Source: a virus (lineage: Duplodnaviria; Heunggongvirae; Uroviricota; Caudoviricetes). Taken from it: a stretch of DNA of 64,000 bases. The stretch covers positions 64,749 to 128,748 of IMG/VR virus record IMGVR_UViG_3300010049_000010. The stretch is one strand, 5' to 3'. Made by a program: the position numbers and the translations under genes. The notes below the pieces were generated by a model. It worked only from the letters and a program-made list of their open reading frames with translations. It was not told the DNA's origin and searched no databases. Positions 1-64,000 of this stretch are shown here, piece by piece; within the stretch, counting starts at the first letter, position 1; each line of letters begins with the position of its first letter.

Positions 1-109
1 GAATACACTCTTGAGCGATTTGCATTATTCATTGCTCTTGTCGTATATGCAAGTAAATTGAAAGCATTCCCATCTTGACCAGCAAGAGTATAAGCTTTTG
101 TAATTCTCA

Positions 110-490
110 TTAAGTCCTCACAATTAAATTTGATTTTTTCAAATTAAAATTATTTTTATCTTCTTTCCAAACTCTTTGATTTGAAGCTAAAATTGCTTTG
201 TTATAAGTTTCATATAAATAACGATACGGTGAAGTTGTATCAGTTTTCTGACCTTTATAAGTTGCGTTTTCTGCTAATCGGAGTTGTGGCTTAGTTGTAT
301 AACCTGTTTTCTTATTATGATAGGGCGCTTGGAATTTTAAGAATTGGGGAAGTCCACGCGTAACCATATCATCAATATTACCTTGAATAGTAAATGAATG
401 TTGTGGATATTTTCCAGGTGTAAATAATGCTTCATTATCATTAAGTTTTATAAATGAATTTTGCATATTATTTCCTCTGTAAAAGTGCAA
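110..490 (-). CDS. hypothetical protein (126 aa)
   Basis: Long ORF co-directional with its neighbours; I recognise no motifs. Confidence 0.4.
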   Translation of the reverse strand: MHFYRGNNMQNSFIKLNDNEALFTPGKYPQHSFTIQGNIDDMVTRGLPQFLKFQAPYHNKKTGYTTKPQLRLAENATYKGQKTDTTSPYRYLYETYNKAILASNQRVWKEDKNNFNLKKSNLIVRT

Positions 491-716
491 TTATTACTGC
501 CGCGATTCCTATTACAAGGAAGAACGCAAAAATTAATCCAATAAAACCTAGAACCAACGCAGCGCCAATCCAAAGCGGTGAAGTTACCCACCACCATGAC
601 CAAGAAATTGCGCCAGTGAGTTTTAATATGAGAAATATACAGAATAGGATAAAACAAGGTGAGCCGATGTTTATCGCATATTCCTTTTTAACTGTAATCT
701 TCGGTGTTTTATTCAT
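468..716 (-). CDS. small membrane protein with two predicted TM helices (holin-like)
   Basis: 82 aa with two long hydrophobic stretches (FILFCIFLILKL... and GAALVLGFIGLIFAFFLVIGIAAVIIALL) and a WSWWW motif. The holin call rests on topology only. Confidence 0.35.
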   Translation of the reverse strand: MNKTPKITVKKEYAINIGSPCFILFCIFLILKLTGAISWSWWWVTSPLWIGAALVLGFIGLIFAFFLVIGIAAVIIALLQRK

Positions 717-751
717 AATAATATATAAGAATAAATTAACTAACGTTCAAA

Positions 752-2119
752 TTAAGATTGATCACCTATACAATTCATTACTTTGCGTTTTCCGTGTTTA
801 GAAACGGCGTCTTTTAAATCTTTCTCGCTCATTCCGTATTTACTGAGAAGTTTTAATGCTCTATTCATGAACCAATTGATATCAACTAATTTTTGTCCAT
901 ATTCATCAGCAAGTTTATTGTATTTTGGGAAATCTTCTTCAATCCACCAAAGTAATACGTTTGCGGCGTCTGTTCCTTTTAGATGAGGTTTCCAAAATTT
1001 ATCATCTTGGAAGGCTGCTTCAAATTTATCTATAAATGATTTAGAATCTTTAACTTCTTGTTTAATACCTTTCTCATCTTTACCAGCAGTTTGTTCTACA
1101 GTTTCTGTGGCATAATCTTTTAAGTAACTAGCTACTTTGTCATTGCCAAAATATTGCATCGCTGTCATTAATTCTTTTCCGGCGATGTTATATTTTTCCA
1201 TTATTTCCTGGGCATTTTGTAATAATGCCGCAACACTATTTCGCGCTATGCCAAATTTTTGCGCCATTTGTGGAAATGCTGCTGCTGAATTATTTATCGT
1301 TTCGTGAAATACATCAGCAACAGTAACATTTTTAGTTCCTTTTTTAAGTGCAGGATCTTTTGTGAATTGTTTCCATTTAGATAAAAACTTTTCAGCATTT
1401 ATTTTATCATCGACGTCATCAAAAGTGGAGTCATGATATCCTCCTCCGCCAGATGAAGTATCATCACCATCTGGATTCCAAGATAATTCTTTATCTCTTT
1501 CAGCCCAAGATGGATCATAATTATTGACTTTTACTTCTTTATTTTCTATTGCTCCGCCTGACAATTCTCTGCCGGTCATTCCACCAGCCATTTTTGTCAC
1601 ATTAGAATTTCTAGCTGCGTTAAATAATTTACTAGCATATAATTTAGCAAATGCGCCATATAAATTACCTTTATTTTGTTCTATTTTAAATGCATCAATA
1701 ACAGAAACAGTATCAGCTCTCGTTTTACCTTCTAATTCAGCTTCCCAAGAAGTGTTATAACCTTCGTTGAACTCATCAAATCCTTCAACCAACACGAACC
1801 AAGCTATTTCTAACCAATCATCCCAAGCATTTTCATTATTTATTCGATAACTTTTTATTTGACTATTTGAACCCATGAAGTTTTTATCAAATACATTGTA
1901 AATAGTCCCACCCATTTGAACGAATAAAAATTCTAAAGCTGTTTTATCTTTTTTCTTTGCTGCTTTTATTACATCTTCAGCAGATCTATTAGCCCATTTT
2001 TTTAAAGAATATTGGTCCACTACACTAGCCACATCAAAGTTTACGCGGCCTTCTTTTAATCTATTTTTTCTTAATTTATCTCTAATCTGGAGGATCATTG
2101 ACTTCATTATTTCATTCAT
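752..2119 (-). CDS. hypothetical protein (455 aa)
   Basis: Long ORF with a central Gly/Ser/Asp-rich loop; the A/T box taaactaactatt abuts its ATG on the minus strand. Function unrecognised. Confidence 0.5.
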   Translation of the reverse strand: MNEIMKSMILQIRDKLRKNRLKEGRVNFDVASVVDQYSLKKWANRSAEDVIKAAKKKDKTALEFLFVQMGGTIYNVFDKNFMGSNSQIKSYRINNENAWDDWLEIAWFVLVEGFDEFNEGYNTSWEAELEGKTRADTVSVIDAFKIEQNKGNLYGAFAKLYASKLFNAARNSNVTKMAGGMTGRELSGGAIENKEVKVNNYDPSWAERDKELSWNPDGDDTSSGGGGYHDSTFDDVDDKINAEKFLSKWKQFTKDPALKKGTKNVTVADVFHETINNSAAAFPQMAQKFGIARNSVAALLQNAQEIMEKYNIAGKELMTAMQYFGNDKVASYLKDYATETVEQTAGKDEKGIKQEVKDSKSFIDKFEAAFQDDKFWKPHLKGTDAANVLLWWIEEDFPKYNKLADEYGQKLVDINWFMNRALKLLSKYGMSEKDLKDAVSKHGKRKVMNCIGDQS

Positions 2120-2135
2120 AATAGTTAGTTTACAA

Positions 2136-2147
2136 TAACTAATTATT
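2136..2147 (+). promoter_or_regulatory. conserved A/T box TAACTAATTATT directly abutting the ATG
   Basis: The same box abuts start codons at 25882, 39494, 47831, 28838(-), 47334(-) and 2119(-). These genes lack a Shine-Dalgarno site. Confidence 0.45.
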
Positions 2148-2687
2148 ATGAATAGTTTCTATAATGACTTAATCAATAACAATACTTTAGCGCCTCTTCA
2201 AGAGGAACAGCTAAAAGAATATTACAATCCAACAAGTTTAGGTGAGCATGACATAAAGATATTACAATCTATATCACATTCATCAATTCGTGCTATTGAA
2301 ACGACAATCGGAGCCTTAACTCACTTAGCTTCTAATCTTAAGATTTACAAAGATTGTATGATCGCTTCAATTAACTTACAAGCTGAAAGCGCGGACATTG
2401 CGACAAAATACACAAAAGAAATACCACAACAAAGCAACATATTACCCGGCATCGTTTCAGCCCCACAATCATTTGATTTATCTGCAATTAGAACTGATAA
2501 TGAAAGGATGATGAAAATTAAGAAAGATAAGGATAAGATCCAACAGCAAAAAGACACTTATTTAAGAGTGGCTAAAGAAGACGTTAGATTATTTTTATCA
2601 GCTTGGAAAAAATTAAATATTAGCAATGCTGCCTTTGACGAGTTCATTGATAGCTTAAATAAACAGATAACAGATGGGGGTTATTAA
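2148..2687 (+). CDS. hypothetical protein (179 aa)
   Basis: ORF preceded directly by the conserved box taactaattatt-ATG. Confidence 0.5.
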   Translation: MNSFYNDLINNNTLAPLQEEQLKEYYNPTSLGEHDIKILQSISHSSIRAIETTIGALTHLASNLKIYKDCMIASINLQAESADIATKYTKEIPQQSNILPGIVSAPQSFDLSAIRTDNERMMKIKKDKDKIQQQKDTYLRVAKEDVRLFLSAWKKLNISNAAFDEFIDSLNKQITDGGY

Positions 2688-3433
2688 TGAGAACGTTTAA
2701 ACAAATATTAAGAGAAGCAGTAGATTATAAAGATGCAGAAGGTTTTGATATAGATAAACCTTACGTTATTGATAATGAGGGAAATAGGGGAAATATAACT
2801 TTTGATGCGAATGATTATTTTGAGGCTGATGAAGATTCTCAATTCTATGAAGATGATGATGTTATGTTTGGAAATCAAAAAACTGAAAAGTTTAGAATGG
2901 AACACGATGATTTAGATTCAGATTACTGGATGCAGTGCGGTCTTTGGGAACAATTACCTGAAAGTGATGAAGCTGTTTTTGAAGCATTTATTGACGGTGA
3001 AATTGATCAAGAAGAAGCTACTAAAATTCTTGTATTTTCATATCACTGGGAATTAGAAGATGCTGAAAGAGAATTAAATGGTGGCGGTGACGCTCTTGGT
3101 GACAATTATATAAATCATATTAAAGGAAATAGATCACAACAAGCTACTTGGAAAGCTGCGGGCTTAGATGATGATTCTATTGGAGATGGTTCTCAATTTG
3201 ATGATGATATTTATGAAGATGAAGATGACGACTATGATGATGGAACACAATTTGATCCAAACCCAAGAAGTCCAGCAAAATATGATTTGATGGACGACGC
3301 GATGGACATTGACGATATGGAAGATGACTTTTATGATGACGAAGAAGATTATGATATAGGTTCACTTGACAGTGGAGATGGTTGGGATGAATATGACGAT
3401 GACGATGACGATGATGAAGACTGGGACGACTAA
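2687..3433 (+). CDS. highly acidic protein, MRTFKQILRE family (putative packaged internal protein)
   Basis: Its N-terminus MRTFKQILREA is shared with the ORFs at 43845, 44717 and 12967. The C-terminal half is extremely D/E-rich (…DDDDDDEDWDD). Confidence 0.55.
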   Translation: MRTFKQILREAVDYKDAEGFDIDKPYVIDNEGNRGNITFDANDYFEADEDSQFYEDDDVMFGNQKTEKFRMEHDDLDSDYWMQCGLWEQLPESDEAVFEAFIDGEIDQEEATKILVFSYHWELEDAERELNGGGDALGDNYINHIKGNRSQQATWKAAGLDDDSIGDGSQFDDDIYEDEDDDYDDGTQFDPNPRSPAKYDLMDDAMDIDDMEDDFYDDEEDYDIGSLDSGDGWDEYDDDDDDDEDWDD

Positions 3434-4275
3434 TGGCGATATTTAAGTGTGAGGGTTGTAAAAAATCTGAATCCTTTTGTGAAAATGTATGTTCAGAATT
3501 AGATGGTTGGACTTGTGATATTTGTGAAGATGATTTTCAAGCTCATGAAAATGACGTTCCATCTATAGGCGATAAAGTTTTTTGCAGTGAAGAATGCTAT
3601 GAAAAAGGCGTATATAAATATAAATTAGGAGAAAATATGAATAAAGAATCAATGTTCAATGAAATATATAAAGATTCTCTAAGAGAGGGATTTTTTAAAG
3701 ACGCGGCTGCGAGTATTGCGCAAGAACTTCCATTTGATAAGCCTAAACAATGGGCGAAAAAACATTGGAAATCTGCTTATCCAGAAGAATATGCAAAATT
3801 TGAAGCTGATAAAAAAGAAAAAGATAGATTAGAAAGAGAAGCAAAAGAAGCTGAATATGCTGCGCTAGAATTGAAAAGACGTGATGAATATGAAACAAAA
3901 TATCCAGGTAAAAAAGAAGAAAGACTTAGAGATGAAAAAATCAAAGAATTTTTAAAAAGTGGAACTTGGGATGGTTACTTAGGATATAATAAGCCTAATG
4001 ATTGGAAAGCTTATTTAGATGATCATTGGAAAGATCTTAAAGATGAATTTAATCTATCAAGTGAAAAAGCTGTTAAATCAGCATTTGTACGTTTTATGAA
4101 AGAAACTGGTCAAATTTCATCACAAATACATGCAACAGCTTGGAAAGCAATTGCGAATAAAGAACCTTTATATAAAGGCAAGAAACGAGTTAAAATAAAT
4201 GATTATTTAACAGGTGAAGAGCCAACAACATTATCAGAATCATTTGCATCAATTTACAGGAGAAGCAATGGATAA
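3433..4275 (+). CDS. Cys-rich (zinc-binding-like) N-terminus, K/E-rich protein
   Basis: N-terminal cluster CEGCKKSESFCENVCSELDGWTCDICEDD…CSEECYEKG; the start overlaps the upstream stop (ATGA-type coupling). Confidence 0.5.
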   Translation: MAIFKCEGCKKSESFCENVCSELDGWTCDICEDDFQAHENDVPSIGDKVFCSEECYEKGVYKYKLGENMNKESMFNEIYKDSLREGFFKDAAASIAQELPFDKPKQWAKKHWKSAYPEEYAKFEADKKEKDRLEREAKEAEYAALELKRRDEYETKYPGKKEERLRDEKIKEFLKSGTWDGYLGYNKPNDWKAYLDDHWKDLKDEFNLSSEKAVKSAFVRFMKETGQISSQIHATAWKAIANKEPLYKGKKRVKINDYLTGEEPTTLSESFASIYRRSNG

Positions 4276-4894
4276 ACAATTTTTAATTCATAGACAAACT
4301 ATTGGTATATTGGGAATTATATTGCCATTCGCATGTTTATTTTTTGGTATGTTAGATCCGGCAGCAACAGGCGGGTGGTTTCACAGTATGTCAGCTACAT
4401 ATTTTACTAATGCGAGAGATATTTTCGTAGCAGTATTAATGATGGCAGGCGCTTTTATAATTACTTATTCAGGTTATGACTGGAAAGACAGACTTGTAAA
4501 TATATCTGCTGGTATTATGGCATTTGGAATCGCATTATTTCCAACAGCACCAAGCGGGTTAGAAATTGCTAAGATTGGATTGTTTTCCGTTCCTGTTGGT
4601 ATATCTGCTGTATTGCATACTATTTGTGCCGTATTATTTTTTGGATTACTCGCGTTAAACATACTTTGGTTATTTACTAAAGGCGAATCGGGAACTCCTA
4701 AAAAGAAACTTAGAAACTTAATTTATATGATATGTGGTTGGGGGATTGTGGGATCATTCGCACTAACTGCTATTGGACTTATATTTAACTTCCACGATAT
4801 GTGGATTTGGATTATGGAAGCAGTAATGCTTATTTTATTTGGTGGAGCGTGGTTAACAAAAGGAAAAGCTATTAAGATATTGAATGATATCTAA
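4268..4894 (+). CDS. polytopic integral membrane protein
   Basis: About six hydrophobic helices. The start was moved to the ATG for MDKQFLIH, because the track start at 4214 overlaps the previous gene. Confidence 0.5.
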   Translation: MDKQFLIHRQTIGILGIILPFACLFFGMLDPAATGGWFHSMSATYFTNARDIFVAVLMMAGAFIITYSGYDWKDRLVNISAGIMAFGIALFPTAPSGLEIAKIGLFSVPVGISAVLHTICAVLFFGLLALNILWLFTKGESGTPKKKLRNLIYMICGWGIVGSFALTAIGLIFNFHDMWIWIMEAVMLILFGGAWLTKGKAIKILNDI

Positions 4895-4925
4895 CTATCT
4901 ATTATTAAAGGAGCGTTGAGGCATA

Positions 4926-5969
4926 ATGAAAATTCGAGAACTTTTTAAGAACAAAAAAACAGCTCTAATATCAGTCGTGGGGATTGTATTAGTAATATTG
5001 TTTTGTATATGTTTAACTATAATGTATAACATAATGACTATTGAGAAGGATTCTAATTTTGCTGTGCACCAGATATTACAAAATAAATGGTCATACACCG
5101 AATCCTTTATGAGAAAACTGTTGATTGAAAATGCAGAATTAGCGGAGAATTTAGCTGACCAAATTATTTTAGATGCAAGAAGATTCTCAGATGAACAATT
5201 AACACATTATCTTAATACGATAAACTTAGCTGATGAAAATGCATTTAGACCTCTAATTGAAGACGTAATAAAAGGAGTATATTTTAGAGATATACCAGCA
5301 GATTGGAATGATCCTTTCGTAATGATAATCGGAAAAAACAGAGAAGAAGATTCTTTTATTCTAACGGATTTTTCTGAAAATTGTTCAATTGAAGATTATG
5401 CTTCTGAAGGTGAAATCGTAAGATATATGGAAGACGAATACAGATTACATGCAGACCCTGTTTTAGCAAGACATGCATTTAATAATATAATGGATTTTAA
5501 ATCTGGAGAAATTTGGGAAGGCGTAAATTTCTTCCAATTTTTGGACTGGTTACCCAGTGCAGCGAGATTTGAATCCTATGACTACAGAGGATTAAGAAAA
5601 GCGTTCTTTGATAATGATGGTGATTTAAGAAAAACTTTTGGAGCCATTGAAATTTTGACTCCATATTATATTTATAGAGACAGAGATATTGTAGGGAATC
5701 CTAGAATCGTTAATAGACAAATATCAGATACAAGAATTATTGTTGTTGTAAGCGCATTTAATCCTTATGATATAATGGTACGAGATTATGATTTCAATGC
5801 AAGGACGCGACAATATTTACAATCAATCGAAAATATCAGACTCGAACATCAAAAATCAAAAACCTTCTTATTGAAACTTAATCTTCTTTTACTCGTCATT
5901 GATATACTTGGAATCGCCCTAATTTATGCAGTTTTAATCAATTTACGAAAGAAGAGCGGACAACAATAA
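4926..5969 (+). CDS. membrane-anchored protein (N- and C-terminal TM)
   Basis: AGGAG Shine-Dalgarno site 8 nt upstream; TM helices at both ends. Confidence 0.5.
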   Translation: MKIRELFKNKKTALISVVGIVLVILFCICLTIMYNIMTIEKDSNFAVHQILQNKWSYTESFMRKLLIENAELAENLADQIILDARRFSDEQLTHYLNTINLADENAFRPLIEDVIKGVYFRDIPADWNDPFVMIIGKNREEDSFILTDFSENCSIEDYASEGEIVRYMEDEYRLHADPVLARHAFNNIMDFKSGEIWEGVNFFQFLDWLPSAARFESYDYRGLRKAFFDNDGDLRKTFGAIEILTPYYIYRDRDIVGNPRIVNRQISDTRIIVVVSAFNPYDIMVRDYDFNARTRQYLQSIENIRLEHQKSKTFLLKLNLLLLVIDILGIALIYAVLINLRKKSGQQ

Positions 5970-5983
5970 GGAGTGTGATTTAA

Positions 5984-6955
5984 ATGGAACAAGAAGCAAC
6001 GGAGTTACTCAATTTAATAGTAGAAACTAGTACCACTGGTGACATTTCTCAAACTATTATAGTGATTGCACTTGAATTATTATTCTTTCTCGCCGCATCT
6101 TCAATAGGTTTAATATTTAGAAACATGTTGGGAGATAAAAAGTTTAGACCTTGGAAAGATATTGGATTTGTAGTAATCACTACTATTATATTATTCACTA
6201 TCGGAAATTGGGTTAAAACATTAATACCAGACTCAAGATTATTCTTCTTAGTAAGCGCAGTTATTGCAGCATATCTTCCAAAAATATTTATGGCTCCAAA
6301 AAAGGGAAGTATATTCGCTAAAATCGTAGCAGTATTTAATCCTCGATGGGCAGAAGTTATAGAAGAAATACATAAGAAAGACGAGATAAATTACGATTGG
6401 GAAAAACAAGGTGATAGAAGGGGTGCAACATCAGGTACTATAAATAATAGGCGTGCTGAAGACAAAAAAATCACTTTTGATAAAGAAGATTTCATATTAA
6501 AAGAACCTCTCGAAATAGCAAGATATCTTGAACCAACTAATCTCTTTGGAAAAATAGAAGGTGATTGTGTAATATTAAAAGATAATATAGCAACTTTTAA
6601 TTTTTATGGTGCGGAACAAATGGATAATAATGTGTTCAGAATCGCAATACCTGATGAATTAAAAACTTATAAAAATGTAAGAATCTCTTTACGATTAACA
6701 GAAAAGAGAATGATTGAAGCTGGAAAGAAAGTTAAGATACAATTCAAAGCTGGACCTGATAAAGACTTATTACCTTATGATAAGTTTGAATTGCATTTTG
6801 ATGAAGTCAATGATTCTAACAGCCAAGAAATACAGATGAGTAAATTACCTCATGGTGCAGTATACTTTTGTCATAATCGTTATGGACACGGTTCTGGAAA
6901 GCCTGTAGAATATTCTCTTGAAGTTACAATGATACATTTCTTTGACAAAGAATAA
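5984..6955 (+). CDS. membrane protein with a soluble C-terminal domain
   Basis: AAGGAG Shine-Dalgarno site; three N-terminal TM helices. Confidence 0.5.
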   Translation: MEQEATELLNLIVETSTTGDISQTIIVIALELLFFLAASSIGLIFRNMLGDKKFRPWKDIGFVVITTIILFTIGNWVKTLIPDSRLFFLVSAVIAAYLPKIFMAPKKGSIFAKIVAVFNPRWAEVIEEIHKKDEINYDWEKQGDRRGATSGTINNRRAEDKKITFDKEDFILKEPLEIARYLEPTNLFGKIEGDCVILKDNIATFNFYGAEQMDNNVFRIAIPDELKTYKNVRISLRLTEKRMIEAGKKVKIQFKAGPDKDLLPYDKFELHFDEVNDSNSQEIQMSKLPHGAVYFCHNRYGHGSGKPVEYSLEVTMIHFFDKE

Positions 6956-6987
6956 TTCATTAATATGAGCTCTTAAAACTAAATAAT

Positions 6988-9249
6988 ATGGCAAAAGAGA
7001 AATTAAACGAGTCAACATACCAAAGTGGACAAAGACCAAAATCAGAAATATTCAAATCAAGTTTTAATAAAAGATTATCCTCATTGTGGGGCTGGCAAGG
7101 CGTACAGAAAAAAGACGCTCAATCAGAGTTTGAAAAAGTAAATGGACTTAGACTTGTAAAAGTAGATGTTCAAAATGATTCATATAGAGTTAAGCACGCA
7201 GCATTAGGTTCGATATTTAAGTCTGCGCCGTTAGCTACATCGTTAAATAAGTATTTCAACGCTTATGTAAATGAAACGACGCTCGTGTATTCTGACATTG
7301 CAGAAAGACAACAAAGATTAAATGAATTAAGATTTGCTGTTTTAAATGATCCATTTTTATCTCGAGTTTGCCAACTTGTATCAGATGAAGCTACACAATT
7401 AGATGACCAAAATAGATTATTATCAGTAGAGTCACCATCAATACCATTCGTAAATAAATGTTATGAATTATTTTCTCAATGGGGTTTAACGCAACAAAGA
7501 ATTAGCTCAGTTTGTTATGACCTCGAACAATATGGTGAAGCACTTTGGTCACATAGAGTAACGGAGAAAGGCGTAGAAAGCATACAGCCTCTTAAAGTTC
7601 CAGCATTAAAAGAAAGATTAGAATTTAGTGCGGCCCGCATGGCTGAAGTTGTATCTCAAATGACAGGCGAACAAGAAACTATGAAGAATCGTTCTACTAA
7701 AATTGGACGATTAGTAGACCTAATTACAACTCGATCAGGCAGAGATCAACTTTCAGATCTAGATGAAAATTTTGCTGATATGTTTAGCTCAAAATTATTA
7801 GGCTTTGAATTCGCCGATGGAATAATAGTACCACCTTGGTTAATTTCTCACTTCAGATATAGAGCTGATAACTCAGAATTTTTCCCTTATGGAACGCCAC
7901 CTCTTTTAATGGCGCTAGCTCCATTTAAGATGTGTTATTCAACAATGCAATTACAAGGATTAGCGAGAGCGAGTTCTTTCCCAGTTCAAATATATAAAGT
8001 AAAACAAACAGAAGGTGTTGGTGTTGCAACCGCATTTGAAACAGTAAACTCAGTTCGAGAAGATTATGAGAATATCGGAGTAAGCCCACTTTCTAATTCA
8101 CTTGAAGTTTATACTGTCAATACTAAAATTTGGGTGCCAGATGGTCTTCTAGAATTCGAAGTGCAAAAATCTGAAGTTGATATGGACTTTACTGGCGACT
8201 TAGAAATGTATCAGGACAGGGTAGCGACAGCTTGTGGTATTCCGAAAGGATATCTTGACCAAGAGTTTGGTGGTTTTGGACAAAGTGGTATCGCATTAAT
8301 GGAACAATACAAACCATTTGGACGACATGTCTATACTATCCAATCTAGTTTCTTGGAAACGCTCGGACAACTTATAAGATTACATTTCGCAATTACTGGC
8401 GAGTTTGACTACAATATCCCATTCGTATTATCAATGCGTTTCCCTGCTGAAGATATGGGTGATGAAAAACGAGAAGCAAGATCAGCTTCAGTTGAACTTG
8501 CTAACGGTATTATTGAGATGTTACAAGGCGTTCTCGGAATGGAAGAAGGTGAACCACTTCCAGAAGATGTAGTAGCAGATATTTTAAGCAAATACACATT
8601 CTTAGATCCAACAGATTTACAACGATGGATCCGATTATCAGCAATAGCTAAAGCTGCAGCTGCCGCTAACTCAGAAGGAGAGGACGCCGATGATGATGGC
8701 AGTGGAGGGGACGACTTCGGCGGAGATATGGGTGGAGGAGATATGGGCGGAGATGATATGGGTGGCGATGAAGGCGGTGGAGATGAGGGTGGTGGAGACA
8801 TGCTTGAATCTATGTCAAAAGAAGCCAGAACATATTATCTTAAAACGAGAAAATTACTCCAAGAAAAAGAAAATAAAAAATTAAAAGAAAAGAAATTAAG
8901 ACGATTAAAAGAAATAAGTGAAAGATATAATGAAAGTAAAAATGAGATATATTTTAATTTCTTAAAAGAAAATCACTTTACTGAATGGCAGAGACCGGGA
9001 AAAGGCCACGAAATGATGATACCTAAAGTATTACCAACTGGCGTATATAAACATATGTATGAGACTTTTAAAGTATTAACTGATGATGCGTCTAAAAACT
9101 TATTAAGCGGAGCAGGCAGATTACGAGAAAGAGAAATGAGCGTAACTGATATGTTAAATGCGTCTAAACAAGATAATATGACTTTAGATGTTATGTTAAG
9201 CCAGCCTCTTCAAGAAAAAATGACTTCTGAGCTCGATGAAAATCTATAA
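6988..9249 (+). CDS. large hypothetical protein (753 aa) with a GGDMGG low-complexity repeat and a basic coiled-coil C-terminus (possible virion protein)
   Basis: The aactaaataat-ATG box abuts the start. It carries the repeat GGDMGGGDMGGDDMGGDEGGGDEGGGDM and then a KKLKEKKLRRLKE stretch. Confidence 0.5.
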   Translation: MAKEKLNESTYQSGQRPKSEIFKSSFNKRLSSLWGWQGVQKKDAQSEFEKVNGLRLVKVDVQNDSYRVKHAALGSIFKSAPLATSLNKYFNAYVNETTLVYSDIAERQQRLNELRFAVLNDPFLSRVCQLVSDEATQLDDQNRLLSVESPSIPFVNKCYELFSQWGLTQQRISSVCYDLEQYGEALWSHRVTEKGVESIQPLKVPALKERLEFSAARMAEVVSQMTGEQETMKNRSTKIGRLVDLITTRSGRDQLSDLDENFADMFSSKLLGFEFADGIIVPPWLISHFRYRADNSEFFPYGTPPLLMALAPFKMCYSTMQLQGLARASSFPVQIYKVKQTEGVGVATAFETVNSVREDYENIGVSPLSNSLEVYTVNTKIWVPDGLLEFEVQKSEVDMDFTGDLEMYQDRVATACGIPKGYLDQEFGGFGQSGIALMEQYKPFGRHVYTIQSSFLETLGQLIRLHFAITGEFDYNIPFVLSMRFPAEDMGDEKREARSASVELANGIIEMLQGVLGMEEGEPLPEDVVADILSKYTFLDPTDLQRWIRLSAIAKAAAAANSEGEDADDDGSGGDDFGGDMGGGDMGGDDMGGDEGGGDEGGGDMLESMSKEARTYYLKTRKLLQEKENKKLKEKKLRRLKEISERYNESKNEIYFNFLKENHFTEWQRPGKGHEMMIPKVLPTGVYKHMYETFKVLTDDASKNLLSGAGRLREREMSVTDMLNASKQDNMTLDVMLSQPLQEKMTSELDENL

Positions 9250-9260
9250 CTAAATATCTA

Positions 9261-11069
9261 ATGGATATTTTACTTCATGAAACGCAATTAAAGCATTTCG
9301 TAACATCTGGAATAACTAATAAGTCAATTCAAAAAGAAGGCACGGGGGATGTCGACCTTAAAAGAGCTCTCTTAAATTATCCCTCATCATTGCATCTCGT
9401 ATATGAAGTAGATTCATCAAAGGGTGGCGCTACTATTTTTACTGCAAACGGACAAGAATTAGCAGGCTTAAATAGGGGATATACGGTCCAACTTTACTTT
9501 GAAAATATAAAAAATATAATGCCAAATAATTTTACGTCTCTTCCATATAGCCAACAAGCTGCTATATTACAGAGAGTGTTTGATAAAGCTGATGTAAAAG
9601 TTCAATGCGATTGTGGAAGTTTTTACTGGCAAGGCATGTCTGAAAAAGACAGCGATAAGGGAAATACACGCCCACCATTTAGTGGGCATCCAGGAAAAGA
9701 TATTTGGGCAAGCAGGCATAATGCAAGCGGGAATGTCCAGGGACAACAATTGTGTAAGCACCTTTGGGCGGCTGTAGAACATATAGACGGGGATATCCCA
9801 AATATAGTAAAGAGCTTGTCTGGCACTAAGGCTACTACCTCAGCTGCAACTGCTACAACACAACCAACTGACGCATTAGAAGCTCCAGACCAACCAGCAG
9901 GATTGCCGGATGAAAGAGTAAAATCTAAAGGTGGAATTAAATCAGATAAGGCTGCGGATGCAGTTCAAGCTGATATTGATGAAGTTCAATCAAGATCAGA
10001 ACAGAATGATTTGCCAACTTTAGACACAACTGAAACAGAAGCTAAACCAGTTGAAGAAGAAACTGAAGCTCAAGAAGGACCTGAAGACGCAGAACCACCA
10101 ATTGAAGAACCAAACGTTAGCAAAAGTTTAGAACCTGAATTAGAAAAAGAAGAAGATGATTTGCTTGAAGAACCTCTAGACACTAAAAGTAAGCCTGTTG
10201 GACTTGTAGAGTCATTTGAAAATATATATTCAAATTCATTAAAAGAAATGATTGCGTTACCAATTCTTAGAACAGGTGGATATTATGATGATATAGAGTT
10301 AGAAGCTGATAATGATGATGCAGATGAAATAAGAGAAAAATTAAATAATATTATAATTCCAGCTAAAAAATGTTTATCATCAATAGGGGTTGATGATGAT
10401 TATTATGCGTCTGAATTGATTTCAATGTTAGGGAAATCAAAAAATGATAAATCATTTGTAATTATAGATACTGATATGAATCCTGTAGGTTTTTCAATAT
10501 TTAAAGTTCGAGGAAAAAAGAAAATAAAAGACATTTTAGTTATTAGTTTTTTAGATACTAATAATATGTCGATTGCAAAACATATTATTGAAAAAGTTGA
10601 AGAGTTTAGAAAAAAAGGTTTTGAACTTGTTTGGGACGTATTTTTAGATAATCCAATCAAACGAGCTTATGATAGATTTGTTGATAAATTAGGCGGGGAA
10701 AGCTGGGATGAATATTTGCATGAAGTTGATCGTCCAGTAAGACGATATAAATTAAGTCCATTAACAGAAAGACTACAAGAAATTTTAGAATATGTAGGCG
10801 ATTGTACAGATGATAATTATGCCGGCTATAGAGATGAAACTTGTATGGCACAAGACTTAGGTTATTATTCTACATTTAATGAAGATTCAGATGGTAAGGA
10901 AAAAGATAGTAATTTTTCTAAAATAAGTGAAAAAGAATTTATTAAAATGTGCCCGGACTTTAAAAAAGTAATCGGACAAAATGAATGGTTATTCCTCAAA
11001 AGATTTGATGACACAGTTTATTGTGCGTATAATTATGATGATGACATTCATTATTTTTGGGCCGACTAA
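9261..11069 (+). CDS. SWIM-type zinc-finger protein with an acidic E/P-rich linker
   Basis: A CxC…CxH arrangement (QCDCGSFYW … QLCKHLWAAVEH), followed by a long acidic low-complexity segment. Confidence 0.45.
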   Translation: MDILLHETQLKHFVTSGITNKSIQKEGTGDVDLKRALLNYPSSLHLVYEVDSSKGGATIFTANGQELAGLNRGYTVQLYFENIKNIMPNNFTSLPYSQQAAILQRVFDKADVKVQCDCGSFYWQGMSEKDSDKGNTRPPFSGHPGKDIWASRHNASGNVQGQQLCKHLWAAVEHIDGDIPNIVKSLSGTKATTSAATATTQPTDALEAPDQPAGLPDERVKSKGGIKSDKAADAVQADIDEVQSRSEQNDLPTLDTTETEAKPVEEETEAQEGPEDAEPPIEEPNVSKSLEPELEKEEDDLLEEPLDTKSKPVGLVESFENIYSNSLKEMIALPILRTGGYYDDIELEADNDDADEIREKLNNIIIPAKKCLSSIGVDDDYYASELISMLGKSKNDKSFVIIDTDMNPVGFSIFKVRGKKKIKDILVISFLDTNNMSIAKHIIEKVEEFRKKGFELVWDVFLDNPIKRAYDRFVDKLGGESWDEYLHEVDRPVRRYKLSPLTERLQEILEYVGDCTDDNYAGYRDETCMAQDLGYYSTFNEDSDGKEKDSNFSKISEKEFIKMCPDFKKVIGQNEWLFLKRFDDTVYCAYNYDDDIHYFWAD

Positions 11070-11250
11070 ATGGAAGCACTCGTATCCTTTTTTGAACCAT
11101 TTATGGTAATGGTTTGGTTCGCAGGAGTTTATGGAGTCTTCATTGGATTAGCTTGGTGCATTCATCACGCCTATTGGTATATAAGATTATTTTTTCATCA
11201 TTTATTTCAAAAAGACTAATTTAAACTCATTAAATAAGGAGATTACTATA

Positions 11251-12309
11251 TTGAAAAGAGTAAAATTATTAGCACAGGCATTCTGTATGCTTGTCGTCGC
11301 GTTTTTCATCATGAGTTGTGGTGGAAAAGAAAAACTATATCTATTCAACTGGTGCTACTATACGCCGGAATCAGTTATTGAATTATTTGAAAAAGAATTT
11401 AACGTTAAAGTAGTTATAGACGAATTTGCGTCTAACGAAGATATGTTTGCCAAATTACGCTCAGGCGGCGGCGGTTATGACATTATTTTCCCTTCAGCTG
11501 ATTATGTTTCTATTATGATTCAGCAAGACATGCTTGCTACAATTGATCCTGATAGAATCCCAAATGTTACTAGATACTTAAATCCTGAAATTAGCAAGTT
11601 TACCGGCAAATTTGATGAGGGAAATAGATACAGTATTCCATATTATTTCGGCGCTGTAGGCATTATGGTTAATACGCAACGAGTGCCTAACTTTGAAAGA
11701 AGTTGGAATATTTTTGAGCGAACAGATCTTGCCGGCAGAATGATTATGTTAGATGATATGAGAGAAGTTATGTCAGCCGGTATTCTCAGATGGAATGCGA
11801 GGCCTGATATAAATACAGCTGATCCTGATATAATTCACTTTACGAGAAATCTAATCAATCAATTCTGGAAGCCTAATTTACTTAAATGGGATTCAGAGGC
11901 TTATGGTAAAGCATTCGCTAATGGTGACGCTTGGGTAATTCATGGCTATCCTGAAAATGTGTTTGAAGAAATTGCTGGAACTCCGCTCGAAGAATATACA
12001 GTATTTTTTATGCCACAAGAAGGCGGGACTGTATTTTTAGACAGCATGGTTATTCTTAAAACTTCTAAGAGACAAGATTTGGCTCATCAATTCATAAATT
12101 TTATTTATAGACCTGATATTTATGCGTTATTTGCAGATGAGTTTAGATTTCCAACTGAGCAAATTCACACTGAAGCACACAATCATACTGAGTCAATTCC
12201 AATGTATTCTGCGGCGGACGTATTAGGCGGACATATAATTATTGATGTGGGAACTGCATTAGATTATTATAATGAAGCTTGGTATAATTCTATCAGAGTA
12301 GGCAATTAA
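11251..12309 (+). CDS. PotD/PotF-like periplasmic polyamine (spermidine/putrescine)-binding lipoprotein
   Basis: TTG start with an AAGGAG Shine-Dalgarno site and a lipobox (FIMSC). LYLFNWCYYTPESVIELFEKEFNVKVV and SGGGGYDIIFPSADY closely follow the PotD/PotF N-terminal signature. Confidence 0.65.
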   Translation: MKRVKLLAQAFCMLVVAFFIMSCGGKEKLYLFNWCYYTPESVIELFEKEFNVKVVIDEFASNEDMFAKLRSGGGGYDIIFPSADYVSIMIQQDMLATIDPDRIPNVTRYLNPEISKFTGKFDEGNRYSIPYYFGAVGIMVNTQRVPNFERSWNIFERTDLAGRMIMLDDMREVMSAGILRWNARPDINTADPDIIHFTRNLINQFWKPNLLKWDSEAYGKAFANGDAWVIHGYPENVFEEIAGTPLEEYTVFFMPQEGGTVFLDSMVILKTSKRQDLAHQFINFIYRPDIYALFADEFRFPTEQIHTEAHNHTESIPMYSAADVLGGHIIIDVGTALDYYNEAWYNSIRVGN

Positions 12310-12331
12310 GTTTTTGATCTCACTAAATAAT

Positions 12332-12967
12332 ATGCAAACATTTAGTGAGATACATAAACAACATCTTAAAGAATTATACATACCCATAGGTTGGAAAAAT
12401 CCTCAAATTATAAATAAAGACACTGGTGACGTTTTAGATATTAAAATAAATAAAAAATTAAATAATATTCCATCTAAGCCAAATTGGGATCATGCTAATC
12501 GTGGAGGTTTTACTGACGCATATCGTCTTGTAAAGGACGCGGCTATAGACACAACTTATGGGTTTGAGTCCTTTTTAATTTTAAGCAATGAAGAAGATGA
12601 TGAACCAATTGGAGTCATTTCATTTAAGACGAGTGATGAATTAAATGGCGCGATGAAGCTTATATTAGACGAAAATGTTGATTGGGAATATGACCCTATT
12701 GCTGATTGTATAGTTGAAGCATATTTAGTTGGATTTAAAGAAAATAATTTTACTTTAGTAAAAGACATGTTTAGACTATTAGATCAAATGATTGAAAAAT
12801 ATGAATATATTGGTTGGTCAGTGCATAATAACGCGCCTGTAAAAAAGATATATGATAAAGTTTACAAGTCTAAAAAATATGAGATGTTTACAAGCAATCC
12901 TAGTTGCGATAAATATTCAGGTGAAGCATATACACAATATGTAATATTAGGAGATGGAAATCTATAA
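12332..12967 (+). CDS. hypothetical protein
   Basis: The start was moved to the ATG abutted by cactaaataat (MQTFSEIHK…), because the track start at 12314 is a TTG inside that box. Confidence 0.45.
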   Translation: MQTFSEIHKQHLKELYIPIGWKNPQIINKDTGDVLDIKINKKLNNIPSKPNWDHANRGGFTDAYRLVKDAAIDTTYGFESFLILSNEEDDEPIGVISFKTSDELNGAMKLILDENVDWEYDPIADCIVEAYLVGFKENNFTLVKDMFRLLDQMIEKYEYIGWSVHNNAPVKKIYDKVYKSKKYEMFTSNPSCDKYSGEAYTQYVILGDGNL

Positions 12968-13683
12968 TGAAAAGTTTCTCAGAAATATTACAAGAACAAA
13001 AATATAATAATACGAATAGAATTTATTATCATGGATCTAGAGATCCAAATCTTGATCTAAAAAACTTTTTCAAAAGAGGAGAAAATAATGCTCAATGTTT
13101 TTATTTAACTCCTACATATGATTATGCAGTTCAGTATGCTCGAAACAAACAAGAGATGGCACTGGCTTATAGATCAGATGCAAGTGTCGCTTCTGGGGAT
13201 GATTCTGCTGTTTATCATTGTAAAATAATTAAACCTCTAAATATTTGTAATGCTAAATCTAAAACTGACTATGAATTTCTATTACATGAAATAGAAAAAT
13301 TATTGTTTTACATAAATGATAATGATAGAATTGAACGACCTGAGGGTTGGTTAAAAAGAGCATGCAAAAGAGCTGCAGATCAACTTGTTTTTAGATTTAA
13401 GGAAGAAGATTGGATTGAAGTTATTCATGATGAAAATAACAGAGAACATGAATTGTCTTTTCCAATGAGAGATAAAATAATTGACGCTATTAAAAAAGGT
13501 GGATATGATGGTTATTATAATTTTGAAACGGAAAAGGATGAGTGCGGTCCGTCAATTGGAATTTTTTCTGGAGACTTAACTTCAAAAATAAAAATATTAC
13601 GAAAACAAATAATTAGATATAAATTATACAGTGACCCAGACGAGGATCCTAGATACTTTCGCCAGTACGGAAATTGGCAATAA
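12967..13683 (+). CDS. hypothetical protein, weak member of the MxxFxxILxE N-terminal family
   Basis: N-terminus MKSFSEILQEQ resembles the MRTFKQILREA family. Confidence 0.5.
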   Translation: MKSFSEILQEQKYNNTNRIYYHGSRDPNLDLKNFFKRGENNAQCFYLTPTYDYAVQYARNKQEMALAYRSDASVASGDDSAVYHCKIIKPLNICNAKSKTDYEFLLHEIEKLLFYINDNDRIERPEGWLKRACKRAADQLVFRFKEEDWIEVIHDENNREHELSFPMRDKIIDAIKKGGYDGYYNFETEKDECGPSIGIFSGDLTSKIKILRKQIIRYKLYSDPDEDPRYFRQYGNWQ

Positions 13684-13686
13684 AAA

Positions 13687-13717
13687 AGCCCGCATTGCTG
13701 CGGGCTGGATATTTTTA
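13687..13717. terminator. bidirectional rho-independent terminator
   Basis: 8-bp stem agcccgca/tgcgggct with loop ttgc, flanked by an A-run on the 5' side and a T-run on the 3' side. It lies between convergent genes. Confidence 0.65.
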
Positions 13718-13729
13718 AATAATTTTAAG

Positions 13730-14128
13730 TTACACGATTTCTGGAAGGTCGGCGAGTTCGCCATTGCCATCAACTGGGTTCACTTCTTCGACAGTGAAAA
13801 GTTCCGGCTGGGCATTTTTCTTCGCTCTGCGAGCTGATACCTTGCCGTTAACCTTGATTGAAAGGGCCGCGGTAAACTTTGCCTTTGCAGCATCGCGTTC
13901 GGCACGTGCTTCTGTGATAAGGGCGAGCCTTTCATCGCGTTTTGCCTGGCGTTCTGCCTTGCGGGCTTCAACAGCGGCGACGTAAGCGAGCTTGTTTGCA
14001 TCCTTGAACGCATCCATCTGTGTTTTGAGCAGGGCGTTGATTTCCGCGCCGACCGCAGGATTCTTTGCCATTTCTGTAGCAAAAGCCGCAAACAATTTTT
14101 CTGTTCTGTCTCTAAGATCTTTTCTCAT
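13730..14128 (-). CDS. basic Ala/Lys/Arg-rich small protein on a GC-rich (about 50%) island; putative nucleic-acid-binding protein
   Basis: The ORF exactly spans a roughly 400-bp block whose GC content is close to twice that of the flanks. Charged helical sequence (KAERQAKRDERLALITEARAERDAAKAKF). Confidence 0.5.
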   Translation of the reverse strand: MRKDLRDRTEKLFAAFATEMAKNPAVGAEINALLKTQMDAFKDANKLAYVAAVEARKAERQAKRDERLALITEARAERDAAKAKFTAALSIKVNGKVSARRAKKNAQPELFTVEEVNPVDGNGELADLPEIV

Positions 14129-14215
14129 TTTTCATTCTCCTTGAATGGTTGTTTATATTAGGTTTCCCTGATAATAATATATAAGATTTTTAGAAAAGCC
14201 GTTCAAAAAAGAAGT

Positions 14216-14671
14216 TTATCTTCTAGCGTAAAGCTGCCGCCACATTATCGGAATTTTGTTTAGTTTTGCGTTATTGAAGCCTAATTTTGCATAATAAGTC
14301 TTAAGTTTTACAGTTCTGGCTTGAAGCGTACAAGACGTCTTGCCCTCAGATTCGGCTATAGAAATGAAGTCAGTTATTATCGTTTTTCCAATACCTTGGT
14401 TTTGATATTGTTTAATCACTTCTAAAACGGATAAATGTATTGAATTAGGAAAGTAATTATTTTCACACACACATATAAGCGCCAAAGTATTTCCGTTATC
14501 ATAAATTAAATCATTATTTTCTTTAAGACATTCATACCAAGCATATTTAACTTCATCGTAATATCCGTCGCCATGAGTTCTATTTGGACCAATATATTGA
14601 AATACGAGCGGGAAATCCGTTTCAGTGTATTTTAACTCAATATCATTAGGAGTCGTTCTTATGTACCGCAT
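14216..14671 (-). CDS. GNAT-family N-acetyltransferase
   Basis: Acetyl-CoA-binding motif QNQGIGKTII; size 151 aa. Confidence 0.6.
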   Translation of the reverse strand: MRYIRTTPNDIELKYTETDFPLVFQYIGPNRTHGDGYYDEVKYAWYECLKENNDLIYDNGNTLALICVCENNYFPNSIHLSVLEVIKQYQNQGIGKTIITDFISIAESEGKTSCTLQARTVKLKTYYAKLGFNNAKLNKIPIMWRQLYARR

Positions 14672-15089
14672 TAGCTCTTTTCACCTTTATTCTTTGTAAA
14701 ACGTCAATTACAGTTTGTGGGTTTATATTTTTATAAAATGGTTCTTTTTTAAGTAATTCATTTGCTTCATGAAATTTATATTGTTTTTTATTTTTATTTA
14801 ATATTTCATGTATTTGTTCTGGGTCAACTTGTTCTTTTTTATAAAGTTCAGCAGCTGCCTTCATTCTAAATAAGTGATTTTCATTTTTAGTTAAATCATG
14901 CATTTGTTTCTGATTATCTGCATATTTATAAGCCATATTAGATATGAGAAAATCTTCTGATAATTTAGGTCCTGAATAATTTTCACACATTTCTATTATT
15001 TCTTTTAAAGCGATACCATATTCTTTATATTGAGATTTTCCAAGATTTAGAAAGCAAACTTCCCTATGTCTCAACTCTTTTAAGTTCAT
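14646..15089 (-). CDS. hypothetical protein
   Basis: ORF only. Confidence 0.4.
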   Translation of the reverse strand: MNLKELRHREVCFLNLGKSQYKEYGIALKEIIEMCENYSGPKLSEDFLISNMAYKYADNQKQMHDLTKNENHLFRMKAAAELYKKEQVDPEQIHEILNKNKKQYKFHEANELLKKEPFYKNINPQTVIDVLQRIKVKRANAVHKNDS

Positions 15090-15110
15090 AATATTTAGTT
15101 ACTAACTAAT

Positions 15111-15674
15111 ATGAATACAGGAAGAACAAGAACTTCATCAGTGCAAAGCAGATTAGCAATGGTTAACGATAAAATGAGAAGAAAATGCATTGATAATCAA
15201 TTATATTGGATTAGCAATCCAGTAGACTGTGTGAGAATGAGAACTAGAAAAACATATGAAGGAGATGATGAAAGTTATATTGTCGAAATGTGTGATGTTG
15301 TATCAGCAGTATTCCCGCCATTAGAAGACGTTCCATATCGCAAAGTAATGGTTGATGAAAAAACAAGGGCTTGGTCACTTACAAGTTTAGTTTCTACATT
15401 CGAAGAAGACGCAAAAGAAAAATTTTATACGTTACAAATACCTTATGAATTTGATATAAATGTTGGTGATATGTTATTTCGTATTATGTTAGATGAGTCT
15501 CAAAAATATCCAATAATTATTCCAATTCAAATACAAGAAATGTTAGGCACATTTGGTGGGATGATGTTGATAATGAATAAGTTTGTCGCGACTATTCCCA
15601 CTGACAATTTTCCAGATGAAATTATTAGCACAATTCAACAGATGGCAGAAAGACGTCAAATCATTCGTTACTAG
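15111..15674 (+). CDS. hypothetical protein
   Basis: ORF only. Confidence 0.4.
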   Translation: MNTGRTRTSSVQSRLAMVNDKMRRKCIDNQLYWISNPVDCVRMRTRKTYEGDDESYIVEMCDVVSAVFPPLEDVPYRKVMVDEKTRAWSLTSLVSTFEEDAKEKFYTLQIPYEFDINVGDMLFRIMLDESQKYPIIIPIQIQEMLGTFGGMMLIMNKFVATIPTDNFPDEIISTIQQMAERRQIIRY

Positions 15675-16024
15675 TCATTATCAGGATCAGCAATCAATCT
15701 ATCTGACGGGCCTTCAATTATTGGATCAGTATATTCAGTATAATCACTACCAAAATATTCTGTCTGAAGATTTTCTAATTGATGATTGCCTAATTTAGTA
15801 ACGTAATCAGATAATTCCCAACAACCTTTTCTCCATAGAATAATTTCTTGAATTGCGTAAGCGCCTTTTAACTTTGATATATCAAAATTAGAATTACGAT
15901 ATAAATCTCTGTAATCTGTTTCATACCGAGATTTTCTGAGCGTTTTAATATCATCAAAATAAGATGATGTTACAATTTTTTTATTCCGTCTTGTTTTCGA
16001 AAGTATCAACTGTCCCTCCTGCAT
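15671..16024 (-). CDS. hypothetical protein
   Basis: ORF only. Confidence 0.4.
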   Translation of the reverse strand: MQEGQLILSKTRRNKKIVTSSYFDDIKTLRKSRYETDYRDLYRNSNFDISKLKGAYAIQEIILWRKGCWELSDYVTKLGNHQLENLQTEYFGSDYTEYTDPIIEGPSDRLIADPDND

Positions 16025-16367
16025 TTAAGTGATCAAATATATTCCCATCTAATGTTTTTACTAATTGCCCATTTTCATAAAGATATGATTTACAAATAAA
16101 ACCATCGGGTCCGCTTGAAGATTGCACTGTCCAATATGGTTTAGCCCTTTCTTCGTCATATCGACCATAACCTGATCTCGCATACCAAACTTCGGCGCCG
16201 CCATGTTTGTGGCCCATATCATAAACTTCTTTGATAAGCGCTCTTGCGCCTTCTTTTGCTGCAGTTGTTCTAGCGAATTCTTCTATAAGACTTACTATTT
16301 GTTCATATCGAGGAGTGTCCTCATTCATCATTTCTTCCCATGCTACTTTTGTCATTTTTATTCCCAT
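15981..16367 (-). CDS. hypothetical protein
   Basis: ORF only. Confidence 0.4.
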   Translation of the reverse strand: MGIKMTKVAWEEMMNEDTPRYEQIVSLIEEFARTTAAKEGARALIKEVYDMGHKHGGAEVWYARSGYGRYDEERAKPYWTVQSSSGPDGFICKSYLYENGQLVKTLDGNIFDHLNAGGTVDTFENKTE

Positions 16368-16606
16368 GCACTATTATTATATACTATAAGGTCATTTTCT
16401 TTTATATCGAACTTAAAACCTATATTTTTTTCTTTATCGGCTAAACCAATAGATCCGATATTTTCGATATCAACCCACTCCGGAACTAACAAAGTATGTA
16501 TTACTTTTCCCTTTTCTTTACCATATAAAACTATTCTAAGTACTTTATTAGTTTCATCATTTTCATCTAATTTTCTAGGTGCTAGTCCTAATTTACAATT
16601 ATTCAT
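16358..16606 (-). CDS. hypothetical small protein
   Basis: ORF only. Confidence 0.35.
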   Translation of the reverse strand: MNNCKLGLAPRKLDENDETNKVLRIVLYGKEKGKVIHTLLVPEWVDIENIGSIGLADKEKNIGFKFDIKENDLIVYNNSAWE

Positions 16607-16982
16607 TTTTTATCTCCTTCTGAACAATGTTTATTTGTACAACAAAGTTTACATACATATTTTTGTAAGGCGCTGCCCTTTAATATTTTATTTATTTTAA
16701 CGATACAAAAATATAAACTATGAATCATTTCTTTTTGTTAAACTCCGTACATTCTGTTACTATTACTTCAGTAGTTTCTTCTATATCATCTAATTTATTT
16801 TTCTTATCACAAGAATATTTGCATTTATTACAGATACTATTTTTCATTTTTCACTTCTATCCTTAAACTTACAATTTATATATTTACATTTATCTGTGCA
16901 TAATTGTTTAGCTATTTCAACTACATCATTATCATATTTATACTCAACTTTTCCAAATAATTCTTTTAATGTCTCATATTTT

Positions 16983-17891
16983 TTACAATTTGGCGTTAAA
17001 TTCATAAAATCCTCCAGGAATGTTCATAACAAATTCTAAATTAGTTCCGTTTTCAACATTCCATTTTTCTAATTCTTTTTTAAGCTTAAACTTATTTATA
17101 TTTATTTCTCTTCCGTCAGAATATGACTCGCCTTTAGTTAAATCTGATTCATTTAATTCTATTTCCATTCCAATTCCAAAATAAGGTTCGCGATGGATTT
17201 TAACTACTTCATTTAATAATGCGTACACTACATCTTTTTCTTTTTTGAGCACATACATATCAATTGAGTCATGAACATAATTAAACACTCTAGATCTAAA
17301 TCCCCATTTTTTGAGATGCATATTTATACAAGTAACGTCAGGCATTGCGTGAACGATTTCAGCAGTTTGAATAGATGTATTACTGGCTACATTTTTTAGA
17401 TTAGAAAACATTTTAGAATATAATTTTCTGTCAATGCCAATTAAATTACCTTGGGCATTTTTAGACATTAATCTTAATTCTGGTAAGTGTCGAACTGGAC
17501 CAACCCAAGTTCTAACGTAACCATGTTTCATCGCGAACTTCTGTTCTCTTTCTACTCGCTCTAATAATGATGGATAAGTTTTGAAAAATAATTCTCTTAG
17601 TTTATTTCCCAATATAACGTATTTTAATTCTTTTTCGCTTAATTTATTTGTGGGATTTAATTTAGCTTGATTATATGCTTGCCAAAGATTGAAACTATCA
17701 AAAGCAGTTTCACAATCATCTTCAGTGAAACCTGCAGCTTTCATTTGTCTGCCTAATGTCGGACCTTGACAAGCAAATAATGTTGCAAGACCTACAGTTT
17801 TACCATTAAATCTCATCTGTTTAAATGGACTAAATTTTTTCAATTTGAGAAAGTCTTCCATTGTCATATCACGTTTTGTTATCTTATACAT
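16983..17891 (-). CDS. family-A DNA polymerase, C-terminal fragment (fingers O-helix plus palm motif C)
   Basis: KQMRFNGKTVGLATLF matches motif B (RRxAKxxNFGxLYG), and YVHDSIDMYV matches motif C (VHDE). Confidence 0.75.
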   Translation of the reverse strand: MYKITKRDMTMEDFLKLKKFSPFKQMRFNGKTVGLATLFACQGPTLGRQMKAAGFTEDDCETAFDSFNLWQAYNQAKLNPTNKLSEKELKYVILGNKLRELFFKTYPSLLERVEREQKFAMKHGYVRTWVGPVRHLPELRLMSKNAQGNLIGIDRKLYSKMFSNLKNVASNTSIQTAEIVHAMPDVTCINMHLKKWGFRSRVFNYVHDSIDMYVLKKEKDVVYALLNEVVKIHREPYFGIGMEIELNESDLTKGESYSDGREININKFKLKKELEKWNVENGTNLEFVMNIPGGFYEFNAKL

Positions 17892-17907
17892 TTATAATAA
17901 ATTAACC

Positions 17908-18144
17908 TCAATCAAATAATTCACAAGAGTCAGTCACATAATTTTCATTTTTGAGCGTTGCGACTTCATGTTTTAAGTTTTCAATTTCTTCAATTAGATA
18001 TTTAAACATTGGAAAAATATCTTCATTACGAGTATAACCACTCGTTTTTGGACAGCCTTTTTCATATTTACAATTATGACAATCTGGAATCATCATTCCA
18101 CAATGCTGTTTATATTCTAAACAATATTCTAATGGTTGGCTCAT
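17908..18144 (-). CDS. small Cys-rich protein located between the two polymerase fragments
   Basis: CLEYKQHCGMMIPDCHNCKYEKGCP; it ends …CELFD-COOH, which resembles the LFDEEEL family tail. Confidence 0.4.
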   Translation of the reverse strand: MSQPLEYCLEYKQHCGMMIPDCHNCKYEKGCPKTSGYTRNEDIFPMFKYLIEEIENLKHEVATLKNENYVTDSCELFD

Positions 18145-18479
18145 GATAACTCACTTAATCCTTTGAAATAATCTATATTTTTTTGCATACATTCCATTAC
18201 GTATTCTAAATCTTTAATTTTTTCTTCATATTTTGATTTCATTGCCTGTAATTCAATATCCTCACAAGAAATAAAATTATAACAAGGTCCTTCATTGGGA
18301 TATGAATCAGGAGTCGCGACATTACAAAATGAAATAGATTTAATATCTCCCATTTCAAAACTTATATCACAATCATGTAGTTTAATAAATGGAGTATTTG
18401 CGTTTGCTGGATTTCCAAAAAAGATATTGTAATGTTTAAGCATAATCAATCCACTCATCTGTTTGTTGGAATTCCGCAC
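18141..18479 (-). CDS. small protein located between the two polymerase fragments
   Basis: ORF only; I see no HNH, GIY-YIG or LAGLIDADG motif. Confidence 0.4.
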   Translation of the reverse strand: MRNSNKQMSGLIMLKHYNIFFGNPANANTPFIKLHDCDISFEMGDIKSISFCNVATPDSYPNEGPCYNFISCEDIELQAMKSKYEEKIKDLEYVMECMQKNIDYFKGLSELS

Positions 18480-20541
18480 CCTTAATTATAATTTCATCTT
18501 CCTCATCAATCATTCCGTATCTTTTAACTTTTATTTTTTGTGTTTCACCAAAGATAATTTTCTTTCCAGTTTCTTCACATTCAATTTCAATTACTTTAGT
18601 ATGAATTGGTTTAACAAAAGTTCCAACAGTTGTAGCTGAGTGAGCATCTTTATGTCCCTTTTCACCGTAGATTTCATAAGCAATTTGATCCACTCCGCCT
18701 TTGCTAATTCCATTATCAGCGAGTGCAAGACGAAATTGAAGTGAAGCAAAGTCGGCGGAAATTACAAGCCACTCGTCACTGTTATGTGATTCTGGTTCTC
18801 CAATTAAATCATCTTCTAATTGAGTAAGATTAGGCGGAGCTTCAAATAATTTCTTAATATGTTTAGCGATAGTTGAACCTGATGGTATTTGTTGAAAATT
18901 TGGATCATTCATTGCGTGGCGGAAACTTTCTGTACCGAATGTATTACAATTCGGATGTATTCTCCAAGTTCCATCTTCATGTTGCACCATCCATTTTCTC
19001 CAACCTTCAATAAATGTTCCTAATGCAACGTTATATGATCTAAAGTCTTTAAGTGTTTTAATTCCCGGAAGATTCAATAATTCATACTCATTAAGAACTG
19101 GGTCACCTGTTCCATATCCTCCGGCTTTTGATTCTGAGACTTTTGGCCATTTCATTTTCTCAAATAAAGCGCCTAATTCTTTTGGAGATTCAAATTTATA
19201 ATTTTCATCTACATTCCAAACTTTGGCTAATTCTTTTCTTAATTCTATTATTTTATCTCTAATTATTTTTTCAGACGCATCAAATTTTGCTGGACTAAAA
19301 TATATTCCTTCATATTCTACTTCAGTAACAGTGTTTGCGTTTGGTATCATTATTTCTTTATAGAAACGATTTATAGTCCATTCGGGTTGTTTCTCATTTG
19401 GGAATTTTTTATCTAACCATTTGCAGTGTTCATCGAGCGCTAACTGTAATCTCCAAGTCACTATTGGATCTAAACCGGCATATTTACAAAGCACCCCTCT
19501 CGGAATTTCGAGATAATTATTTACTTTTAATTTCTTTTTAATTTTATCTAATTCGTCATCATAGCCTATAAACTTTCCACAATAAAATACTGCCCCAGTT
19601 TTTAATCCCTTCGGCCTTCCTGAATTTATCGCATGAGATAATAAAGCCGTATCATCTGTTGGAAACCAACCTTTAACACCGTTCCACCAAATAAACTTCA
19701 TATCGAACTTTGCGTTAGATAAAGTGATTCGTCTAGCAGAAGTCAGTACTTGTTTTAATATTCTTTTATCTACAAGTTCCCAAGGTAATACGAAGCCGGT
19801 ATAACCATCATTGCTAAATTGAATATAACCTAATTTATCTCGTATAAAATGGAAACCGCCTGTTTCTGTATCAACTGCCAATAATTCAGAATTGACAAGT
19901 GATTTTAATATATCAGAAGCTTCTTCTTTAGAATTGGCCAAGACGATACTATAATCTCTATCATCAAGTGATTTAGTAGTCATATCATCATTTTGAATTA
20001 ATTTTAATCTTGAACGAAAAGTTTTAGTAAAGAAGTTAGTTGGATCATTTCCCAATTGAATCGGATATAAATCTTTAATGTTTGCGACTGGATAAATCCA
20101 TTTGTCGGGACCGCCAATAAATTCCGAACCGCAAAAATATCTTGGACTATTCAATTTATCATCAATAAATTCATAATAGTTTACGTCACCTGATTTGTTT
20201 AGAATACGAATTGTTGATCCGAAAGCGATTATACATTCGCATTCTGTTTCATCAAAACTTAGATATTGTCTCCAAGGACTTTCAATTGAGAGTAAAAATG
20301 TAGTTGAATCTTCTTTTGGATTTTTTACAGATATTGCAGATACAATATTATATGATTTAATACCTGCTTTAATTATATCTTTTTCTAAAGTGTCTAAATA
20401 TATTTTTGATAAAATATCATCAACCAGAAAGAGATAATATTTCTCCCCTGGTTGATATTTTTCGCGTAATAAGCAATCATGCTTTTCTAAATTTTGTTTA
20501 GGTTTTTCCGTTTGTCGAACGCCACCAAAGTTAAATGCCAT
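18436..20541 (-). CDS. family-A DNA polymerase, N-terminal fragment (3'-5' exonuclease plus palm motif A)
   Basis: Exonuclease motif I LLAVDTETGG, motif II SNAKFDMKFI and motif III KYAGLD. The pre-motif-A signature NTFGTESFRHAMNDPNFQQIP matches TGRLSSxxPNLQNIP, and motif A is VISADFASLQFRLAL. Confidence 0.8.
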   Translation of the reverse strand: MAFNFGGVRQTEKPKQNLEKHDCLLREKYQPGEKYYLFLVDDILSKIYLDTLEKDIIKAGIKSYNIVSAISVKNPKEDSTTFLLSIESPWRQYLSFDETECECIIAFGSTIRILNKSGDVNYYEFIDDKLNSPRYFCGSEFIGGPDKWIYPVANIKDLYPIQLGNDPTNFFTKTFRSRLKLIQNDDMTTKSLDDRDYSIVLANSKEEASDILKSLVNSELLAVDTETGGFHFIRDKLGYIQFSNDGYTGFVLPWELVDKRILKQVLTSARRITLSNAKFDMKFIWWNGVKGWFPTDDTALLSHAINSGRPKGLKTGAVFYCGKFIGYDDELDKIKKKLKVNNYLEIPRGVLCKYAGLDPIVTWRLQLALDEHCKWLDKKFPNEKQPEWTINRFYKEIMIPNANTVTEVEYEGIYFSPAKFDASEKIIRDKIIELRKELAKVWNVDENYKFESPKELGALFEKMKWPKVSESKAGGYGTGDPVLNEYELLNLPGIKTLKDFRSYNVALGTFIEGWRKWMVQHEDGTWRIHPNCNTFGTESFRHAMNDPNFQQIPSGSTIAKHIKKLFEAPPNLTQLEDDLIGEPESHNSDEWLVISADFASLQFRLALADNGISKGGVDQIAYEIYGEKGHKDAHSATTVGTFVKPIHTKVIEIECEETGKKIIFGETQKIKVKRYGMIDEEDEIIIKGAEFQQTDEWIDYA

Positions 20542-20551
20542 ATAAATTAAA

Positions 20552-21304
20552 TTAACTTAATTGAATATTTTCTTTTTTAGATTTTGAACCTTTAACAGGA
20601 ATTTGATTTGGAATAATTGCGCTCTTTTTTGGAACAGTAATAGAAAGCATTCCATTTTCTAATTCAGTTGATGCGTCTTGCAGAGAATATTCATCTGAGT
20701 CTATATAAATATTTATCTCTTGAGTAGTTTCTTTTAAACCTTGACAAATATAGATATAATCTTCTCCAATTAAATCATCATCTATATTTCGAGCAAATAA
20801 TTTGAGCATGAAACCATCTTTAATTATTTGTAGAAATATTCTATCAGAAGTGTAACCAGCAATTCCAATTTCGTAAATAATATTTTCATAATTGTCTTTT
20901 TTAATATTATATGGCAATTTTGAGTCTATTAAATCTTTATCTAGTTTATTTGGAACATTTTTTTGTCTGTGATAAAATTTAATTTCTTCTTCTGTTTGAG
21001 GTTGTATGTTTGGAATGATGTGAACCGCTGGAACTGATTTTACAGTGCCTGGAATTAATTCATCAGTGTTCCAACCATTATTCCAATGACCACCAGTCGT
21101 TCCATTTCTTTGATTATAAAAATCATCGATATGCATTGGATTATAATCTACAATGTGATTATTTTCTGGACGATAAGTCCAATCAGTGTTAGTAGTTACA
21201 CGATAGTGACCTGTTACATCTCCAGTAGTATTTTGATGATTAGACATCGAAACATTTCTACCTTGAGATCCGAATACTGCTTTGAATTTTTCTTTTGTGT
21301 TCAT
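20552..21304 (-). CDS. Hsp20/alpha-crystallin-like protein
   Basis: C-terminal ENGMLSITVPKK matches the alpha-crystallin-domain signature GVLTxxxPK. GGAGGA Shine-Dalgarno site upstream. Confidence 0.45.
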   Translation of the reverse strand: MNTKEKFKAVFGSQGRNVSMSNHQNTTGDVTGHYRVTTNTDWTYRPENNHIVDYNPMHIDDFYNQRNGTTGGHWNNGWNTDELIPGTVKSVPAVHIIPNIQPQTEEEIKFYHRQKNVPNKLDKDLIDSKLPYNIKKDNYENIIYEIGIAGYTSDRIFLQIIKDGFMLKLFARNIDDDLIGEDYIYICQGLKETTQEINIYIDSDEYSLQDASTELENGMLSITVPKKSAIIPNQIPVKGSKSKKENIQLS

Positions 21305-21490
21305 AATTCCTCCTAGCGAATTACTTATTTGTGTGGTCCATTTTACTGCGACCTAATAGTTAGTTAAAATTCGGGTTACCGCGTCCAGATTCCGCCTCGC
21401 GATAAATTCCCCGGACAGATTTCTTCATCCGTTTTTAAATACATCTCTTGTTAACCTTGCTCCCAAGTCGATCGAGAAGTTATTATTATA

Positions 21491-22129
21491 TTAACTGAAA
21501 ATATCGGGCAATTCTTCCCTGCATTTATCTCGTAACATATTAAATACTGCTTGAACATCGGGATGTGCTTTTTTACTGCATCGTAAATTAAACATATGAA
21601 ATAATTGACGCCAGTTACATTTCATATAAATATCACACTTAGTTGCAAGTGGTAAAACAGACGCAGCATTTTCAGCATTTAATTTATTATCTAATAATTC
21701 AAGATATCTTTGTTCTGATTCAATCATTGAATGATACCAAACACTATATTGTTTATTAAGTGAGCCATCTTCATTTTCTTGTTTAAGAACTGTCGGTTGC
21801 ACTACTGTAATTTCATTACCAAATTTATCTTTACTATAATTACAGTAACGTGTAGATTCAATTGCGAATGAACAATGACGATGTCGAGTAATGTCTCGCT
21901 TTGATCTAATATCAGTTGTGATTTTACAAATAAAATTACCAAATTCAATCATTGCACCATGGTCTTCTTTTAATAACATTTGATCAAATTTAATATAACT
22001 TGTATCAGTAATTTTATCACCTGATTTCCAACAATTGCGACCAGCTAATTCGATAAATTTTGCTTCCATTTCCCATTGTTCTTTAGTTGCAGGATAAATT
22101 ATTTCTGCACTATGTTGTACTATTTTCAT
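21491..22129 (-). CDS. thyX: flavin-dependent thymidylate synthase ThyX
   Basis: The ThyX signature RHRHCSFAIES (RHR-x7-S) and a length of 212 aa. Confidence 0.8.
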   Translation of the reverse strand: MKIVQHSAEIIYPATKEQWEMEAKFIELAGRNCWKSGDKITDTSYIKFDQMLLKEDHGAMIEFGNFICKITTDIRSKRDITRHRHCSFAIESTRYCNYSKDKFGNEITVVQPTVLKQENEDGSLNKQYSVWYHSMIESEQRYLELLDNKLNAENAASVLPLATKCDIYMKCNWRQLFHMFNLRCSKKAHPDVQAVFNMLRDKCREELPDIFS

Positions 22130-22401
22130 TTTAAATGCTCCGATAATAAGTGATATGTAATTAAAACTGCTGCAAAAACTCCAGCGTTTCCAAAAAATGA
22201 ATCCATAAATGAAACTGATATTAAACTAATCATAAAAATAACGATTTTATCAATTATTTTTACGATTTTCTCTTTCTTTGATTCTTTCATTTTCATAGAT
22301 TAACTTTGCTTCCATTTCTTCTCGAACTCGACGATATAAAATAAGAAACTCTTTCATCTCTTTGATTTCATCCTCGTTCTGTTTTTCTTTCTTGTTATTC
22401 A

Positions 22402-22602
22402 TTAGAATCTAATTGTATGGACTTGAGGTCCCTGTTGTTGCATTCTTTCCATTTGCATTCTCTGATCTTGAGTAAGTTCCATATCTCCCCTTACACCACA
22501 TTTTTGACATGCAACTGGGAAACCTTCGTGAATTTTATAAACTAATAACGATTGGCATTCTTGGCATTGAGCCACACTGTAAGCCATTGATTTTAATATC
22601 AT
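22402..22602 (-). CDS. small zinc-ribbon protein
   Basis: CQECQ … CQKCG. Confidence 0.4.
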   Translation of the reverse strand: MILKSMAYSVAQCQECQSLLVYKIHEGFPVACQKCGVRGDMELTQDQRMQMERMQQQGPQVHTIRF

Positions 22603-22728
22603 AATTTTAAAGAAATGGCGATAGAATTTTTGGATATTCTTCTATCGCCGTTCTCCTTTTACGGAGACCGATGCCAGATATTTATAGAGCGCAGCACCTC
22701 GCTCATATATTTAGTATATTAACTACTC

Positions 22729-22758
22729 AAAAAAAAATACTCTCCTCGAAAGGAGAGT
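22729..22758 (-). terminator. rho-independent terminator (minus strand)
   Basis: Perfect 8-bp stem actctcct/aggagagt with loop cgaa, followed on the minus strand by T9. Confidence 0.7.
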
Positions 22759-22957
22759 CAATCAAACTGCATTTTTAATTTTAAGCCAGGATGCAGTAAA
22801 CTAGGCTAATCATTTCCAAGTTTAATTAAAAATGACATTAATCTATTATGTTTGGTTATTATTGGTCCATTTCTTAAATCAAGTTTTTTAGGCCAAAATA
22901 ATTTTCTTGCCAAACGTTTAAAAGGGTTTTTTATTGGTTCAAAATCTTTACAAAACA

Positions 22958-23371
22958 TCAATATCCTCCTTCTTGTTCTATAAACAGTTCATCGTCAGAC
23001 CATTTAATTTCAGCATTGCATAAATAAGCATCAATTGAGTCACCGCAATCATCACCAAAACCACCTGTATAAACAGTCCAATCTTTTTTCAAATAACTTA
23101 GAATAATATCATCAATTTCAGTTTCATCTTCTAAACCATATTCTTCGCAATATTCTTTGATGCCTTTTACACCTTTATATTCTTCTCCATTTTCACATGC
23201 CGCGACGAATGTTTTACCCCAACCTTTAAAAGAGTTTTTAATTGGATAATTTTCTGGCGTAACACCAAATATCTCATCAATTTTCTTTTCAAGATCTTTT
23301 TTATTTCCATTAAATGCTAACACAAATGATGATGAACTTGAATTGCTCACGAATCCATTTCTAATTTTCAT
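22958..23371 (-). CDS. MKIRNGFVSNSSSSSF-family protein (paralog 1)
   Basis: Its N-terminal 16 aa are shared with the ORFs at 24035 and 30393. Confidence 0.55.
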   Translation of the reverse strand: MKIRNGFVSNSSSSSFVLAFNGNKKDLEKKIDEIFGVTPENYPIKNSFKGWGKTFVAACENGEEYKGVKGIKEYCEEYGLEDETEIDDIILSYLKKDWTVYTGGFGDDCGDSIDAYLCNAEIKWSDDELFIEQEGGY

Positions 23372-23539
23372 ATCTGTTTCCTTTTTTCTTTAATTTTTTC
23401 TAATATTTCTATTTCTCTTTGTATTGCGCTAATTGATCTATCTTCAACTGTAAGAAAATTATCAGCTATAGCGATACATTCTAATTTTTCACATAATGCT
23501 GTACAATTACAAGTATCATCTTTATTCAAATATCCACAT

Positions 23540-23878
23540 TTATCCATTTTTTACTTCCCAATCTTGTTCGTTATTTAAATGTCCATTTTTATCAATAGTT
23601 TCATAAATATCTGCTTTGTATTCAAAGCCATTTCTTTCTAAGTTTCTTTTTACACGTCTCAATAAAGTTTTATCCATTATTAAAATACTTTCTTCCAAAA
23701 ACATTAAAGCTTTAATTCCAGTAAACCATAATGGGGGAGTGAGTAGAATTAACATTCCGATGTGATGATCAGCACCAAAATAAATTATAAATGGTATCGC
23801 AAAAATAAATAATATTACACAATAAGAAATAAGTTTAATGAAACAATAAATTAAATCTCTTGTAAATGATTTAAACAT
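23540..23878 (-). CDS. small membrane protein (two TM helices)
   Basis: Hydrophobic helices. Confidence 0.4.
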   Translation of the reverse strand: MFKSFTRDLIYCFIKLISYCVILFIFAIPFIIYFGADHHIGMLILLTPPLWFTGIKALMFLEESILIMDKTLLRRVKRNLERNGFEYKADIYETIDKNGHLNNEQDWEVKNG

Positions 23879-24034
23879 CTATATCCTCGATTAAGTTTTC
23901 TATTCCGTCTCTGAAAGCATCAATCATATCTTGATAAATTTCTTCTTCTGTCAATTCTCCCGAATCATCCATTGACATATTTTCCGTAATTTCCAAAATA
24001 GATTTTAGTCGTTCAATAATTAATGCTTGTGTCA

Positions 24035-24400
24035 TCATCCTTCTCCATCACCTGTGACGATAATTAAGTCGTCTTTAGTTTTTCCAGTTATTTTTAATAA
24101 TTCTTTTATTTCTGTTTTCTCATGTATGTCTTTAATAGGAAGCACCATTTGCCCAATGCAGCAGTCTTCATAATCTATATGAAGCATTGTAGCTCCAATA
24201 TATTCTTTATCATCAACCGTTTCATGCTGTAAATTTAAATGGTCAGAAAAAACATAATATGGCCCACTGTTAAATTTATCTTCTAAATTTTTATCCGTAT
24301 TATATTTTTCAATAATGTCTTTTATATCGTCAACTTGAATCGCAACTAAAATAAAACTACTTGCAGAACTATTAGATACGAAGCCATTTCTTATTTTCAT
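24035..24400 (-). CDS. MKIRNGFVSNSSASSF-family protein (paralog 2)
   Basis: Shared N-terminus. Confidence 0.55.
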   Translation of the reverse strand: MKIRNGFVSNSSASSFILVAIQVDDIKDIIEKYNTDKNLEDKFNSGPYYVFSDHLNLQHETVDDKEYIGATMLHIDYEDCCIGQMVLPIKDIHEKTEIKELLKITGKTKDDLIIVTGDGEG

Positions 24401-24409
24401 ATTATTTCC

Positions 24410-25585
24410 TTATGGAAGCATTTTAGCTACAACGGCTTTAATATCAGGATTTTCTATAATTATAGAAATACCATTAGGTTGATCCATTTTAGTAGACGAA
24501 TATTTAATAGTAAATGTTTCATATTTATTTAACATATTTTCTAATATCTTAAAGTGTTGCGTTGGAATAATGAACTCAAAATCATCTTTTCCATCTGTAT
24601 CAGCAGTAATCTCAACAGGTAATACAGTTCTAATTTCTACTTCCATATTATCATAGAATAATTCTATTTCTTTATTTTTCTTAAATCCTTTTGGGGTTCG
24701 GAAATTAACTTGAGAATATCTCCAAGATGTAGAATCAAATACGCCGTCAAATTCAGATATAACTTCAAAGAACTTTTTCGTATTTATTTCAGTTGTGATT
24801 AATTTTGTGTCTACTGGGCAAATTGCGTCTAGATCTTGTTCAGTAGGATAAGTCCAACTAAAAGTTTTCGGCACAAATATAATCTGTATTCCATAATTTG
24901 CAATATCAAAATAGAAAAATTTCTTATCAGATGATATCTTAAATGAATCAACGTTCTTAAATAACGATATAATATCTCTATCAATTAAGATTTCTTCTGT
25001 TTTTGGCACTGATTTTTCTTTTGCGCTAATAATACAAAGATTATCAGCCGTTTTAATATAATTTTTACCAATCATTATTTGATGATTAGTGTCTTGAAGC
25101 TTTGTAACGTTAGCTAAATCAGTCATTACGTCTTTTGACGTTAAGCTTATTTCAATAGGCGCTTTGAACTCAGGCAACGCTAATTTAGTTTTTATATTGT
25201 TTTGGATTTCTTTAAGAGCAGCTGCATCTAATGATGATGATATGAGAGCTTGATTTATTACTATTTTACTAGTCTTTGATTTAACTGTCATTTTATCATT
25301 TGCGATAGAGATGTTGATTTCATCAGACTTAGTTTTCTCTAAATAAGTAATAAACTTAGATAATTCTAAACTAAATGATAATTCATCTTTACTGTCAACA
25401 TCGAAAGCAGCTTCTATGTGGCCCGCTCCTGCCGTATCAGCAATTCCGTAAATCAGTAATTTATTCTTGTTAAGAATAAAAACGTGCTTTTCAGCGATTG
25501 GAGAAAAATTCTCCATTTTTTTAATGTAATCTGATAATACTTTTAACCGACTTATTTGGTCTTTTTTAATTATGAACTCTGTCAT
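24410..25585 (-). CDS. possible DnaN-like sliding clamp
   Basis: 391 aa. The N-terminal pattern (ISRLKVLSDYI … KLLIYGIADTAGAGHIEAAF) resembles a beta-clamp domain I. AGGAG Shine-Dalgarno site. Weak call. Confidence 0.35.
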   Translation of the reverse strand: MTEFIIKKDQISRLKVLSDYIKKMENFSPIAEKHVFILNKNKLLIYGIADTAGAGHIEAAFDVDSKDELSFSLELSKFITYLEKTKSDEINISIANDKMTVKSKTSKIVINQALISSSLDAAALKEIQNNIKTKLALPEFKAPIEISLTSKDVMTDLANVTKLQDTNHQIMIGKNYIKTADNLCIISAKEKSVPKTEEILIDRDIISLFKNVDSFKISSDKKFFYFDIANYGIQIIFVPKTFSWTYPTEQDLDAICPVDTKLITTEINTKKFFEVISEFDGVFDSTSWRYSQVNFRTPKGFKKNKEIELFYDNMEVEIRTVLPVEITADTDGKDDFEFIIPTQHFKILENMLNKYETFTIKYSSTKMDQPNGISIIIENPDIKAVVAKMLP

Positions 25586-25604
25586 TTTAACTCCTGTTTT
25601 TATA

Positions 25605-25859
25605 TTAACTTAAACCTTCTAGGACCATTTTTAAGTTGTCAAGCAAACAAGGTCCATTTTGGCCTTGTCCATTTATTCCAACTGTTTCGAGATATAAAGT
25701 TTCCTCATCTTTTCCGTATTCCCATTCAATAAGAACTGCCCACTGTCCAATCATTCCCCTAACTTTACACATTTCTTGATCGGGAAAATCAGTTGCAGTG
25801 TCAATTACAAATTTTTCGGACAATAAATCTTTTAATTTTAATCTTAATTCATCTTTCAT
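25605..25859 (-). CDS. hypothetical small protein
   Basis: ORF; the A/T box abuts its start. Confidence 0.4.
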   Translation of the reverse strand: MKDELRLKLKDLLSEKFVIDTATDFPDQEMCKVRGMIGQWAVLIEWEYGKDEETLYLETVGINGQGQNGPCLLDNLKMVLEGLS

Positions 25860-25881
25860 AGAGTTATATTAACTAATTATT

Positions 25882-26133
25882 ATGAAATGGTCATTTAAGA
25901 TTGAGAAGAAAGTTCTTAAGACATTGTTAGAATTAGCTGCTGATTATGATGAAGCTAATAAAATTATGGAAAAATATACAGATGCTCCAGCTATTAAAGA
26001 TAAATTACAGCTATTAGAAGAACTTTATGGTGACCAAATTCAAATACTAGATGACCATAAACATGACGGAAGTAATCCCAGAACAGATTATGAAGTTATG
26101 ATAGCAACTATAATAAATAAGAAATGGTGGTAA
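25882..26133 (+). CDS. hypothetical small protein
   Basis: ttaactaattatt-ATG. Confidence 0.4.
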   Translation: MKWSFKIEKKVLKTLLELAADYDEANKIMEKYTDAPAIKDKLQLLEELYGDQIQILDDHKHDGSNPRTDYEVMIATIINKKWW

Positions 26134-26136
26134 ACA

Positions 26137-26457
26137 GTGCACTCAAGATATGACTATTTTAAAGATTCACAAGTTTTAGATGTTGATGGTCAATTATTTC
26201 CAGATCCTCTTTTTAATTATAATATTGGCGCAATTTCTAAATTACCTACTGAATATAAAATTACAGTAAGAGATTTAACTCGTTTTTGGACTTTTATGTG
26301 GGAACAGTATGGAATGAATGAAAAAGATGACCAATTTCTAAACATTAATGGAATTAAATATATAATGGACCTCAAACCAGGTGACACAGTTTATAAAGTA
26401 GTTCCTGAAGATTTAGATGGATTTTTTAAGAACAAACAGATCGGAAAAGAAGAATAA
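26137..26457 (+). CDS. hypothetical small protein
   Basis: ORF only. Confidence 0.4.
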   Translation: MHSRYDYFKDSQVLDVDGQLFPDPLFNYNIGAISKLPTEYKITVRDLTRFWTFMWEQYGMNEKDDQFLNINGIKYIMDLKPGDTVYKVVPEDLDGFFKNKQIGKEE

Positions 26458-26458
26458 A

Positions 26459-27025
26459 TTATTTTTTCATTATATCTAATAATTCGTAAATAAAATCCCA
26501 CTGTTCATTTGTAAAAACGTAACGTTTATCTTTCCTGCATTTATCAGCCCAACTTTGGGGTGTATTTCCTCTTTCTTCAGCAGTTGCACACCAATCTGCA
26601 GCTAATTCAATAAGCGCTTCATCGTCCATTTTCTCGCCATTTACAGATTTTAATTCTGTGTTGTCTCTATCATTAAAATCTGTAACTTGTCTTGGAGTGA
26701 AGTCATCATCCCAATATTCAGGGTGATGAGAATTATTTACAATATGACTAACAGTCGCATCATCTAAATCAGAAGTATATTCTAAATCACATTCTAAATT
26801 ATTTAATTTACAATGATATAAATAAGATATAACGCAATATTGGTCATAAACTGCTCCACCTACACATTTATCTTTATCATGTTTAAAAGCAATGAGTTCA
26901 GCATCATTTTCTGAAAAATCTAATTCCTTAGCTAATTCAGATTTGGCGAATTTTTTAAGATATTTTTCAACTCTTTCACGATGAATATTTATTCTTTCAT
27001 TATGAATCTGTTCTATTTTAATCAT
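26459..27025 (-). CDS. hypothetical protein
   Basis: ORF only. Confidence 0.4.
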   Translation of the reverse strand: MIKIEQIHNERINIHRERVEKYLKKFAKSELAKELDFSENDAELIAFKHDKDKCVGGAVYDQYCVISYLYHCKLNNLECDLEYTSDLDDATVSHIVNNSHHPEYWDDDFTPRQVTDFNDRDNTELKSVNGEKMDDEALIELAADWCATAEERGNTPQSWADKCRKDKRYVFTNEQWDFIYELLDIMKK

Positions 27026-27074
27026 TAATCACCGTCAAAATGATGATCTAATTCTTTTAAGTTTTGTTCTTTCA

Positions 27075-36243: not shown

Positions 36244-36465
36244 CTAGTTTTCATTTATTTGATCCCATGCTGAATCCCAGCCAACTTGATGTCCATGCTC
36301 GTAACCGTTGTCATTGCCGGATTCCCAAGCGTCTTCTCTTTCTGCTTCAACTAATTCATCAATAAAATCTGTAAGCTCTTCAGCAAGCGCGTCATTCATT
36401 ATGCGATAATTTGCTAAAATAGCTGATAAATTATCTATTATTTCGTCACGTGTTTTAGTTTCCAT
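36244..36465 (-). CDS. small acidic protein
   Basis: ORF only. Confidence 0.35.
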   Translation of the reverse strand: METKTRDEIIDNLSAILANYRIMNDALAEELTDFIDELVEAEREDAWESGNDNGYEHGHQVGWDSAWDQINEN

Positions 36466-36880
36466 TTCTGTATTTTCCTTTTAATAATTCGATTGGCCCT
36501 TTGAAAGTCCCAGTGTGACCTGCTTTTGTAAAAATAAGAGGATATCTGCTGTTTTTAGTTTTGAAGTCTACGATTGTGATAACTTCGCCTTTTATTGTAA
36601 GCCACTGCGCACCTATAAACCCACCGTCAAAATCACTGTGAATTTCGTTACAGTGAAAAAGTTTTCTGGCGACTGCTCGACAAGCTCTCATTTCGAGATT
36701 TCTGTCAACAATCGGTTTTCCGCCCCACATATTTTTGACTTCAAGTTTTGTGTGAAAGCCTGCATCGTTGTATGAAATGTTATTCAAATTTATCTTGACA
36801 TTGTAATTTTTTTCTAGTTGAGCAACCGCACTGGCAAAGTCTGCTCTAAACTCTTTTAATGTTTGTTCGTTCATATTCAT
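36455..36880 (-). CDS. hypothetical protein
   Basis: ORF only. Confidence 0.4.
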   Translation of the reverse strand: MNMNEQTLKEFRADFASAVAQLEKNYNVKINLNNISYNDAGFHTKLEVKNMWGGKPIVDRNLEMRACRAVARKLFHCNEIHSDFDGGFIGAQWLTIKGEVITIVDFKTKNSRYPLIFTKAGHTGTFKGPIELLKGKYRNGN

Positions 36881-36896
36881 AATAATATATAAGATA

Positions 36897-38147
36897 TTAT
36901 GAATTTATGTTCAAACCTACTAACTTCCCAAGTTTAGTGTCTTCTTTAACAAGTTTTAATAAATAAGGGTTTGATTTAGCATCAAAAATATTTTTAGATA
37001 AATCAGTAATTGATCCATCTTTTACTGCCATATTATATAATTCAGTTCCTTTATAAATAATAACAGAACAATAAAAAACTCTATCAAAACCAATTTGTTG
37101 TATCTCTGGGATATTATATCTTACATCATTAATATTGTCCCATGGAAATCCAATTAGAACATTAGAACGAACTTCAAAATCATATTGTTGAAATAATTTA
37201 ATCACATATTCTAAATTATCTAATTTTGTTAGACCTAATTTTCCTACATTTTTCATTGAGTCAAAAGATACTGAATCAAGATTAAGACATACAACACAAA
37301 TTTTTGAATTATTTCTATCACATATTTCACTATATAATCTGACAAGATCTTCATCAACCATAGTAAAATCAATATCTAAAAAATATATTTTGCAATTTTT
37401 TTCTTTAAGAAATTGCATGATAGTCATCCAATATTCTTTTTCAGCCCAAGGCACATCATCTAATATAAGAAACGATTGAGCTCCATTATCTATGTAATAT
37501 TGTAAATCTGAAATTACTTTTTCTATAGATGGATATGACCTAATACAATTTCTTATTAAAGGATTTGGACAAAATACGCATGCATTTTCGCATCCTCTAG
37601 TAATCATAATAGGCATGTGTTTTTCTATTCTTTGAATAGGTTTTAATATATCTAAATCTTTTAAAACATAATTATAAACATTTTCTTTTCTCATTGTATA
37701 CCAATAAGGAGTATTTAGTAAATATTCTTTTTTGTTTTCAGCTTCAATAAGTTCTTTCATCGGAACTTCACCCTCACCCATACAAATACCATCAAAATAT
37801 TGAATAAGTTTTTCTTTTTCTATATTAGAATAATATCCGCCCGCTACAATAAGAGAATTTTTATATCTTTTCTTTATTTTAGTAATAAATTTAATAAGTC
37901 TTTTTTCATCATTTGGAATAAAAGAGAGAGATACTCCTACAATGTCTGGTTTCCAAAAAATGAATTTAGGAGTTCTATATATTATTTCAAATTTGTTAAT
38001 AATATCTGAACAAAATGATTTAATACATTCTAATCCAAAATGAAAAAATTTGATAGAGAAAAAAACTTTATGAAATGAATATGCGAGAAAATGAAATAAA
38101 TCAAATAAAGTAAATTTATTATAATATTTTATTAGCAATATATTCAT
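36897..38147 (-). CDS. B12-binding-domain radical SAM enzyme (paralog A)
   Basis: N-terminal Rossmann-like cobalamin-binding region (…SLIVAGGYY…GEGEVPMKELIE) and a CX3CX2C motif (GCENACVFC). Confidence 0.65.
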   Translation of the reverse strand: MNILLIKYYNKFTLFDLFHFLAYSFHKVFFSIKFFHFGLECIKSFCSDIINKFEIIYRTPKFIFWKPDIVGVSLSFIPNDEKRLIKFITKIKKRYKNSLIVAGGYYSNIEKEKLIQYFDGICMGEGEVPMKELIEAENKKEYLLNTPYWYTMRKENVYNYVLKDLDILKPIQRIEKHMPIMITRGCENACVFCPNPLIRNCIRSYPSIEKVISDLQYYIDNGAQSFLILDDVPWAEKEYWMTIMQFLKEKNCKIYFLDIDFTMVDEDLVRLYSEICDRNNSKICVVCLNLDSVSFDSMKNVGKLGLTKLDNLEYVIKLFQQYDFEVRSNVLIGFPWDNINDVRYNIPEIQQIGFDRVFYCSVIIYKGTELYNMAVKDGSITDLSKNIFDAKSNPYLLKLVKEDTKLGKLVGLNINS

Positions 38148-39360
38148 CTTTATATAACCTTTTAGTTTCTTTGTTTATTACAAGTTTCTTGTATTTAATT
38201 TTGGTCCAAGGAGATACTGCAATAAGTTGTTCATCATCAATTAAGTTTTGTTTTTTAGCTTCATTATAAAGTTGTGTTCCATAATATAATTCTAATTCAG
38301 CTAAATTATAACTATCAATATTATATTCTTTTACAAAATCATTTATTAGTGGGGAATAATCTATATTTTCTTCCCATGGAAATCCATAAATAAAAATAGT
38401 CTGTACTTTTAATTTATATCTTTGAATTAATCTTATTTTTTCTTTAAAAATTTCAAAAGTTCCAGGTTTTCCCGTTTTATTAAAAAATTCCTCTGTCGGA
38501 ATACAATCTATATTAAGAGCAATTGCTGATTTAGATTTATTACAACCAGCATAAGAGTTTAAAATATTTTCAGTAATATAAATAAAATTATTATGTAATA
38601 CATATGCGGTAGCTTTATTTTCAGTTATAAAATCTAAAGTTTCACACCACAATTTTTCATTTTTAAAAGGACTATCATCTATAAAGAAAAAACCTTTAGC
38701 TCCTTTTGATATATAATATTTTATATCTTCTTTTACTTTTTCTATTGATTTCTCTCTATATGGCGGCGAATTATCAAACTTACAATAAATGCATTTTTCT
38801 GGACAATTTTTAGTAATAGTTAAAACTACTTTTTTACCAGTAAATTCTACTGGTTCTAATAAGTCTAAATCTTTCATAATATATGAACTAAAATTAGTTT
38901 TATTTTTAGTGTACCAATATGGTGTTTGTTCTAAGTAAGCTTTTTTATCAGTAGCTTCTAACAATTCTTTAAATGGTATTTCTCCTTCTCCTAAACATAT
39001 AGCATCTACATAATCTATAAATTTTTCTTTCATCACTTCAGCATACATTCCACCTAAAATAATAAGAGAATTAGGAGATCGTTTTCTTATTTTTTGAAAT
39101 ATTTTTATATTTCTATTATGATCATTATGAAGAATAACCATTGATATTGCAATTATATCGTAATTTTTCTTAAACTCAAAAAACCACGGCATATAATCAA
39201 ATATCTTCATAAAAGCAGTTGTATGTTTTTTACAATAAGATTTTATAGTAAGAAGTCCGTGATTCTTAAAAAAATTGTCAAAATTTATAAGTTTGAACAC
39301 TATCTTAAAAAATAAAGAAAGACCATTTTTATATAAGTTTCCTATCATCAATACTTTCAT
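38119..39360 (-). CDS. B12-binding-domain radical SAM enzyme (paralog B)
   Basis: Same architecture as paralog A: …SLIILGGMY…GEGEIPFKELLE plus CX3CX2C (NCPEKCIYC). Confidence 0.65.
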   Translation of the reverse strand: MKVLMIGNLYKNGLSLFFKIVFKLINFDNFFKNHGLLTIKSYCKKHTTAFMKIFDYMPWFFEFKKNYDIIAISMVILHNDHNRNIKIFQKIRKRSPNSLIILGGMYAEVMKEKFIDYVDAICLGEGEIPFKELLEATDKKAYLEQTPYWYTKNKTNFSSYIMKDLDLLEPVEFTGKKVVLTITKNCPEKCIYCKFDNSPPYREKSIEKVKEDIKYYISKGAKGFFFIDDSPFKNEKLWCETLDFITENKATAYVLHNNFIYITENILNSYAGCNKSKSAIALNIDCIPTEEFFNKTGKPGTFEIFKEKIRLIQRYKLKVQTIFIYGFPWEENIDYSPLINDFVKEYNIDSYNLAELELYYGTQLYNEAKKQNLIDDEQLIAVSPWTKIKYKKLVINKETKRLYKDEYIANKIL

Positions 39361-39493
39361 ATAATCTATATTAACTTTATATTTTATAAATTTTAGTATG
39401 AAATTTCTTTCCTTTTTAAAGATAAATTTAGAAATGCAAGAATTTGCCGACTAAACGGCTTTTTACAATAGATAATTCATTAAACTAATTATT

Positions 39494-42400
39494 ATGTATA
39501 CTTTGCGGGAAAGATATGAACAAATCAAGTTACGAGAAGATACTCACAGTTTGCATGTAGAAGACAGTCTTCTTAAGGGAAAAGATTATATAGAGAGAAT
39601 GCTAGGTTTCTTTAATCATGCTTTAGAGATAGTAGAGGGAAGTGATGATAGTAGTCAACCTAGACCTACAATTAAGTATGATGGAGCGCCTGCAATCGTA
39701 ATGTGGTCACAAAGAGAAGACATCAATGAAAGTTATGGTATTAGCACAAAGTCACTTTTTAACAATAATCCTAAATATTATGGTTCTGACGAGGAAATAG
39801 ACGCCGACAAAGATCGGGCTGATAGTCTTAAAATTAAGATGAAAATGGCTCTTAAATTAGCAGCTGAAAAGATTATTCCAGAGGGTGAGATTTGGCAAGG
39901 CGATTTGCTTTGGACAGCAGGTGATATTAAGAGCATAACTGATGATGGAATAAATTACGTTATTGCAAAACCAAATACTTTAGGATATGCAGCTCCAGCC
40001 GATTCAGATGTCGGTGAGAGAATGAAGAATAGCGATATTGGCATTGTATTTCATACGAGATATAAAGGTCCACTTGATGAGGTTAAACAGTCTAATGATG
40101 TGGATATTTCCGAGTGCAAAAATATACCAGATTGGGCATTTATATTTGACGCGAAGCTTCCCGATTTAAGGGGGAAAGTAACTTTTGATTCTAATGCGTC
40201 TCGTGGACTTAAGAATAGTATTGGAGAATTAAGAAGAAAATGCGCTGATTTAATGGACCACGAAAATTATGATGATTTAGTAAGCAATGAAGATTTTATC
40301 AATTTTTATATGATGACTCTTCAAAACCACAAAATAGACAAAGGTGAAAAAATTGATCCTGAAACTTTTAAGGAAGAACTTCATGATTGGATTAATGTAA
40401 AAATGCACAAAAAATATAATGACTTGAGCAAGTTAAAAACGAAAGCTGGCAGAGATAAAAAGCGAGACACTATTTTATCTACTAGCAGAGAATTACATTA
40501 TATTTGCAGAGAAAATGGAGACTTAATTCACAGTATAGCAGACGCATTATATTGGGCGACTTATATTAAGGGAATTTTGATAGAACAATTTAACAAAGCT
40601 CAAGAATGGATAACCAAGGTTGAAATGAGATCCGGAGGATGGAAGAACACCTCAGGCGAAGGATTCATGATTAGCGATAATGATGGAAAATTTGTTAAGT
40701 TTGTAGACAGATCTGCATTCAGTTATTTTAATAGGTCATCTGAAGTTGTAAAGGGCTTTGAAAGAATAACGGAAAGCGAAGAAAATAAGTGGAATAGGGA
40801 TGAACGCCTTGGCAAAGTTGGTCTTTATGATGATGATGATTGGCATGAAGCAATAGAAGATGATGATGAAGATAAAAATACTGAGGTTGATGAAAATGAA
40901 CAAGTTATTGAAATTGAAACAGAATTATCAGTAGAAGAAATTGAAAATATATGTCTCCGTGTTTTATCTGAAAGTTTAAGAGAAGCTTTTGAGATGGTGG
41001 ATACAGATAGCATTGAAAAAAGATTAAAAGCGATTAAGAGTGATAAATCTGTTACTTGGGTTTGGATAGAAAAAATAAATAAAAAAGCTAAAATTCATTA
41101 CTCAAGAGCAGAAAAAAAACCATCTGGAGGAAATTGGATAGAAGTTAAAAGAAAAGTTGAAATGTCTAATTCATCTAAAAAACCAATTGATAATTCAGAA
41201 AGATTTTTAATTAATAAAAATAATGATCAAAATAAAAATTTATGTTTAATTATAAAAAATATTTTAATTCCGAACATAGAAGACTGGTCTATTTGGAAAA
41301 ATATTGGTTTACAAATAAGTAAATCAGATTCGAGTTCATCTATTTTAGTTAATGTTTGGAAGGACGATGACCCTTTAGGTGGAAATGAAATAGAAGAACT
41401 CTCACTTGGTTTAAAAGGAGTGGATGGTGAAGATTGGTCTTGTAGTGATAATAAAAATAAAAGATTAAGTTTAACTTATAAAAAATTTACAATAAATTTT
41501 AGAAATACAGGTGGAGGAAAAGCAACTGTTATTTATTTTGATAAAAATGGAAACTTAAAATCAATTGAAAAATCATCAAATAAATTTAGTGATTCTGTTA
41601 TTACATCTATACAAGAATCATTAACAGGATTATTTTTAACAATGTCTTTTAATAATGATAAATCAAATTATGCTAAATATGAAAAAATATTATTAACGAT
41701 AGATAATCCTATTTTTGTTAAAAACTTAGTTCAAAAGGATTCAAGCACTTTTAATGTTTCAGGTTTTTCTAATGTTTTAAATTCTTGGAGAGAATCAATA
41801 AAAAATAGTTCTTCTGAAATAATTAAAAGAAAAATTCTAGGTTCATATAAAAAATTATCAAGTGGGCAATGGAAAATAATTCATCCAAGTCTTTATAAAA
41901 CTGACGATTCATATCTTAATTCTATTATTGATTTTAATCCTTATTTAAGTAGACATCTTTTTTCTAATTTTAATTATAAAAATATAATGAGTAGAGATAC
42001 TGCAAATCCTGCAGATATATTTATTATTAATACTGGAACATCATCTTATGATAAATCATTATCTTATGATAGTTTAATTGAAGATTTAAATAATTTAAGA
42101 AAAGATCAATTATATAAAAAAGGTGGAGAATTAAAAAGTTTAACAAGTGTTACCGCATCCACTGAAAATATAAGAGATGCTTTTGTTGCTACACTTAATA
42201 AATATTTTGATGCCGGAATTCTTATTGGAATAAGTTTAAAGAAAACTACTAAAAATGCTAATGTAATTAAATCAGCAACTCATAATTCTTTAAGTGAAAA
42301 TTTAAATAAAGATGATTTATCTTGTTTTGTTTTTAATGATAACAAAAATGATACAATAAAAAGTTTTTCTTTCTCAGGACCACCATATTTAAATAAACAA

Positions 42401-43009
42401 AATAAAAATAATGGAAAAAGTGCTTATTTAATTATAAATGTAGATGGAAATCATCTACATTTAGGAAAAAATATTGCAGAATTAAAAATGGATATTAGAA
42501 TTCCAAGTAGCGGTAATATAAATTCTCCTCCTGTTTCTGAGATAATAATGAATCAATCAGAAGCTAGATTTGGAAAATCTACTGAAGCAGTTAGACTTGT
42601 TTTAAATAATTTTAGAAAAAGATATAAATCAAATATTGCTTCATATATTACAAAATTTTTAAATCAAGAAAATGTTACTTTACGTGAATCTTTAAGATTA
42701 TTTGAAGAAGTTTATAATATATCAAATCGTTTATATGAAGATGAAGATGAAGATGATACTCCAGATAATATTAATTTAAAAGGAAGAATTGATGAAAATA
42801 AAGTGAAAGCTTTAAAAGCAAATTTTTATTTAAAATGTTTAATTCAAGAAATAGGTGGAAGTGTTTCTAATAATAATATAAATTCTTTAATAAAAGAGAA
42901 CTTAACTAAAGTTTTTGCACGTGGCATGAAATATAAGATATATTCATTAAGAACAAAATTATTTGAAAGTTTTAATAATGGTGTAGTAAATTATTTTAAA
43001 ATATTTTAG
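39494..43009 (+). CDS. giant protein (1171 aa): N-terminal RNA/DNA-ligase-like nucleotidyltransferase domain, an acidic linker, and about 600 aa of N/K/S-rich low complexity
   Basis: Motif I TIKYDGAP (KxDG), motif IV GEGFMI and motif V KFVKFVDR. The C-terminal half is compositionally extreme. Confidence 0.45.
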   Translation: MYTLRERYEQIKLREDTHSLHVEDSLLKGKDYIERMLGFFNHALEIVEGSDDSSQPRPTIKYDGAPAIVMWSQREDINESYGISTKSLFNNNPKYYGSDEEIDADKDRADSLKIKMKMALKLAAEKIIPEGEIWQGDLLWTAGDIKSITDDGINYVIAKPNTLGYAAPADSDVGERMKNSDIGIVFHTRYKGPLDEVKQSNDVDISECKNIPDWAFIFDAKLPDLRGKVTFDSNASRGLKNSIGELRRKCADLMDHENYDDLVSNEDFINFYMMTLQNHKIDKGEKIDPETFKEELHDWINVKMHKKYNDLSKLKTKAGRDKKRDTILSTSRELHYICRENGDLIHSIADALYWATYIKGILIEQFNKAQEWITKVEMRSGGWKNTSGEGFMISDNDGKFVKFVDRSAFSYFNRSSEVVKGFERITESEENKWNRDERLGKVGLYDDDDWHEAIEDDDEDKNTEVDENEQVIEIETELSVEEIENICLRVLSESLREAFEMVDTDSIEKRLKAIKSDKSVTWVWIEKINKKAKIHYSRAEKKPSGGNWIEVKRKVEMSNSSKKPIDNSERFLINKNNDQNKNLCLIIKNILIPNIEDWSIWKNIGLQISKSDSSSSILVNVWKDDDPLGGNEIEELSLGLKGVDGEDWSCSDNKNKRLSLTYKKFTINFRNTGGGKATVIYFDKNGNLKSIEKSSNKFSDSVITSIQESLTGLFLTMSFNNDKSNYAKYEKILLTIDNPIFVKNLVQKDSSTFNVSGFSNVLNSWRESIKNSSSEIIKRKILGSYKKLSSGQWKIIHPSLYKTDDSYLNSIIDFNPYLSRHLFSNFNYKNIMSRDTANPADIFIINTGTSSYDKSLSYDSLIEDLNNLRKDQLYKKGGELKSLTSVTASTENIRDAFVATLNKYFDAGILIGISLKKTTKNANVIKSATHNSLSENLNKDDLSCFVFNDNKNDTIKSFSFSGPPYLNKQNKNNGKSAYLIINVDGNHLHLGKNIAELKMDIRIPSSGNINSPPVSEIIMNQSEARFGKSTEAVRLVLNNFRKRYKSNIASYITKFLNQENVTLRESLRLFEEVYNISNRLYEDEDEDDTPDNINLKGRIDENKVKALKANFYLKCLIQEIGGSVSNNNINSLIKENLTKVFARGMKYKIYSLRTKLFESFNNGVVNYFKIF

Positions 43010-43018
43010 GAGATTAAA

Positions 43019-43858
43019 ATGAAAAAGATTAAAGAAATTTTAGCACTAGAATCTCCAATAGTTAACGCTTATAAAAAACAGCTCGACCTAATTAAATCTG
43101 CCGAAAAAAGAAGAAAATTAGAAAACTTACTAAGAACAGCAGCTCATAAAAATATATCTGGTCAAGCAAGCTCAACAGGAAAATATCATCCTAAGTTCGC
43201 TAATTCTGAATTTGGCTTGTCAAAACATACTAAAGCAGTAGTTAGAATTGTTCAAGTTATTTGCACAGTATTTGAAGAATTAGACCCTGATGTTATGATT
43301 ATAGCGGCTATCGCACATGACATGTTTAAATACGGAAGTGAAGACGCAGAACATACTTCTTGGGCTCATGCGAAAGACGCAGGAATGGCTTTACATCAAG
43401 TTGGATTAAAAGATGAAGCTAGACTTGTATATTGTCATATGGGAAACTTTGATAAAAAAGCAGCAGCACCAAAAGAATTAGACGAAAAATTATTACATCT
43501 TGCTGATTATATAGCAAGTCAGAAATTTATTAATATCAATTTTGATAAGGACCATAATTTATTGGAGGAAGATATGAAATCATTTATGCAAATATTTAGA
43601 GAAGCTCATCCATATCATGATAGTAATCGGCCAAGAGATAGTAAAAAACATGTAGGGATGCCTAAGTATATAATTCACAATGATTACTTATTAGAAAAAG
43701 ATGGTAAAGAATATTGTGTAGTAGAATATTTTCCAAGCGCATCATTTAATAAAAAGAAACATCATTATAATCCTACGCCAATTTATTCACATTGGTTAGA
43801 AGATAAAAGACTAATTGCACAAGCAGATAAGGCAGTAAAAGAATATGAAGAGTTTTAA
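43019..43858 (+). CDS. HD-domain phosphohydrolase
   Basis: H … HD motif (IAAIAHDMFKYG); paralog of the ORF at 57229..57810 (shared SSTGKYHP motif). Confidence 0.6.
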   Translation: MKKIKEILALESPIVNAYKKQLDLIKSAEKRRKLENLLRTAAHKNISGQASSTGKYHPKFANSEFGLSKHTKAVVRIVQVICTVFEELDPDVMIIAAIAHDMFKYGSEDAEHTSWAHAKDAGMALHQVGLKDEARLVYCHMGNFDKKAAAPKELDEKLLHLADYIASQKFININFDKDHNLLEEDMKSFMQIFREAHPYHDSNRPRDSKKHVGMPKYIIHNDYLLEKDGKEYCVVEYFPSASFNKKKHHYNPTPIYSHWLEDKRLIAQADKAVKEYEEF

Positions 43859-44717
43859 ACAAATATTACGAGAAGCTATAAATCCCTATGGTTCAGATGA
43901 GGGATATAATGATACTTGCGCAATAGCAATATCTCCTAGAAAAGAAGTTTTTTATCTTTCAGCATACCATCAACATGAAGGACTTTTAGAAAAATATTTT
44001 GATGATTTAGAAGGTGATGAATTATTAAATAAATCTTATGAAACAGGTTGGATAAGAATAAGAGTAAGTCATCATAAAAAGTGTATGATTTTTATAGATA
44101 TTTCTAGATTTAATAAAAAAAATTTAGAAACTCTATGGGACTTCTTTATGGATATGGATGATTTAAATTCTCGATTAACGCATTTTGATTCTGAAGATGG
44201 GGGCCCAAATGAATATAGTCCAAATATAAAAAAATGTGAAAATATTTATATTACTGAAAATTATAATGATAAGATTATTACAATAAAAACAAATTTTAAA
44301 GATATTATAAATTTAAAATTAGAAAATCAAGAATATAGATTAAATAATGTTACTGCAAATATAAAACCACAAGAGTTATTAGATAATTATACCTTTGAAG
44401 AAAGAAAAAAAGAAACTTCAAAATTTAAAATGAAACGTAATTTTATTTATATGTTTGATAAACATAATAATCTTTTAAATAAATGTTTACGTTTTGATGG
44501 TTTTGATTTAAGTTATGGAAGGGGCTCGCGTGATCCATCTAAGTTTACTAAAACATACTTAAATAAAAATCTTTACGAATATTGGTTTGGTGAAGCTTAT
44601 GAAGGCAAAAACGCAGAAAAAGCTGAATATGCAATCTTAAATGATATTAAATTTGAAAATTTAGATGAATTAAGAGATTATTTACAAAATGATTTTGATA
44701 TAAAGGATTTAAATTAA
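43845..44717 (+). CDS. MKSFKQILREA-family protein
   Basis: Shared N-terminal decapeptide. Confidence 0.5.
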   Translation: MKSFKQILREAINPYGSDEGYNDTCAIAISPRKEVFYLSAYHQHEGLLEKYFDDLEGDELLNKSYETGWIRIRVSHHKKCMIFIDISRFNKKNLETLWDFFMDMDDLNSRLTHFDSEDGGPNEYSPNIKKCENIYITENYNDKIITIKTNFKDIINLKLENQEYRLNNVTANIKPQELLDNYTFEERKKETSKFKMKRNFIYMFDKHNNLLNKCLRFDGFDLSYGRGSRDPSKFTKTYLNKNLYEYWFGEAYEGKNAEKAEYAILNDIKFENLDELRDYLQNDFDIKDLN

Positions 44718-45202
44718 TGCGAACATTTAAACAGATATTACAAGAAAGCACTGATGAATGGTTTATGACTAAGAAAAAAGTCTATACAATACAAGGAAGA
44801 ATATCTAATAAAACAGAAAGATATAAAAATAAATTAGAAGGTAATTCTTATGATATGTCTGACCCTCAATATGCAGATGATGAATGGGTAATTTTAAAAG
44901 GTACTGTAGGTGAACTGTGGCCTAATACTTTAGCTAAAACTTGTAGGACATATGGGGTAACTCCAGAAGATTTTGTTGAAGGCGAGTGGATTGACTTAAC
45001 TACACAAAAAGAATACGCATTTACAAATTGGGCCAAAATGAATACTGAACATATTGATTTACCAACAATGCATAATACTATGCATGGAAATCCTGGTAGT
45101 TATCTTGTTTGCACATTAGAAGATAAAGAAAAGAAAAATCCTTGGATAATACATGAAGATGTATTTCCTAACACATATTATACTAGGAATGAAGAAATAT
45201 GA
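44717..45202 (+). CDS. MRTFKQILQE-family protein
   Basis: Shared N-terminal decapeptide. Confidence 0.5.
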   Translation: MRTFKQILQESTDEWFMTKKKVYTIQGRISNKTERYKNKLEGNSYDMSDPQYADDEWVILKGTVGELWPNTLAKTCRTYGVTPEDFVEGEWIDLTTQKEYAFTNWAKMNTEHIDLPTMHNTMHGNPGSYLVCTLEDKEKKNPWIIHEDVFPNTYYTRNEEI

Positions 45203-45828
45203 AATTAACAGAATTACAACATGCTAAAAGAGCAGTTATAAACTTTGGTCGACTAAATCCACCAACAATAGGTCATGTAAAATTAGCTCGAGTTATGGCC
45301 GAAGCAGCAGAAGCATTAGACGCAACACCACTTTTATTTCTTTCTAATTCTTATGATGGAATACAAAGCGGGAAGAGTAAGCCGCCATATAAGAATCCCT
45401 TGCCATTCAGTTCTAAAATCAAATACTGTAAAGATGGCATTGGAGAATATGTGAATATTATTGATTCCAGAGTAATGAACTTATATGACGCATTAGCTGA
45501 AGTTTACAGAGCCGGTTATACTGAATGTTATCTTTTTGGTGGTGATGATAGAGCTGATGATTTTGATAAAGTTAAATCATATAATGGAAGCGAGAAATTA
45601 AGAGACAATCAATTTTTTGATTTTAAGATATTAGAAGTAATAAATGCTGGCAAGCGAGATGAAAATAGTAATAACGTTGAAGAGCAAGCTAGCGCATCAC
45701 TATTACGAAAATGCGTAGTAGATTTAGATTATGAGCGTTTTGAACAATTCGCAGGAACAAAAACTTTAACAGAAGAAATGTTTGAAGAAGTTGCTTTAGA
45801 AATGGGTATTGAATTTGATTGGGAGTAA
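45199..45828 (+). CDS. HxGH/ISSTxIR-superfamily nucleotidyltransferase (NMNAT-like)
   Basis: FGRLNPPTIGH matches the (H/T)xGH motif; SASLLRK matches ISSTxIR. Confidence 0.5.
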   Translation: MKLTELQHAKRAVINFGRLNPPTIGHVKLARVMAEAAEALDATPLLFLSNSYDGIQSGKSKPPYKNPLPFSSKIKYCKDGIGEYVNIIDSRVMNLYDALAEVYRAGYTECYLFGGDDRADDFDKVKSYNGSEKLRDNQFFDFKILEVINAGKRDENSNNVEEQASASLLRKCVVDLDYERFEQFAGTKTLTEEMFEEVALEMGIEFDWE

Positions 45829-45839
45829 AACTAAATAAT

Positions 45840-46448
45840 ATGAAATTATTTGAAAATATTTATAATCAATCATTACAAGAAAATTATAAAAAAACTTGTA
45901 GTAATTGTAATAAAAAATTTATATCAAAGATAGATATTTTTGGGCACACACTTTGTCCAACATGTGAAAAATCGGCCGCGAAATGTAAAGTTTGTGGTGA
46001 AAATATGCATGGTATGAAAGGTTGGCCGGAAGAACGAAAACTTGGAAAATGTTCTAATTGTTGGACTAAACAAGATTTGATTACTATTGGTTGGGAGCAA
46101 GATGAAAAAACTAAACGCGATGCGTTGAAAAATGCTGAAAATACTTTTATTAAATTAGAAATTGATGATGGCGATTTTATAATAAACCCTATGTCTTTCC
46201 CTGGTGGTGATGAATGGACTGAAGTTGATGATGGTGAATTTATTTATGAAGGAACAGTTGCTCAATTTATAGATGATATAACAAGCTACTATGATTACAG
46301 TCGTAACTCAGACAGAGAAGTACAAATATTTACTATATCAAAATCAAAGATTGCTGGATATTGTGTTGCAACACCTATTGGAAAAATATTTTCGTTTCAT
46401 AATAGATATGATGAAACGATTGCTTGTAAAGTTATAGAAAGGAGATAA
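45840..46448 (+). CDS. Cys-rich zinc-binding protein
   Basis: CSNC…CPTC…CKVC…CSNC. The start was moved to the ATG abutted by aactaaataat. Confidence 0.45.
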   Translation: MKLFENIYNQSLQENYKKTCSNCNKKFISKIDIFGHTLCPTCEKSAAKCKVCGENMHGMKGWPEERKLGKCSNCWTKQDLITIGWEQDEKTKRDALKNAENTFIKLEIDDGDFIINPMSFPGGDEWTEVDDGEFIYEGTVAQFIDDITSYYDYSRNSDREVQIFTISKSKIAGYCVATPIGKIFSFHNRYDETIACKVIERR

Positions 46449-46450
46449 TA

Positions 46451-46843
46451 ATGAAAACTTTTGCAGAAATATATGGAAAACCATTAAGAGAAATGAAAGG
46501 GAGAATTGAAAGAAAAGAATTTGAAGATGGAACAGTTTCAACAGATTATTCTCCTGAATGGGAAGAAAGCGATGTGTCTGAATATATAGCTGATCTTCAA
46601 AAAGCTTTACCTATGATTGACCCTGAAAAAGTTGCTTCTGTAGCAATGAATAGTTATGACGACCACTGGGGATTCGGTGTTGAAGACGTTGAAAGAGATT
46701 TTGTAGACATTCTTGAAGAAATGGGTATTGAATACCAAGGCGATAATGCTGGTGATGTTTATGAAGATCTAAATAATGTTACGTCTAAATGGTGGAATAA
46801 AGGTGAAGACGTTGAATATGACGACGAAGAGTATGAAGATTAA
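46451..46843 (+). CDS. acidic hypothetical protein
   Basis: ORF only. Confidence 0.4.
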   Translation: MKTFAEIYGKPLREMKGRIERKEFEDGTVSTDYSPEWEESDVSEYIADLQKALPMIDPEKVASVAMNSYDDHWGFGVEDVERDFVDILEEMGIEYQGDNAGDVYEDLNNVTSKWWNKGEDVEYDDEEYED

Positions 46844-47334
46844 TCAATAAAATGGAAATAATATTTAGGGGTTCCTTCAAAGGGAACCTCTACTCGTATT
46901 TGAACATAGTTTAGTTCGTCATCAATATCAACTTCACATTCATAAGTGTCATATCGTTTAACATCCGGTTTCTTTTCAGGTTTATAATTCTTTTCGGAAT
47001 GTTCAAATTCCATATCTTTTAAAATATCATCCAACGAAATTACAGTAGATAATACGTCATGCATATAATCAGCGTCGTTATTTCGAGAGCTGAATACTTT
47101 AGCAGCTCCTTTAGTTTCTCCTCTTAATGCGGCGGAAATTGACCAAAAAAATTCTCTAAATCCTTTTTCAGTTATCATTATATTTCGTCCGTCTTTTGTT
47201 TGAACTTTCTTTCCAAGATGATTTCGTTTAAAATAATTTTCAGCAAATTTATAAGTTTCTCGGAATGATGGATTATATAATTTTTTATCAATTGGCTCAG
47301 CATTTACGCGCTCATAGATTTGTTGGAACGTCAT
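46840..47334 (-). CDS. hypothetical protein
   Basis: tactaattatt-ATG box. Confidence 0.45.
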   Translation of the reverse strand: MTFQQIYERVNAEPIDKKLYNPSFRETYKFAENYFKRNHLGKKVQTKDGRNIMITEKGFREFFWSISAALRGETKGAAKVFSSRNNDADYMHDVLSTVISLDDILKDMEFEHSEKNYKPEKKPDVKRYDTYECEVDIDDELNYVQIRVEVPFEGTPKYYFHFID

Positions 47335-47355
47335 AATAATTAGTAACTAAATAAT
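47335..47355. promoter_or_regulatory. bidirectional pair of A/T boxes (tactaattatt-ATG on the minus strand; aactaaataat-ATG on the plus strand)
   Basis: The two box variants sit back-to-back between divergent starts at 47334 (-) and 47356 (+; a 20-aa ORF, MKLFEQ…). Confidence 0.4.
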
Positions 47356-47427
47356 ATGAAGTTATTTGAACAAATCTCTTGTGAGTGGGATCGAGCTGTA
47401 GAAGAGGATGAAAGTTAATTTACAAAT

Positions 47428-47814
47428 ATGGCAGGACGTAGAAGTTCAGACGACCCAAAATGGGCAGAAACTAAAAAGATAGTCGATAAACGAGATCGAC
47501 GTCAATGCCAGTTTGAGAAATGTTTATCTCTCAAAGAATCATATCAATTAAAAATAGACGGCCCAACTGTATTAGACCGCGCACATATTTTCGCAGCATC
47601 AGCAAGACCAGATCAAATATATAATCCAAAAAATGTAATTACGCTCAGAAGATTTATTCACCAGAGAATGGATGGATATAAAAATCCAATTACGGGTGAC
47701 CCAATAGATTATAATGAAACTATGTTTTGGTGGCATAGAATATTAAAAAAATTTGTTGATGATTATGAGCCAGATGTTGATTATGAGGAACTTCTAAAAG
47801 CCGAGATTAGATAA
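47428..47814 (+). CDS. possible HNH-family endonuclease
   Basis: CQFEKC … RAHIFAAS … NVITLRRFIHQ gives an H-N-H spacing. Weak call. Confidence 0.35.
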   Translation: MAGRRSSDDPKWAETKKIVDKRDRRQCQFEKCLSLKESYQLKIDGPTVLDRAHIFAASARPDQIYNPKNVITLRRFIHQRMDGYKNPITGDPIDYNETMFWWHRILKKFVDDYEPDVDYEELLKAEIR

Positions 47815-47830
47815 ATTTTACTAATTATTT

Positions 47831-50800
47831 ATGGCAGATGGAATTTCAATCGGTAGTGCTGAAACGAGTCAACAACTTAATAGTTTAAATGACGCAATAG
47901 CAGGAACAACGTCTGCATTAGGCGCTGACGGAGCGCTTGCAAATAAAATGGAAGGTATTACTGAAAAACTTAATTCTGTTATTCAAACAGAAGTCACTAA
48001 TCTTCCAACAGAAATACAAAAAGTTTTAGAAGCTCTGTCTGTAAGCACATCTAATTTAGATTCACTTAAAAAACACTTTGAAGATGAAGCTAAAGAAGCA
48101 AATGCTAAGAAACAAAAATTAGCTGATGCAGCTAAAACTGGAAAAAAAGATTTTAAAGACAATGACGTCGCGAAATTGCCAGCTGAAATGTCTGCTGGAT
48201 CACTATTTCTCGGCGGCCAACTTAAATTATTATTAGGTGAAAAATCACTTATATTTGCTGGAATTGCTGATATTGCTAGAACAAGTGATTTAATTTATAA
48301 ACACATAACAGGCGAAGGCAGTAAAAAGAAAGACGATAAAAAAGGAAAAGGCAAAGATGGAAAAGGAGCTGAAACTCCTGGTCTTAAACATAAGGGTGGA
48401 GGATGGGAAGATTTATCTAAAACTTTAATGTCTTTCGCTAAAGCAGCACTTGTAATAAGCATAATGACTCCTGTTTTTTTAATTGGATTGGTAGCTCTTA
48501 AAGTTGCAGGAAAATTTATGGACTCCGCAGCGAAATTATTTCTATATGAGAAAGATGGAAAGACTGCAAAAAATTGGAAAAAAGAACAGAATAAGTTAAA
48601 AGAAGCTTTAAAGTTTACTACTATGCTTCTGGGATTATTTAAAAATTTAATATATGTCGCATTATTTTGTGTGGGAATGTTATTTATAGTTCTTCCAGCT
48701 ATAATAGGCGTATTTGCTGCAATGTTATTTTTACTTGTAATTAAACTTTTTGCTAATGTAGCGACTAAAATGAAATTAGACAAAAAAGTAGTAATAAATA
48801 TAATGTGGGCTAGATTTTTATTCCAACAATTAGTGCTTACTATGTTATTTGCATCGCTTATAATTATATTTATTCTCCCAGCTATATTAGGTATATTTGC
48901 AGCTATTATATTTATGTTGGCATTTAAGTTATTATCTTTGATAGCAGGCAAATTATTAGGTGGAGTATTTAAGTTCTTAATTGTTGTAGTTTTAATGGCA
49001 ATTGCAATGTTGTTTTTCGCAATAACATTATTTATAATGACTAAAGTTGTTACACTTAAGTCAATACTAATCGCTATTGTTTCATTAGTCGCAATTACTT
49101 TATTATTAGCTATTGTAGCTCTTATAGGTTTCGGCGCGACATATGTGCTTCCATTTATTGCAGCATTTGCGTTAGCTTGTATATTTATGGCATTGGGATT
49201 CATTTTATTCGTATTAGCTCTTAAAATACTCAGTTTAGTTACAATAGATTTAATATTAGAATCAGCTGAAAAGATGCTGTTTATTGGTAAGTTTTTCTTG
49301 ATGTTCGCATTATGTATTCCAGTTTTCTTAATTGGTATGTATGCGGCGATTTATTTAATGATCGCATCAGTTGCATTATTTATTGGTATGCTATTTTTAT
49401 TCTTAGCTCTTTTCTTTTTGAAATTAGTTATTGGATCAATAGAGCAATTACTTAAAATGCCAATATCATTTATTCCAGAAGGCGCGCCCGAATGGATGGG
49501 TGGATTAGGCGCAATAGCTATGATTGCGATATTTTTCTTAGGATTATTTTTATTACTACCTGTTTTAATTCTTGCAGTTGTGCCTGCTGTATTATTGGCG
49601 GTAACTTCAATATTATTACTTGTTGGATTTTTAGCATTATCTGGTGCAGTTGCAATGGCTGGAATTGTAGCAAATATTTTTAATGATAATGAAAATATAA
49701 AAAGTGTTGGATTAATAATGAGTTTATTTTTCTTATGCTTGATTCCTGCTGGATTAGCTGCTTTAATTTTACTTCCATTCGCAGTTATTTTCTTAGCTGC
49801 AGCTGTAATATTACTTGTAGCATTTACCGCATTAACGGGAGTAATAGCATTAGCAAAAGTTTTAGCAAAAGGTTTTAGCGCAGATGGGGAATTAGGAACA
49901 AAAGACAAACGAAAAGAAGTTGGTGACGCAATTGCAAGTGTTTTTGGTATGATTGCTAATAAAGATCTTATAAAAGCTGCCCTAAAAGTATTATTTGTCG
50001 GCGCGCCCGTTTTAGCAGCTTCTCTTATGATGTTGGCAATATTTTCTTCAATTGTTGGTTGTTACAGGGGAATAAAAGAAATACAAGAAATACAAGAAAG
50101 TTTAAATCCTGTGGCTGTTGGATTCGTTTTTAAGGCAGTTGAAGATCTTGCAAAAGTAGTTGAGCGAGCTGCTGATATAACAAAAGATGTGGCTTTAAGA
50201 GGTTTAGGAAAATTTAGACTAGGCATTGGCGGAGTTATAGAAGCTATAAATGGTATTGTTGACGTTATTATTAAACTTGCTAATTTTGAGAAAGACGCAA
50301 GTGCATATGGTTATGAAGGTGGTGGTGCGGCTTTAATAAGAGAAGCTTGTAGTCAACTTCAATTTATTATTAGAGAATTTTTTGGTCTTAATGCTGATGG
50401 AACTAAAGATGATTCTAATCCTTTTTCTATTATGAATGTTTTTGGAGCAATCGGGAAAATAAAAGGCGGAGATTTAAAAACAGTAAATGCGTTAGCTCCA
50501 CTTGCTGAAGGTTTGGGCGCTATTGTTGATCTTGTTATAAAAGTAAGAGATGTTAATGATGTTGGAAAAGCTAAAGAAAATATGATAGAAATATTTGAGT
50601 TTACGCAATCATTAAGTAGACTAACAGGAGTTTTAACTTCAGGAGCTCTTAAAAAGGGTGACACTCCTAGAATTTTAAAACGTGTAAATGAAGATATTAT
50701 GCCTCATATTCCAACTTTCTTAGATAAACTTCAAGAAATTTCTGAGAAAGCTAGGGGAATTGATTTAGTTGAATTACAACTTCAAGAATGTTTAGTAACA

Positions 50801-51103
50801 CCATTAGTAGATTTAGGCACTAAAAATATAGGTAGAGAAATAGATAAAATATCTCAATCAATTGGAAAACTTAATAGAGAATTAAGTAAAATGACGAGAG
50901 AAAATGGAAACGTAATTGGTTCATTAGGAAACATTGGGGCAGCGGCTATATTATCTTTAAAAGGAGATAGCGGTGGTGGATCTAGAGGTCCTGACCAAAA
51001 TACTAATTTATTAAGAATGATTGAACAACACTTAAGATTAATTTGTGATGCGACTGAAGAAAATAATAAGACAGAAAATGACCATACAAGTTTTACAGCG
51101 TAG
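47831..51103 (+). CDS. tape-measure-like giant protein: N-terminal coiled-coil and about 20 TM helices
   Basis: 1090 aa with a repeated ILPAILGIFAA hydrophobic module; it sits upstream of the M23 peptidase gene. Confidence 0.45.
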   Translation: MADGISIGSAETSQQLNSLNDAIAGTTSALGADGALANKMEGITEKLNSVIQTEVTNLPTEIQKVLEALSVSTSNLDSLKKHFEDEAKEANAKKQKLADAAKTGKKDFKDNDVAKLPAEMSAGSLFLGGQLKLLLGEKSLIFAGIADIARTSDLIYKHITGEGSKKKDDKKGKGKDGKGAETPGLKHKGGGWEDLSKTLMSFAKAALVISIMTPVFLIGLVALKVAGKFMDSAAKLFLYEKDGKTAKNWKKEQNKLKEALKFTTMLLGLFKNLIYVALFCVGMLFIVLPAIIGVFAAMLFLLVIKLFANVATKMKLDKKVVINIMWARFLFQQLVLTMLFASLIIIFILPAILGIFAAIIFMLAFKLLSLIAGKLLGGVFKFLIVVVLMAIAMLFFAITLFIMTKVVTLKSILIAIVSLVAITLLLAIVALIGFGATYVLPFIAAFALACIFMALGFILFVLALKILSLVTIDLILESAEKMLFIGKFFLMFALCIPVFLIGMYAAIYLMIASVALFIGMLFLFLALFFLKLVIGSIEQLLKMPISFIPEGAPEWMGGLGAIAMIAIFFLGLFLLLPVLILAVVPAVLLAVTSILLLVGFLALSGAVAMAGIVANIFNDNENIKSVGLIMSLFFLCLIPAGLAALILLPFAVIFLAAAVILLVAFTALTGVIALAKVLAKGFSADGELGTKDKRKEVGDAIASVFGMIANKDLIKAALKVLFVGAPVLAASLMMLAIFSSIVGCYRGIKEIQEIQESLNPVAVGFVFKAVEDLAKVVERAADITKDVALRGLGKFRLGIGGVIEAINGIVDVIIKLANFEKDASAYGYEGGGAALIREACSQLQFIIREFFGLNADGTKDDSNPFSIMNVFGAIGKIKGGDLKTVNALAPLAEGLGAIVDLVIKVRDVNDVGKAKENMIEIFEFTQSLSRLTGVLTSGALKKGDTPRILKRVNEDIMPHIPTFLDKLQEISEKARGIDLVELQLQECLVTPLVDLGTKNIGREIDKISQSIGKLNRELSKMTRENGNVIGSLGNIGAAAILSLKGDSGGGSRGPDQNTNLLRMIEQHLRLICDATEENNKTENDHTSFTA

Positions 51104-51111
51104 GAGTTTAA

Positions 51112-51717
51112 ATGAGTGATAAAAAATTAGATGCTTCAAAATTTCCTTGGTTGCAAAGTGATGGAAAAAAGGGAGCTGAAAAACCGCCTATGGATAATGT
51201 TAGTAAACTTGAAGAAATCGGACAAACGAAATATGTTGTCCCAAATGGGCTTATAACTTTTGGTTGGAAAGCAAGAAGTTATCCAGATCATAAAGGTATT
51301 GATATTATTCCCAAAAGAACTGGGTCCGCACCTACGGGAACCCCTATTTATTCTTTATTAGCTGGGTTTGTCGTTACAAGTGTTGATATATTTCCAAATA
51401 ATCAAAGTATTTATAATGATAATCCTAAAGATATGAGTAAAGCATTTGGAAATTATGTTGTTGTTTTAAGTAGTGGTGGTATATATGCTTATTATTGTCA
51501 CTTATATTCAGTAGAAGTAGAAAAATATACTAGAATAAAACGAGGTGAACTAATTGGAACTATGGGTGATACTGGAAATAGCGCCGGCGATCATCTTCAT
51601 TTTGAATTAAGACGTAGGAGTATGTCGCCAGCAAGCGCATTTGATCCGACTCCTTATTTTGGTTATGAAGTATGTAATAATCCACCACAAAGAAGAACTG
51701 GTAGACAGTCAAGATAG
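51112..51717 (+). CDS. M23-family metallopeptidase (lysostaphin-like; virion-associated or endolysin)
   Basis: HKGIDI (HxxxD) and GDTGNSAGDHLHFELR (HxH). Confidence 0.75.
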   Translation: MSDKKLDASKFPWLQSDGKKGAEKPPMDNVSKLEEIGQTKYVVPNGLITFGWKARSYPDHKGIDIIPKRTGSAPTGTPIYSLLAGFVVTSVDIFPNNQSIYNDNPKDMSKAFGNYVVVLSSGGIYAYYCHLYSVEVEKYTRIKRGELIGTMGDTGNSAGDHLHFELRRRSMSPASAFDPTPYFGYEVCNNPPQRRTGRQSR

Positions 51718-51726
51718 GAGTAAAAT

Positions 51727-52950
51727 ATGGCAATAGTAAAAATGGAAGAAAGTAAATTAAGAACCAGACAAGGAAATAATGTGGCCATGATAAATACATC
51801 TCCAACTCCCGATGGATTAACTAATTTAGTAACCCAAGATAGCACAATTGAAAATTTTTCAACTGTTCCCGCAAATTTAGATGATAATACAGGGGTGCAT
51901 TTTTATCCTCATATAAATAAATTTAAAGTTGTTGAACTTGCTGTTAGTTCTTTGCATGTACAATATCCATTACAAATAACGAGTCCTCAATGGGGAAATT
52001 GGCGGAATAGTCACCCTGACCAAAAAGATTGGGCTGGTGGAACAACTAATGTAGATGATAGAATTTTATTATTTCCAACTAATAAAACATTTGCATTTAA
52101 TTATTCTCATGAATATGGTAATGCTTGGGAAAAATTATCAAGTACTGGTATGTTAAGTAAAGTTCAACAGGGTCTTGAAGCAATGAGAAGTTTAGCTATG
52201 ATGGCAGGCGCATCAGGTGTTAGTACTGGTGGAAAAATGATTTCTCGCTATACCAATACTCCAGTTTGGAATAAATCTACTCCAGTTAAATACACTTCAA
52301 ATTTAGAATTTGAATTTCATTTTGGTCAAGCGGGTATTTACTCAGGAGAGGAAGAAGTTGTGAAACCTATACTTAGATTAATTCATTTATTTTCTCCATT
52401 ATTAGTGGGTAATTATGCAAGAGGTCCTGTTCCAACGGCGCCAACTTATTTGGCCGCCATGCTTTCTTTAATAGGAGATAAAGATAGGGCCCAAATGGGA
52501 GACTTAGATACAGCAAAAAATGATGCCTCAAAAATAAGCACTGATGCCCCAGTGGATGATAAAGGCAACGCCGTTGCAGAATCAGATAAAGATAGAAACA
52601 AAAGACTTTCAGGAATGGCTACTGCTATGGGTGGTATTGTTAATAAGTTAACTCAGTTAGAAGAAATGCTTATGAAAAAAATGGATGATTCTATTGGTAG
52701 AGCATTAAATGGATGGCGTGCTAGCGATGGTTGGCAAGGTGGATCTAGAGGTCTTTGTATTAGAATGGGAAGAATGTCATTAGGACCTTATGTAGTAAAA
52801 GAAGTTAATTGGGATTTTGATTTTACTCAAACAGATGAGTTTGGTTTTCCATATAAAGGTAAAATTACATTTGGTGGATTAGAATCTATCTTTGTTGCTA
52901 ACCCAAGTCAAATACAACATCATTTTGGTGGAAATAATACTAGAAGTTAA
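51727..52950 (+). CDS. hypothetical structural (tail/baseplate?) protein
   Basis: Its position after the tape-measure-like and M23 genes; GGAG Shine-Dalgarno site. Confidence 0.4.
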   Translation: MAIVKMEESKLRTRQGNNVAMINTSPTPDGLTNLVTQDSTIENFSTVPANLDDNTGVHFYPHINKFKVVELAVSSLHVQYPLQITSPQWGNWRNSHPDQKDWAGGTTNVDDRILLFPTNKTFAFNYSHEYGNAWEKLSSTGMLSKVQQGLEAMRSLAMMAGASGVSTGGKMISRYTNTPVWNKSTPVKYTSNLEFEFHFGQAGIYSGEEEVVKPILRLIHLFSPLLVGNYARGPVPTAPTYLAAMLSLIGDKDRAQMGDLDTAKNDASKISTDAPVDDKGNAVAESDKDRNKRLSGMATAMGGIVNKLTQLEEMLMKKMDDSIGRALNGWRASDGWQGGSRGLCIRMGRMSLGPYVVKEVNWDFDFTQTDEFGFPYKGKITFGGLESIFVANPSQIQHHFGGNNTRS

Positions 52951-53951
52951 ATCAATTTTATTATATCTCTCATTCTTTGTTGATAATCATTTCCTCTAAT
53001 TAGAGTCAACCGGTAACACATATTTAATTGCATTCTATATTGTTCAATGAGATAAGTTTCGTCCTCTTTTCTGGTAGACTCTAGAAATCTATATCCATCG
53101 TTAACCCAATCAACCTCAGAAGAAAGAATGAATATCTGATCATAATCTTGTAATTTAATTATTTCTTTAATGAGATTTGAATCAGCGCCTTTATGATATT
53201 TTTCTAAATAATATCTAGTGACTACTGCATCACTGTCAACAAATAAATATTTATTAGAATGCTCTAAAGCATCTTGTTGAGCAATCCAATGTTTCATAGC
53301 GATATTATCAAACTGTTTGACTGTTAATTGATTAGCATGTTTCTCACAATAATCTCTGCCAATTTCGTGCACATAATTAGTGTTAAAATATTTAGCCAGA
53401 TTTCTTGCCATTGTAGATTTACCTACGCTTTCAACTCCAGTAAATAAAATCTTTTTAGTAAAATGAGGTCTTGTTATTGGCAAAATATATTCCCAATACT
53501 TAAATGGGTCTTGTCGTATTTCAGTAGCAGATATATTTACGAAACTTCTGTCTCGATCTAATATAACGTGTTTCGCGTTTGGATAATTAACTTTAAAGAA
53601 TTGGTCATAAGCTGGTTCAGAACTAAACACGTGAGTCAGCCCCGGAATCATTTTACGAACTTGAGCCGTGCCTTTAGTCCAATCATATTCCATCTCATCA
53701 TATTCTATTTCAAGTAAGTCAACTTCCTTGCCCAATTTTCTCAATTCAGATATAGAATGTCCAATCCAAGATTTTCGTAATTCAGGAGACATTTCTTTAA
53801 TACCTTCTTTTTCACAAAGTTGTTTGTCAAATTCTTTATTATGAAATAAAATTATGTAGAGCTTATCAACATGAGTGAGCGCTTCCATTGCTGCATAATG
53901 GTGACCACTGTGAAATGGAAGAAATTTTCCGCCATATTGTCCAATTTTCAT
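52947..53951 (-). CDS. nadR: NadR-like bifunctional NMN adenylyltransferase / ribosylnicotinamide kinase
   Basis: GGKFLPFHSGHH matches HxGH and ISATEIRQ matches ISSTxIR. The C-terminal P-loop is GVESVGKST. Confidence 0.75.
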   Translation of the reverse strand: MKIGQYGGKFLPFHSGHHYAAMEALTHVDKLYIILFHNKEFDKQLCEKEGIKEMSPELRKSWIGHSISELRKLGKEVDLLEIEYDEMEYDWTKGTAQVRKMIPGLTHVFSSEPAYDQFFKVNYPNAKHVILDRDRSFVNISATEIRQDPFKYWEYILPITRPHFTKKILFTGVESVGKSTMARNLAKYFNTNYVHEIGRDYCEKHANQLTVKQFDNIAMKHWIAQQDALEHSNKYLFVDSDAVVTRYYLEKYHKGADSNLIKEIIKLQDYDQIFILSSEVDWVNDGYRFLESTRKEDETYLIEQYRMQLNMCYRLTLIRGNDYQQRMRDIIKLI

Positions 53952-53952
53952 T

Positions 53953-54162
53953 TTATTCTCCTGTAAAATATTGTTTTTTATTCCATTTTCTTCTGGATTC
54001 TATATCTTCTAAAAATTTATCTGGATTTATATCTAATTCTTCAGCGATTGCTTCAACTAGATAATTTGTTCTTTCTGGATAGTGATAAATATAAGTATTT
54101 ATGTTTTGAGTTAGTTCTTCTAGTTTAACAGGTTGAACTATTTTGCCTTTGAGTCGTTCCAC
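53953..54162 (-). CDS. hypothetical small protein
   Basis: ORF only. Confidence 0.35.
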   Translation of the reverse strand: MERLKGKIVQPVKLEELTQNINTYIYHYPERTNYLVEAIAEELDINPDKFLEDIESRRKWNKKQYFTGE

Positions 54163-54481
54163 AAGATCCTCCTATATTTCTAGTACTGCAAGTGCTTCTG
54201 TTGGCGCTTCCCCCGCCGCCTCCACCCATGTATGGCATTTTAGGTGGGACATTTGGATTAGGCGCGCCACAACTTCCAACATCATCGTCATAATCAAATT
54301 CATCTTCTATTTTTTGCATTGATAATCTATTTTTCTTTTGCTTTATTAGTTTATCGAGGTCATGTTGTGCTATTGTTTCTATTAATTTTTCTCTTAACTC
54401 AGGATATTTCTCAGATAACTCTTTGGCTTGTTGAGCTATTTGAGACATTGTTTTGACGTAATTTTTATTAGTTTCTAACAC
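54125..54481 (-). CDS. small protein with a Gly/Ser/Thr/Cys-rich C-terminus
   Basis: …GGGGGGSANRSTCSTRNIGGSCGTTQRQNSSTC-COOH. Confidence 0.45.
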   Translation of the reverse strand: MLETNKNYVKTMSQIAQQAKELSEKYPELREKLIETIAQHDLDKLIKQKKNRLSMQKIEDEFDYDDDVGSCGAPNPNVPPKMPYMGGGGGGSANRSTCSTRNIGGSCGTTQRQNSSTC

Positions 54482-54490
54482 ATAATTAGA

Positions 54491-54817
54491 TTAACAGCTT
54501 CTAGAAAATCCCGCACCACAAGAAGATGATGAATATGTATATCCTTTTCGTTCCATTTCTTTTGATGATACTCTAGTATTAGGTCCTTCTTTAATTAAAT
54601 TATATAATTCGCGCGCCTTTGCTAATACACTTTTAGCGTATGGGGTTCGCGCATTATCTAATTGTACAATAAACTCATACACATCTGATCTAAAATCATC
54701 TATTTTTTGTTTTGAGCTTCTTTGTCTGCTACTTCCGCCACATTCTCTTAAATGTTGTTGGCCTTCAACTAATTTATTTGAGGCTTGATACACACTTTCG
54801 AATAATTTACTAATCAT
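54491..54817 (-). CDS. small protein with a Ser/Cys-rich C-terminus
   Basis: …YTYSSSSCGAGFSRSC-COOH. Confidence 0.45.
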   Translation of the reverse strand: MISKLFESVYQASNKLVEGQQHLRECGGSSRQRSSKQKIDDFRSDVYEFIVQLDNARTPYAKSVLAKARELYNLIKEGPNTRVSSKEMERKGYTYSSSSCGAGFSRSC

Positions 54818-54826
54818 TTTAACTCC

Positions 54827-55735
54827 TTACCAGGAATTAGTGACAAGCCCGTCATTATAAATTACTTTGTAATTTTTGCGGCCTTTTAAGTAGTCCCTCA
54901 CATTCCTAATAATTAGTTTAAGTTTTTCAGAATTCGTCATAGTGTAGTTCACATCATCGACCATCGCACAGCCCCGTTTAACTAGGATCTTAATTCCTTT
55001 GAACATCTTTTTGGATAAGTCTTTTGGCCATTTATTTCCTTTGAGAAAAGTACTGCATCCTGATGATATTGGTGGACCTAGTTTAAGATCAGGCCAAATA
55101 TCTTTTATTCCAACGTGTAAATCGGGTTTGTGCGTTAATTCGTTTATCTTGATATATTTTACACCCCAGTGAGCAAGTTCCATTAATTCCATTTTAACTT
55201 GATGTTCAAATTCTATATGTTTTTTAACAAGACAAAAAGACACTCGAAACTTATCAGCATAACCGTCTTTAATAAGTTCTCTAACGAATTGCTGTCTCCA
55301 AGTATTTGGCTTACTCATTCCCATTATATCCATAGCAGTATTTGGATAAGCTGAACCAATAGATATATTGCATCCATCTAAACGGTTTAATAATTCTTTG
55401 AATCTAAATTTCTGTAATTCGTGATTTAAGTTTGGTGGTAGAGCTGTAAACATTGTTATTTCTTTAACGTAAGGTCTAATGAAATCTACTAACATTTTTA
55501 CTTTGTCAGGATAGAGCATTGGCTCTCCACCTTCAATTACGACAGATTGCCAACCAGTTTTAATGATATTATCTGCTATTTTTTCAACATCAATATTTTC
55601 TTTACATCCTTTCTTTGTTTTTTTAGCTAAACAATGAATGCATGCGTATGGACATTTTCTAGTTAAAGCTATATTTATGTATGGTGCACTTCCATCGCAA
55701 TTATTTCTAAAAGTAATATTATCCTCCGAATATAG
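54827..55735 (-). CDS. radical SAM enzyme whose CX3CX2C motif lies upstream of the first canonical start codon
   Basis: In the same frame, upstream of the track start (MLYPD at 55519), I read …TRKCPYACIHCLAKK…VVIEGGEP. The frame is open back to 55735 with no ATG, GTG or TTG. GGAGGA lies upstream of an in-frame ATT. Confidence 0.55.
   Translation of the reverse strand, partial: LYSEDNITFRNNCDGSAPYINIALTRKCPYACIHCLAKKTKKGCKENIDVEKIADNIIKTGWQSVVIEGGEPMLYPDKVKMLVDFIRPYVKEITMFTALPPNLNHELQKFRFKELLNRLDGCNISIGSAYPNTAMDIMGMSKPNTWRQQFVRELIKDGYADKFRVSFCLVKKHIEFEHQVKMELMELAHWGVKYIKINELTHKPDLHVGIKDIWPDLKLGPPISSGCSTFLKGNKWPKDLSKKMFKGIKILVKRGCAMVDDVNYTMTNSEKLKLIIRNVRDYLKGRKNYKVIYNDGLVTNSW

Positions 55736-64000: not shown

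Follow-up and report, generated by a model that had tools for sequence, protein, structure and literature searches.

A phage DUF6267 protein fused to an AT-rich copy of its neighbour-gene product, with a putative nucleotidyltransferase role

The 1171-aa protein described here, encoded in a 64,000-nucleotide stretch of DNA from a tailed phage (the whole stretch analysed, hereafter the window), is a fusion of a DUF6267 domain with a second protein that we have named X. The C-terminal region is homologous to X, which in related phages is encoded by a separate gene beside DUF6267, and the protein is therefore a DUF6267-X fusion. We assign a probability of roughly 0.5 to the full explanation, in which DUF6267 is a divergent covalent nucleotidyltransferase, the region fused to it is a copy of X that has drifted toward AT, and DUF6267 has X and a HIGH-motif cytidylyltransferase-like enzyme as its conserved functional partners; the HD hydrolase encoded immediately downstream would be a lineage-specific insertion and not a conserved partner. 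A sequence-only reading of this DNA had described a ligase-like protein with a low-complexity tail. It missed two points: that what looks like a tail is a copy, in fused form, of a conserved neighbouring gene, and that the conserved partner of DUF6267 is the cytidylyltransferase-like enzyme, not the HD hydrolase.

The 1171-aa ORF lies where that reading had placed it (Table 1), as do the motifs KYDG (aa 61-64), EGFMI (389-393) and KFVKFVDR (399-406) and the acidic segment (446-461). Identical copies of the protein occur on three contigs from independent assemblies. The C-terminal frame has no stops in 751 codons of 24% GC DNA (P ~1e-36), compared with 24-139 stops in the other five frames. The C-terminal part is thus truly coding, and the ORF is not an artefact.

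Table 1. Positions in the window of the DUF6267-X fusion, its parts and the genes discussed with it
Feature	Positions	Strand	Evidence
1171-aa ORF: DUF6267, acidic linker and X-family region (gene fusion)	39494..43009	+	ORF call
DUF6267 (PF19782), aa 17-413, putative covalent nucleotidyltransferase	39542..40732	+	Pfam E 3.1e-52, 178.6 bits
Motif I-like KYDG; K61 = candidate nucleotidyl-accepting lysine	39674..39685	+	K61, D63, G64, P66 100% invariant (87 sequences)
Motif III-like IWQGDLL	39890..39910	+	Q135, D137 100% invariant; strand 132-141 in AF2 model
Motif IIIa-like GIVFHTRY	40040..40063	+	G183, H187, T188, Y190 100% invariant; predicted strand 182-191
All-helical insertion of about 145 aa, aa 233-377, between motifs IIIa and IV	40190..40624	+	
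Motif IV-like EGFMI (aa 389-393) and motif V-like KFVKFVDR (aa 399-406)	40658..40711	+	E389, G390, K402, R406 100% invariant
Acidic linker, aa 421-500, 37.5% D+E; holds DDDDWHEAIEDDDEDK (40829..40876) and tail motif LSESLRE	40754..40993	+	
Poorly conserved N-terminal part of X-like region, aa 501-701	40994..41596	+	Loose alignment to first ~140 aa of X family
Core X homology, aa 702-1171	41597..43006	+	HMM, hhalign, BLASTP
HD-domain phosphohydrolase, 279 aa; neighbour, not conserved partner	43019..43858	+	PF01966 E 1e-6; phrog_5889 E 4e-27
HIGH-motif (..PPTIGH..) cytidylyltransferase-like gene, 209 aa; conserved DUF6267 partner	45199..45828	+	BLASTP
Paralogous HD gene in RNA ligase / kinase cluster	57229..57810	-	

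The X family as defined here comprises five proteins of 517-618 aa (P0122-P0125 and L133), none of which has a Pfam, PHROG or PDB match. An HMM of the family built without the window sequence gave the C-terminal region 25.3 bits, against 8.8 for the best of 2000 shuffles; when the sequence of the closest relative (L004) was added, and the window again left out, the score was 44.1 bits (best of 2000 shuffles, 6.2). Alignment with hhalign gave E 4e-5 at 70% probability and BLASTP gave E 1e-4 and 3e-5. The window region was the only non-family match among 673 ORF segments. Eight colinear motifs are common to the window and the family, running from residue 702 to the last residues; the core motifs are TSIQESLTGLFLTM, FSNVLNSWRESI, WKIIHP, NPADIFII (42005..42028), LIGISLKK (42221..42244), LKMDIRI, ARFGKS and NYFKIF-stop. 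All six sequences compared agree at 23 invariant positions, and the shared features include a [KR]D..[ND][PK][AS]D[IC] ... GISLK signature and a Y.K.[YF] C-terminal end. The window copy differs from the other members in being fused to DUF6267, about 150 aa longer on its N-terminal side, only about 22% identical to them and far more AT-rich.

X directly adjoins DUF6267 in L001-3, L016, L133 and L135-137, and in L004 the two are fused or split. Known DUF6267 proteins are about 400 aa long or carry an N-terminal cytidylyltransferase-like domain, whereas the window protein has a 750-aa C-terminal extension, for which no match was found in any GenBank phage. The linker keeps a tail motif, LSESLRE, that matches the C-terminal ends of stand-alone DUF6267 proteins (..YLKSLES-stop, ..FLQSLRE..). 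In the explanation we favour, the fusion arose by read-through beyond the former DUF6267 C-terminal tail, with insertion of the acidic linker.

The Pfam match to DUF6267 is well above the gathering threshold (178.6 bits versus 27) and covers model positions 2-371 of 376. As in stand-alone proteins of about 400 aa, such as gp127 of Pelagibacter phage HTVC008M and S-CAM9 gp098, the whole family model is matched, and all family-invariant residues are kept. Homologues number 399 in the protein database and at least 586 stretches in IMG/VR; the domain is found in the majority of marine T4-like phages (Kyanoviridae) and also in some jumbo phages. No paper in the literature searched mentions the family. 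Over 87 homologues of 24-62% identity, all of the 100%-invariant residues sit in a set of motifs that includes KxDG, QGD, GxxxHTxY, EG and K..R. Motif I, KxDG with its invariant lysine (K61, D63, G64), is present as a pattern match only, and candidate motifs III, IIIa, IV and V were assigned by eye on predicted strands of an AF2 model with pLDDT 67 overall and below 50 at motifs I, IV and V.

We think it most likely that DUF6267 is a covalent nucleotidyltransferase of the ligase/capping type, though a divergent one. The sequence-only reading had called this domain ligase-like, and its motifs and their invariant residues make that plausible, not proven; sequence and profile methods gave no link to ligases. 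K61/D63/G64, Q135/D137, H187/Y190, E389/G390 and K402/R406 fall on predicted strands in canonical order. T4 Rnl1 ranks second and fifth in a Foldseek search of the PDB with the DUF6267 model, and the first match outside the family in BFVD is an iridovirus kinase/ligase. Searches of Pfam ligase families returned nothing at E up to 10, and a profile search of PDB sequences was empty. Comparison by hhalign with the window's RNA ligase, its DNA ligase and a 34-sequence Rnl profile gave E 0.06-0.22, which is not significant; the alignment that pairs the EGF of DUF6267 with motif IV (CEGYV) of the RNA ligase in the window was likewise not significant. That the phage already encodes a DNA ligase and an RNA ligase also counts against a ligase. 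DUF6267 departs from T4 Rnl1, T4 Rnl2 and T. brucei REL1 in showing no significant sequence or profile similarity to them, in its helical insertion between motifs IIIa and IV, in a motif V reduced to one invariant Lys plus an Arg in place of KxK, and in an additional invariant H..H.E cluster at the N-terminus; its activity is putative.

DUF6267 might instead be something other than a nucleotidyltransferase, with the KxDG/EG/K pattern a chance likeness and with another enzymatic or a structural role. We consider this the less probable reading, although one to be taken seriously. Two observations oppose it: the motifs, which follow the canonical order along predicted beta strands, hold the family's most conserved residues, and RNA ligases were the first alpha/beta or non-family matches in each of three independent structure searches. 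If DUF6267 is a nucleotidyltransferase, the attack on a nucleotide donor would come from K61 of KxDG and yield an enzyme-NMP intermediate; the NMP would then be transferred to an acceptor phosphate, most likely the 5'-phosphate of a nucleic-acid end, before sealing. We infer both the nucleotidyltransferase chemistry and the nucleic-acid substrate. X may act as a substrate-binding or end-processing module. Its invariant E708, D841 and S914-L-K916 fit the E ... D ... (D/E/S)xK pattern that PD-(D/E)xK nucleases carry on an alpha-beta-beta-beta-alpha-beta core, which would make X a candidate for that group. The AF2 model, at pLDDT 33, was too poor to show such a core, Pfam and PDB searches with X gave no hit, and X is not similar to the PDDEXK_1 gene in the window.

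The cytidylyltransferase-like gene is homologous to the N-domains of Kyanoviridae "cytidyltransferase" genes (BLASTP E 7e-26 to 2e-16), which belong to CTP_transf_like (PF01467), with or without DUF5824, and are neighbours or fusion partners of DUF6267 across lineages. It is 52% identical to its homologue in the closest relative. A CTP_transf_like gene lies at most 3 kb from DUF6267 in 46 of the 80 IMG/VR loci and adjoins it in HTVC008M, Melnitz, DLP_6, S-CAM9 and a Nonlabens contig, and the two are fused in a group of 663-670-aa proteins and in S-PM2. Unlike the Kyanoviridae genes, the window copy is short, lacks DUF5824 and is separated from DUF6267-X by three lineage-specific genes. These three, the HD gene and ORFs of 290 aa (43845..44717) and 161 aa (44717..45202), have no counterparts in relatives, and they therefore look inserted.

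The same finding bears on the proposal that the 1171-aa protein and the HD hydrolase form a second, tethered system for healing and sealing RNA or DNA ends, mirroring the cluster at 57229..60628. Much of the description behind this proposal was accurate. The HD gene begins 9 nt after the 1171-aa ORF and has an AGGAG site of its own; it is truly paralogous to the HD gene in the other cluster (29% identity, E 1e-21); and that cluster holds an RNA_ligase (PF09414), an AAA_33 kinase and the HD gene. The N-domain carries ligase-type motifs, and a Zeta_toxin/AAA_33 kinase lies near DUF6267 in HTVC008M and in 7 of the 80 IMG/VR loci. The window block thus recalls the RNA repair cassettes of phages and bacteria, which reportedly include T4 Pnkp with Rnl1 and the HD-Pnk type healing enzymes studied in the Shuman laboratory, in that a ligase-like gene is followed by an HD gene paralogous to that of a canonical cluster of Rnl, P-loop kinase and HD. 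It differs from them in that no kinase adjoins this HD gene, that the conserved partner of DUF6267 is a HIGH-motif nucleotidyltransferase, and that the HD pairing is unique to this genome: none of the 80 IMG/VR loci has an HD gene beside DUF6267, nor do L001-L008 and L016, which include the closest relatives (L004, L001-3 and L016). Because the adjacency recurs in none of these loci, we regard a second heal-and-seal system as improbable.

The composition of the C-terminal part was correctly described as very AT-rich and free of obvious repeats. GC3 falls along the ORF from 0.28 (aa 1-420) to 0.11 and then 0.05, and N+K+S rises from 22.6% in the N-domain to 34.7% in the C-terminal 670 aa; the enrichment to about 35% is explained by the extreme AT bias (GC3 0.05-0.11). 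The same break in GC3, from 0.28 to 0.07-0.08, occurs in L004, and the GC3 of X in L001 is similar to that of its neighbour gene. The term "low-complexity tail" is not supported, however. The hydrophobic fraction is 0.334 in the C-terminal part and 0.340 in the N-domain, mean 40-residue entropy is 3.5-3.6 bits versus 3.8, only seven SEG-like 12-mers occur in the C-terminal 670 aa, and no tandem or dispersed repeats were found there beyond AT-rich chance matches. These measures led us to reject a low-complexity, disordered or fibrous tail. As judged from its sequence, the region is composition-biased yet ordinary-looking, with detectable homologues, and since it is a fast-evolving, very AT-rich copy of a neighbour-gene protein we take it to be a real domain of the folded type. 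The case has a lesson for annotation: in an AT-rich phage, a stretch rich in N/K/S that passes for "low-complexity" can be a normal domain masked by mutational drift.

The same composition might reflect a remnant of X decaying under relaxed selection, with DUF6267 alone functional. In GC3 (0.084) the X region is the lowest, and in N+K+S the highest, of the 53 ORFs in the window, its divergence is at the orphan level (whole-database searches return only the protein itself), and a frame change beside an N base splits the copy in L004. A decaying gene would hardly be expected to keep a 751-codon open frame in DNA so poor in GC, the 23 positions invariant in the family (the D..D and GISLK signature among them), which are kept in both the window and L004, and the C-terminal Y.K.[YF]-stop, and we judge decay to be quite improbable.

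Least likely of all is that the protein is virion-associated or injected, with its N/K/S-rich part a flexible or fibrous region: the sequence does not support a fibrous or disordered virion tail, given the normal hydrophobic content, near-normal entropy, conserved polar motifs and lack of repeats, and the gene neighbours here and in relatives belong to replication and nucleotide metabolism (DNA ligase, gp32, RNase H, clamp loader, UvsX, helicase). The very low confidence of the AF2 model of the C-terminal part (pLDDT 33 for the X region) might seem to favour flexibility; it is expected, because the alignment held five sequences. The sole indirect hint is that the partner cytidylyltransferase was found in the S-CREM2 virion proteome, whose authors report such proteins to be frequent in cyanophage virions and also caution about carry-over of abundant proteins (PMC10665884).

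Among the T4-like cyanophages, pelagiphages and related phages examined here, nearly all have DUF6267 and its cytidylyltransferase-like neighbour. The DUF6267-X fusion in the window and the cytidylyltransferase-DUF6267 fusions in other lineages tie three uncharacterised proteins into one pathway and suggest a concrete chemistry, a putative K61-dependent nucleotidylation. As a speculative extension, which we hold to be doubtful, DUF6267, the HIGH-motif enzyme and X might together constitute an unrecognised three-component system of marine T4-like and some jumbo phages. DUF6267 would then represent a new clade of lysine nucleotidyltransferases that modifies or joins nucleic-acid ends, using a nucleotide or a dinucleotide supplied by the HIGH-motif enzyme. 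X would be a fast-evolving module for target recognition or end processing, and an arms race with the host would account for its orphan-level divergence and its repeated fusion and separation. If the K61-dependent nucleotidylation itself is confirmed, the ligase/capping superfamily would gain a new branch, and a function could be assigned to a core pair of genes in ocean viruses of great abundance.

The 1171-aa protein is a fusion of an N-terminal DUF6267 domain with a member of an unnamed protein family, here called X, since its C-terminal part is homologous to X and X adjoins DUF6267 in related phages. The C-terminal region is certainly coding: its frame contains no stop in 751 codons, and at an expectation of 0.10 stops per codon the probability of such an open frame is ~1e-36; the other five frames have 24-139 stops. 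GC content falls from ~0.35 in the N-terminal third of the ORF to ~0.22 over the last 2 kb, and GC3 falls from 0.28 (aa 1-420) to 0.11 (aa 501-800) and 0.05 (aa 801-1171). An assembly chimera as the source of this break is ruled out, because the identical protein is encoded on three contigs of independent assemblies (ENA ERZ27264051, 328 kb; Logan SRR10512954, 27 kb) and the closest relative, locus L004, has the same break.

Coordinates of the fusion and of the other window features discussed here
Feature	Position	Strand	Remarks
ATP-dependent DNA ligase	34694..36064	-	PF01068 + OB domain
B12-binding radical SAM gene	36897..38147	-	416 aa
B12-binding radical SAM gene	38119..39360	-	413 aa
1171-aa ORF	39494..43009	+	DUF6267-X
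DUF6267 (PF19782) domain	aa 17-413	+	Pfam E 3e-52
HD gene	43019..43858	+	PF01966 E 1e-6; phrog_5889 E 4e-27; 9 nt after 1171-aa ORF
Cytidylyltransferase-like gene (..PPTIGH..)	45199..45828	+	homologous to N-domain of Kyanoviridae 'cytidyltransferase', E 7e-26 to 2e-16
1090-aa ORF	47831..51103	+	no Pfam match
HD hydrolase	57229..57810	-	RNA-repair-type cluster 57229..60628
510-aa protein	57815..59347	-	no family; GC3 0.13; RNA-repair-type cluster
AAA_33/Zeta-toxin-like kinase	59358..59891	-	RNA-repair-type cluster
RNA ligase	59891..60628	-	PF09414; closest to jumbo phage ligases, e.g. Atu_ph07, Phosso, SCTP-2

Homology to X surfaced only through the neighbouring genes of relatives. The C-terminal 701 aa (aa 471-1171) retrieved only themselves in a word-indexed search of the whole database and in a full phmmer search of 1.84 billion representatives, and no confirmed relative of the C-terminal part was found in IMG/VR. 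In an abundant group of relatives with DUF6267 proteins of 663-670 aa (loci L001-L003, 56% identical), a 546-aa protein without a Pfam domain is encoded 80 nt after DUF6267; this protein and its relatives P0122-P0125 define X. In L004 the DUF6267 protein is 63% identical to ours within the domain and has a 215-aa extension. The next L004 ORF overlaps its end by 14 nt, with a change of frame within a few bases of an assembly N (L004 2454..2500); this split of X may be a sequencing error or real.

BLASTP with the window C-terminal part gave E 1e-4 to the L004 ORF and 3e-5 to a protein of another relative, L016, and hhalign against X gave E 4e-5. An HMM built from P0122-P0125 only scored the window sequence at 25.3 bits, rising to 44.1 bits once L004 was added, against maxima of 8.8 and 6.2 bits for 2000 composition-preserving shuffles. 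Among 673 stop-to-stop segments from the window and eight loci, the X HMM matched only the 1171-aa ORF (E 4e-7) and the L004 ORF. The alignment of the window sequence with X is colinear over eight motifs (TSIQESLTGLFLTM / TEIQEAITALLLTM; ..SW..S.; H[PY]; RDTANPADIFII / KDNIDKSDIVLYF; LIGISLKK / LMGISLKQ; MDIRI / LDIRT; FGKS / FGNA; and a terminal NYFKIF-stop / PYLKLY-stop), and 23 positions are invariant across all six X sequences. A metagenome scan added two members, one partial (L134) and one of 618 aa that stands alone, head-to-head with a DUF6267 gene (L133), and gave the universal signature [KR]D..[ND][PK][AS]D[IC] ... GISLK.

X lies beside or is fused with DUF6267 in the window, L004, L001-3, L016, L133, and L135-137, and is not beside it in L017. 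The HMM scan detected no X homologue in the Kyanoviridae loci L005-L008, so X is confined to a subset of DUF6267-bearing phages. The C-terminal tail motif of the stand-alone DUF6267 proteins (..YLKSLES-stop) is still visible in the fusion as LSESLRE at aa 491-497, past the inserted acidic stretch DDDDWHEAIEDDDEDK (aa 446-461), which the sequence-only reading had correctly placed. In L004, GC3 falls from 0.28 to 0.08 and 0.07, matching the window, whereas X in L001 (0.196) does not differ from its neighbour gene (0.200), so it is in the window/L004 lineage that X has drifted towards AT and diverged fast.

That reading had described the C-terminal part as a low-complexity tail, AT-rich, rich in Asn, Lys and Ser, and free of obvious repeats. 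The composition and the lack of repeats hold: N+K+S is 34.7% in aa 501-1171 compared with 22.6% in aa 1-420, and among the 53 window ORFs compared the C-terminal part has the highest N+K+S (0.33) and the lowest GC3 (0.084), while searches for tandem and dispersed repeats returned only short AT-rich chance matches. Low complexity does not: the hydrophobic fraction is equal in the two parts (0.334 and 0.340, respectively), mean 40-residue entropy is 3.5-3.6 bits compared with 3.8 in the N-domain, and the 670 C-terminal residues contain only seven SEG-like 12-mers. AT pressure raises Asn, Lys, Ile, Ser, Phe and Tyr. The apparent tail has this ordinary explanation, the bias being an effect of extreme AT pressure on codon choice and no sign of disorder. 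GC3 differs about fourfold among window genes (0.08-0.34; e.g. 29738..30382, 43845..44717, 57815..59347) and is lowest in those that match no family or lack homologues, as would be seen if genes that are accessory or evolve fast drifted towards AT. A scan for promoters and terminators found 46 sites where 47 were expected, and so was uninformative.

DUF6267 relatives number 399 in the protein database, with at least 586 matching stretches in IMG/VR. Homologues of the window protein occur in 90 GenBank phages at 27-29% identity, all confined to aa ~3-440; the carriers include T4-like cyanophages, Pelagibacter phage HTVC008M, Methylophilales phage Melnitz and Stenotrophomonas phage DLP_6. The literature searched mentions neither DUF6267, PF19782 nor DUF5824. 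The ligase-like motifs first recognized by eye are where they were reported (KYDG, aa 61-64; EGFMI, aa 389-393; KFVKFVDR, aa 399-406). In an alignment of 87 sequences with 24-62% identity to the window protein, the residues K61, D63, G64, P66, K86, Q135, D137, N161, Y165, G183, H187, T188, Y190, N278, K359, G382, E389, G390, K402, R406, F409 and N413 are 100% invariant, so the most conserved positions include the candidate counterparts of ligase motifs I, III, IIIa, IV and V, arranged in canonical order. A cluster of histidines and an acidic residue (H18, H21, E23; at least 95% conserved; consensus THLEHxED; window 39542..39565) precedes these motifs and may be a metal site; we know of no counterpart in known ligases.

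The 1171-aa protein has the motif pattern of the ligase superfamily but no significant profile similarity to it, and the ligase-like reading of the N-domain is plausible. Comparisons by hhalign of DUF6267 with the window's RNA ligase, with its DNA ligase, and of the 87-sequence profile with a 34-sequence Rnl (RNA ligase) profile gave E 0.06-0.22, none significant, with the EGF motif repeatedly aligned onto the EGY motif IV of ligases. Neither phmmer nor profile searches of PDB sequences with DUF6267 gave a match, Pfam held no ligase link at E up to 10, and PHROGs, NCBIfam and PADLOC returned nothing for the ORF. An AF2 model of the N-domain (10-sequence alignment, pLDDT 67, pTM 0.60) places the motifs on beta strands and inserts a helical segment of ~145 residues (aa 233-377) between IIIa and IV; near motifs I, IV and V it is unreliable, with pLDDT falling below 50. 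The model is supported by a BFVD fold search, in which the first eight matches are family members (TM up to 0.60) and the next annotated match is an iridovirus polynucleotide kinase/ligase (E 0.07). Foldseek against the PDB found nothing significant; T4 Rnl1 ranked 2 and 5 (E 0.8-1.0). A ligase/capping-type nucleotidyltransferase fold is our best hypothesis for DUF6267, with a probability of roughly 60%, and we infer that the protein works like an Rnl-type ligase, although the structural evidence behind this predicted biochemistry is weak. Since a DNA ligase is present as well, the phage has two recognizable ligases besides the DUF6267 protein.

X has no Pfam or PDB match, and an AF2 model of the C-terminal part (5-sequence alignment, pLDDT 32.7) was unusable. 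An E...D...SxK pattern in X resembles PD-(D/E)xK nucleases; the searches yielded nothing further in favour of this candidate identity.

Genes 39494-46843 form a tight block on one strand. The HD gene following the fusion is a paralogue of the HD hydrolase gene in the RNA-repair-type cluster, as had been noticed, but the proposal that it forms a second heal-and-seal system with the ligase-like protein is unlikely, there being no conserved cassette. No counterpart of this HD gene was found in the relatives' loci, nor any HD homologue near DUF6267 in 80 IMG/VR loci. The HD protein is not conserved and is therefore outside the core system; it may be a local recruit to end healing. The ORFs 43845..44717 (290 aa), 44717..45202 (161 aa), 45819..46448 (209 aa) and 46451..46843 (130 aa) likewise have no counterparts in those loci. 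PDB sequence searches gave no substrate class for the HD protein or for the cytidylyltransferase-like protein.

The latter is the conserved partner. Its window copy is 52% identical to the product of an L004 gene, and a CTP_transf_like gene lies beside or near DUF6267 in HTVC008M, Melnitz, DLP_6 and S-CAM9, within 3 kb of it in 46 of 80 IMG/VR loci, and separated from it by a 4-nt gap on a Nonlabens genome contig. In the 663-670-aa group, L016, L135-137 and phage S-PM2, the cytidylyltransferase-like domain is fused ahead of DUF6267. The HIGH-motif nucleotidyltransferase, DUF6267 and X are thus linked as three proteins, because two different fusions join them. In some Kyanoviridae, DUF6267 and the cytidylyltransferase are separated by a Zeta_toxin/AAA_33 P-loop kinase (L005 7766..8428, HTVC008M gp129; seven of the 80 IMG/VR loci), an arrangement that would suit a pathway with a kinase step acting on polynucleotides or small molecules.

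The tandem, paralogous radical SAM genes are transcribed divergently from the fusion, have unusually low GC (0.23-0.24; GC3 0.12) and weakly match the PADLOC candidate defence family PDC-M51A. The 1090-aa ORF has a syntenic L004 counterpart of more than 1148 aa in the same relative position, following LPD3 and a 128-aa HNH-like gene; LPD3/HNH-like are 55% identical between the two phages. The source contig (k141_7313039 of ERZ27264051) is 328 kb, which makes this a jumbo phage. Relatives of its DUF6267 gene are found on contigs that reach 494 kb and carry T4-type replication genes, and in MAG bins named Succinivibrionaceae, Coprovivens and Anaeroplasma; this points to the gut or rumen, and not the sea, as the habitat.

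The genomic setting is one of replication and nucleotide metabolism, with a DNA ligase here and gp32, RNase H, a clamp loader, UvsX and a helicase in relatives. This favours an intracellular nucleic-acid enzyme over a virion fibre and, together with the entropy and hydrophobic fraction, tells against the earlier suggestion of a fibrous, virion-associated tail. The cytidylyltransferase has been reported, with caveats, in a cyanophage virion proteome (PMC10665884). In the manner of RNA ligases, DUF6267 would form a lysyl-NMP intermediate at K61 and then pass the NMP on to an acceptor phosphate, which would most plausibly belong to the 5' end of a nucleic acid. The HIGH-motif enzyme would supply or regenerate the nucleotide donor or pre-activate the substrate, and X would bind or process the substrate; its rapid evolution suggests that the interface is specific to a host or target. 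Neither the databases nor the literature searched describe the DUF6267-X fusion, the X family or the three-way linkage. DUF6267 itself occurs very widely, and the hypothesis can be put to a direct test.

Follow-up and report, generated by a model that had tools for sequence, protein, structure and literature searches.

The radical SAM gene and its neighbours

The window analysed here is a 64,000-nucleotide stretch of a Caudoviricetes virus (IMG/VR record IMGVR_UViG_3300010049_000010, positions 64,749 to 128,748). Its minus strand carries a radical SAM (rSAM) gene at 54827..55717, made of 296 codons and a stop, within a block of genes that all read in the same direction. Directly upstream lies a pnuC-like gene for a nicotinamide riboside/NMN transporter (55719..56381; Pfam NMN_transporter, E = 3.4e-16; PHROG 1880), which shares its final 17 nt with the open rSAM frame. 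The block closes with a nadR-like gene, encoding an NMN adenylyltransferase/ribosylnicotinamide kinase (52947..53951; PHROG 3462, E = 1.2e-80; Pfam AAA_28 and CTP_transf_like). Three small ORFs lie between the rSAM and nadR-like genes. No intrinsic terminator was found between 52800 and 57400, and promoter-like sites were not above chance there.

The first small ORF, partner peptide 1 (54491..54817, 108 aa), follows the rSAM gene closely, its AAGGAG plus ATG beginning 9 nt past the rSAM stop. An N-terminal helix (MISKLFESVYQ..), a RECGGSS motif and a helical, charged central part precede its tail, SSSSCGAGFSRSC-COOH. Counterparts in four related lineages (L002, L005, L001 and L144) have in common an LFExIY start and a terminal Cys; the terminal Cys and Met1 are the only residues invariant among them. 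Partner peptide 2 (54125..54481) comprises 118 aa from a GTG at 54481, or 107 aa from an ATG at 54448 as in the public gene call, and has an acidic stretch that gives way to DVGSCGAP..., a run of Gly and the end ...GGSCGTTQRQNSSTC-COOH. Its counterparts are found in L002 (6501..6737, ..DEDVGGCSIGQVAQKC) and in L005 (7084..7323, ..DDYGCSGSGMGKPSSSC). The two window peptides thus end ...RSC and ...STC, with tail spacings of C-x7-C and C-x11-C.

A probable non-canonical start codon

The initial annotation had reported that the rSAM frame is open from 55735, with its Cys motif ahead of any ATG, GTG or TTG, and that it overlaps the end of pnuC by about 17 nt; coordinates and translation agree with both statements. 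The frame is preceded by a TAA at 55738..55736 and runs to the stop at 54829..54827, and with the pnuC TAA at 55721..55719 exactly 17 nt of it are shared. The first in-frame ATG/GTG/TTG, at 55519, codes for the Met directly after GGEP; both GGEP and CPYACIHC (55654..55631) are therefore upstream of it, as is every family-invariant N-terminal residue. A run of 72 stop-free codons before the first ATG has a chance probability of about 0.003 at the composition of the window. Public gene calls shorten the protein to 230 aa (54827..55519; P0001, which has no Pfam annotation). This 230-aa product is on record from two contigs and three sources, which speaks against an error confined to one assembly. 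Scanning IMG/VR with the exact pattern, to find an independent DNA copy of the start site, gave no match, L006 being the window's own contig.

The start of the rSAM gene is very probably the ATT at 55717..55715, judging from its alignment to Met1 of homologues, its position 1 nt after the pnuC stop TAA and its spacing from a Shine-Dalgarno-like element. The homologues P0002 and P0003 begin MTFSNNCD..., and their Met1 aligns exactly with the ATT; at the DNA level, ATG ACT TTT in L002 and L007 is ATT ACT TTT in the window, a change of one base. The element, GGAGGA at 55722..55727 within the end of pnuC, lies 4 nt before the ATT and would serve the rSAM start. The resulting distance from GGAGG is 5 nt; no other spacing is as frequent in the 11 pairs of GGAGG and canonical start in the window, and the GTG of the third small ORF (53953..54162, 69 aa), 4 nt after another GGAGGA, has it as well. 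ATG-bearing rSAM homologues have no Shine-Dalgarno sequence as strong as this one. Of the options offered by the initial annotation, a non-canonical ATT start behind GGAGGA is thus the best candidate, whereas a sequencing frameshift is not needed since the frame is continuous. A programmed frameshift or a pnuC-rSAM fusion was ruled out, as homologues carry a separate ATG of their own that overlaps or abuts the pnuC stop (ATGA, TAATG) or comes 11 nt later.

Initiation at ATT is weak in E. coli, where infC and pcnB are the classical cases. By analogy with these AUU-initiated genes, an ATT behind a good Shine-Dalgarno sequence would be expected to give low, possibly IF3-sensitive, translation. 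The window ATT differs from them in being a lineage-specific replacement of an ATG kept by all sequenced relatives, and no autoregulatory logic is evident at this gene. If the ATT is the start, public calls leave a catalytically dead 230-aa fragment, and comparable cases may hide in databases.

Weak initiation, seen in a single sequence, also leaves room for a recent pseudogene, in which the ATG to ATT change abolished the start, the small ORFs are leftovers and the locus has no function. The lack of a canonical start before the catalytic motifs would fit this, as would the fragment produced by public gene callers and the decay of the related loci L015 and L053, where the end of the rSAM gene is frameshifted and no peptide follows. 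We regard it as quite improbable: all 296 codons are intact with every invariant residue kept, the GGAGGA is strong and at the locally preferred spacing while missing in ATG-bearing homologues, stop/start coupling with pnuC is retained, and both peptides keep their terminal Cys.

The enzyme core and its pairing with cysteine tails

Read from the ATT, the protein falls within the 290-307 aa of full-length homologues and was modelled by AlphaFold2 with a mean pLDDT of 92. It shows the hallmarks of the radical SAM superfamily, i.e., a CX3CX2C motif near the N-terminus, a partial TIM-barrel core and a GGEP-type SAM-binding motif, and residues 24-120 of the long frame match Pfam Radical_SAM (E = 1.2e-7) and Fer4_12. 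The CX3CX2C cysteines (C22, C26 and C29, counting the initiator as residue 1; 55631..55654), ligands of the SAM-binding [4Fe-4S] cluster, are invariant in 60 family members. No Pfam match to a SPASM domain was obtained, in line with the initial annotation. An RRE (PqqD-like) domain is likewise absent from the core; with the cluster motif beginning at residue 22 of 296, there is no room for one at the N-terminus, and the small neighbouring proteins have no significant Pfam match of any kind.

Three further cysteines are invariant: Cys7 in an N-terminal N-x-C-(D)-G motif (55697..55699), Cys221 in a G-C motif (55055..55057) and Cys250 in a (K/R)-R-x-C motif (54968..54970). In the core, the family is accordingly recognised by an N-terminal N-x-C, by G-C and (K/R)-x-C within the last third, and by a conserved W near the core's end. 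The window protein, whose C-terminus is ...TNSW, has N5, C7, G220-C221, C250 and W296, all in columns invariant in sets of 15 and of 60 members (our alignments A2 and A3 number from the residue after the initiator, where C6, G219-C220 and C249 correspond to C7, G220-C221 and C250). Judged by their conservation, each of the three is a candidate auxiliary-cluster ligand, and together they likely form a three-Cys auxiliary cluster.

The association of this core with C-terminal cysteines was followed across 32 lineages, defined as 70% identity clusters. Reading ORF tables by eye, we found that in 22 of them a gene for a Cys-motif peptide begins at the rSAM stop or shortly past it, that in five the motif is fused to the enzyme, and that the other five have no obvious peptide. 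An automated count, requiring a Cys-tail ORF that starts within 45 nt of the rSAM stop, gave 19 split and five fused lineages. Cys tails occur in 5.6% of background ORFs, and the binomial probability of at least 17 cases among 27 unfused lineages is about 1e-10 to 1e-6, depending on assumptions. Paired peptides begin with a helix and carry Cys motifs at the C-terminus or close to it, and they persist down to 23% rSAM identity, Lak megaphages included; at that identity, a Lak megaphage encodes a 166-aa protein ending SSGGCGNTYGSPYHHWSGGC-COOH 19 nt past its rSAM gene. Separate peptide genes number one to three per locus and their middles are hypervariable.

In fused members, the tail is the enzyme's own C-terminus and takes the form [G/S]-C-[H/Y]-COOH. 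A fused Cys tail was found in 84 of 94 anchorable clusters at 90% identity, and at 50% identity there are about 60 fused clusters versus 35 untailed ones. The last Cys is penultimate in 65 of the 84 fused tails; the commonest contexts are GCH (70), SCY (32), DCH (20) and SCH (15). A single Cys is present in 37 tails and three in 21, and C-H units are repeated one to six times per tail. In the AlphaFold2 model of one fused member the tail is disordered (pLDDT < 50). As the feature defining the family we propose a Cys at, or about two residues from, a flexible C-terminus, either fused to the enzyme or on a peptide at the rSAM stop; the window carries it in the latter form.

Taken on these sequence comparisons, the two small downstream proteins are real partners of the rSAM enzyme. 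The initial annotation had likened them to RiPP precursors beside their maturase. A functional tie to the enzyme stands, the pairing being kept at 23-30% rSAM identity; the classical leader/core picture is incomplete, as the tail is mostly fused to the enzyme and no gene for a protease, a transporter or immunity stands next to the pair.

At 50% identity the family amounts to about 216 clusters, out of 1.84 billion representatives, and is nearly missing from bacterial species genomes, its carriers being huge phages, temperate phages and mobile elements of Firmicutes. A search of cultured phages returned Lak and uncultured records only, all unannotated, and no near-identical phage genomes were found. 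The rSAM gene itself is the only gene common to the neighbourhoods across lineages. In the literature joining radical SAM, RiPP or ranthipeptide with phage, virus, megaphage or huge phage, we found no description of an rSAM-Cys-tail system.

Comparison with known systems and possible roles of the tail

Neither the rSAM protein nor the peptides reached any cut-off of curated families (Pfam, PHROG, NCBIfam). Sacti- and ranthipeptide synthases, MftC, PqqE and anSME have SPASM or twitch domains, SPASM holding seven to eight Cys and two auxiliary clusters. NCBIfam SPASM maturase models scored 15-23 bits here against cut-offs of 250-650, and beyond the core, on its C-terminal side, there are just two invariant Cys. 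Compared with ranthipeptide and sactipeptide systems (SCIFF CteA with CteB/Tte1186; SkfB), the present family has no SPASM, twitch or RRE and only three extra Cys, one of them N-terminal; its tail is often fused to the enzyme, and it resides on phages and mobile elements instead of on chromosomes of Clostridia. For both window peptides and the GHCG peptide of L008, NCBIfam gave no precursor family, including SCIFF with its conserved leader and six-Cys core. Mycofactocin biosynthesis offers one parallel: its rSAM enzyme, MftC, works at the very C-terminal end of the small peptide MftA (...CGVY-COOH), and many tails here end C-Y, C-x-Y or C-H. MftC, however, has SPASM and needs the RRE protein MftB, the window rSAM scores 20 bits against 265 for TIGR03962, and the window peptides end in Cys whereas MftA ends in Tyr.

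MoaA and viperin are among the best sequence and fold matches of the rSAM protein, at scores far from membership in either family. Models of MoaA (GTP 3',8-cyclase) gave 28-30 bits against cut-offs of 231-325 (TIGR02666, 27.8 against 284); Mob_synth_C with its CX2CX13C auxiliary motif is lacking (no PF06463 match), the Cys triad is placed differently, and in place of the Gly-Gly C-terminus of MoaA the family tail ends in Cys-His/Tyr and the window enzyme in ...TNSW. For viperins and prokaryotic viperins, NF038283 gave 38.9 bits against 180 and Foldseek TM-scores were about 0.5; profile matches span the core only (about residues 18-195 of the query) and do not extend to the conserved C-terminal nucleotide-binding extension. 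The glycyl-radical activases PflA and NrdG are more distant (TIGR02493, 18 bits against 232; TIGR02495, 24 against 131), and the RVxG[FWY] glycyl-radical motif is absent from the peptides. In architecture, the family may be likened to borosins, where precursors are both fused (omphalotin, OphMA) and split (bacterial split borosins) within one family. The likeness ends there, since borosin enzymes are SAM-dependent N-methyltransferases, not rSAM proteins, with no relation in sequence or fold.

We hypothesize, giving this explanation about an even chance, that the window holds the split form of a two-part system of phages and mobile elements: a compact rSAM enzyme of about 290 aa and a flexible Cys tail whose cysteine it modifies, with a borosin-like fused/split layout and a CteB-like mechanism. 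The enzyme would be translated from the ATT, coupled to the end of pnuC through the strong GGAGGA, and would probably be scarce relative to its partner peptides. The tail would be supplied in trans by the two small proteins, each of which would dock through an amphipathic helix at its N-terminus and continue through a charged, variable middle to a Gly/Ser-rich C-x7-13-C-COOH end. C7, C221 and C250 may hold an auxiliary [4Fe-4S] cluster with one iron open, to which the terminal Cys thiolate of the peptide would bind. A 5'-deoxyadenosyl radical generated at the CX3CX2C cluster would then take a hydrogen atom from the peptide, leading to a Cys-centred modification; our leading guess is a crosslink of the thioether type, like those that sactipeptide and ranthipeptide synthases introduce. 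In fused members the enzyme would act on its own tail, by analogy with fused borosin precursors. A Cys-Cys crosslink was ruled out as the general chemistry, since 37 of the 84 fused tails have a single Cys.

A substrate role for the tail is favoured by the repeated C-H units, by the presence of one to three peptide genes per locus and by hypervariable middles flanked by an invariant Met1 and terminal Cys. Against it, a 1:1 fusion of enzyme and substrate is unusual, no protease, exporter or immunity gene was seen beside the pair in the loci examined, five lineages have no obvious peptide, and the core has neither of the two domains, RRE and SPASM, that every characterised thioether synthase contains. 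Should the pairing prove functional, it would define an rSAM family not described before, built on a minimal enzyme that dispenses with SPASM and RRE, and a new logic in which a C-terminal Cys motif was repeatedly fused to and split from its enzyme in evolution. The pairing points to undescribed peptide-directed chemistry, possibly a new peptide modification or a protein-derived cofactor. It would also offer a compact system to study rSAM recognition of peptide termini and, given its placement among early and NAD-salvage genes, a candidate role in phage counter-defence.

As the tail is the enzyme's own C-terminus in most members, it could serve either as a substrate in cis, as in borosins, or as a catalytic or cofactor arm. 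The latter is a tentative reading, unlikely on balance, in which the tail or peptide belongs to the working machinery of the enzyme (as a gate or detachable fourth ligand of the auxiliary cluster, or as a sacrificial sulfur or hydrogen-atom donor) and the true substrate is a small molecule, possibly NAD- or nucleotide-related. There are precedents in the C-terminal Ser of the LipA RSSY motif and in the MoaA Gly-Gly tail, which can also work when supplied in trans as a peptide, and, for sacrificial donors, in the cysteines of LarE and THI4. A single penultimate Cys suffices in the 37 one-Cys tails, at a tightly conserved distance from the C-terminus, and the three invariant Cys of the core match the count that an auxiliary cluster with a single open site should have. 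The resemblance to the nucleotide-utilising MoaA and viperin and the absence of export or protease machinery close by also fit, as does the placement of the rSAM gene within NAD-salvage sets in at least three distant lineages; most lineages, on the other hand, have no NAD gene within 3-7 kb. A ligand or gate needs neither up to six C-H repeats, nor two to three peptide genes, nor long hypervariable linkers, and no candidate small-molecule substrate can be named.

A more speculative variant, which we consider doubtful, treats the tail as a consumable cartridge, each [G/S]-C-[H/Y] unit being used once (e.g., as a sacrificial sulfur or radical donor) while the rSAM enzyme makes or destroys a small molecule, possibly NAD- or nucleotide-linked, by which phages and conjugative elements would be helped past the immunity of their hosts. 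If true, the number of repeats would determine how many turnovers are possible, and the window, with its split peptides, would carry reloadable cartridges.

The Cys pairs, placed 3-7 mostly Gly/Ser residues apart near a flexible C-terminus, raise the alternative of a dithiol/disulfide redox arm that brings reducing equivalents to the active site, similar to the CxxxxC at the C-terminus of class Ia ribonucleotide reductase, a tail that thioredoxin returns to the reduced state. The C-x7-C and C-x11-C ends of the window peptides agree with such an arm. Pairs are not the rule, however, given the many tails with one or three Cys; the conserved His/Tyr after the Cys is left unexplained, and separate peptides with docking helices would be an odd construction, which makes this role improbable. 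Most remote is a purely metal-supplying link, with the tails as heme c-type CXnCH sites or Ni/Zn/Fe chaperone sites: many fused tails read C-H-x2-8-C-H, formally fitting CXnCH, and metallochaperones are known to have Cys/His-rich C-termini, but window-clade and Lak tails have no His beside the Cys (on which ground the heme c reading was rejected), type-A tails end SCY, heme c attachment generally needs export and dedicated machinery, and the strict penultimate Cys position is unexplained.

The third small ORF of the block, which overlaps the tail of partner peptide 2 by 38 nt, contains no Cys; it carries a PER-x-(E/N)YL...IAE motif and is conserved only in the clade of the window.

Gene order and an ATT start codon

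The block lies on the minus strand in the order pnuC (55719..56381, its 5′-most gene), the radical SAM (rSAM) gene, three small ORFs and a nadR-like gene (52947..53951, its last). The rSAM frame is open from 55735 down to a stop at 54829..54827. Its earliest in-frame ATG, GTG or TTG, at 55519, is the Met immediately after the GGEP motif and lies downstream of the CPYACIHC cluster motif (55654..55631); therefore, a product started there (230 aa) would lack both motifs. In Pfam, the upstream portion of the frame matches Radical_SAM and Fer4_12; no SPASM domain was matched. The initial annotation described this locus correctly in all details, among them the overlap of 17 nt with pnuC, the ATT lying 4 nt past GGAGGA and the lack of an obvious SPASM domain.

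ATT is very probably the rSAM initiator, judging from comparison with relatives. Six full-length homologues (290–307 aa) begin with M(I/L)TF-x-NNCDG, and the ATT at 55717..55715 aligns with Met1 of P0002 and P0003, the nearest two of them. At the DNA level, the difference is one base: ATT ACT TTT in the window, ATG ACT TTT in two related contig loci (L002 and L007). In relatives, the rSAM ATG may share bases with the pnuC stop (ATGA or TAATG), lie directly next to it or come 11 nt later; the ATT stands 1 nt past the pnuC TAA, which preserves the coupling arrangement. A strong GGAGGA is present in the window but not in the ATG-bearing relatives. The 5-nt spacing from GGAGG to the start is the commonest among the window's 11 GGAGG-to-canonical-start pairs and recurs at the GTG of the third small ORF (53953..54162), 4 nt after a second GGAGGA. 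Because the true start would be ATT, public gene calls hold just the 230-aa fragment (P0001, 54827..55519, no Pfam domain), and the catalytic N-terminus is missing from protein databases.

The truncated product is on record from two contigs and three sources, which speaks against a one-off error. A pattern scan of IMG/VR for independent DNA of the ATT region gave no match, and locus L006, being the same contig as the window, adds no second sequence. A sequencing frameshift, offered initially as an alternative, or a pnuC fusion is unnecessary since homologues have their own ATG at the pnuC stop. A very recent pseudogene, conceivable for a gene known from one sequence, is disfavoured, as the frame is intact and all invariant residues are retained. 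AUU starts, as in infC and pcnB, are expected to give low output. This would fit an enzyme produced at a lower level than the partner peptides, whose genes carry AAGGAG plus ATG. Between 52800 and 57400, no intrinsic-terminator-like site was found on either strand and promoter-like sites showed no excess over shuffled expectation, which fits a single long transcript spanning the block.

A cysteine tail in cis or in trans

Of 94 anchorable clusters at 90% identity, 84 have an rSAM that runs beyond a conserved W into a tail with 1–6 Cys, predicted by AlphaFold2 to be disordered (pLDDT below 50). The last Cys occupies the penultimate position in 65 of these 84 tails; Gly or Ser stands before it in 78, and the residue after it is His in 44 and Tyr in 33. 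Ends such as GCH-COOH, SCY-COOH and GGC-x-Y-COOH are typical. At 50% identity, about 60 representatives carry the fusion and 35 lack a tail. The tail is in cis in most relatives, and therefore the window's two peptides (54491..54817 and 54125..54481) are its trans version. As a gene-fusion argument, this is Rosetta-stone evidence that tail and enzyme would interact directly, both physically and functionally.

In a conserved arrangement, the window's clade has pnuC ahead of the rSAM, then two or three small genes and finally nadR. The small proteins are hypervariable; when eight of them were aligned, no position was invariant except Met1 and the terminal Cys, and the consensus end was G-C-G-x-G-x3-S-x-S-C-COOH. 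Neighbourhoods in distant lineages (23–33% rSAM identity) are otherwise unrelated, yet a Cys-motif peptide ORF overlaps or closely follows the rSAM stop, encoding an N-terminal amphipathic helix and Cys motifs. Examples are MKMKITKLARKLFESMGHCGQSGGHCK (L022), MLTRIVRWIIRASGCHGACHGTRR (L048), MKKNKLITRIARFIAGIRGCRPTGGCHS (L013), ...HDNCHHSNGCHH (L099), four copies of GHCG (L008) or of CHG (L050), and a 166-aa Lak-B5 protein ending in SSGGCGNTYGSPYHHWSGGC. By manual reading, 22 of 32 sampled lineages (rSAM clusters at 70% identity) are split, 5 fused and 5 unclear or without a peptide. An automated criterion gave 19 split and 5 fused against a background of 5.6% (binomial test for at least 17 of the 27 unfused lineages, p about 1e-10 to 1e-6). 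No further gene recurs across the lineages. We take the distant-lineage pairing as decisive sequence evidence for the small proteins as enzyme partners. The RiPP-like precursor and maturase reading proposed initially thus stands for the enzyme–partner pairing, which recurs across lineages; the classical leader/core picture is incomplete, the tail being mostly fused.

Some partner proteins (L010/L040, 4895..5554; L023, 1872..2147) have the combined helix and Cys motif at an internal position or in duplicate, the 219-aa L010 protein carrying two copies of h-x-x-IY-x5-L-x-E-x-C-(G)n-C; therefore, the Cys motif is not always C-terminal. In two members of one human-gut phage lineage (L015, 3986..4984; L053, 3001..3984), the rSAM C-terminus is frameshifted, ending ...EDGSLIINRFNINK, and the ORF for a 28-aa CH peptide has disappeared; enzyme and peptide look like they are decaying together. 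The third small ORF shares 38 nt with the Cys-tail end of the peptide gene before it; its PER-x-(E/N)YL...IAE motif is conserved, and the ORF is confined to the window's clade (L001, 7143..7289; L002, 6704..7159).

Conserved residues and candidate chemistry

With the initiator as residue 1 (alignments number one lower), sets of 15 and of 60 diverse members share N5, C7, C22, C26, C29, G63-G64-E65-P66, N117, S119, R158, E193, G220-C221, C250 and W296. Three invariant Cys (C7, C221 and C250) thus exist besides the SAM cluster and may hold a second [4Fe-4S] cluster with one open iron. The AlphaFold2 model is confident (pLDDT 92), and its structural neighbours are all rSAM enzymes, without specific membership: GDGT-MAS (score 17.9), MoaA (17.6; TM 0.63), SuiB (16.5), CteB (16.2), PFL-AE (16.1), viperin (16.0) and anSME (15.4). 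Every NCBIfam match was far under cut-off (best, prokaryotic viperin, 38.9 bits against 180), and Pfam and NCBIfam placed the protein outside MoaA, viperin, MftC and the GRE activases.

We see an even chance that the Cys tail is the substrate of the rSAM, which would catalyse a Cys-centred modification of the peptide end. In favour of this are identical C-H units in varying number, multiple distinct peptide genes at one locus, linkers of extreme variability and a leader-like helix seen only where the tail is detached. In the thioether synthase CteB, a good fold match, the open iron of a 3-Cys auxiliary cluster binds the substrate Cys; the auxiliary cluster proposed here would do the same. A thioether-type link would be the leading but weak guess; a Cys–Cys link is ruled out as general chemistry because 37 of 84 tails have a single Cys. 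Borosins, in which the enzyme modifies its own C-terminal core, are a precedent for the fused/split duality.

The main rival, which we hold to be rather unlikely, makes the tail a working part of the enzyme (fourth ligand/gate or sacrificial donor) acting on a small-molecule substrate; the Ser of the LipA RSSY motif and the MoaA Gly-Gly tail, active in trans, are precedents for a ligand or gate. A thioredoxin-type redox arm, like the CxxxxC tail of class Ia RNR, would fit Cys pairs but not single or triple Cys tails. Heme or metal binding fails for the window's His-free tails.

Returning to the tail as substrate, the closest systems in working mode are sacti/ranthipeptide synthases with Cys-rich precursors; however, this rSAM has no SPASM or twitch domain and no RRE, and the peptides have no SCIFF match. 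Borosins are alike in layout, but the rSAM is not a methyltransferase. No curated model or paper describing the system was found in NCBIfam or the literature searched. The pairing of an rSAM enzyme with a Cys peptide is of an already known kind, with a real chance that its chemistry or biological role is new. The initial observation is confirmed, and its interpretation partly supported and extended.

Distribution and genomic neighbours

A profile search gave about 110 clusters at 90% identity, none meaningfully named, and a search without word index of 1.84 billion proteins gave 216 representatives at 50% identity (E≤1e-30). One genome each for 185,579 species yielded just one full-length member, on a 3.2-kb MAG contig. 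Other carriers are large viral contigs, including Lak megaphages, early regions of temperate phages and, for homologue P0057, a Firmicutes mobile-element context. P0057 (L146–L148, fused tail) occurs in at least 24 contigs beside YodL, DUF4314, an SLH protein and a giant surface protein, a mobile-element rather than phage setting, which means that the family reaches beyond viruses.

At least three distant lineages have the rSAM embedded among NAD-salvage genes: pnuC/nadR around it in the window (52947..56381), with PRPP synthetase additionally in L005; NMNAT-like, NadE, NAPRTase and PncA-like genes in L149 (7680..11453); and NAPRTase, rSAM and glutamine-dependent NadE, in that order, in L150 (5196..9983) and L059 (1703..5765). 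A NADAR gene lies near P0084, another homologue. Such neighbours are absent from most lineages. The setting may come from counter-defence or auxiliary genes being clustered, not from a shared chemistry, and it would be compatible with a nucleotide- or NAD-linked function.

Upstream of pnuC (57229..60628, minus), an RNA ligase (59891..60628), a polynucleotide-kinase-like AAA_33 (59358..59891) and an HD-domain protein (57229..57810) look like an RNA-repair module. L001, L002 and L005 likewise have the trio ahead of their rSAM block, and P0084 has an RNA ligase nearby. The window (1..64000) has a G+C of 31.7% and no detected tRNA genes; its source contig is 328 kb and so jumbo-phage-sized. On the plus strand, 47831..51103 encodes a protein of 1090 aa that has no PHROG match and whose middle is a very long hydrophobic region with multiple transmembrane segments; after it come an M23 peptidase (51112..51717) and a weak PmgG-like head-morphogenesis match (51727..52950).
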